A stretch of 64,000 nucleotides of DNA from assembly GCA_041674525.1 (NCBI GenBank), contig JBAYVN010000002.1:9841-73840 (forward strand), given 5' to 3'. The notes beneath the pieces are model-generated. The model saw only the letters and a list, made by a program, of their open reading frames with translations. It was not told the origin of the DNA and ran no database searches. This DNA is from Dehalococcoidia bacterium. Lineage in GTDB: Bacteria > Chloroflexota > Dehalococcoidia > UBA2979. The translations under genes and the position numbers were made by a program. Shown here in pieces: positions 1 to 64,000 of the stretch (its first letter is position 1; each line of letters opens with the position of its first letter).

Positions 1-138
1 CCCGGCGCGACGACGGTGCCCGTTCCGCCGCGCCCGCCACGTCTTCGAGACCTCAACGAGACATTCTCGTAATGTTTCCGCAATACCACGCGTTCGCACG
101 CGCGTCCGGCGCGCGCGGACTTCGAACGGGAGCGAACC

Positions 139-1359
139 TTGGTCGAGGTGAGTGCGGGCGACACGGCGTGGCTCCTGGGCAGCGCGGGCCTGGTGCTGTT
201 CATGACCCCGGGTCTGGCGATGTTCTACGGCGGCATGGTCCGCGCGAAGAACGTGCTCGCGATGCTGATGATGAACTACATCGCGATGGGCATCGTCACG
301 ATCCTCTGGATCGTCGCCGGTGCCTCGCTGGCGTTCTCGGGGAACGCGGCGGCGGGGCTCGCGGGCAACCTCGGGCTGGTGGGGCTGCGGGGACTGGGGA
401 CGGGCAACGCCGTCTTCGGGCTCTCCGTCCCCGACTCGGCCTTCCTGATGTTCCAGCTGATGTTCGCCATCATCACGCCGGCAGTGGTCGCCGGCGCCGT
501 GGCCGAGCGCATGAAGTTCACGGCGTGGATGGCCTTCGTCGCCGCGTGGTCGCTGCTGGTCTACGCACCGCTGGCGCACTGGGTGTGGGGCGGCGGGTTC
601 ATCGCCAGTGAGCTGCACGCGATCGACTTCGCGGGCGGGATGGTCGTCGAGATCAACTCCGGGGCGTCCGCACTCGCCCTGGTGCTGGTGCTCGGGCCAC
701 GCACGGGCTGGGGCCGTCAGATCATCCGCCCGCACAACCTGCCGCTCACGATCCTCGGGGCCGGCATCCTGTGGTTCGGGTGGTTCGGCTTCAACGCCGG
801 ATCCTCGCTGGCGGCGAACGGACTGGCCTCGCAGGCGTTCATGACCACCCACATCGCCGCCGCCGTCGCCGCCTCCGCGTGGATCGCCGCCGAGGCCATC
901 ACCGGCGGCAAGCCGACCACGCTGGGCTTCGCTTCGGGGGCCGTCGCCGGGCTGGTCGCGATCACCCCGGCCGCCGGATTCGTCACCGCGATCGGCGCGG
1001 TGGCCATCGGCGTCGCGGCCGGGTTCGTCTGCTTCGCCGCCCTGCGGCTGAAGACGGCGTTCCGGTTCGACGACTCGCTGGACGTGGTCGCCGTCCACCT
1101 AGTGGGCGGCGTGGTCGGGACGCTGCTCCTCGGCATCCTCGCGGACCGCACCATCAATGCGGCGGCCGGCGGGGGCCTGGAGCAGCTCGGGCGGCAGGCG
1201 ATGGCCGTGGCCGTCGCGTTCGGCTACACGTTCACCGCCACATTCGTGATCGCAAAGGCGCTCGACATGTGGTTCGGGATCCGCGTCAGCGAAGCCATCG
1301 AACACGAGGGCCTCGACGTCGTGCTCCACGAGGAGCAGGCGTACCTGCTGACCGAGTAA
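139..1359 (+). CDS. amtB: Ammonium transporter (Amt/MEP family)
   Basis: 406-aa ORF, multi-TM, with conserved Amt motifs (LVLFMTPGLAMFYGG..., DFAGG..). TTG start has a GGGAG RBS about 8 nt upstream. glnK follows 30 nt downstream, the classical amtB-glnK arrangement. Confidence 0.9.
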   Translation: MVEVSAGDTAWLLGSAGLVLFMTPGLAMFYGGMVRAKNVLAMLMMNYIAMGIVTILWIVAGASLAFSGNAAAGLAGNLGLVGLRGLGTGNAVFGLSVPDSAFLMFQLMFAIITPAVVAGAVAERMKFTAWMAFVAAWSLLVYAPLAHWVWGGGFIASELHAIDFAGGMVVEINSGASALALVLVLGPRTGWGRQIIRPHNLPLTILGAGILWFGWFGFNAGSSLAANGLASQAFMTTHIAAAVAASAWIAAEAITGGKPTTLGFASGAVAGLVAITPAAGFVTAIGAVAIGVAAGFVCFAALRLKTAFRFDDSLDVVAVHLVGGVVGTLLLGILADRTINAAAGGGLEQLGRQAMAVAVAFGYTFTATFVIAKALDMWFGIRVSEAIEHEGLDVVLHEEQAYLLTE

Positions 1360-1388
1360 CCTGCTGGTGGAGGGGGAGAGACGACGCC

Positions 1389-1727
1389 ATGAAGCTGATC
1401 ATCGCCTACATCATCCCGTTCAAGCTGGACGAGGTCCGCGACGCGCTGAAGGAGACCGGCGTCACGGGGCTCTCCGCGGGCAATATCCAGGGCTTCGGCC
1501 GCCAGGCCGGGCACACGGAGACCTACCGCGGCGCGGAGTACGAGGTGGACATGGTGCCGAAGACGCGCCTCGAGATCCTCGTCGATGACCTGCTCGCGCC
1601 GATGGTGATCTCGACGATCGAGCGGACCGCGCGCACCGGATCGATCGGGGATGGCAAGATCGCCGTCATCCCGGTGGAGGACGTGATCCGCATCCGCACC
1701 GGCGAGCGCGGTCGGGACGCGCTCTAG
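1389..1727 (+). CDS. glnK: PII nitrogen regulatory protein
   Basis: 112 aa starting MKLIIAYI, with a T-loop Tyr context (TYRGAEY) and a GGGGGAG RBS. It lies inside the longer ORF 771..1727, whose 5' part is an antisense artefact over amtB. Confidence 0.9.
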   Translation: MKLIIAYIIPFKLDEVRDALKETGVTGLSAGNIQGFGRQAGHTETYRGAEYEVDMVPKTRLEILVDDLLAPMVISTIERTARTGSIGDGKIAVIPVEDVIRIRTGERGRDAL

Positions 1728-1739
1728 CGCGCCGGCGGC

Positions 1740-2600
1740 TTAGGATCGCCCGAAGACGCGCACCAGGAACGGCTCGAACGCGGCGTCGAAGGCCTCGGGC
1801 CGGTCCAGCATCACGTTGTGGTTCGAGCCCTCGATGGTGACCAACTCGCTCCCCCGGATCTCCGCGTGCATGCGCGCGGCCATCGCCTCCCCCAGGTGGC
1901 CCTCGGTCGCGCGGATGATCAGCGCCGGACAATCGATCCGCGAGTAGAGCTCGGTCAGGTCGACGTGCGCGATGTCCTGCATCGTCAGCCGCATGACCGG
2001 CGGCGTGAGGCGCAGGTGCACGCTCCCCGCGTGCTCGCCCGGCTCGATCAGCATCGCGGCGTACTCCTCCGAGTACGCGCTCCAGTTGCGCAGGAAGTTC
2101 GTCTGGCGCATGCGCTCCATGAACTCCTCGCGCGAGGCGTACTCGTGGACCAGCGGCTGGCGAGTGCGCGTGCGCGGGGGCGGCGTGCCGTTGACGTGCG
2201 GAACGATCCCGGGGTCGACGATCGCGAAGCCAGCCGGATCGTGCTCCGTGACCCACGGCATCGCGATGCGCGCGCCCAGCGAGTGCCCCACGATCAGCGG
2301 GCGCCCCCGGTCACCGGCGACGCTGCGCACGACGCAGTCCAGGTCGCCCCCCTGGTCGGCGTACGAGTAGCCCGTCTCGGGCTTGTCGCTCTCCCCGTGC
2401 CCTCGAAGGTCGTATGAGACGAGGCTGTACTCCGGGCCCAGGCGCTCGGCCGTCCGCCGCCAGTGCCAGCCATGCGCGTTCAGGCCGTGGAGCGCGACGA
2501 TGATCCTCGGTCCGTGCCCCCACCGCAGCGTGTGCAGGCGCACGCCGTCACGCGGATTCGTGACGTGGAACGATTCGAAGGAGCCGCCTTCACCCGACAC
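1740..2600 (-). CDS. Alpha/beta-fold hydrolase
   Basis: HG oxyanion motif (IVALHGLNAHG) and GHSLG nucleophile elbow. A GTG start at 2600 is chosen because of a GGAGAGGG RBS; the ATG at 2651 is an alternative. Confidence 0.75.
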   Translation of the reverse strand: MSGEGGSFESFHVTNPRDGVRLHTLRWGHGPRIIVALHGLNAHGWHWRRTAERLGPEYSLVSYDLRGHGESDKPETGYSYADQGGDLDCVVRSVAGDRGRPLIVGHSLGARIAMPWVTEHDPAGFAIVDPGIVPHVNGTPPPRTRTRQPLVHEYASREEFMERMRQTNFLRNWSAYSEEYAAMLIEPGEHAGSVHLRLTPPVMRLTMQDIAHVDLTELYSRIDCPALIIRATEGHLGEAMAARMHAEIRGSELVTIEGSNHNVMLDRPEAFDAAFEPFLVRVFGRS

Positions 2601-2910
2601 TGGGTTCCCTCTCCACCATGCCGCCGGCGATCGCGCCGCCCCGGCCATCACCCGCCGCTGACCTCGATCCGGTGCCGGAACCAGCGCCGGGCCGGGAAGT
2701 CTCCGCGCATGGTAACGGCTCTGTCACCCTCGGCTACGCGCCCCAGCACGCAGCGCACCGCGCCCGCGAGGGCGAGGTTCAGGCGCTCATCACTTCTGTT
2801 ATTCTCCTGCGCACCCGCCGCGAGGCGCGCCGCGCAGAACGCCTCTGCCAGGAGCGCGGAGCGTCGCAGGGGCAGCGCGCAGAGCAGCGTCGCAGAGCAA
2901 GGAGCACCCG

Positions 2911-3930
2911 GTGCAAGTCGTCCTTCGCGTCCCCGCGTTCGCCCCCGTGCCCGAGGTGGTGGAGTTCACGAAGCGCTGCGAGGACGCCGGGTTCGACGGC
3001 GTCGGCTTCGTGGACTCGCAGATGATCACCCGCGACGCCGTGGTCATGCTGGCAGCGGCGGCCACCGCCACGCACCGCGTGCGCCTGGTGCCCGCGGTGA
3101 CGAACCCGATCACGCGCCACGTCTCCGTCTGGGCCTCCACGGCGCAGGCGCTGGACGAGCTGGCGCCGGGACGCATCGAGATCTGGATGGGACGCGGCGC
3201 CAGCTCGGTGAACCTCGCCGGGATGCCGTACGCGACCGTGCGGCGGCTGCGCGAGACCGTAACGAACATGCGCCGGCTGATGGCGGGCGAGTGGGACGTG
3301 TTCCCGGATGTCCACACCCGGATGGGTGGCTCCGGCCGCCAGGTCCCCATCCGTATCGCCGCCGCCGGGCCCCAGGCGTTGAAGCTCGCGGGGGCGATCG
3401 GGGACAGCGTGCTGATCGCCGCGGGCGGCAACGACGCCTCGCTGCAGCGCGCGCGCGACCTGGTGCACGAGGGCGCGCGCGCGGCGGGCCGCGACCCCGC
3501 CGAGGTGCAGATCTCCCTCTCGCTGATGACCTCGATCCGCGAGCAGCGGGAGGATGCCTACCGCTGGGCGAGCCCGCTGTGCGCCCGCAATCTGCGCAAC
3601 GCGGCCTGGCTGGCGGACGCGGGCATCGATGCGCGCGGGATGCAATCGCCGCCCGAGCTGGACACGCTCTACCCGGACTTCTTCCACGCCGAGGACTGGA
3701 ACCGCGCGATGGCGCTCTCGTCGTTCCTCCCGGACGACCTGCTCGCGCAGATGGCCCCGCGCGTGGGCCTCGTCGGCTCTCCCGAGGACTGCGTGGAGCG
3801 CCTGCGCGAGCTCTCGCGCGCCGGGTTCACTGAGGTCTTCATGCAGACGATCGGGACGATGAACTACCCCGAGGCGGAGCTGCGCGCCTTCGCGACGACC
3901 ATCGGCCCCGCAGTCGCGGCGCTGCCCTGA
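2911..3930 (+). CDS. Luciferase-like monooxygenase family (F420- or flavin-dependent) oxidoreductase
   Basis: 339 aa with TIM-barrel LLM signatures (FDGVGFVDSQM, ..RIEIWMGRG..). Confidence 0.8.
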   Translation: MQVVLRVPAFAPVPEVVEFTKRCEDAGFDGVGFVDSQMITRDAVVMLAAAATATHRVRLVPAVTNPITRHVSVWASTAQALDELAPGRIEIWMGRGASSVNLAGMPYATVRRLRETVTNMRRLMAGEWDVFPDVHTRMGGSGRQVPIRIAAAGPQALKLAGAIGDSVLIAAGGNDASLQRARDLVHEGARAAGRDPAEVQISLSLMTSIREQREDAYRWASPLCARNLRNAAWLADAGIDARGMQSPPELDTLYPDFFHAEDWNRAMALSSFLPDDLLAQMAPRVGLVGSPEDCVERLRELSRAGFTEVFMQTIGTMNYPEAELRAFATTIGPAVAALP

Positions 3931-4091
3931 TCGCCACGCCCGCATCGCGGAGCACGCAGCGCGGCCCCCGGGGCTCCCGTTTGCGCCGGTTGCGTTCACG
4001 TTTGTGATTGACGGGCGGGTTAGCATACGCCCGCCAGTTGAATCAGCGCGTGCTTCGCAATACCGGCGAGCCGCGGAAAGGGTGCGCGGCC

Positions 4092-5223
4092 ATGAAGTTC
4101 GGGATGTTCCTGCTGATGCAGTCCCCCAACATGCTCCCTTCGGGCGAGGTGTATCGGAACGCCATCGAGCAGGTCGAGTTCGCGGACGCGATCGGCCTCG
4201 ACTACGTCGTGCTGGCCGAGCACCACTTCTCCAGTTACGGCTTCCTGCCGAACCCGCTGATGTTGATCCCGAAGCTCGCGGACCGTGCGCCGCACGTCCG
4301 CTTCAGCACCGCCGTCGTCGTGCTGCCGCTGCACGACCCGCTCCAGGTCGCGGAGGAGATCGCGATGGTGGATCACCTCACCGGTGGCCGCCTGGAGGTC
4401 GGGTTCGGCACCGGTTACCAGCAGTACGAGTTCCAGCGCTTCAACCGCCCGCTCGCCGAGAATCGCGCGATCTTCGAGGAGACCCTTGACGTGATCGTGA
4501 AGGCGCTGACGCAGGCGCCGTTCAGCCACCAGGGCCCATTACTTCAACATCCCGGAGACCACCACCCTGCCGCGGCCGCTCCAGGTGCCGCACCCGAAGT
4601 TCTGGCGAGCCACTTCCAGCGTGGAGAACATGGCGTCCACGCTGCGTCGAGGGATGAACGTCATCACGGGTGGCACGGCGAGCAGCATCGAGCGGGTGAT
4701 CAGCACATGGCACCTGTTCCAGGACGCCGTGGAGCTGTCCGGGATGGGCTGGCCGCAGGAGTTCATCGTCCAGCGCGGCGTGTACGTCTCGGACACGGAA
4801 GAGGATGCCCGCGCGCAGCTGCAGCAGGCGATCTGGCACACCCGCACCGCCCGCGGGCTCTCCTCGAACAGCCTCCCCGTGGACGCCGGTCGCGCGCTGA
4901 CGGAGCAGACCGCGCGCGTGGCGCAGGAGGACGATCCGGACATCCTGTACCGGGACTGGTTCTTCGGCACGCCGGAGGTGGTGGCGGAGAAGCTGCACCG
5001 TCTCACGCAGTACACGGGCGTGTCCTACTTCAACGGATCGTTCTCCCTGGGCGCGCTGCCGCAGGCGAAGGTCCTGCGCTCCATGGAGCTCTTCGCGACG
5101 AAGGTGATGCCTCTGCTGCGGGCGTACGAGCCGGATCAGGCAAAGTACCCGCGGCGCGAGGACGCCCCGGACCCGAAGGGCTACTACGCCTGGGAGGAGG
5201 GGATGCCGACCACGTTCGGCTAG
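4092..5223 (+). pseudogene. Luciferase-like monooxygenase family oxidoreductase with an apparent frameshift near 4533-4540
   Basis: The N-terminal LLM half (MKFGMFLLMQ...FSHQG) is in the frame of ORF 4008..5438. The C-terminal half (YFNIPETTTLPRPLQVPHPKFW... to TTFG) is in the frame of ORF 4585..5223. The two meet at the gcccattacttc sequence. This could be a true frameshift or a sequencing/assembly error. Confidence 0.55.
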
Positions 5224-5323
5224 GCCCGCTGACCGGCTCAGCCGGCACACCCTGCCCACCAGCGGTACGGTGTGATCGTGGCGGCCGCGTGAGGCCGCTC
5301 GCGGTCAGCGAAGGGGCGCCCCC

Positions 5324-6202
5324 GTGGCCGAGCTCCGCCGGAGGACGGCATCGCTGCTGCGCACCCGGGCGTTCACCGTCTGGGCGGTCGCCATCCTCGC
5401 CGGCGCGCTGCTCATGCAGACGCCGTTGCGCACGCTGATCTTCGGCGACTCGACGCTGGGTGGGTTTGTGGTCGTGGTCGACGCGGGCCACGGCGGCGAG
5501 GAACTTGGCGCCACGGCCCCCGGCATCGTCGAGCGCGACTCGAACCTAGACCTGGCGAAGCGCGTGCAGGTGCTGCTGGAGCGGCGCGGCGCGCGCGTGG
5601 TGCTCACGCGCCCGTCCGAGAATCGCCCGGGGGACGACGCGAGGGCGGGCCTGAGCGGGTACACGGCGACCTTTGCCGACCTGCAGGCGCGCGTGGCCAT
5701 CGCGAACGAGGCGCACGCCGACGCCTTCGTCTCGATCCACTCCAACCTCTTCGGCGATCCGAACGTGCGCGGACTCCAGGCCTGGTACGACGCCCAGCGG
5801 CCATTCGCGGACGAGAATCGCCGCCTCGCCACGCTCTGCATCGAAAGTGTGCGGGCGGCCCTGTCGATCGGCGGCTACGAGGTGCCCAGCGGCGGCGCGA
5901 TGGACGAGGCGGGGCTGCAGGACGCCTCCGGCCGCGACACGCCGCTCCTGGTGCTCGGGCCGGAGCGGGACGTGCTGCGCGAGGAGCTGCTGGACCGGGG
6001 GGCGGACCCGGCGGCGCTCGGGCTTGGGCCGGGTGATGCCTCGTACCACACGGCGGCGACGTCGATGCCGGGGAGCCTGCTGGAGATCCTGTTCGTCAGC
6101 AACGAGGCGGACGCCGCGCTGCTGAAGGACGACACGGCCCGGTCGCTGATCGCCGCCGGCATCGCGTACGGCATCGAACGGTTCCTGCTCGAGCAGCCCT
6201 GA
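5324..6202 (+). CDS. N-acetylmuramoyl-L-alanine amidase (Amidase_3 family)
   Basis: N-terminal TM/signal, then VVVDAGHGGEE and ..SIHSN.. zinc-ligand motifs typical of AmiC/CwlD amidases. Confidence 0.8.
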   Translation: MAELRRRTASLLRTRAFTVWAVAILAGALLMQTPLRTLIFGDSTLGGFVVVVDAGHGGEELGATAPGIVERDSNLDLAKRVQVLLERRGARVVLTRPSENRPGDDARAGLSGYTATFADLQARVAIANEAHADAFVSIHSNLFGDPNVRGLQAWYDAQRPFADENRRLATLCIESVRAALSIGGYEVPSGGAMDEAGLQDASGRDTPLLVLGPERDVLREELLDRGADPAALGLGPGDASYHTAATSMPGSLLEILFVSNEADAALLKDDTARSLIAAGIAYGIERFLLEQP

Positions 6203-6277
6203 GTCGACCGCGGAGCGAATCGCGGGAGGCCCGCCGGCTGGCGGGCCTCCCGGGCTGCGGCACGGTGTCCGAACGGG

Positions 6278-7210
6278 CTAGCCGATGGGGCGGATGCCGG
6301 CGCCGGGCGCGCCCGTGCCGGACGCCACGGCGGCGGCCGTCGCCTGGTCCACGCCCTTCGCCCACTTCCGCTTCAGCGGGTCGCTGACATGGAAGCCGAG
6401 CGTGCTGACCTTCTCGATCTCCATCTCGATGTACTCGCCGTCCTGCATGGCGCCGAGGCCCTGGTGGTTCGTGCCCGTGAAGAGCAGGTCGCCGGGGACC
6501 ACCGTCATGAAGCTCGAGAAGAACTCGATGCACTCGGGGATGTCGTGCGCCATGTCGTCGGTGTTGTACTTGCCGCGCAGCTCACCATCCACGGTCAGGC
6601 GCACGTTGAGCGCGTGCGGATCCTCGATCTCGTCCTTCGTGACGATGCAGGACCCGAGCGGCGCGAAGGTGTCGAAGTTCTTGCCCAGCCGCGTCCCGCC
6701 GCCGTTCGAGCCGGTGTTCCCCTCGCGCGCGGACCCGTCGACGCCGCAGGTGTACCCGAAGACGTAGTCCATCGCGTTGGAGCGGCCGATGCCCTTGCCG
6801 CGCTTGCCCATCACGGCCACCAGCTCCGGCTCGTGGTGGAAGATGTTGGCGTCCAGCGGGGGCAGCACCAGGGTGCCCCCATGTCCGATGACGGCCTCCG
6901 GGTTCTTCAGGAAGCCCCACATCGGCTGCACCGGACGCGTGCCGTTCTCCTTGTAGTTGGCGCCCATGCACATGATCTTCGGCGGACGGGGGAGCGGCGC
7001 CTCGATCTGCACGGAGGCGAGCGGGACGGCCGCGCCGCTCTGTTCCAGGCTGGCGAGGTCGCCTCGCACGGCCTCCCAGTTCGCGATGATCGCCTCCATC
7101 GCCTCCTGGCCGCTGCGCGGCTGGAAGCGCTGGAGCGCCTGCGAGACGTCCACCACGCCGCGGCTGCCGAGCACCCCGGGGCGGCCATTGTTGAACAGTA
7201 CGAGCTTCAC
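6278..7210 (-). CDS. Fumarylacetoacetate hydrolase (FAH) family protein
   Basis: 310 aa with an FAH-fold C-terminal pattern (..ELVAVMGK.., DYVFGYT..NDxSAR-like, GDLLFTGT). Paralog of 27005..27925. Confidence 0.8.
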   Translation of the reverse strand: MKLVLFNNGRPGVLGSRGVVDVSQALQRFQPRSGQEAMEAIIANWEAVRGDLASLEQSGAAVPLASVQIEAPLPRPPKIMCMGANYKENGTRPVQPMWGFLKNPEAVIGHGGTLVLPPLDANIFHHEPELVAVMGKRGKGIGRSNAMDYVFGYTCGVDGSAREGNTGSNGGGTRLGKNFDTFAPLGSCIVTKDEIEDPHALNVRLTVDGELRGKYNTDDMAHDIPECIEFFSSFMTVVPGDLLFTGTNHQGLGAMQDGEYIEMEIEKVSTLGFHVSDPLKRKWAKGVDQATAAAVASGTGAPGAGIRPIG

Positions 7211-7435
7211 GGTCTCATCCCTCCCTGCAGCCGCACGCCGATCGGCGGTGCTCCGACTCTGTGGCGCGAGGTCCGCGAGCCTCCGATGGCGACCGATCCG
7301 CCTCGACGCGCGCCGGCCCTGCCCCTCTACTACGCCCCTGCGCGGCGCACTTCAAGCGCATGCAGGCCGGGAGATGCCTTTTGCCAGCAAGATGCATGCA
7401 AATGCGAGAGGGATCCGCGGTGCGCCGCCGCCGAT

Positions 7436-7471
7436 CACACAGGGGCCCGCCGATCGGCGGGCCCCTGTGTG
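7436..7471. terminator. Perfect 36-nt palindrome (cacacaggggcccgccga / tcggcgggcccctgtgtg) between genes
   Basis: Seen directly in the sequence. It lies downstream of the minus-strand MBL gene stop (7549) and upstream of the FAH start (7210). Confidence 0.5.
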
Positions 7472-7548
7472 CGAGCTCCGGGTTCCGGGAGAGCGCCTCC
7501 GGTGCGCGCTGAGTGCGCTCGCCGCGGCGCGCCCCCCGGCGCACGGGG

Positions 7549-8196
7549 CTAGAGCGAGGGCTGGAGGATCTGCACAATGCCCTCGTCGCAGAGCTCCTTG
7601 AAGCGCTGCGCCTCGGCCTCGCTCCCGACAACGGTGTAGTGGATCGGCACGGCGAGGCGCGGCTTCAGGTCCTCCCGGACCGCGGCGGCGGCTTCCTCGG
7701 GCCCCATGGTGTACGTCCCGCCTACCGGGAGCATGACGACATCCGCCCGGATGTTCTTCAGCTCCGGGATGCGGTCAATGTCGCCGGCGTGGTACAGCCG
7801 GCGCCCCGCGACCTCGATCACGTAGCCGACCCAGTTGTTCGAGCGCGGGTGGTACGGCTTGTCGATGTTGTAGGCGGGCACGACTTCCACGTGCACGCCC
7901 TCGATCGTGTGCGTCTCGCCCGGCGCGACCGGGTACTTCTTGTCGTCCGGCACGGGCACCTGTGCGATGCAGTCGGGCGGACCGACGGCGATCGTCTCGG
8001 GCTTGATCACCTTGCGCATGTCGTCCGTGGAGAGGTGGTCACCGTGGGCATGGGTGATGAACAGGATGTCGGCCTTCGGGTCGCCGCTGCCCGACAGCCG
8101 GAAGGGGTCGATCCAGATCACCTTCCCGTTCGTGATCAGGAAGGTCGACTGCGCCCCCTTCGTCACTCCGTGGAGCAGATCGCTCGCCTGCGTCAT
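7549..8196 (-). CDS. MBL-fold metallo-hydrolase
   Basis: HxHxDH motif (ITHAHGDH). Start at MTQASDLL is preceded by a GGAGGAGG RBS. Confidence 0.8.
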   Translation of the reverse strand: MTQASDLLHGVTKGAQSTFLITNGKVIWIDPFRLSGSGDPKADILFITHAHGDHLSTDDMRKVIKPETIAVGPPDCIAQVPVPDDKKYPVAPGETHTIEGVHVEVVPAYNIDKPYHPRSNNWVGYVIEVAGRRLYHAGDIDRIPELKNIRADVVMLPVGGTYTMGPEEAAAAVREDLKPRLAVPIHYTVVGSEAEAQRFKELCDEGIVQILQPSL

Positions 8197-8456
8197 CCTG
8201 TCCTCCTCCATCCACTCCGCGCGCACGCGAAGTCATGATCACCCGGCGCCCGGGCTCTGCGAGTGGTGAGCGACGAGGGGCGGGTGCCTCGTCCGTCCGA
8301 GGAATCTACACGCTCCCCGGGTGATTCCGCCAGAACGGCGCGGATCGCCCCCTGCCAGTTGCCCCCGCTCGCGGCGCGTCCGACGCTGTACCCGGAAGCG
8401 CCCGCGGGCACGGGGCCCGTGCGCCGGCACTGGCTTCCGGGAACGGGTGGAGGACC

Positions 8457-9200
8457 ATGAAGCGCCTGGTGGTGTTCGACCTCGACGGCACGTTGGCGGA
8501 GAGCAAGTCCTCCCTGGACCCGGAGATGGCGCGCGTGCTGCGCGCGCTGCTCGGCGTGGCCCACGTCGCGGTCATCTCCGGCGGCGACTGGCCGCAGTTC
8601 GAGAGCCAGCTCCTCGCCTCGCTCGAAACGGGCGACCATCTGCGCGCGCTGTCCCTGCTGCCGACGTGCGGCACCAAGTTCTACGAGTACGACGGTGCCT
8701 GGAAGCAGCGGTACGCCGACAACCTCTCGGCCGGCGAGGTCGAGGAGATCGTCGCCGCGCTCCAGGGGGCGGTGGATGCGGCCGGCGTGGCGCCAGCGCA
8801 AACGTGGGGCGAACAGATCGAGAACCGGGACAGCCAGATCACCTTCTCCGCGCTCGGGCAGCAGGCCCCGCTGGCAGCGAAGAAGGAGTGGGACCCCGAC
8901 TTCGCGAAGCGCCAGCGGATCAAGGCGCTGCTGGATGCCACGCTCCCCCACTTCTCGGTGCGCCTCGGCGGCACCACGTCCATCGACGTCACGAAGCCGG
9001 GGATCGACAAGGCGTACGGGATCCGCAGGCTGGTCGAGGCGCTCGGGATCACGATCCCGGAGATGATCTTCGTAGGCGACGCGCTGTTCCCCGGCGGAAA
9101 CGACTACCCGGCGCGCGAGGCGGGCGTGACGTCGATCCAGGTGGACGGCCCGAAGGAGACGAAGCGAGTCGTCGAGACGATCGTCGCCTGCCTCGAGTGA
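8457..9200 (+). CDS. HAD-superfamily hydrolase (subfamily IIB, phosphomannomutase-like)
   Basis: DxDGT motif at the N-terminus (VVFDLDGTLA) and a C-terminal ..FVGDAL..GGND.. motif. Confidence 0.75.
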   Translation: MKRLVVFDLDGTLAESKSSLDPEMARVLRALLGVAHVAVISGGDWPQFESQLLASLETGDHLRALSLLPTCGTKFYEYDGAWKQRYADNLSAGEVEEIVAALQGAVDAAGVAPAQTWGEQIENRDSQITFSALGQQAPLAAKKEWDPDFAKRQRIKALLDATLPHFSVRLGGTTSIDVTKPGIDKAYGIRRLVEALGITIPEMIFVGDALFPGGNDYPAREAGVTSIQVDGPKETKRVVETIVACLE

Positions 9201-9240
9201 GCGCCCGGGCTCGAGTGGGTGCCCGGGAGGGGCCGGGCGG

Positions 9241-10185
9241 TCAGAACGTCGCGATCGGGTTGACGGGCGACCCAGTGCCGCCGAGCACCACCAGCGGCGC
9301 GACGGTGAACAGGAACTCGTAGCGCCCCGACTCCGCGCAGACCTGCGAGAGCCGCTCGAAGTTCGCGTTGTCCAGCAGCGGCATGCCCATGTGCGGGATG
9401 GCGATGCGGTGCAGCGGGATCTGCTCGCCGTACTGCTCCTGGTGCGACGCCTCCATGAAGTCCCATGCCAGCAGCGACGCATTCGTGTCGTACAGGAATT
9501 CGAGGGCAGACACGGCCACGCCGGGGGTGTTGAGCGGGTACGCGTGCTCGAAGTCCGGGTGCGCCGCCCAGAACGGCTCGGCCCCCGATCGCACGAGGAC
9601 GGCGTCCCCGGCGCGGGGGGTGATGCCGTGCAGGCGTGCAAAGTCGTCCAGGTCCCAGCCCTCCACCGGCTCGCCGTCCTGCACGTGGCGCTGCTCGCGC
9701 ATCCGCGGGATGTCGTACAGCACGCCGCGGGTGACGATGCCGTCCCGCCAGTAGTCGACGGAGTTCGTTTCCGCGCGCTCCGTGGTCACCATCGAGGCAG
9801 GGCGGCCGTTGTAGAGCTGGCGTTCGGGGCCCCATTCCTCGCCAGTGAACATGTGGCAGAGCGCGTCGATGTGCGTGGTGACGAAGCCGTGGTAGTAGAC
9901 GCCGATGTAGTCCCCACTGCCGCCGGGGTTCACGGACATCTCGAACTGCGCGGGGCGCGTGTTGCGGCGCGGATCGGGCTGCACCGCGGCGGTCTGCCAC
10001 GGGTTCGAGCAGGAGATGCTGCGCCCATCCCGCACCAGGGCAGCGGCGGCCCGTCGCACGTCGGGGGTGATGTGATTCAGCGTGCCCAGCTGGTCGTCCG
10101 CGCCCCAGCGCCCCCAGTTGTGGAAGCGCTGGCGGTAGGCCCGGTACTCCTCCACCGTGGCCGACCGCCGATCGGCGATGCTCAT
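9241..10185 (-). CDS. Cyclase family protein (kynurenine formamidase-like, PF04199)
   Basis: NWGRWGADDQLGTLN motif and histidine-rich metal site (THIDALCHM). Start at MSIADRR with GGAAGAGGG RBS. Paralog of 48135..49079. Confidence 0.75.
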   Translation of the reverse strand: MSIADRRSATVEEYRAYRQRFHNWGRWGADDQLGTLNHITPDVRRAAAALVRDGRSISCSNPWQTAAVQPDPRRNTRPAQFEMSVNPGGSGDYIGVYYHGFVTTHIDALCHMFTGEEWGPERQLYNGRPASMVTTERAETNSVDYWRDGIVTRGVLYDIPRMREQRHVQDGEPVEGWDLDDFARLHGITPRAGDAVLVRSGAEPFWAAHPDFEHAYPLNTPGVAVSALEFLYDTNASLLAWDFMEASHQEQYGEQIPLHRIAIPHMGMPLLDNANFERLSQVCAESGRYEFLFTVAPLVVLGGTGSPVNPIATF

Positions 10186-10232
10186 CGTGCCCTCTTCCTG
10201 TTCCGGTGCGTGCCGCGAGTATCGCCGCGTTG

Positions 10233-11105
10233 TCAATCCGTCGCGTAGCGCCGCTCCAGGGCGTCGTAGCGCGACTTGTCGACGAGCCGCTGCCGCTCCT
10301 CGAACGTGGCGATGTCGTCGAGGACGCCCTCGATCGATCCGGTGCGGCGAATGTGGCCGAGCACGCGCTGCATCCCCGTCACTGCCGCCTGCAACGCCGC
10401 GTTGGCGTAGAGCACCATCGCGTAGCCCACATCCGCCAGCTCCGCCTGCCCGAGGATCGGCGTGTTCCCGCCGTACACCAGGTTCAGCAGCACCGGCGCG
10501 CCGGTGCGGGCGGGAATCGCGCGGACCTCCTCGGGAGTGCGGGGGCCCTCCACGAACAGGCAGTCCGCACCGGCCTCCCGCGCGCGGTGGGCGCGGTCGA
10601 GGGCGTCCTCGAACCCCGTGCAGGCGATGGCGTCCGTGCGCGCCATGATCAGCGTGTCAGCGCTGGCCCGGGCGTCCACGGCGGCGCGGATCTTCGCCAC
10701 GAACTCCGCGGTCGAGACGACCTCCTTGCCCTCGAAGTGGCCGCACCGCTTGGGGAAGACCTGGTCCTCCAGCTGGATGCACGTTGCGCCCGCGCGCTCC
10801 AGCGTCCGTACGGCATAGCCGACGTTGACGGCGTTGCCGAAGCCGGTGTCCGCGTCAACGATGATCGGGAGCCGGGTCGCCTCGCGGATCGCGGCGACGT
10901 GGTCAGCCAGCTGCGTCAGGCTGACGAAACTCAGGTCCGGCAGGCCGAGGTACATGTTCGTCACACCCGCGCCGGTGACGTATAGCGCCTCGTAGCCCAG
11001 GTCCTCGGCGATGCGCGCGGTGAGCGCGTTCGCGCAGCCCGGGACGAGGAGCGCGTCGCGCCGGGCGATGCGCGTGCGGAGCGACCCGCCGAGCGACTCC
11101 ACCAT
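10233..11105 (-). CDS. Isocitrate lyase/PEP mutase family enzyme (methylisocitrate-lyase / carboxyvinyl-carboxyphosphonate phosphorylmutase-like)
   Basis: About 290 aa with DADTGFG and ..IQLEDQ..KRCGH.. catalytic signatures. Start MVESLGG has a GGGAGG RBS. The upstream part of the 457-aa ORF is Arg/Ala-rich noise. Confidence 0.8.
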   Translation of the reverse strand: MVESLGGSLRTRIARRDALLVPGCANALTARIAEDLGYEALYVTGAGVTNMYLGLPDLSFVSLTQLADHVAAIREATRLPIIVDADTGFGNAVNVGYAVRTLERAGATCIQLEDQVFPKRCGHFEGKEVVSTAEFVAKIRAAVDARASADTLIMARTDAIACTGFEDALDRAHRAREAGADCLFVEGPRTPEEVRAIPARTGAPVLLNLVYGGNTPILGQAELADVGYAMVLYANAALQAAVTGMQRVLGHIRRTGSIEGVLDDIATFEERQRLVDKSRYDALERRYATD

Positions 11106-11170
11106 CAGTGCACCTCCCTCGTACCCGCCACCATCGCCAGCACGTTCACGGCAAGCGCCTTCGTGGGCGG

Positions 11171-11947
11171 TCACGCCGGGCGCGGGGAGAGGTGCGCGGA
11201 CAGGAATGCCCCCACGTGTGCGTTGAACGCCCCGGGGTCCTCGAAGTACACGGAGTGCCCGGCGTCCGGGACCTCCGCGTACTGCGCGCCGGGAACGATG
11301 GCCGCGGTCATGCGCATGATCTCCGGCGGCACCAGCGGGTCGACGCCACCGACGAGGAACAGCGACGGCACGCGCAGCGCGGCCACCTGGTCCTTGGTGG
11401 GCACGCCGGGGGCGGCAGCGATCGCATCCGCGTTGCGCGGCGGGTTGAGACCCAGCACCTGCTGGTACAGGAACGTCCCCGCGGGATGCTCGCGCTGGAA
11501 CCGCGGGCCGAGGCCGCCTCGCGCGGGCGGCTCGGGCAGGCTCGCCCGCAGCTCCGCGGACCGCTCTGAGGCGGCGGGCCAGTCGAAGAAGCCCCACGTG
11601 TCGCACATCGCCAGCGCGGTCACGCGGGCGGGGTGGCGCACGGCGAAGCCGATCGCGGTGCGCCCGCCCATGGACTGCGCGACGAGCGCCGTGCGCTCGA
11701 TTCCGAGGCGGTCGAGCAGGGCCTCCAGGTCATCGACGTAGCGCGCCGATCCTTCCTCGCGCGGGTCGGTGGAGCGCCCGAAGCCACGGTGATCGATGGT
11801 GATGCAGCGATACCGCTGGCCGAACACGGGGATCTGCTGCCACCACGAGATGTGGTTGCCGCCCGCGCCATGCAGGAACGTCACCACGGGACCCTCGCCG
11901 GTGGACTCGTAGTACAGGTCAATGCCGTTGATTTGCTCGATGGGCAT
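11171..11947 (-). CDS. Alpha/beta-fold hydrolase
   Basis: HGAGG oxyanion motif and AQSMGG nucleophile elbow. Start chosen at MPIEQING. Confidence 0.75.
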   Translation of the reverse strand: MPIEQINGIDLYYESTGEGPVVTFLHGAGGNHISWWQQIPVFGQRYRCITIDHRGFGRSTDPREEGSARYVDDLEALLDRLGIERTALVAQSMGGRTAIGFAVRHPARVTALAMCDTWGFFDWPAASERSAELRASLPEPPARGGLGPRFQREHPAGTFLYQQVLGLNPPRNADAIAAAPGVPTKDQVAALRVPSLFLVGGVDPLVPPEIMRMTAAIVPGAQYAEVPDAGHSVYFEDPGAFNAHVGAFLSAHLSPRPA

Positions 11948-12067
11948 GCAGCGCTCCGTTCGCGATCCTCGCGTGCATTCTGCCACCGCGTGGCTACTCC
12001 AGCGGCGCCACGAGCTAGCGCACGCTCCCCGCGGCGGTTCCGCGAACGCCGCAGTCCCGGGGAGGCA

Positions 12068-12142
12068 GGTCGCGAGAGACCGGGTCGCGAGAGACTGGGT
12101 CGCGAGAGACTGGGTCGCGAAAGACTGGGTCGCGGGACACGG
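12068..12142. repeat. Five tandem copies of a 15-bp unit (GGTCGCGAGAGACTG)
   Basis: Read directly: ggtcgcgagagaccg, ggtcgcgagagactg, ggtcgcgagagactg, ggtcgcgaaagactg, ggtcgcgggacacgg. Intergenic, upstream of the minus-strand hydrolase gene. Confidence 0.85.
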
Positions 12143-12169
12143 AGAAGCCCGCCGAATGGCGGGCTTCTC
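12142..12169 (-). terminator. GC-rich hairpin (gagaagcccgcc-gaat-ggcgggcttctc) downstream of the hotdog gene pair
   Basis: Perfect 12-bp stem with a 4-nt loop, 39 nt after the minus-strand stop at 12208. Confidence 0.6.
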
Positions 12170-12207
12170 TCATCGGCCAGCGGTCGCGCGAACGCGCCGC
12201 CGGGACG

Positions 12208-12759
12208 CTACTGGCAGACGACGGTCGCCTTGCCCTCGAGGTCCCACATCGGCGTGGTGGTCGGGTACTTGGTGGACGGCAGCGCCACGATGACGGTGCC
12301 GGTCATGCCCACGCGGCGAGGCGTGTGCGACAGCATCGTCAGCTCGACGAAGTTCAGGCCGTTCTCCTGCCACTTCTTCGTGATCTTCCCACCGACGTGG
12401 ATGATGTCACCCGACAGGTGGAAGTTGGTGATGCGGAAGGTGGCGGACCGTACGCGGCCGTAGATGCCCATCCAGTCCGAGATCACGCGCTCCCACAGCA
12501 TCAGGCAGGAGTTGTTCTGGAGGAACATGCGCTCGGCGTTGTTGGCCTGGGCGACGCGGTCGTTGTGGTGCAGGCCGGGGTAGTTCCGGGTGGCGCCCAC
12601 GAACATGATCATGCGCTGGACGGTCAGGTTGAAGTCGACGGTCGGGATCTCGTCGTCGACGTTGACGCCCTCGAAGTAGACCTGGGGCGGAATCGGGTAC
12701 TGGACCGTGTTGTTGTCGTTCCCGTAGAACGTGGGCATTTGCGCGGGGTTACGTGGCAT
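12208..12759 (-). CDS. Hotdog-fold (MaoC-like) dehydratase subunit
   Basis: 183 aa. The single-hotdog pattern ..GDIIHVGGKIT.. is typical of MaoC/HadB-type (R)-hydratase halves. It follows a second hotdog gene directly. Confidence 0.6.
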   Translation of the reverse strand: MPRNPAQMPTFYGNDNNTVQYPIPPQVYFEGVNVDDEIPTVDFNLTVQRMIMFVGATRNYPGLHHNDRVAQANNAERMFLQNNSCLMLWERVISDWMGIYGRVRSATFRITNFHLSGDIIHVGGKITKKWQENGLNFVELTMLSHTPRRVGMTGTVIVALPSTKYPTTTPMWDLEGKATVVCQ

Positions 12760-12815
12760 GTGCGTTCTCCTTCAGCGTTGATCGAGAGGGATGCGGGTTG
12801 CGATCGTCCGGCTCG

Positions 12816-13448
12816 CTATGAGCCGGGCTCGTCAACCACGCCCTCCTTGCGCACGAAGGAGTAGGTCCCCTGCGTCGCGCGGGCGACGATCTGGCCGAAC
12901 TGGTTGAAGTAACTGGTGTCGTAGCCAATGAACGCGCCGATGCCGACGCGCGTCTCGCGCGGCGTGACGTGGTGCAGTACGCGACCCATGGTGGTGAGCC
13001 GGTCGCCCAGGCACACGGGCTCGAAGAACTCGATCGTCATGTCCGTGAAGAAGCCGGCGTTGGTCGGCGGCACCGGCGGACCGCCTGCGGACGGCTGGCG
13101 GTTGGCCAGCTGGGACTGGAAGTCCATGTCCACGTCCAGCGGGAAGCGCGTCGGCTGGCCCGGGCGCCAGTTGCCCCCGTAGGTGGGGACTTCCTTGACC
13201 ATGGCCCAGGGCACCACCTGGCTGCGGTAGCCGGCCATGCGGGCGACTTCCTCGTCCCAGTAGAGCGGGTTGCCGATCTCGGCCGGTTCGCAGTAGCGCG
13301 AGAGCATCACCTTATCGACGCGCTCGTCGGCGACCATGATGATGCCGCCGGAGTAGTCCTCGCCGATGTGCTTCGCGGTGTCTTCCCAGGTGACGTTCGG
13401 GTCGCCCCGCATCGGGCGCGCCGCTGGTGGTGTCTGTTCGGTTGTCAT
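12816..13448 (-). CDS. Hotdog-fold (MaoC N-terminal-like / FAS1-like) dehydratase subunit
   Basis: About 210 aa from MTTEQ with an AAGGACG RBS. Resembles the non-catalytic hotdog half of two-subunit hydratases. The pair 13448>12208 is reminiscent of HadAB, Mch and itaconyl-CoA hydratase. Confidence 0.6.
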   Translation of the reverse strand: MTTEQTPPAARPMRGDPNVTWEDTAKHIGEDYSGGIIMVADERVDKVMLSRYCEPAEIGNPLYWDEEVARMAGYRSQVVPWAMVKEVPTYGGNWRPGQPTRFPLDVDMDFQSQLANRQPSAGGPPVPPTNAGFFTDMTIEFFEPVCLGDRLTTMGRVLHHVTPRETRVGIGAFIGYDTSYFNQFGQIVARATQGTYSFVRKEGVVDEPGS

Positions 13449-13769
13449 TCTTACGTCCTTCGTGCGTGCTCTCTGGCTGCGGAACTGCTCGGCTCTCGGC
13501 TCTCGGTCGCTCCTTACGCTCTCGCGATCGCTCCGCCCGCATGGTAGCGGCGCCGCGACGCTCCTGCCTGTCTCTCCCGGCCCGGCGCCGGGGATGTGCC
13601 GCGAGGTCAATCGGTCCGGCATCCACAGCGCGGGGGGCCACCCTCACCCGCCGGAAAGGCCGGCGCGCGCACTGATACCACATCCTCACGCGCCGTGCCA
13701 GCGAAGCACCCCGGGGCAGGCGGGCAGGGGCCGGACCATGCCCGGCCCGGCGAGCCGCCTCGGCGCGGG

Positions 13770-14465
13770 TCAGGCGCGGTCGACGAAGCGGTAGCCCACG
13801 CCCGGCTCCGTCAGGAGGTGCCGCGGGCGCTGGGGATCCGGCTCGATCTTCTTGCGGAGGCGTGCGACGTAGACGTGGAGGTAATGGTTCTCGTCACCGT
13901 ACTCCGGCCCCCAGACCTCGCGCAGGAGGGCGCGGTCGGTCAGCACGCGGTCGCGATGCGTGACGAACGCCTTCAGCAGGTCGTATTCGGTGGGCGTCAG
14001 GTGCACCTCCTCGGCGCCGATGGTGACGCGCCGCCGCTCCAGGTCCACCGTCAGGTCGCCGCTGCTCCAGCGCGCCTCGCTCCCGCTGCGCGGCGACGCC
14101 ACGTGGCGGATGGCCACGCGGATGCGCGCGAGGAGCTCCTCCACCCCGAACGGCTTCGAGACGTAATCGTCCGCCCCGGCGTCCAGGGCCGCGACGCGAT
14201 CGCGCTCCGCCTCGCGCGCGGACAGCACGATGATCGGGAGGCTGGAATGCTCACGCACGGCGCGGATGAAGTCCACGCCGTCCATGTCGGGGAGGTTCAG
14301 GTCCAGCACCACCAGGTCGGGATGGCGGCTGCCGAGTTGGTCGAGGCCGCCGACCGCGGTCTCTGAGGTAAACACCTCGTACCCGCGCGCCTCCAGGTTG
14401 CGGCGCAGCAGCCGGAGCATCTGCGGCTCGTCATCGACCACCAGCAGGCGCGCACCGGTGCTCAT
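13770..14465 (-). CDS. OmpR/PhoB-family response regulator (KdpE-like)
   Basis: Receiver domain (LLVVDDE..D..) plus winged-helix output (..VGYRF). Confidence 0.85.
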   Translation of the reverse strand: MSTGARLLVVDDEPQMLRLLRRNLEARGYEVFTSETAVGGLDQLGSRHPDLVVLDLNLPDMDGVDFIRAVREHSSLPIIVLSAREAERDRVAALDAGADDYVSKPFGVEELLARIRVAIRHVASPRSGSEARWSSGDLTVDLERRRVTIGAEEVHLTPTEYDLLKAFVTHRDRVLTDRALLREVWGPEYGDENHYLHVYVARLRKKIEPDPQRPRHLLTEPGVGYRFVDRA

Positions 14466-14474
14466 GCGCGCACC

Positions 14475-16052
14475 CTACGCCTCGGTCCGCGGCGGGACCA
14501 TGCCGGCGGGCCGGGGGAGCGTGACCACGAACCGCGCGCCGCCGCCGGGGGCGTTGGAGGCGGCGATCGTGCCACCATGTGCCGCCACCAGGGCGTGCGC
14601 CACCGCCAGTCCCAGCCCCGTGCCGCGCTGGTCCCGCAGGCCGCGCTCCCGGGCGAACGGCTCGAAGAGGTGCGGAAGCACGTCCGCGGGGATCCCGGGC
14701 CCGTCATCCGCGACGGTGATGCGCAGGTCCCCCCCCGCGTCCTCCACCCGGACGTCGATCGCGGTCTCGGGGGGCGTGTGCCGGCAGGCGTTCTCCACGA
14801 GGTTCGCCACGACCTCGCCGATCGCCACGGGGTCCAGCACCGCGGACGAGAGGTCGTTGGCCGCGTGGAGGACGATGCGCCTGCCGGGGAGTGCATCGCG
14901 AAGGCGGGCCACCGTGGCCGCGACCACGTCCGCAGGGTCGTGCCACTCCCGGGTCAGCGCGAGCGTCCCCGACTCGATGCGCGAGAGGTCCAGCAGGTGG
15001 CGCACCATCTGGTCCAGCCGGTGCGCCTCGCCGGTGATCGCGTCGATGAACTCGCGGCGTTCCTCGGTCTTCCAGTCGATGTCGGAGCGGAGGCTGTCCG
15101 CGGCGGCGACGATCGCGGCGAGCGGGGTGCGCAGATCGTGCGAGACGGTGTTCAGCAGGATCGTCCGCAGCTCGTCCGCGCGGCGCAGGGCCTCCACCTC
15201 CGTCGCCTCGTGGCGCAGGCGGTCGCGCTCCACGGCCTCGGCCACCTCGTCCGCGGTGGCGGAGAGGAGGCGCTGGGTGATCGCATCCAGCGGGGGGCCC
15301 CCCGGGGGCAGCGCCACCGTCACCCAGCCGGCACCGTCCGTGCCGATGCGGACGTGGTACACGTCGAACCGCCCCGGCTGGCGGTGGCGCAGGCCGGTCC
15401 GGGTGCTGATCCACCGCCGCGGGCGGAAGCCGTTGGCGGCATCCTCCGCGCTCGCCAGGATGCGCCCCTCGCCGTAGCGCCCCAGCCCGCGCACGTAGCG
15501 GAGCGCTTCCTGGTCGCCGGACGAGGCGACGAGGGGCTCCGGGTCGCGAGACACGCTGATCGTCACGGCGGTCGCGCCCACCGCATTGGTGAGCACCGCC
15601 GCCGTCTCCTGCAGCCCTCCGGCCAGGGACTCGCCCGCCATGACGTGCGCGACGCGATAGAGCACCGAGGCGGCGCGCTCGTTGAGGCGAGCCTCGTCCG
15701 TGCGCCGCCGCACCAGCGTGGCGAGCTGCGCCGTGACCAAGCCGGTGAGCAGGAGCACCGACAGCGTGATCCACTCGACGGGGTCGGCCACGGTGACCGT
15801 GTAGTACGGCACCACGAAGAGCAGGTCGAACGCCAAGAACGAGGCCACGGCGGCCGTCACCGCTGCGGCACGCCCGGCGACGATCGCCACCACCAGCACC
15901 GCCGCGATATAGAGGACGGAGAGCCCGGCCACGGGCGTGTACGGCCGGGCAAGCGCGATCGCACCCGAGACCGCGCCGACGACGGCGAGCGCGAGACCGG
16001 TGCGCACCCACGGCTCGTTCCAGACGCGCGCGAGGCCACCGGGTGTCCGCAT
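14475..16052 (-). CDS. Sensor histidine kinase with KdpD-type TM (DUF4118) and GAF-like region; no KdpD N-terminal domain
   Basis: Four N-terminal TM helices, then HisKA (SHDLRTPL) and HATPase_c (G-box) motifs. Sits directly upstream of the KdpE-like regulator. No kdpABC genes are in the window. Confidence 0.8.
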   Translation of the reverse strand: MRTPGGLARVWNEPWVRTGLALAVVGAVSGAIALARPYTPVAGLSVLYIAAVLVVAIVAGRAAAVTAAVASFLAFDLLFVVPYYTVTVADPVEWITLSVLLLTGLVTAQLATLVRRRTDEARLNERAASVLYRVAHVMAGESLAGGLQETAAVLTNAVGATAVTISVSRDPEPLVASSGDQEALRYVRGLGRYGEGRILASAEDAANGFRPRRWISTRTGLRHRQPGRFDVYHVRIGTDGAGWVTVALPPGGPPLDAITQRLLSATADEVAEAVERDRLRHEATEVEALRRADELRTILLNTVSHDLRTPLAAIVAAADSLRSDIDWKTEERREFIDAITGEAHRLDQMVRHLLDLSRIESGTLALTREWHDPADVVAATVARLRDALPGRRIVLHAANDLSSAVLDPVAIGEVVANLVENACRHTPPETAIDVRVEDAGGDLRITVADDGPGIPADVLPHLFEPFARERGLRDQRGTGLGLAVAHALVAAHGGTIAASNAPGGGARFVVTLPRPAGMVPPRTEA

Positions 16053-16239
16053 CCTTCCATGATGCGCCTGTGCGTCTTAACGGGGCGAGGGACCCGTCCC
16101 AACAGCCCGAGGGCGCGCACGTCCAAACGTACGAACGGTCCGGGATTTGTGTACCATCGGTGCCGGCGAAGATTCGCCGAGATTAAGTAGGTCACGCGCA
16201 CCAAGGACGGGTCAGCCGGCCGTCAGAAGGTCCAGAGGT

Positions 16240-18558
16240 ATGGAGACCACCTCGCGCACGCCCCGTGACCCGGAGGACTCGCTGTCCATCCACAGCGACG
16301 GCCACGCGCAGATCCTGCTGACGCGCTCGGAGCGCCTGGCGGCGTTCGGGACATGGGAGCGGGACGTCGTGACCGGAAGAGGTCGCTGGTCGCCTGAGAC
16401 GTTCCAGCTGATGGGCCTGCACGAGGATGCCGGCGCGCCGGACTTCGATGTCTGGCTCAGCTGGATCCATCCCGAGGACCGCCGGCCCCTCCACGAGGCC
16501 CACGCGCTGGTGGCAACCGGCGGGGCGATCCACGCCGAGCTCACCTTCCGCGTGACCCCGCCGGACGGGCACATGCGCGTGATCCGCGGCAGCGTCTTCC
16601 GCGCGCCGGACCAGCCGGTCGTGCTCGGCATCGCCCACGATGTGACGCCGGAGACGCGGGCGCGCGAGGACGCGGAGCACACTCGCGCGCTCCTGGCGGA
16701 GGCGATCGACGCGGTCCCCGAGGTGATCACGATCCGCGGGAACGACGGGCGCCCGCTGTGGTGGAACCGCGCGCACGAGGAGTTGACGGGCCTGTCGCGT
16801 GAGGCGATCAACGAGTCCCGGCGCGGCGGGTCGATCCACGCGGACGATCTCGCGGCGTTCCTCGCGTGGACAGACGCCGCGACCGACCGCGAGCCGGCAG
16901 CGCCGGGCACGGAGACACCGACGTTCCGCGTGGTGCGCCCGGACGGGTCGATCCGGCACTTCCGGCCGATGCGCGGCGCGACCATCCGCCTGCACGGAGA
17001 GGCCATCGGCGTGGTGCGCTCGGGACGCGACGTGACCGAGGAGGTCCGCGCCCGGCAGGAGGCCGCGGCGCACGCCGCCGAGTCCGCGGCGATCCTGGAC
17101 GGCATCCCCGCAGCCGTCGCGCTCATCGATCCCGCGCAACGCATCGTGCGTTGCAACCGCGCCTTCGTGGACGCCGCCGGGTGCGCGGTGAACGAGGTGA
17201 TCGGGGAGCACGTCGCGCGCTTCCTCGTGGATGCGGCGCCGCTCGCCGCCGCGCACGGTCCGGCACCGGGCGACGCGCGGATCGTGCACCTGCGCCGGCG
17301 CGACGGGTCCACCACACCGGTGTCGCTGACCGCGGGGCCGCTGCGCGACACCGATCCGTCCGGCCCGCGCCTGTTGACGTTCACGGACGCGACGGCGACG
17401 GTGCTGGCAAACGAGCAGGTGCAGGCGCTCCAGCGCCACGAGGCGATCGGGGAGCTGGTTGCCGGGGTCGCCCACGACTTCAACAACCTGTTGACCGGGA
17501 TCCTCGGCCCGCTGCACATGCTGCAGGGGAACCCCCTGGAGCAGCGCTGGCTGGATATCGCCGTCGAGGCCGCCGAACGCGCGGTGCCGCTGACGCGCCA
17601 GCTCCTGGACGCCTCGCGCCCCGTTCCCGCGGAGCTGTCGCCCACCGACGTCACCCGGGTCGCGGCGGACGTGGTGCGCCTGTTCAGCGCGACCAGCGAT
17701 CGCCGCCTGCGCTTCGCGCTGCACCAGCCGCCCCTGGTGCCACACGTAGTGGCGACGGCCTCCGGCCTGCAGCAGGTGCTGATCAACCTCGTCGCCAACG
17801 CGCGCGACGCGGTGCTCGAACGCCTCGAGGCTGATCCGGAGGGACCGGCGGGCACGGTGGACGTGACCATCCGAGTGGACGACGACGCCCCTCCCCGCGT
17901 CTTGGTCAGCGTCGCGGACAACGGCCGCGGCGTCCCCGAGGAGCTCCGAGAGCGGATCTTCGATCCCTTCTTCACGACCAAGCGCAGCGGGAAGGGCACG
18001 GGCGTGGGGCTCCCGACCAGCCGCGCGCTGGTCGCGCAGTACGGGGGCACGCTGACCTTCCATCCCCACCCGGGTGGCGGCACCGTCTTCACCCTCGAGC
18101 TGCCGGTCGCGGGGGCCGCGCTCGAGTCCGGAGCGGCGTCACCCTCGGCGCCCCCGCGCGACCGGCCGCTGGAGGGCATGCGCGTGCTGCTCATCGACGA
18201 CGACGACGCGGTGCGGGCGTACGCGGAGCACGTCCTCACGGTAAGCGGCGCGATCGTCGACTTCGCTGCCAGCGCGGAGATCGGGCTGACGCTCATCGCC
18301 GCCTCGCCTCCCGAGGCCGCGGTCTTCGACCTCAACATGCTGGACATGAGCGGCTGGACATTCCTCCGTCGCGCTCGCGCGCTCGCGCCGGGGGCGCGCC
18401 TGGTGGTGCTGTCCGGCCACGTAGACGCGGAGCAGCAGCGCCGGCACCGCCCGGACGCGGTCGTGTGGAAGCCGTACCGACCGGCGCAACTCGTGCAGGC
18501 GCTGCTCGGCACGCGCTCGACCGGCGCGGCGGAGGCCGCCGGGGGCGCACCAGCTTGA
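16240..18558 (+). CDS. Hybrid sensor histidine kinase with multiple PAS domains and a C-terminal receiver
   Basis: Repeated PAS-like segments, HisKA (AGVAHDFNNLL), HATPase_c (DNGRGVP..GTGVGL), then a receiver (LLIDDDD..D..K). Confidence 0.8.
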   Translation: METTSRTPRDPEDSLSIHSDGHAQILLTRSERLAAFGTWERDVVTGRGRWSPETFQLMGLHEDAGAPDFDVWLSWIHPEDRRPLHEAHALVATGGAIHAELTFRVTPPDGHMRVIRGSVFRAPDQPVVLGIAHDVTPETRAREDAEHTRALLAEAIDAVPEVITIRGNDGRPLWWNRAHEELTGLSREAINESRRGGSIHADDLAAFLAWTDAATDREPAAPGTETPTFRVVRPDGSIRHFRPMRGATIRLHGEAIGVVRSGRDVTEEVRARQEAAAHAAESAAILDGIPAAVALIDPAQRIVRCNRAFVDAAGCAVNEVIGEHVARFLVDAAPLAAAHGPAPGDARIVHLRRRDGSTTPVSLTAGPLRDTDPSGPRLLTFTDATATVLANEQVQALQRHEAIGELVAGVAHDFNNLLTGILGPLHMLQGNPLEQRWLDIAVEAAERAVPLTRQLLDASRPVPAELSPTDVTRVAADVVRLFSATSDRRLRFALHQPPLVPHVVATASGLQQVLINLVANARDAVLERLEADPEGPAGTVDVTIRVDDDAPPRVLVSVADNGRGVPEELRERIFDPFFTTKRSGKGTGVGLPTSRALVAQYGGTLTFHPHPGGGTVFTLELPVAGAALESGAASPSAPPRDRPLEGMRVLLIDDDDAVRAYAEHVLTVSGAIVDFAASAEIGLTLIAASPPEAAVFDLNMLDMSGWTFLRRARALAPGARLVVLSGHVDAEQQRRHRPDAVVWKPYRPAQLVQALLGTRSTGAAEAAGGAPA

Positions 18559-18646
18559 GGGCGCGCTTGGTTGTCATCGATTAACGGGCCTCGAGGTGAT
18601 GGTCATCTGGTGAGGGGACACTCAACTCACCTGGGTTCGTGACGCT

Positions 18647-18732
18647 ACGTGATGTCGCACGTGATACCGCAGGTGATGGCGTCACGTGGTGGCATCGGTG
18701 ATCGCCTCACGTGATGTCGCATGTGATAGCGC
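18647..18732. repeat. Array of about seven tandem ~12-bp units with an A(C/G/T)GTGAT core; includes two 26-bp near-identical copies
   Basis: Read directly: acgtgatgtcgc, acgtgataccgc, aggtgatggcgtc, acgtggtggcatc, ggtgatcgcctc, acgtgatgtcgc, atgtgatagcgc. Lies about 190 bp upstream of SBP gene 18920. Confidence 0.8.
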
Positions 18733-18919
18733 CACTGAGCCAGGCGCCCGCTGCTACCGCGCGGCCGCGCGCAATCCGCGCCGCCGCGCGCTTCGTATCC
18801 CCCTTGTAATCAGTCGTGCACCGTACTACACATGACGAGCATTATCGGTACGGATGACGTGTGTGTTTGGGCGGCGTCTTCCCCTGTGCAAGGGGGAACC
18901 GCCGACGAGGGGAGTCCGA

Positions 18920-20662
18920 GTGAACGAGTCTGGATACTGGCAGAAGGTGGCAGCCGGAGGGCTGAACCGCCGCGCATTCCTGCGCTCAGCAGCGGTGACT
19001 GGCGTGGGCGCAGCCGCGTTCCTCGCGGGGTGCGGAACGAGCGCTCCGGAGAAGCCCGCCGCGGGCGGCACCGGCGGCGCCGGGGGCACCGCAACTCCCG
19101 CGGCATCCGCGGGCGTCTTCGCGAACCCGAAGGGGAAGAAGGGCGGGACGATCACCGATGTGGGGCTGGACCCCACGACCGGGTGGGACCCGCACGGCAA
19201 CATCGGCTACCTCACGGGCACGATCACCGAGCCCCTGGGAATCAAGCTGATCCGGCACGACTACACGGGCATCAAGACCAAGTGGACCGTCGGCGCGGAG
19301 GAACTCATCATCGGCGAGCTCGCCGAGAAGTGGGAGACGCCTGACGCCCTGACCTACAACATGACGATCCGCAAGGGGCTCAACTGGCCGAACCAGGAGC
19401 CGATGAACGGCCGCCCGATCACGGCCAAGGACGTCGTCTACAACTTCAAGCACTACGCGCTGCCCACCAGCCAGGTGCAGACGTGGGTCTCCAACAACAT
19501 CAAGTCGTGCACGGCGATCGACGACAACACGGTGCAGTTCAAGCTGAACTACCCGCACTGGCGCTGGGCCGGCGACCTGGACTCCTACAACACGATGATC
19601 CAGCCCGAGGGCCTGTACGAGTGGGCCAAGGGCGACGTGAAGGAGGCCACCAAGGCACGCGGCGGCGGCCCATGGATCCTCGACTCGTACCAGGCTGGCT
19701 CCGTGGCGCGCTTCATCCCGAACGAGTCCTACCGCAAGTTCTTCGGTGTCCCGTACGCCGACAAGCTGAACGTGGCGATCCTCGCGACGGGCTCTCCGCG
19801 CCTGCAGGCGTGGGCCGGGAAGAACGTCCAGTTCTTCACGCCGCTGCCGGGACAGATGGACACCGCGAAGAAGGCTCGCCCGGAGTCGCAGTGGACCACG
19901 AACTACGCGGCCACGAACACGAACGCGCTCTTCATGAAGACGGCGCAGAAGCCGTTCGATGACGTCCGCGTCCGCCGCGCGCTGTCCATGTCCGTCGACC
20001 GCGACGGCTGGGGCAAGACCCTGCAGAACGAGTTCAAGTGGGAGAGCGGTCCGATCACGTGGGGCTACCCGACGTGGAAGCTCGACCACACGAAGATGCC
20101 GGCCGAGACGCAGAAATGGCTGAAGGTCGACATCGCCGAGGCGAAGAAGCTCATCGACGCCGCGGGCGTGACGACGGCGAAGACGTTCACGATCCACATG
20201 TACCCGTACAGCCCGGACTACACGCCGGAGGCGCAGTTCCTGATCGACTCGCTGAAGAAGATCGGCGTGAACTCCGCGCTGAAGGTGTACGAGTACAACA
20301 ACTGGCTCGCCACCGCGTACACCGGCAAGTACGAGGACCTGCTCTACGGCCCGGACAACCTGGACCGCGTGACGCAGCAGCTCTCCGACCGCTTCACCGC
20401 GACCTCGGAGCGCAACCACTCGGGCGTCCAGGACGCGGAGATGCAGAAGATGCTCGCCGACTTCGGTGCGGCGAAGACTCCGGCGGACGCCAAGGCGGTC
20501 TCGGACAAGATCCAGACGCGCTCGGTGGATCAGGCCTTCGCCGTCTACCGGCCGCAGCCGGTGAGCCCGCTGACGTGGGACCCGTCGATCCAGAACTACG
20601 ATGGACAGGCCCCCATCCTGTACCACACGTTCTACCGCGACGCGTTCTCGTGGCTCGGATAG
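18920..20662 (+). CDS. ABC-type solute-binding protein, family 5 (peptide/nickel/opine-type), Tat-signal lipoprotein
   Basis: Twin-arginine motif (RRAFLRSAAVTGVGAAAFLAGC) with lipobox Cys, then an SBP_bac_5 fold pattern. GTG start chosen by alignment with paralog 22547 (shared GGAG..GTCCGAG RBS context). No permease or ATPase genes nearby. Confidence 0.8.
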   Translation: MNESGYWQKVAAGGLNRRAFLRSAAVTGVGAAAFLAGCGTSAPEKPAAGGTGGAGGTATPAASAGVFANPKGKKGGTITDVGLDPTTGWDPHGNIGYLTGTITEPLGIKLIRHDYTGIKTKWTVGAEELIIGELAEKWETPDALTYNMTIRKGLNWPNQEPMNGRPITAKDVVYNFKHYALPTSQVQTWVSNNIKSCTAIDDNTVQFKLNYPHWRWAGDLDSYNTMIQPEGLYEWAKGDVKEATKARGGGPWILDSYQAGSVARFIPNESYRKFFGVPYADKLNVAILATGSPRLQAWAGKNVQFFTPLPGQMDTAKKARPESQWTTNYAATNTNALFMKTAQKPFDDVRVRRALSMSVDRDGWGKTLQNEFKWESGPITWGYPTWKLDHTKMPAETQKWLKVDIAEAKKLIDAAGVTTAKTFTIHMYPYSPDYTPEAQFLIDSLKKIGVNSALKVYEYNNWLATAYTGKYEDLLYGPDNLDRVTQQLSDRFTATSERNHSGVQDAEMQKMLADFGAAKTPADAKAVSDKIQTRSVDQAFAVYRPQPVSPLTWDPSIQNYDGQAPILYHTFYRDAFSWLG

Positions 20663-20710
20663 CGGCTCGGTAGCCACCGCGGCGCACGGGCCGCTCGCAG
20701 GCCGATGACA

Positions 20711-20741
20711 GAAGGCCCCGGAACCTGGTTCCGGGGCCTTC
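20711..20741. terminator. Bidirectional hairpin (gaaggccccggaacc-t-ggttccggggccttc)
   Basis: Perfect 15-bp stem between the convergent SBP (+) and CapA-like (-) genes. Confidence 0.65.
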
Positions 20742-20838
20742 TTGCTGTCCCTGCTCCTGCGCCGCCGTCCGGCTGCCTCGACGCCCGGCCGCTGCCTGTC
20801 GCGCTGGACGGCCAGCGCCCGAGGTCCTCGCTCCCGGG

Positions 20839-22188
20839 CTAGAGGCGAATCCGTCCGATGTCGCCCTCGATCGTGATCTCGGTGCCGAAGGGCTCCGACA
20901 CCTTCTGCAACCACCGCAGGATCTCCTGCGCGACCGGCCCGCGCGCCAGCAATGGGCGCCCGCGCTGGGGAATCGGCCGACCGAAGCCGAGGTCGATCGG
21001 ATGCAGTGTGACCTCGGTCAACCGCTTTGCCTTGAAGTGACAGACGCCCACCACGCTCTGCCAGAAGACCGGGTCCGCGGGGAAGCCTCGACCGTCCGAG
21101 TCAGAGCGCGCCTCGAAGAAGTCGCCCGGCGTGTGCGAGTGATCCAGGCCGAAGCGGCGGTAGCCTTCGTCCGGCACCCAGTCGACCGTCTCGTTCTCGA
21201 AGACGAAGTTGCCCAGGCTGTAGAAGATCGGCGCGCCGTTGTAGATCTCGATGCCGCGCAGCAGGTGGGGCCCGTGGTTCGCCACCACGTGGCACCCCTG
21301 GTCCACGGCCCAGCGGGAGAACTCCACCAGGTAGTCCGGCGGCGCGGTGCGCGGGCCGCCGTGGCGTTCCCCGGTGGTGCCGCTGTCGTGGCAGTGGACG
21401 CTGTAGACCAGCCAGTCCGCCTGCTTGCGGGCGCCGCGGATCCAGTTGCCAATCCCGGCCAGGTCGTCCCGGTTCACGCTGGTGCTGATCTTGAACCCGT
21501 CGCCCAGGTGGAACTCGTTCTCCATGAACTTCGCGGCCACGCTCTTATCCACCGGCGCGACGCGCCCGGAGAAGCCGAACTGCTCCGAGGCCTCGGCGGC
21601 CTCGTCGTAGCCCAGCTCGCGGTTCGCCCGGTGCAGCGCGTCGAGGATGTCGCGGGGAACAGTGTGCTGCTTCTGGTGCCGCAGCGCGTTGATGCCGGGA
21701 CGGCCGGGGAAGTCCGGGCGTCCGCGACCCGCCCGCGAGATCTCGGAGAAGCTGCTGGACGCGGACATCAGCGCCACGCGCCCCTTCGGCGAGTCGACGT
21801 ACCCGGGGGCGCGCGCGTGATCGATGTCACGCCCACCGCCCGCGTACGGGATGTCCATGTCCTCCAGGTGCTTGAGCGTGGTGAGGTAGCCGCCCTCCGA
21901 GAAGTCGAAGGAGTGGTTGTTCGCAGTGCCGACCGCGTCGATCCCCATCCACTTCAACTCGGCGAGGTTCTTGGGATCGGATCGCGTGTAGGTGGCGCCG
22001 GACCAGTTCCATGACGTCTCGAAATCGTGGAAGAGCATCTCGAGGTTGGCGATGCTCACGTCTGCGCCGCGCAGGAGTTCCACCAGCCCCAGGTAATCGG
22101 GCTCGCGGAAGCTGCGCATCCGTCGCGTGACCATCGCGTCGCCGACCACGGCCATCGAGATGTCTCCGCTTTCGGACTCATACAACAT
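20839..22188 (-). CDS. CapA/PGA_cap family metallophosphatase-like protein
   Basis: About 450 aa from MLYESESGD with calcineurin-like metal-ligand patterns (GNHSFD.., ..VHCH.., GNFVFE). The N-terminal 51 codons of the ORF are probably not translated. Confidence 0.7.
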   Translation of the reverse strand: MLYESESGDISMAVVGDAMVTRRMRSFREPDYLGLVELLRGADVSIANLEMLFHDFETSWNWSGATYTRSDPKNLAELKWMGIDAVGTANNHSFDFSEGGYLTTLKHLEDMDIPYAGGGRDIDHARAPGYVDSPKGRVALMSASSSFSEISRAGRGRPDFPGRPGINALRHQKQHTVPRDILDALHRANRELGYDEAAEASEQFGFSGRVAPVDKSVAAKFMENEFHLGDGFKISTSVNRDDLAGIGNWIRGARKQADWLVYSVHCHDSGTTGERHGGPRTAPPDYLVEFSRWAVDQGCHVVANHGPHLLRGIEIYNGAPIFYSLGNFVFENETVDWVPDEGYRRFGLDHSHTPGDFFEARSDSDGRGFPADPVFWQSVVGVCHFKAKRLTEVTLHPIDLGFGRPIPQRGRPLLARGPVAQEILRWLQKVSEPFGTEITIEGDIGRIRL

Positions 22189-22450
22189 GGGCCATTCCTG
22201 ATCCTGCGGCCGGCGCCGCCGTGCTGAACGCGTGCTTCGGACTGCCTGCAACGTGTGTGATGCGAGGCCTGCTCCGAGCAGTACGCCAGGCCGTACGCGG
22301 ACACAAGGTGCGTCCCCTCCAAACGACCAGTGCGATCCCATCTATCCGCGGGACGAGGGTTGCGCGATGTGCCTACGCTCCGGGACGAAAGTCCCCCAAC
22401 AACCGGGACATCGTGGCTGTAATGACCCCCCTGCCGGCGCTATAACCCGC

Positions 22451-22510
22451 ACGTGATGCCGCACGTTCACACGTGATGAGCACACGAAGCGCGATAAGCA
22501 CGCCAGCCTG
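22451..22510. repeat. Second array of ACGTGAT-core ~12-bp units
   Basis: Contains acgtgatgccgc, acgttcacac, gtgatgagcac and gataagcac. About 40-95 bp upstream of SBP gene 22547. Confidence 0.65.
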
Positions 22511-22546
22511 GCGTGCCAGGGGATCCGCCTGGAGGGAAGTCCGAGT

Positions 22547-24292
22547 ATGAGCGATTCGAGTTACTGGCAGCGCAAAATCGCCGGGCCGGGGCTGGGCCGG
22601 CGGACGTTCCTGCGCTCGGCCGCGGTCACGGGGGTGGGCGCCGCGGCCTTCCTCGCAGGGTGCAAGTCGAACGCACCGAGCACGCCCGCCGCTGGCGGCG
22701 GCGCCGCTGGTGGCGCCGCCTCGGCGTCATCCGGCCCATCACTGGGCGTGTTCCAGGTCCCGGAAGGCAAGCGAGGCGGCACGCTCGTCGATGTCGGCAT
22801 CGACCCGACCACGGGCTGGGACTCGCACACCACGTCCGCGCAGCAGACCACCCAGAACCTCGAGCCACTGCACATCAAGCTGATCCGGCACGACTACCGC
22901 AAGAACTTCAAGGCCGGCGATGACACCCTCATCGGGGAGCTCGCCGAGAAGTGGGAGTCTCCTGACCCGCTGACCTACAACTTCACGCTCCGCAAGGGCA
23001 TCAACTGGCCCGACCAGGAGCCCATGAAGGGCCGCCCGATCACGGCGCAGGACGTGAAGTACGCCTTCGACGCCTGCATGTCTCCCACCGCGCAGGTGCA
23101 GGAGTATGTGTTCGGCAACATCGCCTCCACGACGGCCGTGGACGACGGGCAGTTCCAGATCAAGCTGAAGCAGCCCAACCTGTTCTTCCCCAGCGACATC
23201 GACTCGTTGAACACGATGATCGTGCCAAAGGGCATCTACGAGTGGGCCGGCGGGACGATGAAGGACCCGGCAAAGGTGCGCGGCGGTGGCCCATGGCTGC
23301 TGGAGGAGTATCGCGCCGGGTCGCTCGTGAAGATGAAGCCGAACGAGGCCTACCGGAAGGTCTTCGGCGTCCCCTACGCCGACAACTTCAACGTCGCGAT
23401 TGTCGCGACCGGCGCGCCACGATTGACCGCGTTCGTGGCGAAGAACGTGATGTTCTTCGCCCCGGCGGCCGGCCAGCTGGAAACGGCGAAGAAGAGCCGA
23501 CCGGACGCGAAGGTCATTGAGGACGCGTACCCGTCGTCGGGCGGCACGTCCATCTCGATCAAGCAGATCGACAACAAGCCGTTCGACGACGTGCGCATCC
23601 GGCGCGCGATGTCCATGGCGATCGACCGTGACGGCTGGGGCAAGACCTTCCAGGTCCCGTACAAGATGGAGTCCGGCCCCATCTCGTGGGGCTACCCCAC
23701 GTGGAAGCTCGACCCGGCGAAGCTGCCGGCCGAGACGGCCAAGCTCGTCAAGTACGACGTGGCCGAGGCGAAGAAGCTGCTGGACGCCTCTGGCTTCAAG
23801 CAGCCCGGCGAGATCCTCATGCACTACTACCCGTACAGCCCGGACTACGCGGGTTGGTCCCAGTTCCTGCTGGACTCGTTCTCGAAGATCGGCATGAAGG
23901 TCACGCCGAAGGTGTACGAGTACAACAACTGGCTCGGCACCGCGTTCATCGGCAAGTACACCGGCCTGATGTTCGGCCCGGATGCCAGCATCGACCGGCC
24001 GTCGCCGATGCTGTGCGACCGGCTGCGCAAGGGCTCCGCGCGCAACCACTCGTTCATCGAAGACGCCACCACGCAGAAGATGCTCGCCGACTTCTGGGGC
24101 GCCAAGAGCATCGCCGACGCCAAGCCGATCGCCGAGGCGGTCCAGGCGCGATCGATCAGCGAGGTGTTCTCGATCTACAGCCCCATGGGCGTCGCTCCGA
24201 AGCTCTGGGACCCGGCCGTCCAGAACTACAACGGCCAGCAGGCGTTCAACCACCAGTTCGAATACAAGAACGCCTTCTACTGGCTGGCATAG
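22547..24292 (+). CDS. ABC-type solute-binding protein, family 5, Tat-signal lipoprotein (paralog of 18920..20662)
   Basis: MSDSSYWQRKIAGPGLGRRTFLRSAAVTGVGAAAFLAGC start, then the same domain pattern. Strong GGAGGGAAG RBS. Confidence 0.85.
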   Translation: MSDSSYWQRKIAGPGLGRRTFLRSAAVTGVGAAAFLAGCKSNAPSTPAAGGGAAGGAASASSGPSLGVFQVPEGKRGGTLVDVGIDPTTGWDSHTTSAQQTTQNLEPLHIKLIRHDYRKNFKAGDDTLIGELAEKWESPDPLTYNFTLRKGINWPDQEPMKGRPITAQDVKYAFDACMSPTAQVQEYVFGNIASTTAVDDGQFQIKLKQPNLFFPSDIDSLNTMIVPKGIYEWAGGTMKDPAKVRGGGPWLLEEYRAGSLVKMKPNEAYRKVFGVPYADNFNVAIVATGAPRLTAFVAKNVMFFAPAAGQLETAKKSRPDAKVIEDAYPSSGGTSISIKQIDNKPFDDVRIRRAMSMAIDRDGWGKTFQVPYKMESGPISWGYPTWKLDPAKLPAETAKLVKYDVAEAKKLLDASGFKQPGEILMHYYPYSPDYAGWSQFLLDSFSKIGMKVTPKVYEYNNWLGTAFIGKYTGLMFGPDASIDRPSPMLCDRLRKGSARNHSFIEDATTQKMLADFWGAKSIADAKPIAEAVQARSISEVFSIYSPMGVAPKLWDPAVQNYNGQQAFNHQFEYKNAFYWLA

Positions 24293-24320
24293 CAAACTAA
24301 GCAAAACAAGTGCATCATCC

Positions 24321-24348
24321 GGGAACTCACCCTTCGGGGTGAGTTCCC
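24321..24348 (+). terminator. Hairpin gggaactcaccc-ttcg-gggtgagttccc downstream of the SBP gene
   Basis: Perfect 12-bp stem with a tetraloop, 29 nt after the stop. Confidence 0.6.
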
Positions 24349-24379
24349 GCTGATTGGCCCTGACAGTGGAGCGTGGTGG

Positions 24380-25618
24380 ATGACGTCCGCGAACAACCCG
24401 ACGGCAACCCAGCCCCCCGGGATCCTCGCCGGGGTCCGGGTGCTGGACCTCACCCGGCACATCGCCGGGCCGTACTGCACGAAGCTGATGGCGGACTACG
24501 GCGCCGACGTCATCAAGATCGAACAGCCGGGCACCGGTGACCCCTCCCGGCACTTCCCGCCGTACTACCACGACCAGCCGGACCAGGAGGGGAGCCTTCA
24601 CTTCCTCTACCTGAACACCAGCAAGCGCAGCGTCACGCTGGACCTGAAGACCGAGCGTGGACGCCAGATCTTCCTCGACCTCGCGCAGCAGGCGGACGTG
24701 GTCGTGGAGAACTTCCGGCCGGGCGTCATGGACTCGCTGGGGATCGGCTGGGAGACACTGCACGCCCTCAAGCCGAGCCTCATCCTCACCTCGATCTCGA
24801 ACTTCGGGCAGACGGGGCCGTATCGCGACCTGAGGGCGACCGAGCTCATCGAATACGCGATGAGCGGGGTCATGACGATCAGCGGCCGCGAGGACCGCTC
24901 GCCGCTGAAGCACGGCCTCTCGCAGGCCCAGTACGACACCGGGGCCAACGCCGCGTGGGTGACGGCGATGATGCTGTTCTGGCAGGTCCAGGGCCGCGCC
25001 GGGCAGCACGTGGACATCGCCATCCGCGACACGGTCGCCGGCACGCTGGTGCTGAACGAGCCGTACTACGCGTGGATGGGCGGCATCCAGGGCCGGCGCA
25101 CCTCCGCCGGCGACGGCACGGGCAACGGGCTCAGCGACATCATGCCCTGCGCGGACGGCTACGTGATCGTCCAGCACCGCAACACGCAGCCATGGCAGAA
25201 CGTCGTCGATTTCCTGCGGGCGCCCGAGCTGGACGACGACCGCTTCCACACCAACGACGGCCGGATGCTGAACGGCGAGGAGCTCTACGAGATCCTCAAG
25301 AAGGCGCTCTCCACGCGCACCAAGCGCGACCTGCTGGACGATGGTGCGGCGCACCGCGTCCTGCTCGGCATCGTGCAGGACCCCTCGGACCTGGTGAGCT
25401 GCCCGCACCTCAATGCCCGCGGCTACTGGGTGGACGTGGAGCACCCGGCCACCGGCCCGATGAAGTACCCCGGCGCCCCCGTGCGGCTCCCCGGCACCAC
25501 GTGGCGGATCCGGCGCCACGCCCCGCTCCTCGGCGAGGATACCGACGAGGTACTCGAGTCTGAGCTCGGCATCGGCCAGGCGGAGCGCGACGCGCTGCGC
25601 GCGCAGAAGGTGATTTGA
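24380..25618 (+). CDS. Family III CoA-transferase (CaiB/BaiF family)
   Basis: GVRVLDLTRHIAGPYCTKLMADYGADVIKIE N-terminal signature, with the catalytic Asp region. Confidence 0.85.
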   Translation: MTSANNPTATQPPGILAGVRVLDLTRHIAGPYCTKLMADYGADVIKIEQPGTGDPSRHFPPYYHDQPDQEGSLHFLYLNTSKRSVTLDLKTERGRQIFLDLAQQADVVVENFRPGVMDSLGIGWETLHALKPSLILTSISNFGQTGPYRDLRATELIEYAMSGVMTISGREDRSPLKHGLSQAQYDTGANAAWVTAMMLFWQVQGRAGQHVDIAIRDTVAGTLVLNEPYYAWMGGIQGRRTSAGDGTGNGLSDIMPCADGYVIVQHRNTQPWQNVVDFLRAPELDDDRFHTNDGRMLNGEELYEILKKALSTRTKRDLLDDGAAHRVLLGIVQDPSDLVSCPHLNARGYWVDVEHPATGPMKYPGAPVRLPGTTWRIRRHAPLLGEDTDEVLESELGIGQAERDALRAQKVI

Positions 25619-26991
25619 GGCCGCCCGTGACCACAGAGAACAGCCTGCCCCTTGATGGCATCCGCGTCCTGGATCTGAGCTCCGTCTGGGCCATGCCGTA
25701 CGCGGCGGGCGTGCTGACGGACCTCGGCGCCGAGGTGATCAAGATCGAGGCGCTCCAGCGACTGGACTCCAGCCGCGAGATGGGCGTCTGGCCGGACACG
25801 ATGGGCGGATCCGAGCCGTGGAACTCGGTGGGGACGTTCTCCGTCCTCAACCGCGGCAAGCGGTCGATCACCCTCAACCTCTCGGACCCGCGGGGCCGTG
25901 ACATCTTCCGCGAGCTGGTGAAGATCTCCGACATCGTGATCGAGAACTACACCGCGCGGGTGATGCGGAACTGGGACCTGGACTTCGAGCACCTGAACGA
26001 GCTCCGGCCGGGGATCATCATGGTGTCGAACACCGGCTACGGACACGCCGGGCCGTGGGAGAGCTACCCCGTCCAGGGCACCGCGCTCGAGGCGACCGTG
26101 GGCATCCCGAACTTCTCCGGGTATGCCGGCGGCCGCCCGTGGACCATCGGCCAGTCCTACCCGGACTTCGTCGCCATGTGGCACGGCCTGTTCTGCGTGA
26201 TGTCCGCGCTTCGCCGCCGGGCGCTGACCGGCGAGGGCCAGTGGATCGACCTCGGCATGTACTCCGCGAACGTCGCGATGCAGGGCGAAGCGATGCTCGA
26301 CTTCATCGCCAACGGCCGCAAGGGCGAGCGCATCGGCAACCGGGACCACATCCAGAACGTGCAGGGCGCATACCAGACGCAGGGCGACGACGCGTGGATG
26401 ACTCTGGCCGCGCAGACGGACGCGGAGTGGGCCGCGCTCTGCGGTGTCCTCGGCCCCACCGCGTGGGGAAGCAGCACCCCGCCGGCGACGCTGGCCGAGG
26501 CGCGCGTGCGCCACGACGAGGTGGACGGGGTGATCGGGGCATGGGCGGCGACGCAGACGCGGGAAGGCGCGGTGGACGCCATCCGCGCCGCCGGCATAGC
26601 CGCGGGCCCCTGCAACGACGCCCGCGACCTGTTCTTGGATCCGCAGCTCAAGCTGCGCGGATTGTACGAGTGGGTGGATCACGCGCCGGGCACGGGCGTC
26701 GGGCGACGGCCGATCATCGGTCGCGCGTTCCGGCTGAGCGACACGGAGCTCAAGGTGCGCGGCGGTGCCCCGCCGCTGGGCGAGGCGAACGAGTACGTGT
26801 TCAAGGAGCTGCTCGGCCACTCGGCCGTGGAGTTCGAGGAACTGGTGGAGCGGGAGATCACGGGCAAGCGTGAGCCGCTGGTGGAGGAGATGAGCGGCCT
26901 GCCGATCGACGCCCTGCTGGGCGTCCGCCGCATCCGGGTCTACGACCCGGAATACAAAGAGCGTCTGGGCATCGTTCTCGAGCCGGACTAG
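25615..26991 (+). CDS. Family III CoA-transferase (CaiB/BaiF family), second copy
   Basis: GIRVLDLSSVWAMPYAAGVLTDLGAEVIKIE signature. Overlaps the previous stop by 4 nt. Start is TTG at 25615 or GTG at 25627. Confidence 0.8.
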   Translation: MRPPVTTENSLPLDGIRVLDLSSVWAMPYAAGVLTDLGAEVIKIEALQRLDSSREMGVWPDTMGGSEPWNSVGTFSVLNRGKRSITLNLSDPRGRDIFRELVKISDIVIENYTARVMRNWDLDFEHLNELRPGIIMVSNTGYGHAGPWESYPVQGTALEATVGIPNFSGYAGGRPWTIGQSYPDFVAMWHGLFCVMSALRRRALTGEGQWIDLGMYSANVAMQGEAMLDFIANGRKGERIGNRDHIQNVQGAYQTQGDDAWMTLAAQTDAEWAALCGVLGPTAWGSSTPPATLAEARVRHDEVDGVIGAWAATQTREGAVDAIRAAGIAAGPCNDARDLFLDPQLKLRGLYEWVDHAPGTGVGRRPIIGRAFRLSDTELKVRGGAPPLGEANEYVFKELLGHSAVEFEELVEREITGKREPLVEEMSGLPIDALLGVRRIRVYDPEYKERLGIVLEPD

Positions 26992-27004
26992 CGAGGAGCA
27001 TGGA

Positions 27005-27925
27005 ATGAAGCTGCTGTTTTTCGACGACTTCAAGTTCGGCGCGTTGAAGGGCAACGACACCGTCGTCGACCTCTCGGCGCAGGTCGCGGGGATCCCCCAC
27101 GCACAGCCGCAGGACATCATCCGCGGCGTGATCGAGAAGTGGGACGAGTACAGGCCGAAGCTCGAGGCTGCAGTGGCCAGCGGCAGCGGCGTGCCGCTGT
27201 CCAGCGTCCGCATCCGCCCGCCGCTGCCGAAGCCCACGAACATCGCCTGCATGGCGGTGAACTACATGGAGAACGGCACCCGGTCCGAGCCCGCGCCGAT
27301 CAACGCCTTCGGCAAGTCGCCGCTCGGCATCATCGGCGACGGCGACACGATGGTCCTGCCGGACGTCCCCGCGACGATCTTCGAGGGCGAGGCCGAGTTC
27401 GCGATCGTCATCAGCAAGTACGCCTCGAACGTCCCCGCGGCGCAGTGGGAGGACTACGTCTTCGGGTACATCAACTTCATCGATGGCTCTGCCCGCGGCA
27501 TCGGCGACTGGTTCAAGATGAAGTCGCGCGACACGTTCGCGCCGATCGGCCCCTTCCTCACCACCAAGGACGAGATCAAGGACCCGCAGAACCTGGCGAT
27601 CAAGCTCCACGTCAACGGCGTCCTGAAGCAGGACTTCAACAGCAACGACATGGCCCACAAGCTCCCGCGCTGCGTGGAGTTCGTGACCTCCGTTCACCCC
27701 ATGGAGGCGGGCGACATCATTCCCACGGGCACCAACCACCGTGGCCTGAACGCCTTCCAGGACGGCGACCTGGTCACCCTGGAGACTGAGTGCCTGGGCA
27801 AGCTCACGATCCACGTGAAGGATGACCTGAAGCGCACCTGGGGTCGCGAGACGCGCCTCGAGCTGCAGGAGAAGGGCATCGAGGGCACCACGCCGCAGCT
27901 CACCGGCAAGTACGCCAAGGCGTAG
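27005..27925 (+). CDS. Fumarylacetoacetate hydrolase (FAH) family protein, paralog of 6278..7210
   Basis: Same architecture and motifs (..EFAIVISK.., DYVFGY.. , GDIIPTGT). 13 nt after the CoA-transferase gene. Confidence 0.8.
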   Translation: MKLLFFDDFKFGALKGNDTVVDLSAQVAGIPHAQPQDIIRGVIEKWDEYRPKLEAAVASGSGVPLSSVRIRPPLPKPTNIACMAVNYMENGTRSEPAPINAFGKSPLGIIGDGDTMVLPDVPATIFEGEAEFAIVISKYASNVPAAQWEDYVFGYINFIDGSARGIGDWFKMKSRDTFAPIGPFLTTKDEIKDPQNLAIKLHVNGVLKQDFNSNDMAHKLPRCVEFVTSVHPMEAGDIIPTGTNHRGLNAFQDGDLVTLETECLGKLTIHVKDDLKRTWGRETRLELQEKGIEGTTPQLTGKYAKA

Positions 27926-27945
27926 CCCTCGCCGGGTCGTAGCAG

Positions 27946-27976
27946 GAGGGGCGGTAGCGGCTCGCTACCGCCCCTC
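27946..27976. terminator. Hairpin gaggggcggtagcg-gct-cgctaccgcccctc followed by TTTC
   Basis: Lies between the convergent FAH (+) and nitroreductase (-) genes. Confidence 0.6.
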
Positions 27977-28008
27977 TTTCGTTCGGGGGCGCCGTCCCTG
28001 CCCCGCCG

Positions 28009-28611
28009 CTACCGCCAGTCCCACGTCACGATCGGCGCGCTCCGCGCGCCCGTCTTCCGCTCGACGCCCTCGCGGAGATAGCCCACGTTGACCATCGCGA
28101 CCACGCGATCGCCGGGCCGCAGACCGAGGTAGGCCCGCGTACCGTCGTACGCGATCATGCGGTCGGTGCTGAAGTGCGCGATGAGGCCCTCCTCGTGCGC
28201 AGCGAGGAGCAGATTCTGGATCGCGGCGGCGCACGCCGCGTAGTCCTCCAGCTCACGGGTCGCGTCGCCGTCCGCGCCGACACCGCCGCCTGCGCTGCCC
28301 GCTCCACCCGGGGCGCTGGCGCTCGCGGCCTGGCTCACGATGATGGTGAGCGGCGCACGCATGATTTTCCCGCGCATCGAGCGTTCGGCGCCCTCGGTGC
28401 CGCCGTTCGCGCTCAGCCACGCGGCGACCGCGTCGCACATCGCCTCGCGGCGCGCCCCGGCGACCACGTGGAAGCGCCAGGGCTCCGTCATGCGGTGGTT
28501 CGGCGCCCAGACGGCAGCCTCGATGATGCGCTCGATGACCTCGCGGGGTGGACACGCCTCGGCGAAGGCCTCGATGTCGCGCCGGGTGCGGATCGCCGTG
28601 TACACGTCCAT
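28009..28611 (-). CDS. Nitroreductase family protein
   Basis: 200 aa from MDVYTAIRTRR, with a nitroreductase fold pattern and GGGGGAG RBS. The remaining 459 codons of ORF 28009..29988 are antisense noise over the next gene. Confidence 0.75.
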   Translation of the reverse strand: MDVYTAIRTRRDIEAFAEACPPREVIERIIEAAVWAPNHRMTEPWRFHVVAGARREAMCDAVAAWLSANGGTEGAERSMRGKIMRAPLTIIVSQAASASAPGGAGSAGGGVGADGDATRELEDYAACAAAIQNLLLAAHEEGLIAHFSTDRMIAYDGTRAYLGLRPGDRVVAMVNVGYLREGVERKTGARSAPIVTWDWR

Positions 28612-28794
28612 GAGCTCCCCCCACGCCGCTGGTCCGGCGCCTGCTGGCTCGTCCCCCGTTGCACCGGCGTCGCGTTGCGCCATCGGGCCGGAGCGCATCG
28701 TAGCGGAGGTTCGGGGCGCGGGTAACGCGGATCGCCCGGCGCCCCCTACAATCGCCCCCGCATCTGGGCCCGGGGGCGCGAGGGGTGGACGGCG

Positions 28795-29868
28795 ATGGCT
28801 GCATTGCGGGTCGGCGTGGTGGGTCTGGGGTTCGGCGCGACCGTGCACGTGCCCGCATTCCTCTCCGAAGGCTGGGAGGTCCCGGTGGTGTGGAGCCGCC
28901 GCCTGGAGCGCGCGCAGGAGCAGGCGGTCGCCCTCGGCATCGCGGAAGCCACCAACGACTTCGCGGGGCTCATCGCCCGCCGGGACATCGACGCGGTCGC
29001 GATCGCGACGCCACCCGCGGCGCACCACGAGATGGTGCTGGCGGCGCTCGCGGCCGGGAAGCACGTCCTGTGCGAGAAGCCCTTCGCGCGGAACGCGACC
29101 GAGGCGCGGCAGATGCTGGACGCCGCGACCGCCTCGCGGCTGACGGCGATGGTGGCGCACGAGTTCCGCTTCGCCCCGCAGCGCGCCTTCGTCAGGCAGC
29201 TCCTGGACGAGGGGTACGTGGGGACGCCGCAGGTGGCGCAACTGGAGTTGTTCATGGGCGGTCGGCGTCCCGCGCAGCCACCGGCGCTCGGTGCGGGCGT
29301 GGCGGACGGCGGCGGCATGCTCGGCGCGCTCGGATCGCACTTCATCGATGGCCTGCGCCACTGGTTCGGCGACGTGCACGAGGTGACCGGGCTGACGCGC
29401 GCGCTGCGTCCGGATCGCACGGACCCGGCCACCGGCGCCATCGTCCAGACGGACGCCGAGGACACGTTCCAGTTCTCGCTCACGTTCCACCGGGGCGTGG
29501 TGGCCGCCATGACCGCATCGAGCGCCGTGGGGCCGGGACTCGGCGGGCGAACGTTCATCAGCGGCACGGACGGATCCCTCATCGCGGAGCAGCGCGGGCC
29601 GAACCCGGAGCCGGACGGGACAGTCCGCGGCGCGAAGGTGGGCGAGCGCGCGTTTGCGGAGCTCGCCATGCCGGAGCGCTACCGGCCGTTCGAGGATGAG
29701 CGCGACCAGCGCCTCATGGCCTTCCGGCTGCTCGTTCGCGAGTTCGAGCGCGGCATCCGCGAAGGCACCTCGCCATCGCCGTCGTTCGAGGACGGCTGGC
29801 GCTGCCAGCAGGTGCTGGACGCGGTGCGCGAATCCTCGCGCTCCGGGCGGGGCGTCTCCATCTCGTAG
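28795..29868 (+). CDS. Gfo/Idh/MocA family NAD(P)-dependent oxidoreductase
   Basis: Rossmann N-terminus (LRVGVVGLGFGA) and a ..EKP.. motif in a 357-aa protein. Confidence 0.8.
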   Translation: MAALRVGVVGLGFGATVHVPAFLSEGWEVPVVWSRRLERAQEQAVALGIAEATNDFAGLIARRDIDAVAIATPPAAHHEMVLAALAAGKHVLCEKPFARNATEARQMLDAATASRLTAMVAHEFRFAPQRAFVRQLLDEGYVGTPQVAQLELFMGGRRPAQPPALGAGVADGGGMLGALGSHFIDGLRHWFGDVHEVTGLTRALRPDRTDPATGAIVQTDAEDTFQFSLTFHRGVVAAMTASSAVGPGLGGRTFISGTDGSLIAEQRGPNPEPDGTVRGAKVGERAFAELAMPERYRPFEDERDQRLMAFRLLVREFERGIREGTSPSPSFEDGWRCQQVLDAVRESSRSGRGVSIS

Positions 29869-30196
29869 CCCGGGGGCGGCGAACGCCCGCGGATCGCGGC
29901 GAGACGCCGGGCGCCCCGTGTCCGCCGCCAGCCGCCACGCGCAGAACTCATGTTCGACGGCCGCCGTTCGGCCCACCGGGAGGCGCATCCTTCGCCCACC
30001 CCGCCCTGCTCGGCGTCCACAAATGTCGAAGATTTTCCCCCCGGAACGTCAGAGGGCACGCAAGAGGTGTAAGAACCCGCCCCCTCCCGCCGTCATACCT
30101 ATCGAACGCGGTCCTCAACCGCGCAGCACCACAGATCGGGCCCCATGGCCCGCACCGGCGACGGCGGGAGCCGACCGACCGAAGAGGAGACATCAG

Positions 30197-30376
30197 ATGA
30201 CCGCTTTGACCTCTCTCATGGGCATGCTCTGGACCACGACTCACGACGAGGACGGCCAGACGATGGCCGAGTACGGGCTGATCCTGGCTGGCGTGGCCGT
30301 GATCGTCATGGCCGCGGTGTGGGCCCTCGGTGGCGCCATCAACGCGACGTTCGAGAGCATCGTGGGCCAGTTCTAA
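30197..30376 (+). CDS. flp: Flp-family type IVb pilin
   Basis: 59 aa. The leader ends ..EDG|QTMAEYGLILAGVAVIV (Flp G/xxxxEYG motif). GAGGAG RBS. Confidence 0.85.
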   Translation: MTALTSLMGMLWTTTHDEDGQTMAEYGLILAGVAVIVMAAVWALGGAINATFESIVGQF

Positions 30377-30394
30377 GCCCATCGCTGCGCGGGA

Positions 30395-30436
30395 GCCTGC
30401 AGAGCGCCCATTTTGCCGCCCGGGCGCTCTGCAGGC
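30395..30436 (+). terminator. Hairpin (15-bp stem, 12-nt loop) between the two flp genes
   Basis: gcctgcagagcgccc ... gggcgctctgcaggc. Typical of an attenuator after a major pilin gene. Confidence 0.5.
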
Positions 30437-30501
30437 TCAGCTCAAGCAGCTTCAGCGATACCGAACACGCCGATCAGGCACGTCTCCGGAAGGGATCCGC
30501 G

Positions 30502-30723
30502 ATGGCTCAGGTTGAACTTCCTGGAAGCGCACAGACCCCGTCGTCCACCTCGGCCGAACGAGGCGTCGACGGGCGGTGGCCGTCGGGCAGCCGTGAAGAC
30601 GGCCAGACGATGGCGGAGTACGGGCTGATCCTGGCGGGCGTGTTCGTGCTGGTCGCGGCAACCGTGCTCGCATTTGGCCCGGCACTGAGTGGCCTGTTCG
30701 AGCAGGTCATCGCGGAGTTCTAG
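30502..30723 (+). CDS. flp: Flp-family type IVb pilin, second copy with long leader
   Basis: 73 aa. Leader ..SREDG|QTMAEYGLILAGVFVLV, with the identical cleavage motif. Confidence 0.85.
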   Translation: MAQVELPGSAQTPSSTSAERGVDGRWPSGSREDGQTMAEYGLILAGVFVLVAATVLAFGPALSGLFEQVIAEF

Positions 30724-30760
30724 ATCCACCCAGCTGGCCTGAAGACGACGGGAGCGCGCT

Positions 30761-31180
30761 ATGCACCTTCCGAACGCCACCATCAAACCCGCCAACGAAC
30801 GGGGACAGGCCGTGCTGGAACTCGCTCTCATCATGCCCGTTCTCGTGATGCTCGTCTTTGGCGCGCTCGAGGTGGGGCGGCTGCTGAACGCATGGGTCGT
30901 GGTCACCGAAGCCTCGCGCGAGGGTGCCCGTGTCGCCGCAGCGAAGTGCACCTGGCAGGCCGGGTGCGGCACGCTCGTGCAGACGGGCGTCACCAACTCA
31001 CTGGCGGGGCTGGACGTCGCGCGATCGAGCTGGTCGATGACGACCGGTCCGTACGTCGCGGGCGACGCGGTCACGGTGAACGTCGATTACCGATCACAAC
31101 TGGTCGTTCCGCTGATCAGTTCGATCTTCGGCTCCGACGAGGTCACCGTGCACAGCCAGACGAGCATGAGGCTTGAATAA
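30761..31180 (+). CDS. tadE: TadE-like pseudopilin
   Basis: ERGQAVLELALIMPVLVMLVFGALEVGRLL N-terminal TadE/G signature (PF07811-like). Confidence 0.8.
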   Translation: MHLPNATIKPANERGQAVLELALIMPVLVMLVFGALEVGRLLNAWVVVTEASREGARVAAAKCTWQAGCGTLVQTGVTNSLAGLDVARSSWSMTTGPYVAGDAVTVNVDYRSQLVVPLISSIFGSDEVTVHSQTSMRLE

Positions 31181-32220
31181 TGCCTACCCTGCTCTTCCGC
31201 CACGTACTCTCCCTGTCGGCCTCGTGGCTCCGGCGCCTGCGCGTGGAGTCGGGAGCCGCCGCGGTCCTGTTTGCCGCGACGCTGCTCCCGATCGTCGGCA
31301 TCTCGTCGCTCAGCGTGGACGTGGCGAACGTCTTCCTCGACCGGCGCGAGCAGCAGAACGCGGTGGATGCCGCGTCGCTGGCCGCCGCCTCCTACCTGCC
31401 CACCACCAGCACCAGCGTCCTGAACAGCGCGACCAGCGCGGCGATCGAATTCGCCGCGGCGAACGGGGTCACGATCTCCGCCTCGGACGTCACGTACAGC
31501 ACGTCGAGCCAGCGATTCGACGTGGTCACCGTGCGTAGCGAGCGCACCGTTCCCTTCTTCTTCGCCGGAGCCATGGGCATCACCAGCGGCGCGGTGAGCA
31601 GCCGCGGCGCCTCGCAGCTCGGCTCCCTGGTGGGCATGACCGGCGTCATGCCGTGGGGGTTGCACCAGCAGACCTTCAACTTCTCAGCCCCGTACTGCCT
31701 GAAGATGGGCTCGAACGGCAACGGCGCGGACTGCAACCAGCAGAGCAGCGCCGGCGACTTCGGCCCGATCGACATCGACAACAACGGCAGCGCGTCCGGC
31801 AACCTGTACCAGGGCCTGATCATCACCGGCTCGCAGACCGAGGTGCTGGTCGGCCAGGTCAAGGGCACCGTCAGCGGCAACAAGCAGGGCCCCACGGAGT
31901 CCGCGCTTGGGTGCAGCAACAACAGCAACGGCCGCCTGACCGGCAACACGCAGACCTTCACGGACGTGCTGCGGGCCAACGCCGACGGCGTGACCTACAC
32001 CGTGCTGGACTGGAGCAGCCCGCGGCTGGTGATCATCCCGGTGATCCAGACGGTCGGAAACAACCTGATCCAGATCAAGGGACTCGTCGTCTTCTTCATC
32101 ACGGAATGCGGCCAGAACGGGTCGGTCATCGGCCAGTTCATCGACACCGTGGTGCCCGGCGGCAGGTGGGGCGTGTACCAGCCCGGGTTCGGTACGCGGG
32201 CGATCCGGATGATCGAGTGA
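31180..32220 (+). CDS. tadG: TadG-like pilus assembly protein (Tad N-domain protein)
   Basis: ESGAAAVLFAATLLPIVGISSLSVDVANVF N-terminus, then a Ser/Thr/Gly/Asn-rich beta region. Confidence 0.7.
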   Translation: MPTLLFRHVLSLSASWLRRLRVESGAAAVLFAATLLPIVGISSLSVDVANVFLDRREQQNAVDAASLAAASYLPTTSTSVLNSATSAAIEFAAANGVTISASDVTYSTSSQRFDVVTVRSERTVPFFFAGAMGITSGAVSSRGASQLGSLVGMTGVMPWGLHQQTFNFSAPYCLKMGSNGNGADCNQQSSAGDFGPIDIDNNGSASGNLYQGLIITGSQTEVLVGQVKGTVSGNKQGPTESALGCSNNSNGRLTGNTQTFTDVLRANADGVTYTVLDWSSPRLVIIPVIQTVGNNLIQIKGLVVFFITECGQNGSVIGQFIDTVVPGGRWGVYQPGFGTRAIRMIE

Positions 32221-32239
32221 TGCAGACGAGGGACGAGGC

Positions 32240-32953
32240 ATGAGAACACGATCACTGCTGCTATCGCTGATCTTCGCCGTGGTGGGCGGGGGGCTCACGC
32301 TCCTCGTCCTTCGCGGTCACACCGTGAGCCAGGCGCCACAGGCCGACGCGACCGAGCGCGTGGTAGTGCCCGTGCGCCCGATCGCCGTGGGCGACAAGCT
32401 CGGCGTCGCTGATGTGCGCACCGCAGTGCTCATGAAGGGAACGGCGCCCGAGGATTCTCTCCGGGATCCGGCCGAGGTGCAGGGGCAGTTCGCGCAGGTG
32501 CCGCTGGTCGTCGGGCAGCCGCTCCGCCGCGCGGACATGAGCAGCGCCGCGCCGGGCAGCCGCCTCGCCGCGATCATCCCGGACGGTCACATTGCGATCG
32601 CGGTCGGCGTGAGCGACGTGATCAGCACTGGAGGCTTCGTCGCCCCGGGTGACCACGTGGATGTCCTCGGCGTCGTGACGAAGGAGGCGCAGGACAGCGC
32701 GCAGGTGGTCCTGCAGGACGTCCTGGTGCTCGCGGTGTCCAACGCCCTGAACGGCACCGCCGACCCTGCCGCCTCCACCCGCAAGCCCGCGGCCGGCGGC
32801 GAGAACCCGAACGGCGTGCACTCCACGATCACCCTCGCCGTGACGACCCAGGAGGCGCAGCGCCTGGTGCAGGTTGACGAGCTGGGCAAGCTGCGATTCG
32901 CGCTCCGGCGTCGCATCGACGGTGGTACCGGTCCCGCAGCGGCGTCCAGGTAG
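32240..32953 (+). CDS. cpaB: Flp pilus assembly protein CpaB (RcpC) with SAF domain
   Basis: N-terminal TM, then a SAF-like segment (VVPVRPIAVGDKLGVADV) and an RcpC-like C-terminus. Confidence 0.75.
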   Translation: MRTRSLLLSLIFAVVGGGLTLLVLRGHTVSQAPQADATERVVVPVRPIAVGDKLGVADVRTAVLMKGTAPEDSLRDPAEVQGQFAQVPLVVGQPLRRADMSSAAPGSRLAAIIPDGHIAIAVGVSDVISTGGFVAPGDHVDVLGVVTKEAQDSAQVVLQDVLVLAVSNALNGTADPAASTRKPAAGGENPNGVHSTITLAVTTQEAQRLVQVDELGKLRFALRRRIDGGTGPAAASR

Positions 32954-32976
32954 CGAACGTAGCCAGGGGGGCATGC

Positions 32977-34194
32977 ATGGCACGAAACCCGTCACTCCTG
33001 CTCGTCGATGCGAACCCGGATCATCGCGCGCTGCTCCGGCAGCTCGTGTCCGGGCTGCCCTACGCCGTGGCCGCGGAGGCCAACTACGGCGTGGAGGCAG
33101 CGCGGCTCGCGGGCGAGCTCCAGCCCGAGATCGTCCTCGTGCACATCGAGGAGCCGCTCGCACTCGCGTTCCGCACTCTGGAAGTCGTGCAGCAGGCGGC
33201 CCCGCGTGCCGTGCCGGTGGTCATCTCGCGCCGCAATGACGGGGAGACCGCGCGCAAGGCGATGCTCTTCGGGGCGCGCGGCTTCGTCCTGAGCCCGCCC
33301 ACGGCCAACTCGATCGACGAGGTGCTCGCGCTGGCGAAGGCGCGGTACGACTCGACGATCCAGTCGGCGCTCGACGGGCTGCAGCTGGACGATGACGGCG
33401 CGATCCGCACCTCGGCGCTCGCCGGCGGCACGGTGATCACGGTCTTCGGGCCGAAGGGGGGCATCGGCAAGACGACGCTCGCCACCAACCTGGCGATCTC
33501 GATCCAGCGCCGGACCGAGGCGCGCGTCGCGATCGTGGATGTCGACGCGGACTTCGGCGACGTCGCCGTGATCATGGGCATCGAGCCGGAGCGCACCATG
33601 CGCGACCTGCTGGACGCGTACCGCGACGGCGAGCTGCCTCCGCTCCAGGACTTCATGGCGCTGCACAGCTCCGGCGTGCACGTCCTCGGCACCCGCCATG
33701 CGGAACGCATCGGGACGATGCCGGACCCGGATGCGATCGCCACGCTGATCCGCCAGTTGGTGCGCACGTATGACTTCGTGATCGTGGACACCCCCGGCGC
33801 GTTCGTGCCGCAGGTGGCCGCCGCCCTGGACGAGGCGACCACCGTGCTCCTCGTCACCAGCGCGGACCTCTCGAGCATCAAGGACGCACGCCTCGCGATC
33901 TCGATGCTGCGCGGGTCCGGATACCAGGGCGATCGCCTCAAGCTGGTCGTCAACCACGCCACCAACGCGAACTCCGTGTCCGATGCGGACGTGGCGCGCA
34001 CGGTGGGGTACGACGTCTTCTGGACGCTGCCGCACGACCGCGCGGTGCCGCAGTCCACGCAGCACGGCGAGCCCATCGTGATCTCGAACCCGCGCTCGCG
34101 CATGGCGCAGCGGGTCGACGCGCTGGCAACGTACCTGAGCGGCACCGGCGAGGTGCCCGAGCCCGAGCCGCGGAAGCGGCGCTTCTTCTGGTAG
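32977..34194 (+). CDS. cpaE: CpaE/TadZ: receiver-like N-domain + ParA/MinD-type ATPase
   Basis: Pseudo-receiver N-terminus and a deviant Walker A (GPKGGIGKTT). Confidence 0.85.
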   Translation: MARNPSLLLVDANPDHRALLRQLVSGLPYAVAAEANYGVEAARLAGELQPEIVLVHIEEPLALAFRTLEVVQQAAPRAVPVVISRRNDGETARKAMLFGARGFVLSPPTANSIDEVLALAKARYDSTIQSALDGLQLDDDGAIRTSALAGGTVITVFGPKGGIGKTTLATNLAISIQRRTEARVAIVDVDADFGDVAVIMGIEPERTMRDLLDAYRDGELPPLQDFMALHSSGVHVLGTRHAERIGTMPDPDAIATLIRQLVRTYDFVIVDTPGAFVPQVAAALDEATTVLLVTSADLSSIKDARLAISMLRGSGYQGDRLKLVVNHATNANSVSDADVARTVGYDVFWTLPHDRAVPQSTQHGEPIVISNPRSRMAQRVDALATYLSGTGEVPEPEPRKRRFFW

Positions 34195-34208
34195 GACTGG
34201 AGGCATCA

Positions 34209-35672
34209 GTGGCCACGGAAATGCTGCGTCACCGCTTCCGATCGCCCGGGAGCGAGCCGCCCGCCCCGGCGCCGGGCACCCAGGGCACCCCGGGCACCCC
34301 GGGCACGTCCGCGCTGGAAGCGGCGGTCAACCTCGCCGCGGCCGGGGACATCTCGCCGATCGGCGAGGGGCCGCTGATGCGCTGGGCGGCCGAGCCGCCG
34401 CCCCTGCCGCCCTCGCTCGTGCGGCTGAAGGAGACCGTGCACGAGCAGCTGATCGAGGAGGTCGACCCCGGGTCGCTGGACCCGGAGGGCGCTCGCCGGC
34501 TGGTGCGCGAGGTGGCCACGGAGCTCCTCGGCCAGCAGGACGTGCGCGGCGTCGCCGAGTACCGCGATCGCCTGGTCAACGAGATCGCGGATGAGGTGCT
34601 GGGGCTCGGCATCCTGGAGCCGCTGCTCCGCGACGACTCCGTCACCGAGATCATGGTGAACGCCCCCGACGGCATCTTCGTCGAGGTGGGCGGCCGGCTG
34701 TTCCGGAGCACGTACGCATTCCGCGATGAGGCTCACCTGATGCGCATCATCGAGCGCATCGTGGCGCCGATCGGCCGGCACGTGGACGAGAGCTCGCCCA
34801 TGGCGGATGCGCGCCTCCCCGACGGATCGCGCGTCAACATCGTCGTCCCGCCGGCCTCGCCGCACGGCGCGAAGCTGACGCTCCGCAAGTTCGCGCGGCA
34901 CCGCATGCGGGCCGAGGACCTGGTCCGGCTGAGGGCGCTCTCCAGCGACGCCACGCTGTTCCTGCAGGGCGCCGTCCGAGCGCGACTCAACATCCTCGTC
35001 TCCGGAGGCACCGGCAGCGGCAAGACCACGCTGCTGAACGTGCTGTCCTCGTTCATCAGCGATGGAGAGCGCATCGTCACGATCGAGGATCCCCTGGAGC
35101 TCCAGCTGCAGCAGATCCACGTCGTCGCGCTCGAGGCGAAACCGCCGGGGATCGAGGGATCGCGGCAGATCACGCAGCGCGACCTGGTGCGAAACGCGCT
35201 GCGCATGCGCCCCGACCGGATCATCATCGGCGAGGTCCGCGGTGCCGAGGCGTTCGACATGCTGCAGGCGATGAACACCGGCCACGAGGGATCGATCAGC
35301 ACGGTGCACGCCAACACCCCCCGCGATGCCCTGAGCCGCGTGGAGAACATGGTGATGATGGCGGGCTTCGACCTCCCGGATCGCGCGATTCGGGAGCAGG
35401 TCGCCTCGGCGATCCACCTGCTGGTGCAGGTCGCAAGGATGTCCGATGGCAGCCGCAAGGTGACGCACATCACCGAGGTCGCGGGGATGGAGGGACAGGC
35501 GATCACGATGCAGGACCTGTTCCTGTTCCAGACGACAGGCCGGGACGACCACGGCCGGGTGCAGGGAGAGCTCCAGGCCACCGGGCTGCAGCCGCACTTC
35601 CTGGGCCGGTTCGCGGAGCGCGGCATCCACCTCCCGCAGGACATCTTCCACAGCACGAGGTGGTCGGAATGA
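34209..35672 (+). CDS. cpaF: CpaF/TadA secretion ATPase (type II/IV secretion NTPase)
   Basis: Walker A (GGTGSGKTT), Asp/His boxes (TIEDPLEL ... TGHEGS). Confidence 0.9.
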   Translation: MATEMLRHRFRSPGSEPPAPAPGTQGTPGTPGTSALEAAVNLAAAGDISPIGEGPLMRWAAEPPPLPPSLVRLKETVHEQLIEEVDPGSLDPEGARRLVREVATELLGQQDVRGVAEYRDRLVNEIADEVLGLGILEPLLRDDSVTEIMVNAPDGIFVEVGGRLFRSTYAFRDEAHLMRIIERIVAPIGRHVDESSPMADARLPDGSRVNIVVPPASPHGAKLTLRKFARHRMRAEDLVRLRALSSDATLFLQGAVRARLNILVSGGTGSGKTTLLNVLSSFISDGERIVTIEDPLELQLQQIHVVALEAKPPGIEGSRQITQRDLVRNALRMRPDRIIIGEVRGAEAFDMLQAMNTGHEGSISTVHANTPRDALSRVENMVMMAGFDLPDRAIREQVASAIHLLVQVARMSDGSRKVTHITEVAGMEGQAITMQDLFLFQTTGRDDHGRVQGELQATGLQPHFLGRFAERGIHLPQDIFHSTRWSE

Positions 35673-36619
35673 TGCTGGCGGTGATCGCCGCTCTGACCGT
35701 GGGCGCCGCCGGGTTCTTCGGCGCGCTCAGCATCCTCGCGCCCGCGGAGCGCAGGCGAACGACCGCCGCCGCGCGCCTCACATCGATCGCCGATCACGAG
35801 AGCGTCTTCGAGCCCGGCTTCGAGGCCCTCGGACGGCGGCTCGGGCCGAGCAACCTGGACCGCCAGCTCGTGCGCTTCCCGCTGGGATCGATGATCAAGC
35901 GGGATCTCCAGCGCTCAGGGCTTGCCTGGCAGGTCCGCGACTACATCGGCGTGATGCTGGTGCTGGCAGTGGTCGGCGGTTCCGTGGCCTTCCTGTTCTC
36001 GGCGACCGCGTTCCCGCTCGGCGGGCTCGCGGGCGCACTGGTGCCGGTGCTCATCGTCAAGCGCATCGCCTCCAAGCGGGCGTCACGCCTGAACGGCCAG
36101 GTCGTGGACCTCGTGGAGCTGCTCGCCTCGTCGCTCCGATCGGGCTTCAGCTTCGTACAGAGCCTGGAGCTGGCGCTGCGCGAGCAGCCCGAACCCATGG
36201 CCGGCGAGCTCCGGCAGGTGATGCGCGAGACCAGCCTCGGCATGAGCACCGACGAGGCCCTCCAGCGCCTCGCGGACCGCACCGGGGACGAGGATCTCGG
36301 GCTCGTGCTGACGGCTGTGCTCATCCAGCGCCGCGTCGGCGGGAACCTCGCGGAAGTGCTCGGCGGGATCGTGGAGATGATCCGCGACCGTGCGCGGGTC
36401 CGCGGCGAGATCCACACCCTGACCGCGCAGGCCCGCATGTCCTCGTGGATCGTGGGATCGCTGCCCGTGGTGCTCGCCATCGTGATGTCGATGATGCAGA
36501 AGGGCTACATGGCGGCGCTGTACACCGAGCCGGTGGGCCGGCTCATGCTGATCGCGGCCGTCGTCCTCGAGGTGATCGGACTGTACCTCGTGCGGCGGAT
36601 CGCGTTCGTCGACTACTAG
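35669..36619 (+). CDS. tadB: TadB (T2SS-F family inner membrane platform protein)
   Basis: T2SSF domain pattern. ATGA overlap with cpaF. Confidence 0.85.
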   Translation: MMLAVIAALTVGAAGFFGALSILAPAERRRTTAAARLTSIADHESVFEPGFEALGRRLGPSNLDRQLVRFPLGSMIKRDLQRSGLAWQVRDYIGVMLVLAVVGGSVAFLFSATAFPLGGLAGALVPVLIVKRIASKRASRLNGQVVDLVELLASSLRSGFSFVQSLELALREQPEPMAGELRQVMRETSLGMSTDEALQRLADRTGDEDLGLVLTAVLIQRRVGGNLAEVLGGIVEMIRDRARVRGEIHTLTAQARMSSWIVGSLPVVLAIVMSMMQKGYMAALYTEPVGRLMLIAAVVLEVIGLYLVRRIAFVDY

Positions 36620-36659
36620 CCGAGAACGGACAGAGCGGACAGAGCGGACGGAGCCAGCG

Positions 36660-37568
36660 GTGTTGCTCACAGTATTCGCAGCGCTTTCGGTAGCGGCGGC
36701 GGCCTTCTTCGGCGGCCGGGCCGTGCTCGTGCACGAGTCCGGTCGAAGCGCCGCGCGCCTGCAGGAGATCGCGAGCTCCGGCGAGCCGTTCGACCCGGAT
36801 GCCGACCAGGGCACGGTCTGGGATCGCCTCGTCAGGCCATTACTGCGCGGCGCCGCGGAGCGGTTCAGCGCCCTGCTCCCGACGCGCCTGGCGCAGTACT
36901 TCGAGGGACAGCTGATCGTGGCCGGCGATCCGGTCACCCCGCATGCCTACGCGCTCTTCGTGCTCCTGCTGCCGGCTGCGCTGGCGCTCGGGCCGCTGGT
37001 CGTCGTGTTGCGCACTCACAACCTGTCGCTGGCGACGTTCGGAGTGCTCGCCGCGTGCCTGACGCTGGGCGTCGCCGCACCGCCGATCTGGCTGAAGGGG
37101 CGGATCGCCCGGCGGCAGATGGCGCTGGTGCGCAGCCTCCCGGACGCGGTCGACCTCGTCGTCGTGTCGGTGGAGGCCGGTCTCAGCCTGGAGGGCGCGC
37201 TCGGGCGCGTGGCGGAAGGGCAGGACGGCCCGCTGGTGCAAGAGCTCCGGCGTGCATTGACCGAGATGAGCCTCGGCATGGGCCGGCGGCGGGCGCTCCA
37301 GGGCCTCGTCGATCGCACGCAGCTCCCGTCGCTCCGCTCGCTGGTGAGTGCGATCGTGCAGGCGGAGATGACGGGCATGGGCATTGCCCAGGTCCTGCGC
37401 GCGCAGTCGCTGCACCTGCGGACGCAGCGCCGCCAGCGCGCCGAGGAGCAAGCGATGAAGGCGCCGCTCAAGATGCTCTTCCCGCTCGTCTTCTTCATCT
37501 TCCCCTCGCTCTTCGTGGTGGTGCTGGGCCCCGCGGTGTTCTCCCTGCTCCGGGCGCTGGGCCAGTAG
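36660..37568 (+). CDS. tadC: TadC (T2SS-F family inner membrane platform protein)
   Basis: T2SSF domain pattern. GTG start. Confidence 0.85.
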   Translation: MLLTVFAALSVAAAAFFGGRAVLVHESGRSAARLQEIASSGEPFDPDADQGTVWDRLVRPLLRGAAERFSALLPTRLAQYFEGQLIVAGDPVTPHAYALFVLLLPAALALGPLVVVLRTHNLSLATFGVLAACLTLGVAAPPIWLKGRIARRQMALVRSLPDAVDLVVVSVEAGLSLEGALGRVAEGQDGPLVQELRRALTEMSLGMGRRRALQGLVDRTQLPSLRSLVSAIVQAEMTGMGIAQVLRAQSLHLRTQRRQRAEEQAMKAPLKMLFPLVFFIFPSLFVVVLGPAVFSLLRALGQ

Positions 37569-37577
37569 GAGCGTGAC

Positions 37578-37994
37578 ATGACGAGCGAGCAGCCCCGTCC
37601 GCTGGCGGCAGGCGAACCTCGACGCGACACGCGCGCCGTGCTGCGATGCTCGCGCACGGACGTGCTGGTGGTGACGCGGCTCCGCGTCGCGGGCAACATG
37701 CTGTCGCGCCTGAAGGGCCTCCTGGGCAGCGCAGAGCCCGCGCCGGGTGACGGCCTGTGGATCGTGCCGTGCTCCGGCGTGCACACGGTGGGGATGCGCT
37801 ATCCGATCGACGTCGTGTTCCTCGATCGAGCGGGCCGCATCGTCGCCACGCGTCCGGAGCTCCGGCCGCTGCGCGCCGTGCCCTGGGTGCGACATGCGCA
37901 CAGCGCTCTGGAGCTGCGGCAGGGAGCGATCGCCCGCTGCGATCTGCGAACCGGCGACGTGCTCGTCGTCGACCCCGGCGGGACCGCGGGGTGA
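37578..37994 (+). CDS. DUF192 (COG1430) domain protein embedded in the Tad operon
   Basis: ..WIVPCSGVHTVGMRYPIDVVFLD.. matches the DUF192 core. 9 nt after tadC. Confidence 0.7.
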   Translation: MTSEQPRPLAAGEPRRDTRAVLRCSRTDVLVVTRLRVAGNMLSRLKGLLGSAEPAPGDGLWIVPCSGVHTVGMRYPIDVVFLDRAGRIVATRPELRPLRAVPWVRHAHSALELRQGAIARCDLRTGDVLVVDPGGTAG

Positions 37995-38052
37995 TCGAGG
38001 TAATCGGGATCGAGGTGGTTGTGATCGAGGTGGTTGTGATCGAGGCGATCGG
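37993..38052. repeat. Four tandem copies of a 15-bp unit (GATCGAGGTGGTTGT)
   Basis: gatcgaggtaatcgg, gatcgaggtggttgt, gatcgaggtggttgt, gatcgaggcgatcgg. Fills the gap between the DUF192 stop and the cpaA start. Confidence 0.85.
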
Positions 38053-38055
38053 GTG

Positions 38056-38598
38056 ATCCGCGTCATCGAGCCGCGCACGGCGATCGCCGAGACCAGCGCG
38101 CATACGCCCGCGTGGCGCAGCAATGTGTCGCTGGGCGTGCTCGCCGGGGTCACCGCCGGCGCTGCCGTCGCGTTCATGCTCCCCGCGGCGCGATGGCTGC
38201 CCCTGCTCGTGATCTTCGCCCTCGCCGCGGGGATCGACTGGCGGACGCGGCGCATCCCCAACTGGCTGACGGCGGGCGGCGGGGCGTTCGCCCTGCTCAC
38301 GGCCGGCGGCGCGCTCGGCGCATCGCTCCTCGGCGCCGCGGTGGCGCTCGGGGCGGGGGTGGTCTTCGTCGTGCTGGCCCGCGGCGCGTTCGGAATGGGC
38401 GACGTGAAGCTCCTGGCGGTGGCGGGGGCGGCGACGGGCGCGGCAGCGTTGCCCGGCGTGCTCCTGGTGATGTCTATCGCCGGCGGTGTCCTGGCGTTGT
38501 GGGCCATGGCGACCGGTCGAGGTCCGGGCCCGCGCACCATCGCTTACGGTCCGGCGATCGCCGTGGGCGCGGCCGCCGCGATCTGGCTCGAACGCTAG
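38056..38598 (+). CDS. cpaA: Prepilin peptidase (A24 family; CpaA/TadV)
   Basis: Multi-TM with catalytic Asp motifs (..GMGDVKLLAVAG..). GTG start. Confidence 0.8.
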   Translation: MRVIEPRTAIAETSAHTPAWRSNVSLGVLAGVTAGAAVAFMLPAARWLPLLVIFALAAGIDWRTRRIPNWLTAGGGAFALLTAGGALGASLLGAAVALGAGVVFVVLARGAFGMGDVKLLAVAGAATGAAALPGVLLVMSIAGGVLALWAMATGRGPGPRTIAYGPAIAVGAAAAIWLER

Positions 38599-38631
38599 GC
38601 AAGCAGTCGACGGAGGCCGGCCACGGGCAAC

Positions 38632-38961
38632 GTGATCGCGGTCATGAGCGGCGACTGGGTGGTCGCCGAGATCTCCGGGACACGGCAGTTCCGGCGCATG
38701 CTCCGCGCCGCGATGCGGCCGGAGGACCTCATCTTCGACGCGGACGACGGGCTGTGGAGGATCCGCGGCACCGCATGGGGCGCCGCCTGCGCGGTGTTCT
38801 GGAGCTTCCAGATGTCGGTCGAGATGTTCCAGGCGCCCGATCACGGGGGCGATGGCCATGCGACCGCCGCGCGCACGCTCCCCGATGACGCGATCCGGCG
38901 TGCGCGGCGCCTGTCCGCCGCGATCGCGCGGGATCGCCTGGATTTCCCGATCGAGCGCTGA
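38632..38961 (+). CDS. Hypothetical small protein at the 3' end of the Tad operon
   Basis: 109-aa ORF with no recognisable motif. Start is uncertain (GTG 38632 or ATG 38644). Confidence 0.35.
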   Translation: MIAVMSGDWVVAEISGTRQFRRMLRAAMRPEDLIFDADDGLWRIRGTAWGAACAVFWSFQMSVEMFQAPDHGGDGHATAARTLPDDAIRRARRLSAAIARDRLDFPIER

Positions 38962-38999
38962 ACACGCTCGCCAGTCTGCAAGCGCGGAGCGTGTCCGGG

Positions 39000-40925
39000 C
39001 TACGCCTCGCCAGGCGCCGCTGCGACTTCACTCGCGCCGAACCGCAGCGTGTGCGCCCCGATGCGCATGGCCTCGCCCGGGGCGAGGATCGTCCACTCGG
39101 CGGTGCCGTCCGAGCGCGACGCCGGATCGCTCGTGAGACGCTGCACCCGCAGGTTGCCGTCCGGCGCGATCGTGACGCGGGCATGACGTGGCGCGATCTG
39201 CGGCCCGGTGACGACGATGTCACACGACGGCTCGCTCCCCAGCACCAGCCCCTCACCCACCGGGTGGCTCTCCGGGTCGCCCTGTGGCCCCTCCACGGTG
39301 ATCGCGAGTGCGCTGCCGGGCGTCCAGAGATTCACGCGATCGCCGATCATCCGGACGCCGCGCGGCTGCAGCTCCCCGACCCCGGGCGTTGCGACTCGAG
39401 GCGGCCGCCGCCTCAGCGTCTGCCACCCGACCGTGGCGATCGCGGCGGCCACCAGCGCCGCAACGAGCGCGATGATCGCGAGCGGGTTCACCCCCGCCGA
39501 CACGCCGGCGCTCTCCGTGCGGATCACCGCGCCGCTCGCATCGAGCAGCGCCAGCGTCAGGCCGCCGGACGGGGGATCCTGCATGCGGAGCTCCGGCGCG
39601 CTTCCCCGCGCGAGCTCGCGCCCGTCGCCGGTCACCACGATCGTCGCGGCGCGGCCCTGTACACGGCCGCTCACCACGAGGGTCCTCGGCGGGCCGTTCT
39701 CAACGCGGGACGACAGCGTGGAATCGAGCTGCGGAACGTCGATCGACAGCGTCTCGGTCGCGGCGGTCCGGCCGTCGACCATCGCGGTGACGGTCACCAC
39801 GGTCACGCCCGGCGGGAACGCCCACGGGTCGATGCTGATGCTGCGATCACGCCCCCACGGCACGCTGGTGCCGCTCAGCGATGCGGTCAGCTGCAGCGTG
39901 TCCGGGCGCGCCGGGCCATCGAGCGTGATCACGATCGGACCATCAGGCCGGGCCGACGGGATCGCGCGCGGCTTCAGCAGGCCGTCGTTCGTGACATCGA
40001 ACGACAGCCCGGCAGTCTCGACGCCACCGGCGACGGAGACGCGCACGGAGACCTCGTGCGATCCGTTCGCGAGCACGGGGATCGAGGCGTCCACCAGGAA
40101 CAGCGTGTGCAGGCGATCACCGAGCGCCGTGAGCACGCCGCCCAGTGCCTGGACGTTCGCCACCGCCTGGTAGGTGCCGCCGGTCGCCATCGCCAGCTCG
40201 GAGAGATAGGCGGCGTCCGGATCGGCGCCCAGCCCGAACGCGAAGATCCGCGCGCCTGCCCTGCGCGCGGCATCGAGGCTTTGCGAGCGCGTGACCTTCG
40301 AGACCCCGCCCACCTCCTCGCCCTTGCGCAGCGGCGCATTCGAGAGCACCACCAGCACGTGCCGTCCCGGCGATGCCGGTCCGAGGGCGTTCGCACCGAG
40401 CGCCACGGCGTCGTAGAGTCCGGCATTGCCACCGGCCGCGATGTTCGTGATCCCCGTGCGGAGGCGCGTGCGATCGGTGGAGAGCGGCACGACGACCTTC
40501 GTGCTGTCCGCGAAGGTGATCAGCCCGACCTGGTCCGCGGGACCCAGGCGGTCGACCAGCGCGCGCGCGGCGTCCTTCGCCGCGATGAGTGGCGCGCCCC
40601 GCATGCTGTCGCTGGCGTCGACGGCGATCAGCACCGAGGCGGCGGGGGGCACCTGCCGGGAGACCGCGGGCGCCGGGACCTCACGACCGTCGATGGATAC
40701 CGCGAGCTGGGTGGCATCGATGGCGCTCCCCAGCGGACCGAAGAGCGAGATCAGCAGGTGGCCATCCACGCGGTAGGAGACCTCCGAGATCCCCAGCGCC
40801 CCGGGCGGGCGCTGCGCTCGTCCGGACTGCGGGACGAGCGCCCACGACACGGCGATGCTGACGAGTAGCGCGAAGAGCAACGACCGTCGCCCGCGAGGCA
40901 GGCTGATACGCCAGTGGAGCCACAT
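39000..40925 (-). CDS. Signal peptide - vWA domain - beta-rich extracellular region - TM - C-terminal FHA domain protein
   Basis: 641 aa. N-terminal signal (LLFALLVSIAVSWA). vWA MIDAS-like pattern (VLIAVDASDSM ... ITFADS ... VVLSNAP). TM near residue 470 (LAIIALVAALVAAAIATV). C-terminal FHA-like motifs (..GSEPSCDIVV..APRHARV..LTSD..GT..LAPGEAMRIGAHTLRFG). Confidence 0.7.
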   Translation of the reverse strand: MWLHWRISLPRGRRSLLFALLVSIAVSWALVPQSGRAQRPPGALGISEVSYRVDGHLLISLFGPLGSAIDATQLAVSIDGREVPAPAVSRQVPPAASVLIAVDASDSMRGAPLIAAKDAARALVDRLGPADQVGLITFADSTKVVVPLSTDRTRLRTGITNIAAGGNAGLYDAVALGANALGPASPGRHVLVVLSNAPLRKGEEVGGVSKVTRSQSLDAARRAGARIFAFGLGADPDAAYLSELAMATGGTYQAVANVQALGGVLTALGDRLHTLFLVDASIPVLANGSHEVSVRVSVAGGVETAGLSFDVTNDGLLKPRAIPSARPDGPIVITLDGPARPDTLQLTASLSGTSVPWGRDRSISIDPWAFPPGVTVVTVTAMVDGRTAATETLSIDVPQLDSTLSSRVENGPPRTLVVSGRVQGRAATIVVTGDGRELARGSAPELRMQDPPSGGLTLALLDASGAVIRTESAGVSAGVNPLAIIALVAALVAAAIATVGWQTLRRRPPRVATPGVGELQPRGVRMIGDRVNLWTPGSALAITVEGPQGDPESHPVGEGLVLGSEPSCDIVVTGPQIAPRHARVTIAPDGNLRVQRLTSDPASRSDGTAEWTILAPGEAMRIGAHTLRFGASEVAAAPGEA

Positions 40926-41072
40926 GTGCGGAGGTTACGCTGCCGGTCCGCGCGCTGTCACGCTAGCGCACGCACAGCGCGACGGGACAGGCGAGGTGGA
41001 CGTGAGATTTGGCGACACCGGGCCTTCCGTACTATCTGGTGCTGTCCACGAACGTTCTCGGAGGGGAGAGAC

Positions 41073-41555
41073 ATGACACTGGTTCGTTCGGGGCGCGGGT
41101 TGCGCTCCCTGATCCTCGGGCTGACGGCGATGGCGGCGACGGTTGCAGTCGCCTGCGGCGGAGATTCGACCACGAAGGCCGACATCCCGCCCGCACCGAC
41201 GGCGACCGTGGAGACCGCGCCGACGGGACCGAACGTGAGCGTGGCGAAGGTCGCCTCGATCGGTGACGTGCTCGTGGATCCGAAGGGGATGACGCTCTAT
41301 ATCTCGAGCGAGGACACCTCTGGCAAGAGCAACTGCACGGGCAACTGCGCGGCCAACTGGCTGCCGCTCAAGGCGTTCAACGGCGTCGCGGCCAAGGCGG
41401 ACGGCGTGCCCGGCGAGCTCGGTGTGATCACACGCGCCGATGGGGTGCAGCAGATCTCCTACAAGGGGATGCCGCTGTACCGGTACGCCGGTGACTCCGC
41501 CGCAGGCGAGGCGAAGGGCATCACTGTGATGAACTGGGCGGTGGCCGCTCCCTGA
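41073..41555 (+). CDS. Secreted lipoprotein with two copies of the 'secreted repeat of unknown function' (COG4315 / Lipoprotein_15-like)
   Basis: Lipobox (AVAC). Repeats ..VLVDPKGMTLYIS.. and ..GMPLYRYAGD.. with CxGxCAxxW. GGAGGGGAG RBS. Confidence 0.7.
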   Translation: MTLVRSGRGLRSLILGLTAMAATVAVACGGDSTTKADIPPAPTATVETAPTGPNVSVAKVASIGDVLVDPKGMTLYISSEDTSGKSNCTGNCAANWLPLKAFNGVAAKADGVPGELGVITRADGVQQISYKGMPLYRYAGDSAAGEAKGITVMNWAVAAP

Positions 41556-41648
41556 TCGAGGCCGTCCCGCTGGCACGATGCTGACCGGCGCGCCGGACGC
41601 AGCATCGGCGGCCGCGCGGGTGATCGTGATCACAGGGGTCGAAGAGAG

Positions 41649-41674
41649 GAAGGTCCGCCCCGGGGCGGACCTTC
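41649..41674. terminator. Palindromic hairpin gaaggtccgcccc/ggggcggaccttc
   Basis: Between the convergent lipoprotein (+) and AAA+ (-) genes. Confidence 0.6.
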
Positions 41675-41785
41675 CCGCTCCCCGCCCCCCAACTCCGCGC
41701 ACACCCCGCCCGACCTCGCCGCAGTCGCGTGGCGACGCGGGCGGTCCCGCACGCCCGATGGCCATCGATCCCGCGGCCGTCGTGC

Positions 41786-43192
41786 TCAGCTCATCGCCTC
41801 CCGCCAGGGCAGCACGTGATCCGGACGGGACGTCCGCGCGACGAAGTAGATGCTGGCGGCCTCGGCTAGGGCCTCCACGCTCAGGCGAGCCCGCTCGCCG
41901 CGGTAGGCCGCGCAGTCCAGCAGGATGCGGATGATGTCCGTGGGGTGGCACCCGCGGTATTCGCGCTCCGCCTCCTCGTACTCCCTGCGCATGAACGCCA
42001 CGGTCACGTCCGGGTCGTCGACAAGCCCCACCGCAGCCGAGGCGCGATGCATCAACTCAACGAACTCCTCGCGCGTGGGATCCGGGACGTGGATCTTGTA
42101 GCGGATCCGCCTCAGGAATGCCTCGTCTCCCAGCTCGGCGGGAGCGCGATTGGATGAGAAGACCACGAGCACGTCGAAGGGGACGCGGATGGTGCCTTCG
42201 GTCCGCATGCGGAGCTGATCCCACCCCGCCTCCAGCGGTGTGATCCAGCGGTTGAGCAGCTCGCTGGGTCGCACGCGCTGCCGTCCGAAGTCATCGACGA
42301 CGAGGATGCCTCCGTTGGCCTTCAGCGGAGGCGGCGCGTTGTAGCAGCGGTTCGCCTCATCCCACTGCAGCTCCAGGTCCTCCAGGACCAGCTCGCCCCC
42401 GAGCGTGACGATGGGCCGGCGGCACGCCACGTATCGACGATCGTAGGCGGGCAGATCCTCGGTGAGCGGCTCGTGCACGCGCGGATCGAAGATCGTGATC
42501 GTCTGGTGCCCCACCTCGACGGCGTACGGCACGAGCACGCGGCCCTCGAGCATGTCGCGCATGGCGCGGGTGATGCTGGTCTTGCCGTTCCCGGGCGCGC
42601 CCGAGAACAGGATCGAGTGGCTCGAGTTCACAGCGACGCCAATCGTGTCGATCAGCGGGCTGGACAGCACGAGTCCGGAGAGCGCCCGCGCCACTGCCGG
42701 GCGCGGCACGCGCATGGCGTGCACCGACTGCCGCTCCAGCAGCGCCGCGTACTGCGCCCACGATACGGGTGCCGGCCCCACGTAGCCGTTGCGCTCCGCA
42801 GCGGTGACCGCCTGGTCGCGCCCACTGGCGGTGAGCAGGTAGTTGAACCACTGCTCACCCTGCGACGCGCTGCCGGAGATCTGCACCAGCCGCTCATGCT
42901 TCAGCGGGGCCATCACCTCGTCGATCACGCGGGGGGACAGGCACAGCACGTCCGCGATCTCGCGCGGTGTCGCGCTCCCGCTTGCGAGGATGTACTTGAG
43001 CACGAGTCCGCGCAGGGTGTCCTCGGCGAGGCCGGTCTCGTCCACGGTGCGTGGCTCGGTGGGCAGCGAGTCCGGCCACCCGCCAGCGTCGAGGCGCCCA
43101 CCGGCGTTGAGGTGCCCACCGGCTTCGATGTGATCGCCGCCCGGGAACAGGCGGTCCGCGGCCGGCTCGGCGAGACGCGTGCGTTGAAGCAT
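41786..43192 (-). CDS. Winged-HTH (MarR-like) N-domain + AAA+ ATPase; uncharacterised family
   Basis: About 468 aa from MLQRTRL with an AGGAAG RBS. wHTH pattern (LRGLVLKYILASGSATPREIADVLCLSPRVIDEVMAPLKHERLV..YLLTASGRD). Walker A (GAPGNGKTS), Walker B (ILVVDDFG), sensor-1 (VVFSSN), Arg (FLRRIRY). Confidence 0.65.
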   Translation of the reverse strand: MLQRTRLAEPAADRLFPGGDHIEAGGHLNAGGRLDAGGWPDSLPTEPRTVDETGLAEDTLRGLVLKYILASGSATPREIADVLCLSPRVIDEVMAPLKHERLVQISGSASQGEQWFNYLLTASGRDQAVTAAERNGYVGPAPVSWAQYAALLERQSVHAMRVPRPAVARALSGLVLSSPLIDTIGVAVNSSHSILFSGAPGNGKTSITRAMRDMLEGRVLVPYAVEVGHQTITIFDPRVHEPLTEDLPAYDRRYVACRRPIVTLGGELVLEDLELQWDEANRCYNAPPPLKANGGILVVDDFGRQRVRPSELLNRWITPLEAGWDQLRMRTEGTIRVPFDVLVVFSSNRAPAELGDEAFLRRIRYKIHVPDPTREEFVELMHRASAAVGLVDDPDVTVAFMRREYEEAEREYRGCHPTDIIRILLDCAAYRGERARLSVEALAEAASIYFVARTSRPDHVLPWREAMS

Positions 43193-43324
43193 CGGTACTT
43201 CCTGATTCTCCTCAGCGCGTCCGCGCACCACGAGCGCGACGCGCATCACGCGCATCCGCGCGCCGCTCAAGCCGGCGAGGCGACGGCATGGGGTTCACTC
43301 GGCTCCCGCATCGTGCGGCGTGCA

Positions 43325-43735
43325 TCACGGCGTGCACGGCGCGGGCGACACGGGCAGCGGCTGCGTCTCGTACGCGGGCCGGTCCCCCGCGACCAGGAAC
43401 ACGTCTACCCAGGTCAACAGCCCGCTCGCGCTCGTCGCGGTGACCGAGGCGGACCCGTGCCGGGTCCCCTTTACCGCGAAGGAATCGAACAGCACCTGCG
43501 CGCCGGGCTGCGGGTCGTACCCGGTGACGTACCCGCCGGTGGCGCGCACGTTGTCCCAGGCAACATCGATGCGGAACGCCCCGCCGCCGGCGTCGCACGC
43601 GCTCACGGTGACGGCCGCCTGCGGCTGGCCGGCCTCGACCGGCCGCGGGATCGCGGTGATCGTGGCTGCTGCGATCAGCCCGGCCGCCGAGGCGAGCGCC
43701 AGCGGCTTCACGAGGCCCGTTCGCTTCCAGTACAT
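43325..43735 (-). CDS. Small secreted hypothetical protein
   Basis: Starts at MYWKRTGLVKPLALASAAGLIAAATITA (signal peptide) with a GGTGAGGGGAG RBS. About 136 aa; no known motif recognised. Confidence 0.5.
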   Translation of the reverse strand: MYWKRTGLVKPLALASAAGLIAAATITAIPRPVEAGQPQAAVTVSACDAGGGAFRIDVAWDNVRATGGYVTGYDPQPGAQVLFDSFAVKGTRHGSASVTATSASGLLTWVDVFLVAGDRPAYETQPLPVSPAPCTP

Positions 43736-43904
43736 CGGGATGCTCCCCTCACCCCCGCGCCACGACTGGCGCCCTCGCCAACGCAGAACGGGGGGCTTCA
43801 CACGCCGCCCGTTCGTATAAATGCTGTACGCGTCTGTATGTGACGCGTCGCATTTCATATGAGGCGGAACACAGCGTGCGTCGCCGGAGCGCGAGCAGTC
43901 CCTG

Positions 43905-44165
43905 CTACGCGCCTGCCTCCCCGCGGAGGGTCTCGAACGCGGCGGCGGCGGGCCGGGTGTCCGGTCCGCTGACGGTCGCGCGAAGAGATGGCAGCGCGGA
44001 CGACACGGGCGGCGTGGGCCGTCGAGTCTCCATCACCGGGACCTCATTGCGGTTGAAGATGCGGGTCATGACGAGCCACGCCGTGTCAAAGTCCACGTCG
44101 CGCTCCACGTTGACGCCCTCGCCCTTGATCTGGATGACAAACCGCTCACTGTCGACGTTTGGCAT
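43905..44165 (-). CDS. Small hypothetical protein
   Basis: MPNVDSERFVIQIKGEGVNVERDVDF... with a GGGAGG RBS. 86 aa; no motif recognised. Confidence 0.45.
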   Translation of the reverse strand: MPNVDSERFVIQIKGEGVNVERDVDFDTAWLVMTRIFNRNEVPVMETRRPTPPVSSALPSLRATVSGPDTRPAAAAFETLRGEAGA

Positions 44166-44440
44166 GATGCCTCCCAGCACAATTCACCTCCCACAGGGAG
44201 GGCCCTACCTGGAATGACTGCCCGAGGGCGGTAGTTCTTACAGGCGCACCCACCCCGGGCGCGCCAGGCGCACGAGTAGCGAGCCGGGCCACCCGCGCGC
44301 GAGCGGATTCGCGAGGTGGCAGCCCGGGCGGGCGAACGGAACCCGGCCTGGCACGTTTGTAGCGATACCGACCGTGTCCGGGGCCGCACGTTCAGCGTTC
44401 GCCCCCCGGACGAGCTGGGCCTCGCCCCGGAGCACACCGC

Positions 44441-44698
44441 ATGCTCGATACCCTCAGGACCGCGCGCACGGAACGGCGAGCCGCCGAGGCGGAGCGCGAC
44501 ACGGTGCTCCCGGAGATGCCCCCGGAGGTGGAGATGCCCCCGGACGCCATGGACGCCATGCGCCGGGCCGGGGAGGCGCTCGACGGCCCACCGGAGAGCC
44601 GCTGCCTCGTCTGCGAGCGCTTCATCGCTGCGTTGCTCGCCGAGCGCGACCGGCTCAGGCGGTTCGACGCCCCCGTCACGGGGCAACCCGTTCGCTGA
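44441..44698 (+). CDS. Possible small hypothetical protein (Cys-x2-Cys containing)
   Basis: 85-aa ORF with no clear RBS. Kept at low confidence. Confidence 0.25.
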   Translation: MLDTLRTARTERRAAEAERDTVLPEMPPEVEMPPDAMDAMRRAGEALDGPPESRCLVCERFIAALLAERDRLRRFDAPVTGQPVR

Positions 44699-44879
44699 GT
44701 TCCGCTGCCTGGTCTTCGCTCGCTGGCCCTGAGCATCCTCGGGAGCCCGGTCGCGGTCTCCGCGCGCGTCACCGCGTCCCTGCCCGGCGCGCCCCCTCCT
44801 CGCGCGCCACTTGCGGTCGACGCCGGACGCGCGCACCGTGGCCGGAGCGTGCGGAGCCGTTGCTCCGTGAGGGGGCAGC

Positions 44880-46172
44880 GTGCGCCGGTTCTTTCCGAAT
44901 GTGTACGAGGGCTGGCTGATCGTCGCGGCTTCCGCCTTCTACATCACGCTCACCTCGGGCGCGATCAACTACGGCTTCGGCACGATCTTCCTGCCCCTCC
45001 GCGAGGAGTTCGCGTGGAGCGTGGCGGCCACGGCCTTCGCGTTCTCCATCCGGCAGGAGGCGAGCGGCGTCGCCGCGCCGTTCATCGGCATGATCAACGA
45101 CCGCTGGGGCCCGCAGCGCACGGTCGCCCTGGGTGTGCTGATCGTCTCCAGCGCGGTGTTCGGCCTGTCGCTGATCCAGAACATCTGGGAGTTCTACGGC
45201 GTGATGCTGATGATCTCCGTCGGTGCGAGCAGCGTGGGCGGGCCTGTCGGCATGGCGGCCGTGACCACGTGGTTCGAGCGGCGTCGAGCGTGCGCGCTGG
45301 CGCTGATGACGATCGGCGGCGGCCTCGCGGGCGTCATGGTCGTGCCGATCGCCGCGCTGGTGGAGGGCATGGGCTGGCGCGGCGCGCTGCGCGTGGAAGC
45401 CCTGGTGCTCCTGGTCGCCGGCCTCGTGCCGGCCACCACCACGCGCTTCCGCCCGCCCGATCACCACCAGCCCATGGACGGCATCCGCGCGTCCGCGGAC
45501 GGCGCACCGGCGAAGCCGACCGTGCGCTGGGGGATCCCGGCCCGCCAGGCCGTGCGCACTCCCTCGTTCGTCATGCTCACCGTGGGGCTCGCGGGACTGT
45601 CGTTCGGGACCGCGACGGTGACCGTGCTGCAGATCCCGTTCCTCGAGTCGGTCGGGTTCCCCACCACGGTCGCGGCATCCACGGTCACGTTCTATGCGCT
45701 GTCATCCGTCGCCGGGCGGATCGGCTTCGGCTTCCTTGCCGATCGCTTCAACCCGCGACTCATCCTCGCCACCTGCGTCGGGATGACGGCGATCGGGCTC
45801 GCGCTATTGCCGCTGGTGCGCACGCCATGGGAGGCGGTGGCCGTGCTCGCGCTGCTCGGCCCGGGCTTCGGCGGCTCGGTCCCTGTGCGCACCGCGATGA
45901 TCGCGGACAACTACGGCACCATGCACTTCGGGACGATCAACGGCATCGCGACCTTCGTGCGCACCATCGGCTCCGCGCTGGGCCCGCTGACCGTCGGCTA
46001 CGCCATCGACCGGTCGGGGGCGTACACCATCGGCTGGCTGCTGGCCGCCGGCGTGGTCGGAGCGGGACTCATCGGCGTGCTCCTGGAGCGCCCGCCCGAG
46101 GCGCTGCGGTCGGAGTGGCGCGCCCGCGCGGAGGAGACCGCGGGCCCGGCGACGGCAGCGCACCGCGCCTGA
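44880..46172 (+). CDS. MFS transporter (oxalate/formate-antiporter-like architecture)
   Basis: 12-TM pattern. N-terminal GWLIVAAS motif is shared with the two MFS paralogs at 58817 and 62988. GTG start. Confidence 0.8.
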   Translation: MRRFFPNVYEGWLIVAASAFYITLTSGAINYGFGTIFLPLREEFAWSVAATAFAFSIRQEASGVAAPFIGMINDRWGPQRTVALGVLIVSSAVFGLSLIQNIWEFYGVMLMISVGASSVGGPVGMAAVTTWFERRRACALALMTIGGGLAGVMVVPIAALVEGMGWRGALRVEALVLLVAGLVPATTTRFRPPDHHQPMDGIRASADGAPAKPTVRWGIPARQAVRTPSFVMLTVGLAGLSFGTATVTVLQIPFLESVGFPTTVAASTVTFYALSSVAGRIGFGFLADRFNPRLILATCVGMTAIGLALLPLVRTPWEAVAVLALLGPGFGGSVPVRTAMIADNYGTMHFGTINGIATFVRTIGSALGPLTVGYAIDRSGAYTIGWLLAAGVVGAGLIGVLLERPPEALRSEWRARAEETAGPATAAHRA

Positions 46173-46185
46173 GCCGGGGCAGGGC

Positions 46186-47463
46186 TCAGGCGGCGCCCCC
46201 CGCGCGGGCGCGGGCGAGCAGCACCTCACGCTCGCGCGCGTTGCCGGTCATGGATGCGGCCCGTTCGAACTCGGCACGCGCGTCCTCGAAGCGGCCGAGC
46301 TTCGCCAGCAGGTCCCCGCGGACGCCCGGCAGCAGGTGGTACGACCGCAGCGACCGCTCCCCCGCGAGGGCATCCACGGCCTCGAGGCCGGCGGCCGGCC
46401 CGAACGCCATCCCCACGGCGACGGCGCGGTTGAGCGCCACCACCGGCGAGGGCGCCACCGCCGCCAGCGCGTCATACAGCGCGACGATGCGCTCCCAGTC
46501 GGTGTCCTCCGGGGTGCGCGCCCGGGCGTGGCAGGCCGCGAGCGCCGCCTGCAGCGCGTACGGCCCGTGCGCCCCGCCCAGCGCCTCGGCGCGGGCGAGC
46601 GCGGCCAGCCCGCGGCCGATGAGCAGGTGATCCCAGCGCGCCCGGTTTTGGTCGAGCAGCAGGATCGGCTCCCCGGACGGCCCCGTGCGTGCGCGGATGC
46701 GCGACGCCTGGATCTCCATCAGCGCCACGAGGCCGTGGACCTCGGGCTCGCCCGGCATCAGCTCCGCGAGGATGCGGCCCAGGCGCAGCGCGTCCTCGCA
46801 CAGCGCGGGACGCATCCAGTCGTCTCCCGACGTGGCGGCGTACCCCTCGTTGAAGACGAGGTAGATCACCTCCAGCACCGAGGCCAGGCGCGCCCCCAGC
46901 TCGCCGCGATCCGGCACCTCGTACGGCACGCCCGCCTCCGCCAGCGTCCGCTTCGCGCGCACCATGCGCTGGGCGACGGTGGGCTCCGGCACGAGGAACG
47001 CGCGGGCGATCTCCGCCGTCGTCAGCCCGCCCAGCAGGCGCAGCGTGAGCGCGACCCTCGCCTCGGGGCGCAGCACGGGGTGGCAGGCGGTGAAGATCAG
47101 CCGCAGCAGGTCGTCGCCCACGTCGTGCTCGCCCACGTGGTTCTCGATCGCCTCGATGTCCGCGGCCGTGAGGTCCTGGCGCTCGGCGAACGCCCGCCCC
47201 AGCGCATCGCGGCGCTGCTCCAGGCGCACGTTCCGGCGGACGAGGTCGATCGCGCGGTGCTTCGCCGTGGCCATGAGCCAGGCCCCCGGGTTGCGCGGGA
47301 TGCCCGACCCCGGCCACTGCTCCAGCGCGGCGACCAGCGCGTCCTGCGCCAGGTCCTCGGCGAGCCCGACGTCGCGGACGATGCGCGCGATCCCCGCGAT
47401 CAGGCGCGCGGACTCCATGCGCCAGACCGCGTCGATCGCGCGGTGCGTATCCTCGGCCGTCAT
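46186..47463 (-). CDS. ECF-type RNA polymerase sigma factor with C-terminal TPR-like extension (COG4941 type)
   Basis: Sigma70 region 2 (..DLAQDALVAALEQW..) and region 4 (LTTAEIARAFLVPEPTVAQRMVRAKRTL), then a long helical C-terminal domain. Confidence 0.75.
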   Translation of the reverse strand: MTAEDTHRAIDAVWRMESARLIAGIARIVRDVGLAEDLAQDALVAALEQWPGSGIPRNPGAWLMATAKHRAIDLVRRNVRLEQRRDALGRAFAERQDLTAADIEAIENHVGEHDVGDDLLRLIFTACHPVLRPEARVALTLRLLGGLTTAEIARAFLVPEPTVAQRMVRAKRTLAEAGVPYEVPDRGELGARLASVLEVIYLVFNEGYAATSGDDWMRPALCEDALRLGRILAELMPGEPEVHGLVALMEIQASRIRARTGPSGEPILLLDQNRARWDHLLIGRGLAALARAEALGGAHGPYALQAALAACHARARTPEDTDWERIVALYDALAAVAPSPVVALNRAVAVGMAFGPAAGLEAVDALAGERSLRSYHLLPGVRGDLLAKLGRFEDARAEFERAASMTGNAREREVLLARARAGGAA

Positions 47464-47503
47464 CCGCCTCGGTCCACCCCTGCCCGCGCCGCGGGCCCGC
47501 GCA

Positions 47504-47935
47504 CTACTGGCCCTGCCGCTGCTGCGCCTCCACCTGGGCGCGCAGGCGCGTCTCGCTCTCCCGCACCTCGGGAGAGAGCGCATCGCCGAAGTCCTCGGTC
47601 TCGAAGACCTGGCGTATCTCCAGTTCCACGCCGCCACCGAACGGCGCGCGCTTGACCCACTCGATCGCCTCTTCGCGCGACTTGACCTGGATCAGCCAGA
47701 AGCCGGCGATAAGCTCCTTGGTTTCCGCGAACGGACCGTCGATGACGGTGCGGGTGTCGCCATCGAAGCGGATGCGCGCGCCCTTCGAGCTCGGGTGCAG
47801 GCCCTCCCCGGCAAGCATCACCCCCGCCTTCACCATCTCCTCGTTGAACCGGTTCATCTCCTCGAAGATCTGCGCGTCCGGGAGCACGCCGGCCTCAGAC
47901 TCGTCGTTCTCCTTGACCATGACCATGAATCGCAT
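47504..47935 (-). CDS. YciI-like (DGPF domain) protein
   Basis: MRFMVMVKE..., about 143 aa, with a YCII-related pattern. Sits immediately upstream of the COG4941 sigma factor, a commonly seen pairing. Confidence 0.65.
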   Translation of the reverse strand: MRFMVMVKENDESEAGVLPDAQIFEEMNRFNEEMVKAGVMLAGEGLHPSSKGARIRFDGDTRTVIDGPFAETKELIAGFWLIQVKSREEAIEWVKRAPFGGGVELEIRQVFETEDFGDALSPEVRESETRLRAQVEAQQRQGQ

Positions 47936-48073
47936 CGGTGGGTTCCTCTTTCGTCGTTCCATTCTCAGGTGAGGAGCGAATCAGCTCCGTGCATACACGT
48001 CGAACAACGTGCCGCCGGATCGACAGCCGCGCCGGAAGAATCGGTGCAAATCTCCGGTCGATGTGCACAGGAA

Positions 48074-48095
48074 GGGCCCGCGTCGCCGCGGGCCC
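48074..48095 (-). terminator. Hairpin gggcccgcg-tcgc-cgcgggccc downstream of the cyclase gene
   Basis: 9-bp GC stem, 40 nt after the minus-strand stop. Confidence 0.5.
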
Positions 48096-48134
48096 GCTCG
48101 GTGCGCGCCGGGAGCACCCGGACGGTACCGGGTA

Positions 48135-49079
48135 CTAGAAGATCGCGATCGGGTTCACCGGGCACCCGGTGCCGAGCGAGAACTTCAGCGGCGCGATCGT
48201 CATCATGTACTCCCAGCGATTGCGCTCCTCGCACGCCCTGGCGAGGTCGTCGAAGTTCGCCGCGTCGATGAGGTACAGGCCCATCGCCGTGATCCCGATG
48301 TGGTGCACGGGCAGCCGGTCGACGTCGTAGCCGCTCGGGGTCACCTCGGGCCCTTCGCCGCCGATCACCGCGACCCCGCGCTCGTGGAGCCACGGCATGC
48401 ATGCGGCATGGAGGCCGGGGCGGTTCGTCGCGGGCACCGCCTCCGCGCCCTCCTCCAGGCGATGGCGGTAGTGACCGGTGCGCACGAAGAGGATGTCGCC
48501 CTCCTCCACGCGCACGCCCTCCGCGCGCTCGGCCGCCTCCAGATCCTCGGGCAGCACGGGAGTGCCGTTCTCCAGCCACTTCACGCCCTTCAGTCGAGCG
48601 ATGTCGAGGAGCACGCCCCGGCTGACCACGCCGCGCTCCGCGGGCACCTCGATCGACCCGGCGCCCGCGCCGCGCGCGGTGACGAGGTTGGCGGGCTTCC
48701 CGTTGTACATGTAGCCCTCCCAGAACATATGGCTCAGGGCGTCCATGTGCGTGATCGTGTACCCGTGCGGGGCGATGCCGAAGAAGTCGCCGGAGCCGCC
48801 GGCCACGTGCGTGGCCCCCTGCACCTGCGCCTCGCCGGTGCCGGTCATGTAGTGCAGCACCAGGCTGGAGCCGGGGCCCATTTCATAGGTGATCGGGCGC
48901 TCGCAGGAGACCGTGTACCCCTCGCGCACCAGCGAGGCCGCCTGGCGCACCTTCTCGGGCGTGATCAGGTTCAATGTCCCGCGCTCGTCGTCCGCGCCCC
49001 AGCGACCCCAGTTGCTGAGCGACTTGAAGAACCCGAGCAGCTCCGCCTCGGTCGGAAGACTCCGCGATCCTGTGGTCAT
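48135..49079 (-). CDS. Cyclase family protein (PF04199-like), paralog of 9241..10185
   Basis: NWGRWGADDERGTLN and THMDALSHM motifs. Start at MTTGSRSL. Confidence 0.75.
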   Translation of the reverse strand: MTTGSRSLPTEAELLGFFKSLSNWGRWGADDERGTLNLITPEKVRQAASLVREGYTVSCERPITYEMGPGSSLVLHYMTGTGEAQVQGATHVAGGSGDFFGIAPHGYTITHMDALSHMFWEGYMYNGKPANLVTARGAGAGSIEVPAERGVVSRGVLLDIARLKGVKWLENGTPVLPEDLEAAERAEGVRVEEGDILFVRTGHYRHRLEEGAEAVPATNRPGLHAACMPWLHERGVAVIGGEGPEVTPSGYDVDRLPVHHIGITAMGLYLIDAANFDDLARACEERNRWEYMMTIAPLKFSLGTGCPVNPIAIF

Positions 49080-49243
49080 GCCGGTCTCCTCGCACGCTGA
49101 ACCCGGGGTGATTACAGAAATTATCGCCGGAACCATAGACCTGCGCGGATCGGCTGTCCACATTCTCGCGAGCGAACGAGTATCCTGCCCCGGGCCGCGC
49201 CGAGGCGGCCCCCGTCACGCCCGAGGAGCGACTCCGAAGGAGG

Positions 49244-50053
49244 GTGCTCGCCATGCAGCAGCCGGACCGCCGCAGTTCGTTCGACGACGTTCCCGCCATC
49301 TACGACCGTGCCCGCCCGGAGTACCCTCCGGCGCTGTTCGACGACCTGTTCGCGTACCTGAACGAGCGCGCCGCCCGTCCGCAACCCGCGATCATCGAGG
49401 TCGGTCCGGGGACCGGGCAGGCGACGCACGCGCTCCTGGAACGCGGGGCGCTCGTGACCGCCGTAGAGCTCGGGCCGAACATGGCGGAATACCTGGCCGC
49501 GAAGTACGCGGGCCGATCCGGCCTGCGCGTGCTCACCGGCGCCTTCGAGGACGCGCCGCTGGAGCCCGGCCGCTGGGACGCGGTGTTCGCGGCCACCGCG
49601 TACCACTGGGTGGACCGCGCGGAGCGCATGCGGCGGCCGCACGCGCTGCTGGTGCCCGGCGGTGTGCTCGCCGTCGTGGACACGAACCAGGTGCGCAGCG
49701 AGGCGGACCGCGGCTTCTTCGAACGCTCGCACCCGATCTACCTGAAGTACCGCCCGGGCGAGCCGATGGGCCAGGGCCTGCCGCTGGACCTGGTCCCGCC
49801 GATCTTCGACGAGATGTGCGAGAGCGGGCTCTTCGAGGACGTTCGCCTGTGGCGCTACCGCTGGGACCAGCGGTACGACGCCGACGAGTACGCCGACCTG
49901 GTGATGTCGTACTCGGACGCGCAGAACATGGAGCCCGGGCCGCGCGCGGGCCTGATCGCGGACCTGCGCGCGATGGTGGCCGCGGAGCCCGGCGGCTGCG
50001 TGGTGCGGCCGCTCGTGATCACGCTCGCGGCGGGGCGGCGCACTGGTCCGTAG
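49244..50053 (+). CDS. Class I SAM-dependent methyltransferase
   Basis: Motif I (IIEVGPGTGQAT) and motif II region. Confidence 0.75.
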   Translation: MLAMQQPDRRSSFDDVPAIYDRARPEYPPALFDDLFAYLNERAARPQPAIIEVGPGTGQATHALLERGALVTAVELGPNMAEYLAAKYAGRSGLRVLTGAFEDAPLEPGRWDAVFAATAYHWVDRAERMRRPHALLVPGGVLAVVDTNQVRSEADRGFFERSHPIYLKYRPGEPMGQGLPLDLVPPIFDEMCESGLFEDVRLWRYRWDQRYDADEYADLVMSYSDAQNMEPGPRAGLIADLRAMVAAEPGGCVVRPLVITLAAGRRTGP

Positions 50054-50262
50054 GCTGCACTGGAGGCCAGTGCCGTCGCCGAGCCGGGCGTGACGGGCAC
50101 GCCCGCACCGCCCCCTCGCACGAGACGACCGCACCGGTCCCGGGCCACGCGCTGACCGCTCCCGTCGCACTCCGGTCGCACGGCCGCCATCCTCGAGCCG
50201 GCCGGAGGCTCAACGGGATTTCACCGGTAGAATGATGTGACCTCTGGGGAGGGGGCGAACAC

Positions 50263-53200
50263 GTGTTTCAGAAGATCCTCGTGGCCAACCGCGGCGAGAT
50301 CGCGATCCGAGCGTTCCGCGCGGCGCACGAGCTGGGTGTGCGCACCGTCGCCATCTTCCCGTACGAGGATCGCTCCTCCACCCACCGCATGACGGCGGAC
50401 GAGGCGTACCAGATCGGCGTCCCCGGCCACCCGGTGCGGGCTTACCTCGACATCGCGGAGATCATCCGCGTCGCGAAGGTGTCCGGCGCGGACGCGATAT
50501 ATCCTGGCTACGGGTTCCTCTCGGAGAACCCCGCGCTCGCCGAGGCGTGCCAGGAAGCCGGGATCACCTTCATCGGCCCGCCGGCGAGCGTGCTGACGAT
50601 GGCGGGGAACAAGGTCACGGCGAAGGAGCACGCGGTCGCCGCGGGCGTGCCCGTGCTCAAGTCCACCCCCGCATCCCGGGATGTCGCCGAGCTGCTGCGC
50701 GGCGCGGACGAGGTCGGCTTCCCGATCTTCGCGAAGGCCGTGGCCGGGGGCGGCGGGCGCGGGATGCGCCGCGTCGACAGGCGCGAGCAACTGCCCGCGG
50801 CCCTCGAGGAGGCGATGCGTGAGGCGGAGACTGCCTTCGGCGACGCCACCATGTTCCTGGAGCAGGCGTTCCTGAACCCGCGCCACATCGAGGTGCAGAT
50901 CCTCGCCGACGCGCACGGCGACGTCGTGCACCTCTTCGAGCGCGACTGCTCGCTGCAGCGGCGGCACCAGAAGGTGATCGAGATCGCCCCCGCGCCGAAC
51001 CTCGACTCCCGCATCCGCGAGGCGCTCTTCCGGGACGCGGTCGCCTTCGCACGCGCGATCGGGTACGTGAACGCCGGGACCGTGGAGTTCCTGGTCGACA
51101 CCGTCAGCAATCACGCCGGGCAGCACGTGTTCATCGAGATGAACCCGCGCATCCAGGTGGAGCACACCGTCACCGAGGAGGTGACGGACGTCGACCTGGT
51201 GCAGGCGCAGATCCGCATCGCCGCCGGCGAGCGCCTCGAAGACCTCGGCATCCGCCAGGCGGACCTGCGCGTGCGGGGCGCCGCGCTGCAGTGCCGCGTC
51301 ACCACCGAGGATCCGCAGGCCAACTTCCGCCCGGACATCGGCCGGATCACGCAGTACCACTCCCCCGGTGGCGCCGGCGTGCGCCTGGACGGCGGCACGA
51401 TCAACCTCGGCACGGAGATCGGGCCGTACTTCGACTCGATGCTGGTGAAGCTCACCTGCCGCGGCAGGGACTTCCCACAGGCGGTGAGCCGTGCGCGGCG
51501 GTCGCTGGCCGAGTTCCGCATCCGCGGCGTCTCCACCAACATCCCGTTCCTGCAGGCCGTGCTGACGGATCCGGCGTTCCTGCGCGGCGCGCTCACCACC
51601 GCATTCATCGATGAGCGCCCGGACCTGTTGCGCGCGAACCCCGCGCGGGACCGCGGTTCGCGGATCGTGGCGTGGCTCGCGGACGTTACCGTGAACCAGC
51701 CGTACGGCAGCCGTGGCAAGATCATCAGCCCCGCGGAGAAGCTCCCGCGTATCAACCTGGACGGCCCGGTCCCCCCGGGCTCGCGCGATCGGCTGCTGGC
51801 GCTCGGCCCCGCGGGATTCGCGCGCGCGCTTCGTCAGCAGACCGCGCTGGCCGTCACCGAGACGACGTTTCGCGATGCCCACCAGTCGCTGCTGGCGACG
51901 CGCGTGCGCACGCGCGACCTGATCGCGGTCGCGCCGTACGTCGCGAGGACCACGCCGGAGCTGCTCTCCATCGAGGCGTGGGGCGGCGCGACGTATGACG
52001 CGGCGTTGCGCTTCCTGGGCGAGGATCCGTGGCAGCGGCTGGCCGCGCTGCGCGAGGCGCTGCCCAACGTGAACATCCAGATGCTGCTGCGCGGCCGCAA
52101 CACCGTGGGCTATACGCCCTACCCAACCGAGGTCACGGACGCCTTCGTGCGCGAGGCGGCCAGCACGGGCGTCGACATCTTCCGCATCTTCGATGCGCTG
52201 AACGACGTCTCGCAGATGCGCCCGGCGATCGAGTCCGTGCTCGCCACGGGGACGGCCGTCGCGGAGGTGGCGCTGTGCTACACGGGCGACCTCCTGGACC
52301 CCGCGGAGACGCTCTACACCCTCGACTACTACCTGAAGCTCGCCGAGCAGATCGTCCAGGCGGGCGCCCACATCCTCGCCATCAAGGACATGGCCGGGCT
52401 GCTGCGTCCGACCGCGGCCGAGACCCTGGTGACCGCCCTGCGCGAGCGCTTCGACCTGCCGGTGCACCTGCACACCCACGACACGCCGGGCGGGCAGCTC
52501 GCCGCGCTGCTGTACGCGAGCCGAGCGGGCGTCGACGCCGTGGACGTGGCGAGCGCGCCGATGGCCGGGACCACGAGCCAGCCGCCTGCCTCCGCGCTGG
52601 TCGCGGCGCTGGCGCACACCCCGCGCGACACCGGCATTTCGCTGCAGGCCGTCAGCGACCTCGAGCCGTACTGGGAGGCCGTGCGCCACGTGTACCGGCC
52701 GTTCGAGTCGGGACTGCCGGCGCCCACCGGCCGCGTCTACCGGCACGAGATCCCCGGCGGCCAGCTCTCCAACCTCCGCCAGCAGGCGATCAGCCTCGGC
52801 CTGGGCGAGCAGTTCGAGAAGGTCGAGGACTGGTACGCCACCGCGAACCAGATCCTGGGCCGCCCGCCGAAGGTAACGCCGTCGTCGAAGGCCGTGGGCG
52901 ACCTCGCGATGTACCTCGCGGCCGTCAACGCCGACCCCGTCTACTTCGAGGAGCACCCGGAGCGCTACGACATCCCGGACTCAGTCATCGGGTTCATGGC
53001 CGGCGAGTTGGGAGACCTCCCGGGAGGATGGCCGGAGCCCTTCCGCAGCAAGATCCTCGAGGGCCGCAAGGTCGACATCGGCGTCAAGCCGATCAGCGGC
53101 GAAGACCGCGAGGCGCTGAACGGCGACGCGGCGTCGCGGCGCCACGCGCTCAACCGGCTGCTCTTCCCGGATGCCCTGGAGGACTTCCAGCGCGTCACCG

Positions 53201-53667
53201 ATCGCTACGGGGATCTGTCCGTGGTCGACACGGTGGAGTACCTGTACGGCCTGGAGCGCGGCAAGGAGCACCAGGTGGAGGTGGCGAAGGGCGTCATCCT
53301 CTACGTGGGCCTCGAGGCGATCGGGGAGGCCGACGAGCGCGGCATTCGCACGGTGATGACGACGCTCAACGGCCAGCTGCGGCCGGTGTACGTCACTGAC
53401 CGCCACATCGTGACGCGGGTGCTCGGCGCCGAGAAGGCCGACCCCGCCCGCCCGGGCCAGGTGGCCGCGCCGTTCTCGGGCTTCGTCACCATCCAGGTGC
53501 AGGTGGGCGACGCCGTCACCGCGGGCCAGACGGTCGCGACCATCGAGGCGATGAAGATGGAGGCCGCGATCACTGCTCCGATCGCGGGCATCGTGAAGCG
53601 CATCGTCATCTCGGAGACGCGGCAGGTGAACGGCGGCGACCTGCTGATGCAGATCGAGGCGCCCTGA
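50263..53667 (+). CDS. pyc: Pyruvate carboxylase (single-chain: biotin carboxylase + carboxyltransferase + biotinyl domains)
   Basis: 1134 aa. ATP-grasp BC domain, DRE-TIM carboxyltransferase (..FRIFDALND..), C-terminal biotin attachment motif (EAMKME). Confidence 0.9.
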   Translation: MFQKILVANRGEIAIRAFRAAHELGVRTVAIFPYEDRSSTHRMTADEAYQIGVPGHPVRAYLDIAEIIRVAKVSGADAIYPGYGFLSENPALAEACQEAGITFIGPPASVLTMAGNKVTAKEHAVAAGVPVLKSTPASRDVAELLRGADEVGFPIFAKAVAGGGGRGMRRVDRREQLPAALEEAMREAETAFGDATMFLEQAFLNPRHIEVQILADAHGDVVHLFERDCSLQRRHQKVIEIAPAPNLDSRIREALFRDAVAFARAIGYVNAGTVEFLVDTVSNHAGQHVFIEMNPRIQVEHTVTEEVTDVDLVQAQIRIAAGERLEDLGIRQADLRVRGAALQCRVTTEDPQANFRPDIGRITQYHSPGGAGVRLDGGTINLGTEIGPYFDSMLVKLTCRGRDFPQAVSRARRSLAEFRIRGVSTNIPFLQAVLTDPAFLRGALTTAFIDERPDLLRANPARDRGSRIVAWLADVTVNQPYGSRGKIISPAEKLPRINLDGPVPPGSRDRLLALGPAGFARALRQQTALAVTETTFRDAHQSLLATRVRTRDLIAVAPYVARTTPELLSIEAWGGATYDAALRFLGEDPWQRLAALREALPNVNIQMLLRGRNTVGYTPYPTEVTDAFVREAASTGVDIFRIFDALNDVSQMRPAIESVLATGTAVAEVALCYTGDLLDPAETLYTLDYYLKLAEQIVQAGAHILAIKDMAGLLRPTAAETLVTALRERFDLPVHLHTHDTPGGQLAALLYASRAGVDAVDVASAPMAGTTSQPPASALVAALAHTPRDTGISLQAVSDLEPYWEAVRHVYRPFESGLPAPTGRVYRHEIPGGQLSNLRQQAISLGLGEQFEKVEDWYATANQILGRPPKVTPSSKAVGDLAMYLAAVNADPVYFEEHPERYDIPDSVIGFMAGELGDLPGGWPEPFRSKILEGRKVDIGVKPISGEDREALNGDAASRRHALNRLLFPDALEDFQRVTDRYGDLSVVDTVEYLYGLERGKEHQVEVAKGVILYVGLEAIGEADERGIRTVMTTLNGQLRPVYVTDRHIVTRVLGAEKADPARPGQVAAPFSGFVTIQVQVGDAVTAGQTVATIEAMKMEAAITAPIAGIVKRIVISETRQVNGGDLLMQIEAP

Positions 53668-53696
53668 GCCCCGTCACCATCCAGTACGGAGCGACC

Positions 53697-53724
53697 GAGC
53701 AGCCCGCCGAAGGGCGGGCTGCTC
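53697..53724. terminator. Bidirectional hairpin gagcagcccgcc-gaag-ggcgggctgctc
   Basis: Between the convergent pyc (+) and AOR (-) genes. Confidence 0.65.
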
Positions 53725-53767
53725 GTTGCGGGACGCCCTCTGTCTCGGAACCCGCTGTCTGAACCTG

Positions 53768-55648
53768 CTACGACTGCTTCCAGATCGCCGGCACCAGGTC
53801 ATCGAGGCCGAGCGCCTGCAACGTCCCCGGCAGGGGACGGCCGCTCTCCCGGTCGCGCCCCATCAGCTCGTAGTAGTTGTCGAGCATGGCCTCCCAGTGC
53901 GGCCGCACGGACTTCCCCTCGGCGGGGCCGTCGATCGGCGCGGTGCTCCACCGCGTCGAGGGCTGCTCGGACGCCGGGGTGATGCCGTGCAGCACGTTGA
54001 ACACGCGCATCACGTTCGCCGCGCGGAAGCCGACCTGCTGCGCCTCCTCCAGCGTGAAGTCCCACCCCGTCACGGCGTTCAGCTGGTCGACGATGTGCTG
54101 CAGGGGCACGCGGGTGCAGAAGACGCAGGTGCCCAGGGTGTCCTCGAACTGCCGCCGCCCGGTCGCCTTCGCCACGTTGGTGGACACCTGCTCCGGCGAG
54201 AATGCATCGGTGATGCCGGGGATGCCCGACGCCGGGTCCGCGGGCCCCATGTACCCGGACTGGTACGTCGCGATGTCTGCCGTCGCGGTGTCGAACATCT
54301 CGCGCCACATCGCGCGGTGGTCGTGGCCGCGCGGCGAGTGGCCCTTCTTCGCGTAGATGCCGGCCTGCATAGCGGACGGGCCCAGCGCCTCGGCCGCGCG
54401 CATCGTGCCCTCGGCGAGCACGTTCGCGAAGTGGCCGTCCCGCATCGCGATGCGCTCCAGCAGCGTGCGCATAGCGGCGGTGTTGCCCCACTTCAGCTCC
54501 AGGCCACCCGTGTCCTCCGGCGAGAGCTCGCCCTTCTCGTAGAGCTCGATCACCATCGAGAGGAGGAAGCCGGCCTCGTTGCTCTCCAGTCCGAGGCGGG
54601 TGTTGAGGTTCGCGAGGATCAGCGTCTCCGCCGGGTCGCCGTTGCCGACGAGCGGGCCCCACGCCGCGTACATCTCGTACTCGGGCTCCTCCACGGTCTG
54701 GCCTTTGTAGGGACCGTCGGTGAACGTGATCATGTGGCAGTGGTGCTGGATGCAGGCCCAGCACGGGTTCATCTTCGCCGACCACGTGGCGCGAGTGTGC
54801 TCGTTGGTCATCAGATCGGACTCGGGGTAGAAGTTCGTGGTGTAGTTGCGGATCGGCAGCGTCCCCACCGACATCCGCGACTTCGAGGACTCGTACGTGC
54901 CGCCGGTGCCCCAGTTGAAGAGGTGCCGCCCCTGCGGGTAGGACTGCAGCACGTCCCAGATCTCCTTCGCGATCTGGCCGACGCGCTGGGGCTGCGCGAC
55001 CTGCACGCTGCTGCCTCGGCCGCGCGCCGCGCAGAACGCCTTCAGGTGCTTCGCGCCCATCACCGCGCCCACGCCGTTGTGCCCGGCGGCGTGGTCCTTG
55101 TCGCCGAAGATTCCCGCGAACTTCACGCCGTTCTCGCCAGCCGGGCCCACGCAGAGCACGCTCATGCCGCGCTCGGTGTACCCCAGCTCCGCCTTGATCG
55201 CGTCCTCCGTCTCCCACGTGTCCTTGCCCATGACGGCGGCCGCGTCGCGCAACTCCGCGACGCCGTCGTGCATGTACAGGTAGACCCACCGATTCGCCTG
55301 GCCGGTGACGACGATCGCGTCGTACCCGGCGAACTTCATGTAGGCGCCCATGAAGCCGTTGGCCTGCGTGGACGTGGCGCCGTTGGTGAGCGGGCCCTTC
55401 GTCGAGATCGAGATCATCCCGGAGCCACCCGCGCGCGTCCCGCCCAGCGGACCGGACGCGATGATCAGGCAGTTCTCCGGGTCGTCCCACTCCACGCCCG
55501 GCGGGACCTCCTCGTACAGGTACTTCGCGCCGAGGCCGACGCCGCCGACCCACTTCCGGAGCGTCGCCTCGTCCAGGGTTTCGTCGGTGAGGGTCTCGGC
55601 GGTGAGATCCACGCGCAGGATCTTCCCCGCGTATCCGTTCAGGGACAT
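53768..55648 (-). CDS. Aldehyde:ferredoxin oxidoreductase family (tungsten/molybdopterin, AOR)
   Basis: 626 aa from MSLNGYAGKILRVDL, with AOR_N and AOR_C patterns and [4Fe-4S] Cys ligands (C..C..C). Confidence 0.85.
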   Translation of the reverse strand: MSLNGYAGKILRVDLTAETLTDETLDEATLRKWVGGVGLGAKYLYEEVPPGVEWDDPENCLIIASGPLGGTRAGGSGMISISTKGPLTNGATSTQANGFMGAYMKFAGYDAIVVTGQANRWVYLYMHDGVAELRDAAAVMGKDTWETEDAIKAELGYTERGMSVLCVGPAGENGVKFAGIFGDKDHAAGHNGVGAVMGAKHLKAFCAARGRGSSVQVAQPQRVGQIAKEIWDVLQSYPQGRHLFNWGTGGTYESSKSRMSVGTLPIRNYTTNFYPESDLMTNEHTRATWSAKMNPCWACIQHHCHMITFTDGPYKGQTVEEPEYEMYAAWGPLVGNGDPAETLILANLNTRLGLESNEAGFLLSMVIELYEKGELSPEDTGGLELKWGNTAAMRTLLERIAMRDGHFANVLAEGTMRAAEALGPSAMQAGIYAKKGHSPRGHDHRAMWREMFDTATADIATYQSGYMGPADPASGIPGITDAFSPEQVSTNVAKATGRRQFEDTLGTCVFCTRVPLQHIVDQLNAVTGWDFTLEEAQQVGFRAANVMRVFNVLHGITPASEQPSTRWSTAPIDGPAEGKSVRPHWEAMLDNYYELMGRDRESGRPLPGTLQALGLDDLVPAIWKQS

Positions 55649-55977
55649 GGCATCCTCCTCGCGATCTCTTCGCATGCGCCTCCGGCGAACGCCGGGAGAA
55701 TCAGGATCGTGTCGCCGTCCACCAGCACCGTGTCCAGGCCGCCGGCGAGCTCCACCACGCGATCGTTGAGCACGACGCGCACGGCCTCGGTCAACTCGCG
55801 TGACGACCGGTCGATGAGCACGCCGTCCAGCGCCGCGTGCTCATCGGCGAGGTGGCCCAGCAGATCGAGGATCGTGTCGCCGTTCTCGATCGGTGCGGTG
55901 AATCGCAGGTGCTCGCCCCCGGCGGCGCTGAAGTACGGTGCGAGCATCGGCATCACGTCCACCGTCACCTCGCTCAT
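55639..55977 (-). CDS. MoaD/ThiS-like sulfur-carrier protein with a C-terminal extension after the GG motif
   Basis: About 112 aa. Beta-grasp pattern ending ..DGDTILILPAFAGG, followed by ACEEIARRMPCP. Its 3' end overlaps the AOR start by 10 nt. Confidence 0.5.
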   Translation of the reverse strand: MSEVTVDVMPMLAPYFSAAGGEHLRFTAPIENGDTILDLLGHLADEHAALDGVLIDRSSRELTEAVRVVLNDRVVELAGGLDTVLVDGDTILILPAFAGGACEEIARRMPCP

Positions 55978-56200
55978 CTCGACGGCTCGCCTCGAACGCG
56001 CGCACCTGCGATCGCCTGGGGCGATCGCAGCAATGGTGATTCGATCGCAGCGTGCGCCGTGGCGACGGGATATCACAAGGGACATCGGTCCCGTGCTGGG
56101 TGTGACATTCGCGCGTTCGCCGCTGGAGGAATAGAGGCGGAAGCACCGTATGGCACCCGCGTGCAGCACCGGCGCTCGTGCCGCCGCGGTGGCCGCTGCC

Positions 56201-56395
56201 TTACGAACGCCGCCCGCGCACGCCGCCGAGGATGGGCGAGCCCGCGCCGAGCAGGAAGCCGAAGTCGTACCAGTTCCCCCCGCGCGCCACGTCGAAGAGG
56301 GGGTACTCGCGGAACGCGCCGAAGACGTGCGCGATCAGCACCACCCACGCGGTCAGGCCATTCCAGAAGCCCCAGAGGAGATCCTGCCACCACAT
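56201..56395 (-). CDS. Small hydrophobic hypothetical protein
   Basis: MWWQDLLWGFWNGLTAWVVLIAHVFGAF... 64 aa, one to two TM helices. Confidence 0.4.
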   Translation of the reverse strand: MWWQDLLWGFWNGLTAWVVLIAHVFGAFREYPLFDVARGGNWYDFGFLLGAGSPILGGVRGRRS

Positions 56396-56956
56396 GCCGC
56401 CATTCTCGCACACCGGATCCCGCGCACCCGGGCCCGCGGCGACGGAACGTGATGGCACGGGCGGTGCTGGACCCTCCTTCACCCGGCTAGCACCGGAGGT
56501 TCGCATCCGACCGGATACTCACGAATGACACTACATTGAACCGAGGGGCATCAATGCGGCTCAACGTGAGAGCGGCGTTCGAGTCACTCCAACTCGCCGC
56601 CGACCAGTGGCTCTTTCACTTTGCTAACGCCGTCTCCTTGTCAGCAGTTCGGCCCGCCCGCGCCGGTTGATCTCATCGAAGAGATGTCACGTCTCCTCGC
56701 CAACCACTCACTCAATCACGTCACGATCAACGACGAGACCTGTGACCTCACCTTGGCCTTCGACTCTTCGTCACTGCCAGCGAGGTCCTGCTGCTTCCGG
56801 CTCGCCTCCTTCTCCTGCGGCGCTAACACATTCGCACGTAGCCGCACCATCCGCGCGCCCGCGCAGGGGTGAACCGCGAAGCGACCGCCTCGGGTAGAGT
56901 CGGAGTGGTCGCGAGCGGGGGCGCGGGCCCGGGGACCCTGATCGTGGAGGTGGAGC

Positions 56957-57310
56957 ATGCCAGGCAAGCAGCTGTCGCAGCAGGAGATCAACCGCGAGTT
57001 GCAGCGCGATCAGTACGCGCAGGCCAGCGGCAGCACGGGCGAGCAACGGCGCGTGACGGCCGTCGTCGCCTTCAACGCCGCCGACTTCGATCAGTGGTGC
57101 AAGGCCAACGGGAAGAATCCGCGCGATCGCAACCTGCTGATGGTGACCGCGGCCACGGCGCGCGGACTGCAGAACGCCCACCTGGAGGTCACCGGGCGCG
57201 GCATGTGGCGCGCCGACATCCACGCGCTGATGGTCGCGCTGGTGCCCATGCTGGACCGCCCCTCGCAGCAGCGGCTCGCGGGCATGGGATGGGGCCAGCC
57301 CATCCCCTGA
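56957..57310 (+). CDS. Hypothetical protein
   Basis: 117-aa ORF with a GGAGGTGGAGC upstream. Its 5' end sits at the edge of a lower-GC segment. No known motif recognised. Confidence 0.4.
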   Translation: MPGKQLSQQEINRELQRDQYAQASGSTGEQRRVTAVVAFNAADFDQWCKANGKNPRDRNLLMVTAATARGLQNAHLEVTGRGMWRADIHALMVALVPMLDRPSQQRLAGMGWGQPIP

Positions 57311-57326
57311 CCTCGTCCGCGCGAGT

Positions 57327-58610
57327 CTACCGGGACTGGGCGAGGCGATCGAGTGCGTACGAGAGCGGCCGATCGGCCAGCGGCACCGCTCGACGATCCG
57401 TCGCCGGCGTCCCGCCGGGATCGAGTGGCGGGCGGTCCGCGTTCTGGAGTCGCACCACGAATGCCGCCCCGCCGCCCGGGGCATCCTCCACCGCGACGGT
57501 CCCGCCGAACTGCCGCACGAGCGTCGCCAGCGTGGACAGTCCCAGGCCGGAACCCTTCTCGGGCGGCTTCGTGGTGAAGAACGGATCGAAGATCCGGTCG
57601 CGGATCTCCCGCGGCACCCCGACGCCGTTGTCGCGCACGCTGATCGTCACGTGATCGCCCGTCAGATCGCCAGCGAGGGCCACGTGGACCTCGCCGGGCA
57701 GTCCGGGATCGCGCTCCATGCGTTCCAGCACCGCATCCCGGCTGTTGGTCAGGAGATTCAGGAGCACCTGCTGCAGCCCGGAGGTGGTGGCGTGCGCGCG
57801 CGGCACGTCGGCCTCGGCGTGCAGGGTGTACTGCATCCGCCGTCCGGAGGCGGCGGAGACGAGGTCCACGGTCTCCCGCGCCACCTGCACCGCGTCCACG
57901 CTGCCCACGCTCGCGGTCCCCGGGCGGCAGAGCGCCATCAGGTCCTTGACCAGGAGGGTCGCCTCGCCGGATGCCTTGGCCGCGATGTCGAGCCAGTAGG
58001 CGCGCTCGTCTCCGGGCGGCGTGTTCTCCTGCACGATGTGGATCGGGCCGATCACGCTCGTCAGCAGGTTGTTGAAGTTGTGCGCGAGGCCGGCGACCAG
58101 CGTGCCCAGTGCATGGTTCTTCTGCAGGACGCGCAGGCGCTCCTCCGCCTCCAGGCGTTCCGTCATGTCGACGAGCACGCCCAGCACGCGCCTCCCCGGC
58201 GAGCCGTCCGCGGGGAGGGTGGTCACCGAGCACGCCGCGAGGAATTCGGACCCGTCGCGACGCCGGGCGCGGGCATTGCGCCCCCACGGCGTGGAGGGCA
58301 GTTCTCCGGCCAGGTAGCGCCGCAGCGCGCGGTTGTGCACCTCCGGCGCGACCTCGGCGATCAGGACGGTGACCGACTGGCCGACGAGCTCCTCGGGAGC
58401 CCAGCCGAACGTGGTCTCCACTGCCGGATTGCAGGAGACGACCATGCCGCGCTCATCGAGCACCAGCATCGCGAGCGGCGTCGCCTGGAAGATGGCTTCG
58501 TACATGGCGAGGCGCTGGTGCAGTCCATCCAGCGACTCGCTCTGACCCGTCTGGCCTGCGCCATCCAAGGTCGGCCCCCCATCCATGGACGCGTTGCCGG
58601 CGAGCCGCAT
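57327..58610 (-). CDS. PAS-domain sensor histidine kinase
   Basis: PAS (..LAMLVLDERGMVVSCNPA..), HisKA (AGLAHNFNNLL), HATPase_c (DNGVGVP..GSGLGL). Start chosen at MRLAGN; ATG 58694 is an alternative. Confidence 0.75.
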   Translation of the reverse strand: MRLAGNASMDGGPTLDGAGQTGQSESLDGLHQRLAMYEAIFQATPLAMLVLDERGMVVSCNPAVETTFGWAPEELVGQSVTVLIAEVAPEVHNRALRRYLAGELPSTPWGRNARARRRDGSEFLAACSVTTLPADGSPGRRVLGVLVDMTERLEAEERLRVLQKNHALGTLVAGLAHNFNNLLTSVIGPIHIVQENTPPGDERAYWLDIAAKASGEATLLVKDLMALCRPGTASVGSVDAVQVARETVDLVSAASGRRMQYTLHAEADVPRAHATTSGLQQVLLNLLTNSRDAVLERMERDPGLPGEVHVALAGDLTGDHVTISVRDNGVGVPREIRDRIFDPFFTTKPPEKGSGLGLSTLATLVRQFGGTVAVEDAPGGGAAFVVRLQNADRPPLDPGGTPATDRRAVPLADRPLSYALDRLAQSR

Positions 58611-58816
58611 CCTGCGGCGCGGCTCCCCGGGCCGGTGGACCGGTCCCCGTCGAGCAACGTGGGATAGCGTAGGTACGGATACCGTCTGCGGCATCCGTAA
58701 TTCACGAACATGCCCGGGGGCAAATGGCGTAGCCCCTCATTCCGCCGTCCCTCGCGCCCGGCCGGCCCGTGAAGCGGCACGGGATCGTAGGGGGTGCCGT
58801 GACATACTCCCTACCT

Positions 58817-60172
58817 ATGTCGAGACCCACGTCGCAACATACATCGAGGCCCTCCCGCCCGCGGGTGTTCTATGGCTGGTGGATCGTTGCGGCGGGCTTC
58901 CTGAACCAGGCCCTGGCGGCCGCGCTCCTCCAGCGCTCGTACGGCGCATACGTGGTGCTCCTGCGTGAGGAGTTCGGCTGGAGCAAGGCCGAGCTCTCCG
59001 CCGCGTACTCCATGCAGCAGGTGGAGAACGGCATCCTCGGCCCGATCCAGGGCTGGCTCGTCGATCGCTTCGGGCCCCGGGCGAGCATGCGTGTCGGGAT
59101 GGTCATGTTCGGGCTCGGCTTCATCTGGTTCAGCCGCATCGATTCGCTCTCCACGTTCTACATCGCATTCGTCATGATGGCCTTGGGATCCAGCCTCGGC
59201 GGGTTCTTCCCGTTCTCGGTGGCGACGGTGAACTGGTTCAGCCGCCGGCGCAGCCGCGCGCTGTCCACCATGCAGATGGGGGGCGCGCTGGGCGGGCTGC
59301 TGATCTTCATCGTCGTCTTCGCGCTGGAGACCTTCGGCTGGCGGCAGACGGCGTTCGTCTCCGGGCTGCTGATCCTCGGCGTGGGCCTGCCGCTGACGCA
59401 GATCATCCGCCGCCGCCCCGAGGACCACGGCATGGTGGTGGACGGCGTGCCGCCCGAGGACCAGCCCGCGATCGAGGATGGTGCGTTGCGCGGCGCTCGC
59501 CTGTCGGATGCGTCCGGATCAGGCGACTTCACGCTCAAGCAGGCGATGGCCACTCCCGCGTTCTGGCTGATCTCGCTCGGGCACGCCTCCGCGCTGCTCA
59601 TCGTCTCGGCGGTGAACGTGCACATCGTCCTCTACATCACGGAGGACCTGGGCTATTCGCTGGGATTCGCGTCGCTCGTGCTGATGGTGCTGACCGTCGC
59701 GCAGGTCGCGGGCATCGGCGCGGGCGCCGTGGTGGGCGATCGCTGGGACAAGCGGCACATCGCCGTGGGGTGCATGGCGTTCCACACCATGGCCCTGCTG
59801 CTGGTCGCGTACGCCTTCCATCCCGCGGTCGTCTTCGCCTTCGCGGTCATGCACGGCGCGGCGTGGGGGCTGCGCGGGCCGATGATGCAGGCGATCCGCG
59901 CCGAGTACTTCGGCCGGAGCGCGTTCGGCTCGATCCTCGGCGTGTCGTCATTGCTGGTGATGGCGGGAACGATCTCCGGTCCACTGGTGGCCGGCGTGCT
60001 GGCGGACCGCACGGGGAGCTACCGCCTGGGGTTCACCATCCTCGCGATCCTGTCGGGCAGCGGCGCCGTCTTCTTCATGCTCGCGCGCCGCCCGACGCTG
60101 CCGCCCGGCGGCGGGCCGGCCGAGGAGAGCACGACGACGGCCGACGCCGGCCGGGCGCCCGCCGGTCGCTAG
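58817..60172 (+). CDS. MFS transporter (paralog of 44880 and 62988)
   Basis: 12-TM pattern with a shared VFYGWWIVAAGF N-terminal motif. Confidence 0.8.
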   Translation: MSRPTSQHTSRPSRPRVFYGWWIVAAGFLNQALAAALLQRSYGAYVVLLREEFGWSKAELSAAYSMQQVENGILGPIQGWLVDRFGPRASMRVGMVMFGLGFIWFSRIDSLSTFYIAFVMMALGSSLGGFFPFSVATVNWFSRRRSRALSTMQMGGALGGLLIFIVVFALETFGWRQTAFVSGLLILGVGLPLTQIIRRRPEDHGMVVDGVPPEDQPAIEDGALRGARLSDASGSGDFTLKQAMATPAFWLISLGHASALLIVSAVNVHIVLYITEDLGYSLGFASLVLMVLTVAQVAGIGAGAVVGDRWDKRHIAVGCMAFHTMALLLVAYAFHPAVVFAFAVMHGAAWGLRGPMMQAIRAEYFGRSAFGSILGVSSLLVMAGTISGPLVAGVLADRTGSYRLGFTILAILSGSGAVFFMLARRPTLPPGGGPAEESTTTADAGRAPAGR

Positions 60173-61170
60173 CGCGGCAGGAAGGCGATCGCGCCGAGGC
60201 CCTCCAGCGGGTCCGCGAGCACCGGCGCGGCCGGCTGCAGCGTGCGCAGATCGAACGCGGCGAGGCGTTCGTCCGTCGTGCGGTACACCAGCAGCCTCCG
60301 ATGCCCGTCGATCGCCAGCTCGCGGAAGGCGTTGGCGCGGCCGTGGTCCTGCGCGGTCTGGGGGATAATGCGTCCGGTCTTCACTCCACGCATGAGATCG
60401 GCCTCGATGAAGTCGCCGCGCGCGTTGGCGTACCAGGCGAGGCCCGTGCCGGGATCGCTGGCGAAGTGGCGGAAGCCGCCGGACACGATGTCGCCGAAGA
60501 ACGCGATGCCGAGACCGCCGTTCATCGTCGCGTCGTCGAGGTCGTAGAAGAGCACGCTGCCGGTCTGCGTCGGGACGATCAGGCGGCGGTGCACCAGGTC
60601 CACGGCCATGTGCCGCGCGTCGCTGGTCACCCCGCATCCCGGCGCGGACAGATCCGCGAAGCCGCGCAGTGACGGGCCGGCGGCGCCGGTGTCGATGTTG
60701 ATCGAGCGGATGGCGTCGTGCGTGTCGCTGTACCAGAGGCGCCGCGTCGCGGGGTCGAAGGCCACCTCGCGCGAACCGAGGGTCTGTCCGAGGCCAACGG
60801 CGTCCTCGCTGGGGCGCTCTGTCCAGGGCGGGAGCAGCACCCGGTCGGTGCCGCCCTGCACGTGCGCGACCACCGATCCGTCCCGCAGCGCCATGATCCA
60901 GCCGTCACCGGCGTTCGCGAACGTGTTGCGCTGATCGCCCTGCGACACACCCGTGCCGCGCACGTCGCGCACCGCCGTGATCAGGGTGAAGACGGTGACG
61001 CCCGCCATCGCTGCCACGATCGTGGCGGCGATGGCGGCCCGCAGCCCCCCTCGCGGCCGGTGCCCGGCGAAGGGAACACGCGGGCGACGGATCGGGTGCG
61101 CGAGGAGGGCGGCGGACACCCACGACCTCGGACGGGCCGGGTGCAGTGGATGCGCGTCATGAACGGTCAC
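60169..61170 (-). CDS. Membrane-anchored beta-propeller-like hypothetical protein
   Basis: N-terminal TM (AAIAATIVAAMAGVTVFTLI), then a repeated beta-strand pattern. Confidence 0.5.
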   Translation of the reverse strand: MTVHDAHPLHPARPRSWVSAALLAHPIRRPRVPFAGHRPRGGLRAAIAATIVAAMAGVTVFTLITAVRDVRGTGVSQGDQRNTFANAGDGWIMALRDGSVVAHVQGGTDRVLLPPWTERPSEDAVGLGQTLGSREVAFDPATRRLWYSDTHDAIRSINIDTGAAGPSLRGFADLSAPGCGVTSDARHMAVDLVHRRLIVPTQTGSVLFYDLDDATMNGGLGIAFFGDIVSGGFRHFASDPGTGLAWYANARGDFIEADLMRGVKTGRIIPQTAQDHGRANAFRELAIDGHRRLLVYRTTDERLAAFDLRTLQPAAPVLADPLEGLGAIAFLPR

Positions 61171-61198
61171 GGACGGCCTCGATCCCCACGGGGAACCG

Positions 61199-62380
61199 CT
61201 ACAGCTGCTTGAAGATCGCCGGGTCCGCCGGGCCCTCGACCACGAGCTGGCCCGCGGCGCCCTTGTTGAGCCGGCTGAGCGCGTGATCGACGATCGTGAA
61301 GGTGCCCGGGACCGGCACCGTGAGCTCCACCATCGTCGCGCCGCCCGGCGCCACGGTGACCGTCTGCACGCTCTCCGAGATGGACGCGAACGATCCGAAG
61401 ATCGCCGCGCGGTCGAAGATCGTCCCGATCACGTGGAACGAGGACGACAGGTTCGGCCCGCCGACGCCGAAGAAGATACGGATCTTCTCGCCCACCTTGG
61501 CCTTCAGCGCGCGGTCGCCGGTGACGGAGCCCATGGCGCCGTTGAACACCACGTACGTCGGGCGCTCATCGGCCATCGCCGGGAGGTTGAACTCCTGCAG
61601 CCCCGGCGTGCCCGCCGCGGACTTCGTGTACATGTCGCTCTGCATCACGTAGAACTCGCGGTCGACCCTGGGAAGCAGGTCCGGCGGCTCGATCACGATC
61701 AGCCCGAACATGCCGTTCGAGATGTGCAGGTCGATGGGCGCCGTGGCGCAGTGGTAGACGTACACGCCCGGATTCAGCGCCTTGAACGAGAACGCCTTGG
61801 TCTCGCCTACGGCAACCTGCGTCAGCGCGGCGCCGCCGCCCGGACCCCAGACCGCGTGGAGGTCGATGTTGTGACCGAGCGCGGACTCCTTCGGGTTCAC
61901 CAGGGTGAGCTCCACGGTGTCGCCGACGCGCGCGCGCAGCAGGGGCCCGGGGACGGATCCGTTGAAGGTCCAGTACGTGTAGGCCGCGCCGTCCGCCAGC
62001 TTGCCCTTCACGTCCTTGATCGTCAGCGTGGTCTTCACGGTCTCGGCGGTCTTGCGCGTCAGCGCCGGCGCGAGCGCGGGGACCGGCATGTAGTCGACGT
62101 TCACCGCGGCCTGGGGTGCGGCGGCCGTCGCCCCCGCACCCGATGCGCCGGATGTCACCGGCACGGCGGTCTTGCGGGGCGACGCGCCACCTTTGTTCTC
62201 GGAGCACCCGATGCCGAGGAATCCGGCCGCCGGGATGCCCACGCCGAGCAGTCCGATCCTCCGGAGCAGGCTGCGCCGGTCAACCGAGCAGTCGAGAGCC
62301 CGCTCGGCGCTGGTGGAGGCATCGGCGTTCGAGCCACGGCCGGTGCGGTCTGCTGCGCTGTGGGTGTCGTTGGTGGTCAT
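61199..62380 (-). CDS. nirK: Copper-containing nitrite reductase (two-domain cupredoxin, NirK/AniA)
   Basis: Tat/lipobox N-terminus (RRSLLRRIGLLGVGIPAAGFLGIGC). Type-1 and type-2 Cu ligand motifs (HNIDLHAV, VYVYHCATAP..H..NGMFG). Confidence 0.85.
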   Translation of the reverse strand: MTTNDTHSAADRTGRGSNADASTSAERALDCSVDRRSLLRRIGLLGVGIPAAGFLGIGCSENKGGASPRKTAVPVTSGASGAGATAAAPQAAVNVDYMPVPALAPALTRKTAETVKTTLTIKDVKGKLADGAAYTYWTFNGSVPGPLLRARVGDTVELTLVNPKESALGHNIDLHAVWGPGGGAALTQVAVGETKAFSFKALNPGVYVYHCATAPIDLHISNGMFGLIVIEPPDLLPRVDREFYVMQSDMYTKSAAGTPGLQEFNLPAMADERPTYVVFNGAMGSVTGDRALKAKVGEKIRIFFGVGGPNLSSSFHVIGTIFDRAAIFGSFASISESVQTVTVAPGGATMVELTVPVPGTFTIVDHALSRLNKGAAGQLVVEGPADPAIFKQL

Positions 62381-62484
62381 TCCCGTCCTCCTGGGACCCG
62401 GCGGCGCATCACTTACTCGTGCGCCTTACGTTGACTGGAATACTATTGGTTGCAGCAATCAACGTCTAGTACGAGAGTCAACAT
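62381..62484. promoter_or_regulatory. Divergent nirK / Rrf2-regulator promoter region with an AT-rich inverted repeat
   Basis: gttgact ... agtcaac inverted repeat flanks an AT-rich stretch (about 45% GC against about 70% locally). Confidence 0.45.
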
Positions 62485-62922
62485 ATGAACGTGACATTTA
62501 GTCGGAGAGCGGACTACGCGATTCGCGCAGTGCTAGACATCGCTCGTGCGTACGGGACCGGTCGACGGAAGACCCGCGAGATTGCCGCCGAGATGAACAT
62601 CCCGCCGAACTACCTGTCGCAGATCCTCGCCGTCCTGGTCCGGCACGGCATCCTGACGGCTGTCGCCGGGCAGGAGGGTGGCTACGAACTCGCCCGCCCG
62701 CCGGCCGCGATCCGCATGCTGGACGTGCTGGAGGTCTTCGAGGGGGCTCCACGCATCCAACGCTGCCTGCTCCGCGGCATCCCCTGCGGCTCGGATGGCA
62801 CATGCGCCGTCCACGATTCCTGGACGGACGCCCAGGAGGCCCTCGCCGCCCGCCTGGCGAACGTCACGTTCGAGGAACTGGCGGAGCGCGACCGCGCGCT
62901 GCGCGCCGGGCGCGCCGGCTGA
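62485..62922 (+). CDS. nsrR: Rrf2-family transcriptional regulator (NsrR-like, three Cys cluster ligands)
   Basis: N-terminal wHTH (ADYAIRAVLDIA...). C-terminal Cys cluster (C..LLRGIPCGSDGTCAVH) characteristic of [Fe-S] Rrf2 regulators. Divergent from nirK. Confidence 0.7.
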   Translation: MNVTFSRRADYAIRAVLDIARAYGTGRRKTREIAAEMNIPPNYLSQILAVLVRHGILTAVAGQEGGYELARPPAAIRMLDVLEVFEGAPRIQRCLLRGIPCGSDGTCAVHDSWTDAQEALAARLANVTFEELAERDRALRAGRAG

Positions 62923-62987
62923 CGGACGCCCGCGCTCGGCCCCCGGCGGAGCGTGCGGGCCGTTGACGCGGGGCGGAGAATCCGGTG

Positions 62988-64000
62988 ATGGCAGCGCGCG
63001 TCCGCACCGGGCTCTTCTACGGCTGGTACATCGTCCTGGTCGCCCTCGTGGCCCAGTTCATCGCGGGCGGCACGCAGATCTACGCGATCGGCGTCTTCCT
63101 GAAGCCGATGACCGAGGAGCTCGGCTGGTCCCGCGAGAGCTTCTCAGCGGTGCAGACCGTCTCCACGGTCGTCATGGGCATCAGCGGGCTGGCGATCGGC
63201 GGGCTGCTGGACCGCCGCGGTCCGCGGATGCTGCTGCTGCTGGGCGGCGTGATCGCGGGCGCCTCGCTCTGCGCGATCGGCGCGGTGCACGAGCTCTGGC
63301 AGTTCTACCTGCTGCGCGGCGTGGGCCAGACGCTGGGCGCGGCGATGATGGGAAACCTCGTCGTCAATGTCACGGTGGCCAAGTGGTTCGTCGCCCGCCG
63401 GGGCATGGCGATCTCCATGGCGTCCCTCGGCATCTCGCTCGGCGGGGTGCTGCTCGCGCCGCTAATCTCGGTGATCACGGACGCGTACGGGTGGCGGTCG
63501 GCGTGGGTGCTGCTGGGCGTCATGGTCTGGGTGCTGATCATCCCCAGTGCCTTCGTCATCCGCGCGACGCCCGAGCAGTACGGGCTGACGCCGGACGGCC
63601 TGAGCCCCGAGGAGGCGCTGGCGTACACGCAGCGCAAGCGCCGCGCCTCCGCGGCGACCGAGGTGCAGTGGACGCGCTCGGAGGCGATCCGCACCCCGAC
63701 GATCTGGATGGTGATCACCGCGTACGGGCTGGGCGGCATCGGGCTGGGGGCGCTGTTCCTTCACCTGATCCCGTTCCTCACGGACCAGGGATTCGGCCGC
63801 TCCACCGCGGCGGTGCTGTTCGGGTCGCAGGCATGGGCCTCGCTGCTGGCGAAGCCCGTGTGGGGCGCGTTGATGGACCGCTTCCATGCGAGGTTCCTGA
63901 GCGCCGCCGGCTTCACGCTCACCGCCGGGAGCATCGCGCTGATGATCCCTGCGGCGTCCACCGGATCGCTGTGGCTCACCGGGCTCGTGCTCTTCGTCTA
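62988..64000 (+). CDS. MFS transporter, 3' end outside the window
   Basis: Open frame from ATG 62988 to the end of the window (LFYGWYIVLVALVAQF...), so the ORF track lists no stop. Paralogous to the other two MFS genes. Confidence 0.75.
   Translation, partial: MAARVRTGLFYGWYIVLVALVAQFIAGGTQIYAIGVFLKPMTEELGWSRESFSAVQTVSTVVMGISGLAIGGLLDRRGPRMLLLLGGVIAGASLCAIGAVHELWQFYLLRGVGQTLGAAMMGNLVVNVTVAKWFVARRGMAISMASLGISLGGVLLAPLISVITDAYGWRSAWVLLGVMVWVLIIPSAFVIRATPEQYGLTPDGLSPEEALAYTQRKRRASAATEVQWTRSEAIRTPTIWMVITAYGLGGIGLGALFLHLIPFLTDQGFGRSTAAVLFGSQAWASLLAKPVWGALMDRFHARFLSAAGFTLTAGSIALMIPAASTGSLWLTGLVLFV

Follow-up and report, generated by a model that had tools for sequence, protein, structure and literature searches.

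The winged-helix AAA+ ATPase analysed here belongs to a very large, unnamed and unannotated protein family (1,385 representative clusters, without annotation). Because members of this family are found inside or beside Tad pilus clusters in several phyla, the protein probably, as judged from gene neighbourhoods, assists or regulates the pilus machine in a way that has not been described before. The window, by which we mean the whole stretch of 64,000 nucleotides that was analysed, carries a complete Tad/Flp pilus locus as well as the AAA+ gene; both are listed with their neighbours in Table 1.

Table 1. Features of the window discussed in the text
Feature	Position	Strand	Basis or remark
Complete Tad/Flp pilus locus	30197..38598	+	Pfam matches; Flp sequences
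Two Flp pilins	30197-30376, 30502-30723	+	
TadE, TadG-like, RcpC/CpaB, TadZ (REC+ParA)	within 30197..38598	+	Pfam
CpaF	34209-35672	+	Pfam
TadB, TadC	within 30197..38598	+	Pfam
DUF192	37578-37994	+	Pfam
A24 prepilin peptidase	start uncertain, end 38598	+	Pfam
Small ORF	38632-38961		no family match
vWA-TM-FHA membrane protein gene	39000..40925	-	Pfam VWA 5e-14; FHA / Yop-YscD_cpl
Lipoprotein_15 / SCO0930-like lipoprotein gene	41073..41555 (approx.)	+	Pfam/NCBIfam matches
WH-AAA+ ATPase gene	41786..43192	-	468 aa from ATG at 43192
Sensor-2 region, RGCHPTD	41936-41956	-	
Sensor-1 and Arg-finger region	42101..42160	-	motif search and alignment
Arg-finger motif, DEAFLRRIR	42101-42127	-	
Sensor-1, FSSN	42149-42160	-	
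Helix after Walker B, RVRPSELLNRWITPLE	42230..42277	-	AlphaFold model H309-322
Walker B, VVDDFG	42284..42301	-	motif search and 27-sequence alignment
Walker A, GAPGNGKTS	42575..42601	-	motif search
N-terminal winged-helix domain, residues ~50-135	42788..43045	-	AlphaFold model
Secreted 136-aa ORFan	43325..43735	-	co-oriented, upstream of AAA+ gene
86-aa ORFan	43905..44165	-	GGGAGG SD sequence

The AAA+ protein and its family

The AAA+ gene, whose GC3 is 0.88, is a real gene. Its longest open reading frame begins at a TTG (41786-43270, from position 43270 on the minus strand), and the ATG at 43192 is the likely start: it agrees with the public gene call P0001, an "ATP-binding protein [Dehalococcoidia bacterium]" that is 100% identical to the AAA+ protein, and an AGGAAG Shine-Dalgarno sequence lies 6 nt upstream. 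The protein shows no N-terminal signal anchor, its peak 19-residue hydropathy of 1.65 being borderline with respect to the cut-off of 1.6. The Walker A, Walker B and sensor-1 motifs were located exactly as described in the original prediction. Across 27 family sequences, G198, G201, N202 and K204 of Walker A are invariant, as are N348, R361 and R362, the Arg-finger region reading (G)DEAFLRRIR. Walker B ends in DD instead of the usual DE and is followed by an invariant GRQ; this deviation may slow ATP turnover and confer a switch-like action on the protein. The segment that had been labelled a helix-2 insert turned out to be the helix that immediately follows the Walker B strand. Its region contains an invariant LNRW, and in the model it runs into a pre-sensor-1 beta hairpin (E324-328 and E334-338). 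By our reading, this helix is the counterpart of the LLxxhEE helix in MoxR, NtrC and BchI. The true insertion is a beta-rich block of ~80 residues that separates the two Walker motifs (strands 218-285 of the model).

The core of the protein has a Lon-type AAA+ fold. Over this core, it also shares its fold with Q8U0N8 (PDB 8P49), an uncharacterised archaeal homo-hexamer from Pyrococcus furiosus. The two proteins have 18-19% sequence identity (phmmer E 0.21), and 8P49 is absent from the best 60 of 144 PDB profile matches. Neither the protein alone nor a profile of 27 sequences retrieved a sequence relative from the PDB. Since this closest structural match is a homo-hexamer, the AAA+ protein probably forms a hexamer as well, a comparison that informs assembly and not mechanism. 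The archaeal LonB AAA+ module (PDB 4ZPX, 3K1J) differs from the window protein, which lacks both the C-terminal protease domain and the membrane anchor and whose insertion is a soluble beta-rich block. An assignment to Lon protease (LonB) was rejected, as there is no Lon_C match and the protein stops ~17 residues past the last AAA+ lid helix.

The statement that the ATPase matches no nameable family was borne out. Beyond the P-loop, nothing was recovered from Pfam, NCBIfam, PADLOC or the PDB, and the single protein and the 27-sequence profile gave only P-loop-level or partial sub-threshold matches in these collections. The proposed MoxR/AAA_5 membership could not be maintained, since both scores fall under the curated cut-offs (AAA_5, 19.5 bits against 22; bpMoxR, 17.2 bits against 27, restricted to residues 171-219 of the P-loop region) and no significant match spans the AAA+ core. 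Besides the winged helix, some family members carry N-terminal signalling domains: FHA is fused in P0147, P0159, P0160 and P0164, HDOD in P0180, and weak PAS-like matches occur in P0209 and P0248. On the short contigs examined, no Tad link was seen for the FHA-fused members.

A MarR-like winged helix fused to the AAA+ core had also been predicted. Its first half stands, as the AlphaFold (AF2) model (pLDDT 85) displays a winged-helix fold of three helices and a beta wing (H57-71, H76-83, H87-99, E103-106, E117-120). The MarR assignment does not: no MarR profile matched in Pfam, NCBIfam or the 27-member profile search, and the sub-threshold HTH matches are scattered over SufR, AlkZ-like, HTH_24 and HTH_34, in one member each.

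Such a domain raises the possibility of a transcriptional regulator that would act through its winged helix on the flp/tad promoters, the AAA+ ring serving as an ATP- and signal-dependent activator or switch in the manner of enhancer-binding proteins. Besides the modelled fold, this reading draws on weak Sigma54_activat matches in 10 of the 27 members, on the fused FHA, PAS-like and HDOD inputs, which resemble the layout of enhancer-binding proteins, and on the fact that regulators often adjoin the operon under their control. However, every one of the 27 members has a net acidic winged helix (charges from -1 to -6, with a median of -4), the presumed recognition helix of the window protein (RVIDEVMAPLKHE) reads VIDEVL at the recognition position, and a GAFTGA-like loop (regex G[AS][FY][TS]G[AS]) is found in 0 of 27. 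An acidic winged helix combined with the lack of this loop argues against a DNA-binding activator. Moreover, the matches of the window protein itself do not include Sigma54_activat, Lon and 8P49 fit its structure better than enhancer-binding proteins do, and the winged helix is N-terminal, whereas PilR, FleQ, FlrC and NtrC have a basic HTH at their C-terminus. We consider a regulator of this kind unlikely. As for the sigma-54 enhancer-binding class itself, it was rejected on the lack of both the GAFTGA loop and a basic DNA-binding HTH.

Linkage to Tad pilus loci

The end of the Tad locus and the AAA+ gene of the window are 3.2 kb apart, and only a small open reading frame, the vWA-TM-FHA gene and the lipoprotein gene occupy this interval. 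The AAA+ gene stands outside the Tad operon, on the opposite strand and past an unrelated lipoprotein gene. This Tad/Flp context was absent from the earlier sequence-only description of the region.

Relatives of the AAA+ gene were collected from GTDB species-representative genomes, and linkage was scored as CpaF (E<1e-50) or TadB/TadC in the available flank. Within 10 kb, such genes accompany 25 of 80 genome loci, and 12 of the 36 loci whose two flanks both reach at least 8 kb are Tad-linked. In an independent set of contigs from metagenomes, 13 of 80 loci were linked, or 7 of 31 when flanks of at least 6 kb were available. By a calculation of our own from the size of genomes and the number of Tad loci, ~1-2% would be near such genes by chance, and on this estimate the observed linkage is far above expectation. 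The gene orders also vary between lineages, and at least three of them occur. Gemmatimonadota and Vicinamibacteria display TadZ-CpaF-TadB-TadC-DUF192-AAA+ on one strand, while Chloroflexia have TPR-DUF6812-AAA+-CpaF with a gap of 16 bp between AAA+ and CpaF. Dehalococcoidia combine a Tad locus and a vWA-TM-FHA gene beside AAA+, in divergent orientation in L008, L010 and L038 and convergent in the window; in L088, whose AAA+ protein is 50% identical, the order is TadZ-CpaF-TadB-TadC-A24-vWA-AAA+ on one strand, the last gap being 22 bp. In Zixibacteria, finally, genes for RcpC, TadE and A24 are found at ~4-5 kb from the AAA+ gene, which directly follows a gene for a Big_1 protein. In a neighbour-joining tree, Tad-linked members fall in at least 4 clades, including that of the window protein. 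By its neighbourhood, the family is a Tad locus accessory gene in the lineage of the window and in several other phyla, placed beside a complete locus in the window and linked to Tad genes across lineages. In the literature searched on Tad-associated AAA+ proteins and on DUF192 or vWA/FHA in Tad loci, we found no description of this family.

About two-thirds of the family loci have no Tad gene within 10 kb; linked loci amount to 0 of 7 in Myxococcota, 1 of 15 in Anaerolineae and 0 of 3 in Limnocylindria, and the closest relative on a long contig (P0006, 49% identity) has no Tad genes nearby. Since most loci lack nearby Tad genes, a broader role is possible, or an action on Tad genes located elsewhere. 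These loci would be accounted for by a general cytoplasmic AAA+ unfoldase or quality-control factor, for which the neighbourhood in the window would be incidental and the linkage elsewhere would reflect lineage-specific operon drift. The Lon-like AAA+ fold is consistent with this option, as are the metabolic genes next to some members (branched-chain aminotransferase-like in Myxococcota; glycerophosphodiester phosphodiesterase-like, by eye only, in Anaerolineae). It is nevertheless difficult to reconcile with a linkage that recurs in at least 4 clades with varied gene orders and spacings of 16-22 bp, that far exceeds our chance estimate and that was repeated in an independent contig set, and we hold it to be quite unlikely. 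Synteny at about 50% identity and above is represented by P0005, P0006 and P0002 only; exact peptide patterns of the window protein had no match in metagenomes, and a second metagenome scan with a six-sequence alignment returned relatives that were all at most 44% identical.

Neighbouring genes: vWA-TM-FHA protein, lipoprotein and small ORFs

The vWA-FHA gene was said to lie 860 bp from the AAA+ gene, which is the exact distance between its start and the AAA+ stop. Its product comprises, in order, a signal anchor, a vWA domain with an intact MIDAS motif (DASDS, for DxSxS), an Ig-like region, a TM helix (residues 482-500) and a cytoplasmic FHA domain. This architecture recurs beside the AAA+ gene in other Dehalococcoidia: the domain set is identical in L088 and L010, and the neighbour in L008 combines a TM helix with vWA and Big_7 and gave no FHA-type Pfam match. 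More generally, the idea of a recurrent AAA+/vWA pairing held, as a vWA gene stands beside family genes in ~11 related loci and in three arrangements: adjacent upstream (L088, L089), divergent (L008, L010, L038) or directly downstream (L123, L131, L140, L144, L155, L159). The FHA connection is reinforced by the FHA fusions in family members.

Such a pairing is what would be expected of a MoxR-type chaperone that remodels the neighbouring vWA protein or inserts metal into its vWA/MIDAS, as for NorQ/NorD and CbbQ/CbbO, and the intact MIDAS as well as the weak AAA_5 and bpMoxR matches point in the same direction. However, those matches remain below their cut-offs, that of bpMoxR being confined to the P-loop region, and CpaF, TadB and TadC are more frequent neighbours of the family than vWA genes. 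TadG-type vWA proteins are moreover ordinary residents of Tad loci (PMC4858521). In addition, an extracytoplasmic position is predicted for the vWA domains, since they follow a signal anchor and, in the Dehalococcoidia proteins, also precede a TM helix; as the AAA+ protein shows no signal anchor, a MoxR-type contact between AAA+ and vWA is topologically unlikely here. We regard a vWA chaperone as improbable.

The signal-peptide open reading frame and the 86-aa open reading frame announced beside the AAA+ gene are present, each with its own Shine-Dalgarno sequence and a coding-type GC3 (0.93 and 0.86, respectively). The 136-aa product has a signal peptide (hydrophobic residues 12-26, then VEA/GQ) and a predicted Ig/FN3-like beta sandwich, which is generic and gives no functional lead. 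The 86-aa protein is structured over a short N-terminal stretch, ends in a tail rich in Pro and Ala, and had no match in Pfam, NCBIfam or PADLOC. The orientation shared by the three genes was confirmed, as co-orientation only: their spacers measure 132 and 169 bp, and a promoter/terminator consensus scan of positions 38500-45000, which is uninformative at 70% GC, found none. As conserved neighbours, the small open reading frames did not hold up in the neighbourhood comparison. Each returned only itself among 5.8 billion protein clusters, tblastn gave 0 matches in 169 related loci, and the closest relative (P0002, 63% identity) has a divergent 296-aa gene upstream in their place. Both being ORFans absent from related loci, a conserved three-gene module was rejected. 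The lipoprotein gene, which sits between the vWA-FHA and AAA+ genes on the opposite strand, likewise had 0 tblastn matches in related loci.

It had also been proposed that the region is possibly conflict-related, and a module in which the AAA+ gene and the two small open reading frames serve conflict or defence could be imagined from their co-orientation, from small proteins outside known families and from weak PADLOC matches to IetA. These matches are nonetheless partial. Those to IetA and TRIP13 cover the P-loop only (28 residues for the best IetA match) and that to MkoB (E 2.3e-05) is limited to winged-helix residues 60-127, while the vWA-FHA protein and the small open reading frames have no PADLOC match. 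Given also that the small open reading frames are unique to the window contig, that the genes scanned at ~44.9-62.4 kb belong to housekeeping families only and that the window has an even GC content throughout, a three-gene conflict module is extremely improbable and close to refuted. A defence island or mobile element was rejected on the same uniform GC content, housekeeping neighbours and partial defence matches.

Proposed role and relation to known systems

The best explanation, towards which we lean with moderate confidence, makes the protein an accessory of Tad pili, namely a cytoplasmic AAA+ remodeller under the control of signals. From a genomic link that is directly observed, we infer its mechanism as well as the direction of regulation. 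This ATPase, in which a winged helix precedes a Lon-B-like AAA+ core and which is likely a hexamer, would spend ATP on remodelling or gating some component of the pilus machine in the cytoplasm, the likeliest target being the CpaF motor or the TadZ/TadB/TadC platform. Docking would be the task of the acidic winged helix. Activity would be set by signal inputs, which may be provided in some relatives by the fused FHA, PAS-like or HDOD domains. In the window, the input could plausibly come in trans from the cytoplasmic FHA of the vWA-TM-FHA neighbour. The small open reading frames and the lipoprotein gene are lineage-specific passengers. Among the genes scanned at ~28.7-62.4 kb, none encodes a Ser/Thr kinase or phosphatase. 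In the H1 type VI secretion system of Pseudomonas, Fha1 is reportedly coupled to ClpV (Mougous et al. 2007; Hsu et al. 2009). The likeness, by analogy only, is that an FHA protein read through phospho-threonine controls the recruitment of an AAA+ protein to an envelope-spanning machine; the machine and the AAA+ class (ClpV/Hsp100) are different.

A related theme, which associates vWA (ArnB), FHA (ArnA) and MoxR-GvpN, has been described in thaumarchaeal T4P loci and in archaellum regulation (Makarova et al. 2016, PMC4858521). Similarly, the window family recurs beside vWA genes and an FHA domain in a type IV filament locus. Yet the filament is here a bacterial Tad pilus, the AAA+ protein is not MoxR by HMM score, and the vWA domain, whose predicted position is outside the cytoplasm, is TM-linked to FHA. 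Since the nearest structural relative is archaeal and Tad systems have been argued to descend from archaeal pili (PMC6668835), the evolutionary origin of the family is worth study.

Tad pili are regarded as driven by a single bifunctional motor, CpaF, with the aid of the ParA-like TadZ, and the switch between extension and retraction is an open question (PMC6920026, PMC11300603, PMC12019362). Against this background, a bolder and rather doubtful version of our explanation can be formulated, in which the Tad pili of several phyla outside the proteobacteria (Chloroflexota, Gemmatimonadota, Acidobacteriota and Zixibacteria) would possess a second, unrecognised ATPase. This signal-gated WH-AAA+ hexamer would dock on the motor complex of CpaF and TadZ and switch the turnover of the motor or the assembly or retraction of the pilus. 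The Dehalococcoidia version would be wired through phospho-threonine and FHA to a surface vWA receptor, so that contact outside the cell would control the motor inside.

To conclude, an extra conserved AAA+ protein in the Tad operons of little-studied phyla would, if our explanation is true, constitute a new candidate control point of these pili, a case that is strengthened by the fused and neighbouring signal domains. It would also offer the first functional handle on a family of 1,385 representative clusters.

A Tad/Flp pilus locus beside the AAA+ gene

The region of the AAA+ gene adjoins a context that the original prediction had overlooked: a complete Tad/Flp pilus locus on the plus strand, with two Flp pilins, TadE, a TadG-like protein, RcpC/CpaB, TadZ, CpaF, TadB, TadC, DUF192 and an A24 prepilin peptidase. 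The gene for a vWA-TM-FHA membrane protein is convergent with its end and lies, as first described, 860 bp from the AAA+ gene. The source is a Dehalococcoidia metagenome-assembled genome with a GC content of ~70% along the whole window. A public protein encoded on an 87.9-kb contig, 'ATP-binding protein [Dehalococcoidia bacterium]', matches the AAA+ protein at 100% identity.

Features of the region in window coordinates
Feature	Position	Strand	Remarks
Tandem Flp-type pilin genes	30197-30376, 30502-30723	+	
DUF192 (COG1430) gene	37578-37994	+	directly after TadC
A24 prepilin peptidase ORF, as listed	37747-38598	+	overlaps DUF192; Pfam domain only from residue 153
Small ORF ending the Tad locus	38632-38961	+	GC3 0.91, coding-type; no family match
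vWA-FHA gene	39000-40925	-	
Lipoprotein_15 gene	about 41073-41555	+	between vWA-FHA and AAA+ genes
AAA+ gene	41786-43192	-	468 aa from ATG; longest ORF extends to TTG at 43270
136-aa ORF	43325-43735	-	N-terminal signal peptide
86-aa ORF	43905-44165	-	
Small ORF divergent from 86-aa ORF	44441-44698	+	GC3 0.91, coding-type; no family match
ECF-like sigma factor with C-terminal DUF6596	46186-47962	-	YCII-domain gene overlaps or comes after

Both Flp pilins have a common processing site and mature N-terminus (...EDG/QTMAEYGLILAG), the leader being longer in the second. The true start of the A24 peptidase is probably near 38000-38100. DUF192 was also noted immediately downstream of TadC at other loci of the AAA+ family (L011, L014, L021, L029, L037, L053, L061, L064, L065, L072, L079, L081), and it sits between TadC and the AAA+ gene in Gemmatimonadota and Acidobacteriota; it looks like another conserved, unstudied Tad accessory gene. 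The sigma factor/YCII pair appears unrelated to the AAA+ finding.

The AAA+, 136-aa and 86-aa genes, proposed as a cotranscribed module, are real according to ORF calls, a Shine-Dalgarno sequence and coding-type third-position GC in each. Their co-orientation stands, but they are separated by spacers of 132 and 169 bp and a consensus scan around them found no promoter or terminator, so that co-orientation is all we credit them with. The spacer that separates the 86-aa ORF from the 136-aa ORF has a patch at ~43800-43860 (…catatgaaatgcgacgcgtcacatacagacgcgtacagcatttatacgaac…) that is AT-richer than the 70% GC genome and may contain a separate promoter of the secreted ORFan. The conserved module itself did not survive scrutiny: each small ORF matched only itself among 5.8 billion clusters, and neither had a match in 169 related loci. 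Both are ORFans outside any conserved module. Upstream of the closest AAA+ relative (63% identity), a divergent gene of 296 aa takes their place. The secreted ORFan is modelled from its single sequence as a generic Ig/FN3-like sandwich (pLDDT 78).

Linkage of the AAA+ family to Tad genes across lineages

Using the window's own proteins as queries on 80 AAA+ family loci from species-representative genomes (flanks up to 10 kb), we found CpaF or TadB/TadC within the flank at 25 loci, and at 12 of the 36 whose flanks reach 8 kb or more on each side; from genome size and the number of Tad loci, we estimate that roughly 1-2% would be this close by chance. Linked loci amount to 12/13 in Gemmatimonadota, 3/4 in Dehalococcoidia, 3/5 in Acidobacteriota, 3/8 in Chloroflexia, 1/15 in Anaerolineae and 0/7 in Myxococcota. 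Gene orders vary by lineage, which argues against simple inherited synteny: TadZ-CpaF-TadB-TadC-DUF192-AAA+ on a single strand in Gemmatimonadota and Vicinamibacteria, TPR-DUF6812-AAA+-CpaF in Chloroflexia (16 bp from AAA+ to CpaF), and TadZ-CpaF-TadB-TadC-peptidase-vWA-AAA+, all on the same strand and with a 22-bp gap, on a Dehalococcoidia-like contig (L088) whose AAA+ protein is 50% identical. At three other Dehalococcoidia loci the AAA+ gene is divergent from the Tad locus and vWA gene, and in a Zixibacteria genome the RcpC, TadE and A24 genes lie about 4-5 kb from it. The link recurred in a second, independent set of 80 mostly short metagenome contigs: in 13 under strict criteria, and in 7 of the 31 that had 6 kb of flank or more. 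In a neighbour-joining tree, Tad-linked members fall in at least four clades, including that of the window protein. The genomic association between this family and Tad is solid; since it is not universal in the family, a broader cellular role is still in play.

The Chloroflexia cassette (TPR protein, DUF6812, WH-AAA+, CpaF-like ATPase) spans 8219-12757 in L012 and 8853-12790 in L066, with no TadB/TadC homologue detectable within the 10-kb flank. The CpaF-like ORF of L059 is longer at its N-terminus (661 aa), and by eye this extension resembles a receiver domain.

Fold and probable role of the ATPase

The AAA+ protein falls outside the curated families: matches in Pfam, NCBIfam and PADLOC are restricted to the P-loop or below cut-offs, and PDB searches with the single protein and a profile returned generic P-loop similarity only. 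Its family is very large (>7,800 clusters at 90% identity from a search limited to 8,000 candidates; 1,385 matches at E<=1e-30 among 50%-identity cluster representatives), and the majority is unnamed or labelled 'predicted ATPase with chaperone activity'. The motifs quoted initially are all present. Across a 27-sequence alignment, 53 invariant positions span Walker A (GxxGNGKT), an unusual Walker B (DDFGRQ), the LLNRW helix, sensor 1 (N348), the Arg-finger region (DEAFLRRIR) and sensor 2.

AlphaFold predicts with confidence (pLDDT 85, pTM 0.81) a winged helix at the N-terminus, followed by a linker and by an AAA+ core that has a beta-rich insertion of ~80 residues between Walker A and Walker B. 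What had been called a helix-2 insert is modelled as the helix after the Walker B strand, running into the pre-sensor-1 hairpin, and is on this model an ordinary element of its AAA+ superclade. The best structural match is the Pyrococcus furiosus Q8U0N8 hexamer (PDB 8P49; score 17.7), whose publication notes a flexible N-terminal domain but assigns no function, followed by the archaeal LonB AAA+ module (15.5) and by FleQ, NtrC, CbbQ, NorQ and ComM (about 13).

That the protein is a transcriptional regulator seems unlikely to us: its winged helix is net acidic in 27/27 members (median charge -4), with V-I-D-E-V-L as the recognition-position helix, a GAFTGA-like loop is found in 0/27, and the top fold matches are Lon-like rather than enhancer-binding-protein-like. 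These same features favour a protein remodeller or gate, in which the winged helix would serve as docking domain.

vWA neighbours and FHA domains

The proposed AAA+/vWA theme has some merit, but not in the MoxR sense. Genes for vWA proteins are the second most frequent neighbours of the family. The proteins of the window, L088 and L010 (Dehalococcoidia) share a signal anchor, a vWA domain with intact MIDAS, an Ig-like domain, a TM helix and a C-terminal FHA-type domain, an architecture that predicts vWA outside the cell and FHA inside; that of L008 (Dehalococcoidia) agrees as far as the TM helix and has no FHA-type Pfam match. Since no signal anchor was seen in the AAA+ protein, direct contact, if any, would be with FHA rather than vWA. 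Among 17 scanned members with N-terminal extensions, four carry a fused FHA (P0147, P0159, P0160, P0164), two a weak PAS-like domain (P0209, P0248) and one HDOD (P0180). The FHA fusions hint, in the 'Rosetta stone' manner, at FHA-mediated signalling into the ATPase. Several other members have extensions of 100-380 residues without Pfam match. An analogous vWA/FHA/MoxR-GvpN theme surrounds archaeal type IV pilus loci (Makarova et al., PMC4858521). In the Dehalococcoidia lineage, the vWA-TM-FHA protein is likely a signalling partner of the ATPase. At three Dehalococcoidia loci, L008 (6072-6650), L010 (5104-5679) and L038 (5743-6384), a small gene that by eye resembles an ECF-type sigma factor lies directly beside its gene, a hint that the membrane protein may have a further role in a sigma/anti-sigma-like circuit.

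No paper linking the family to Tad pili was found. We regard the finding as a variant of the Tad locus with an undescribed, widespread WH-AAA+ accessory ATPase, whose mechanism we infer; it is not categorically new biology. It offers a concrete, testable candidate for the control of single-motor Tad pili and a way into a large unannotated AAA+ family.
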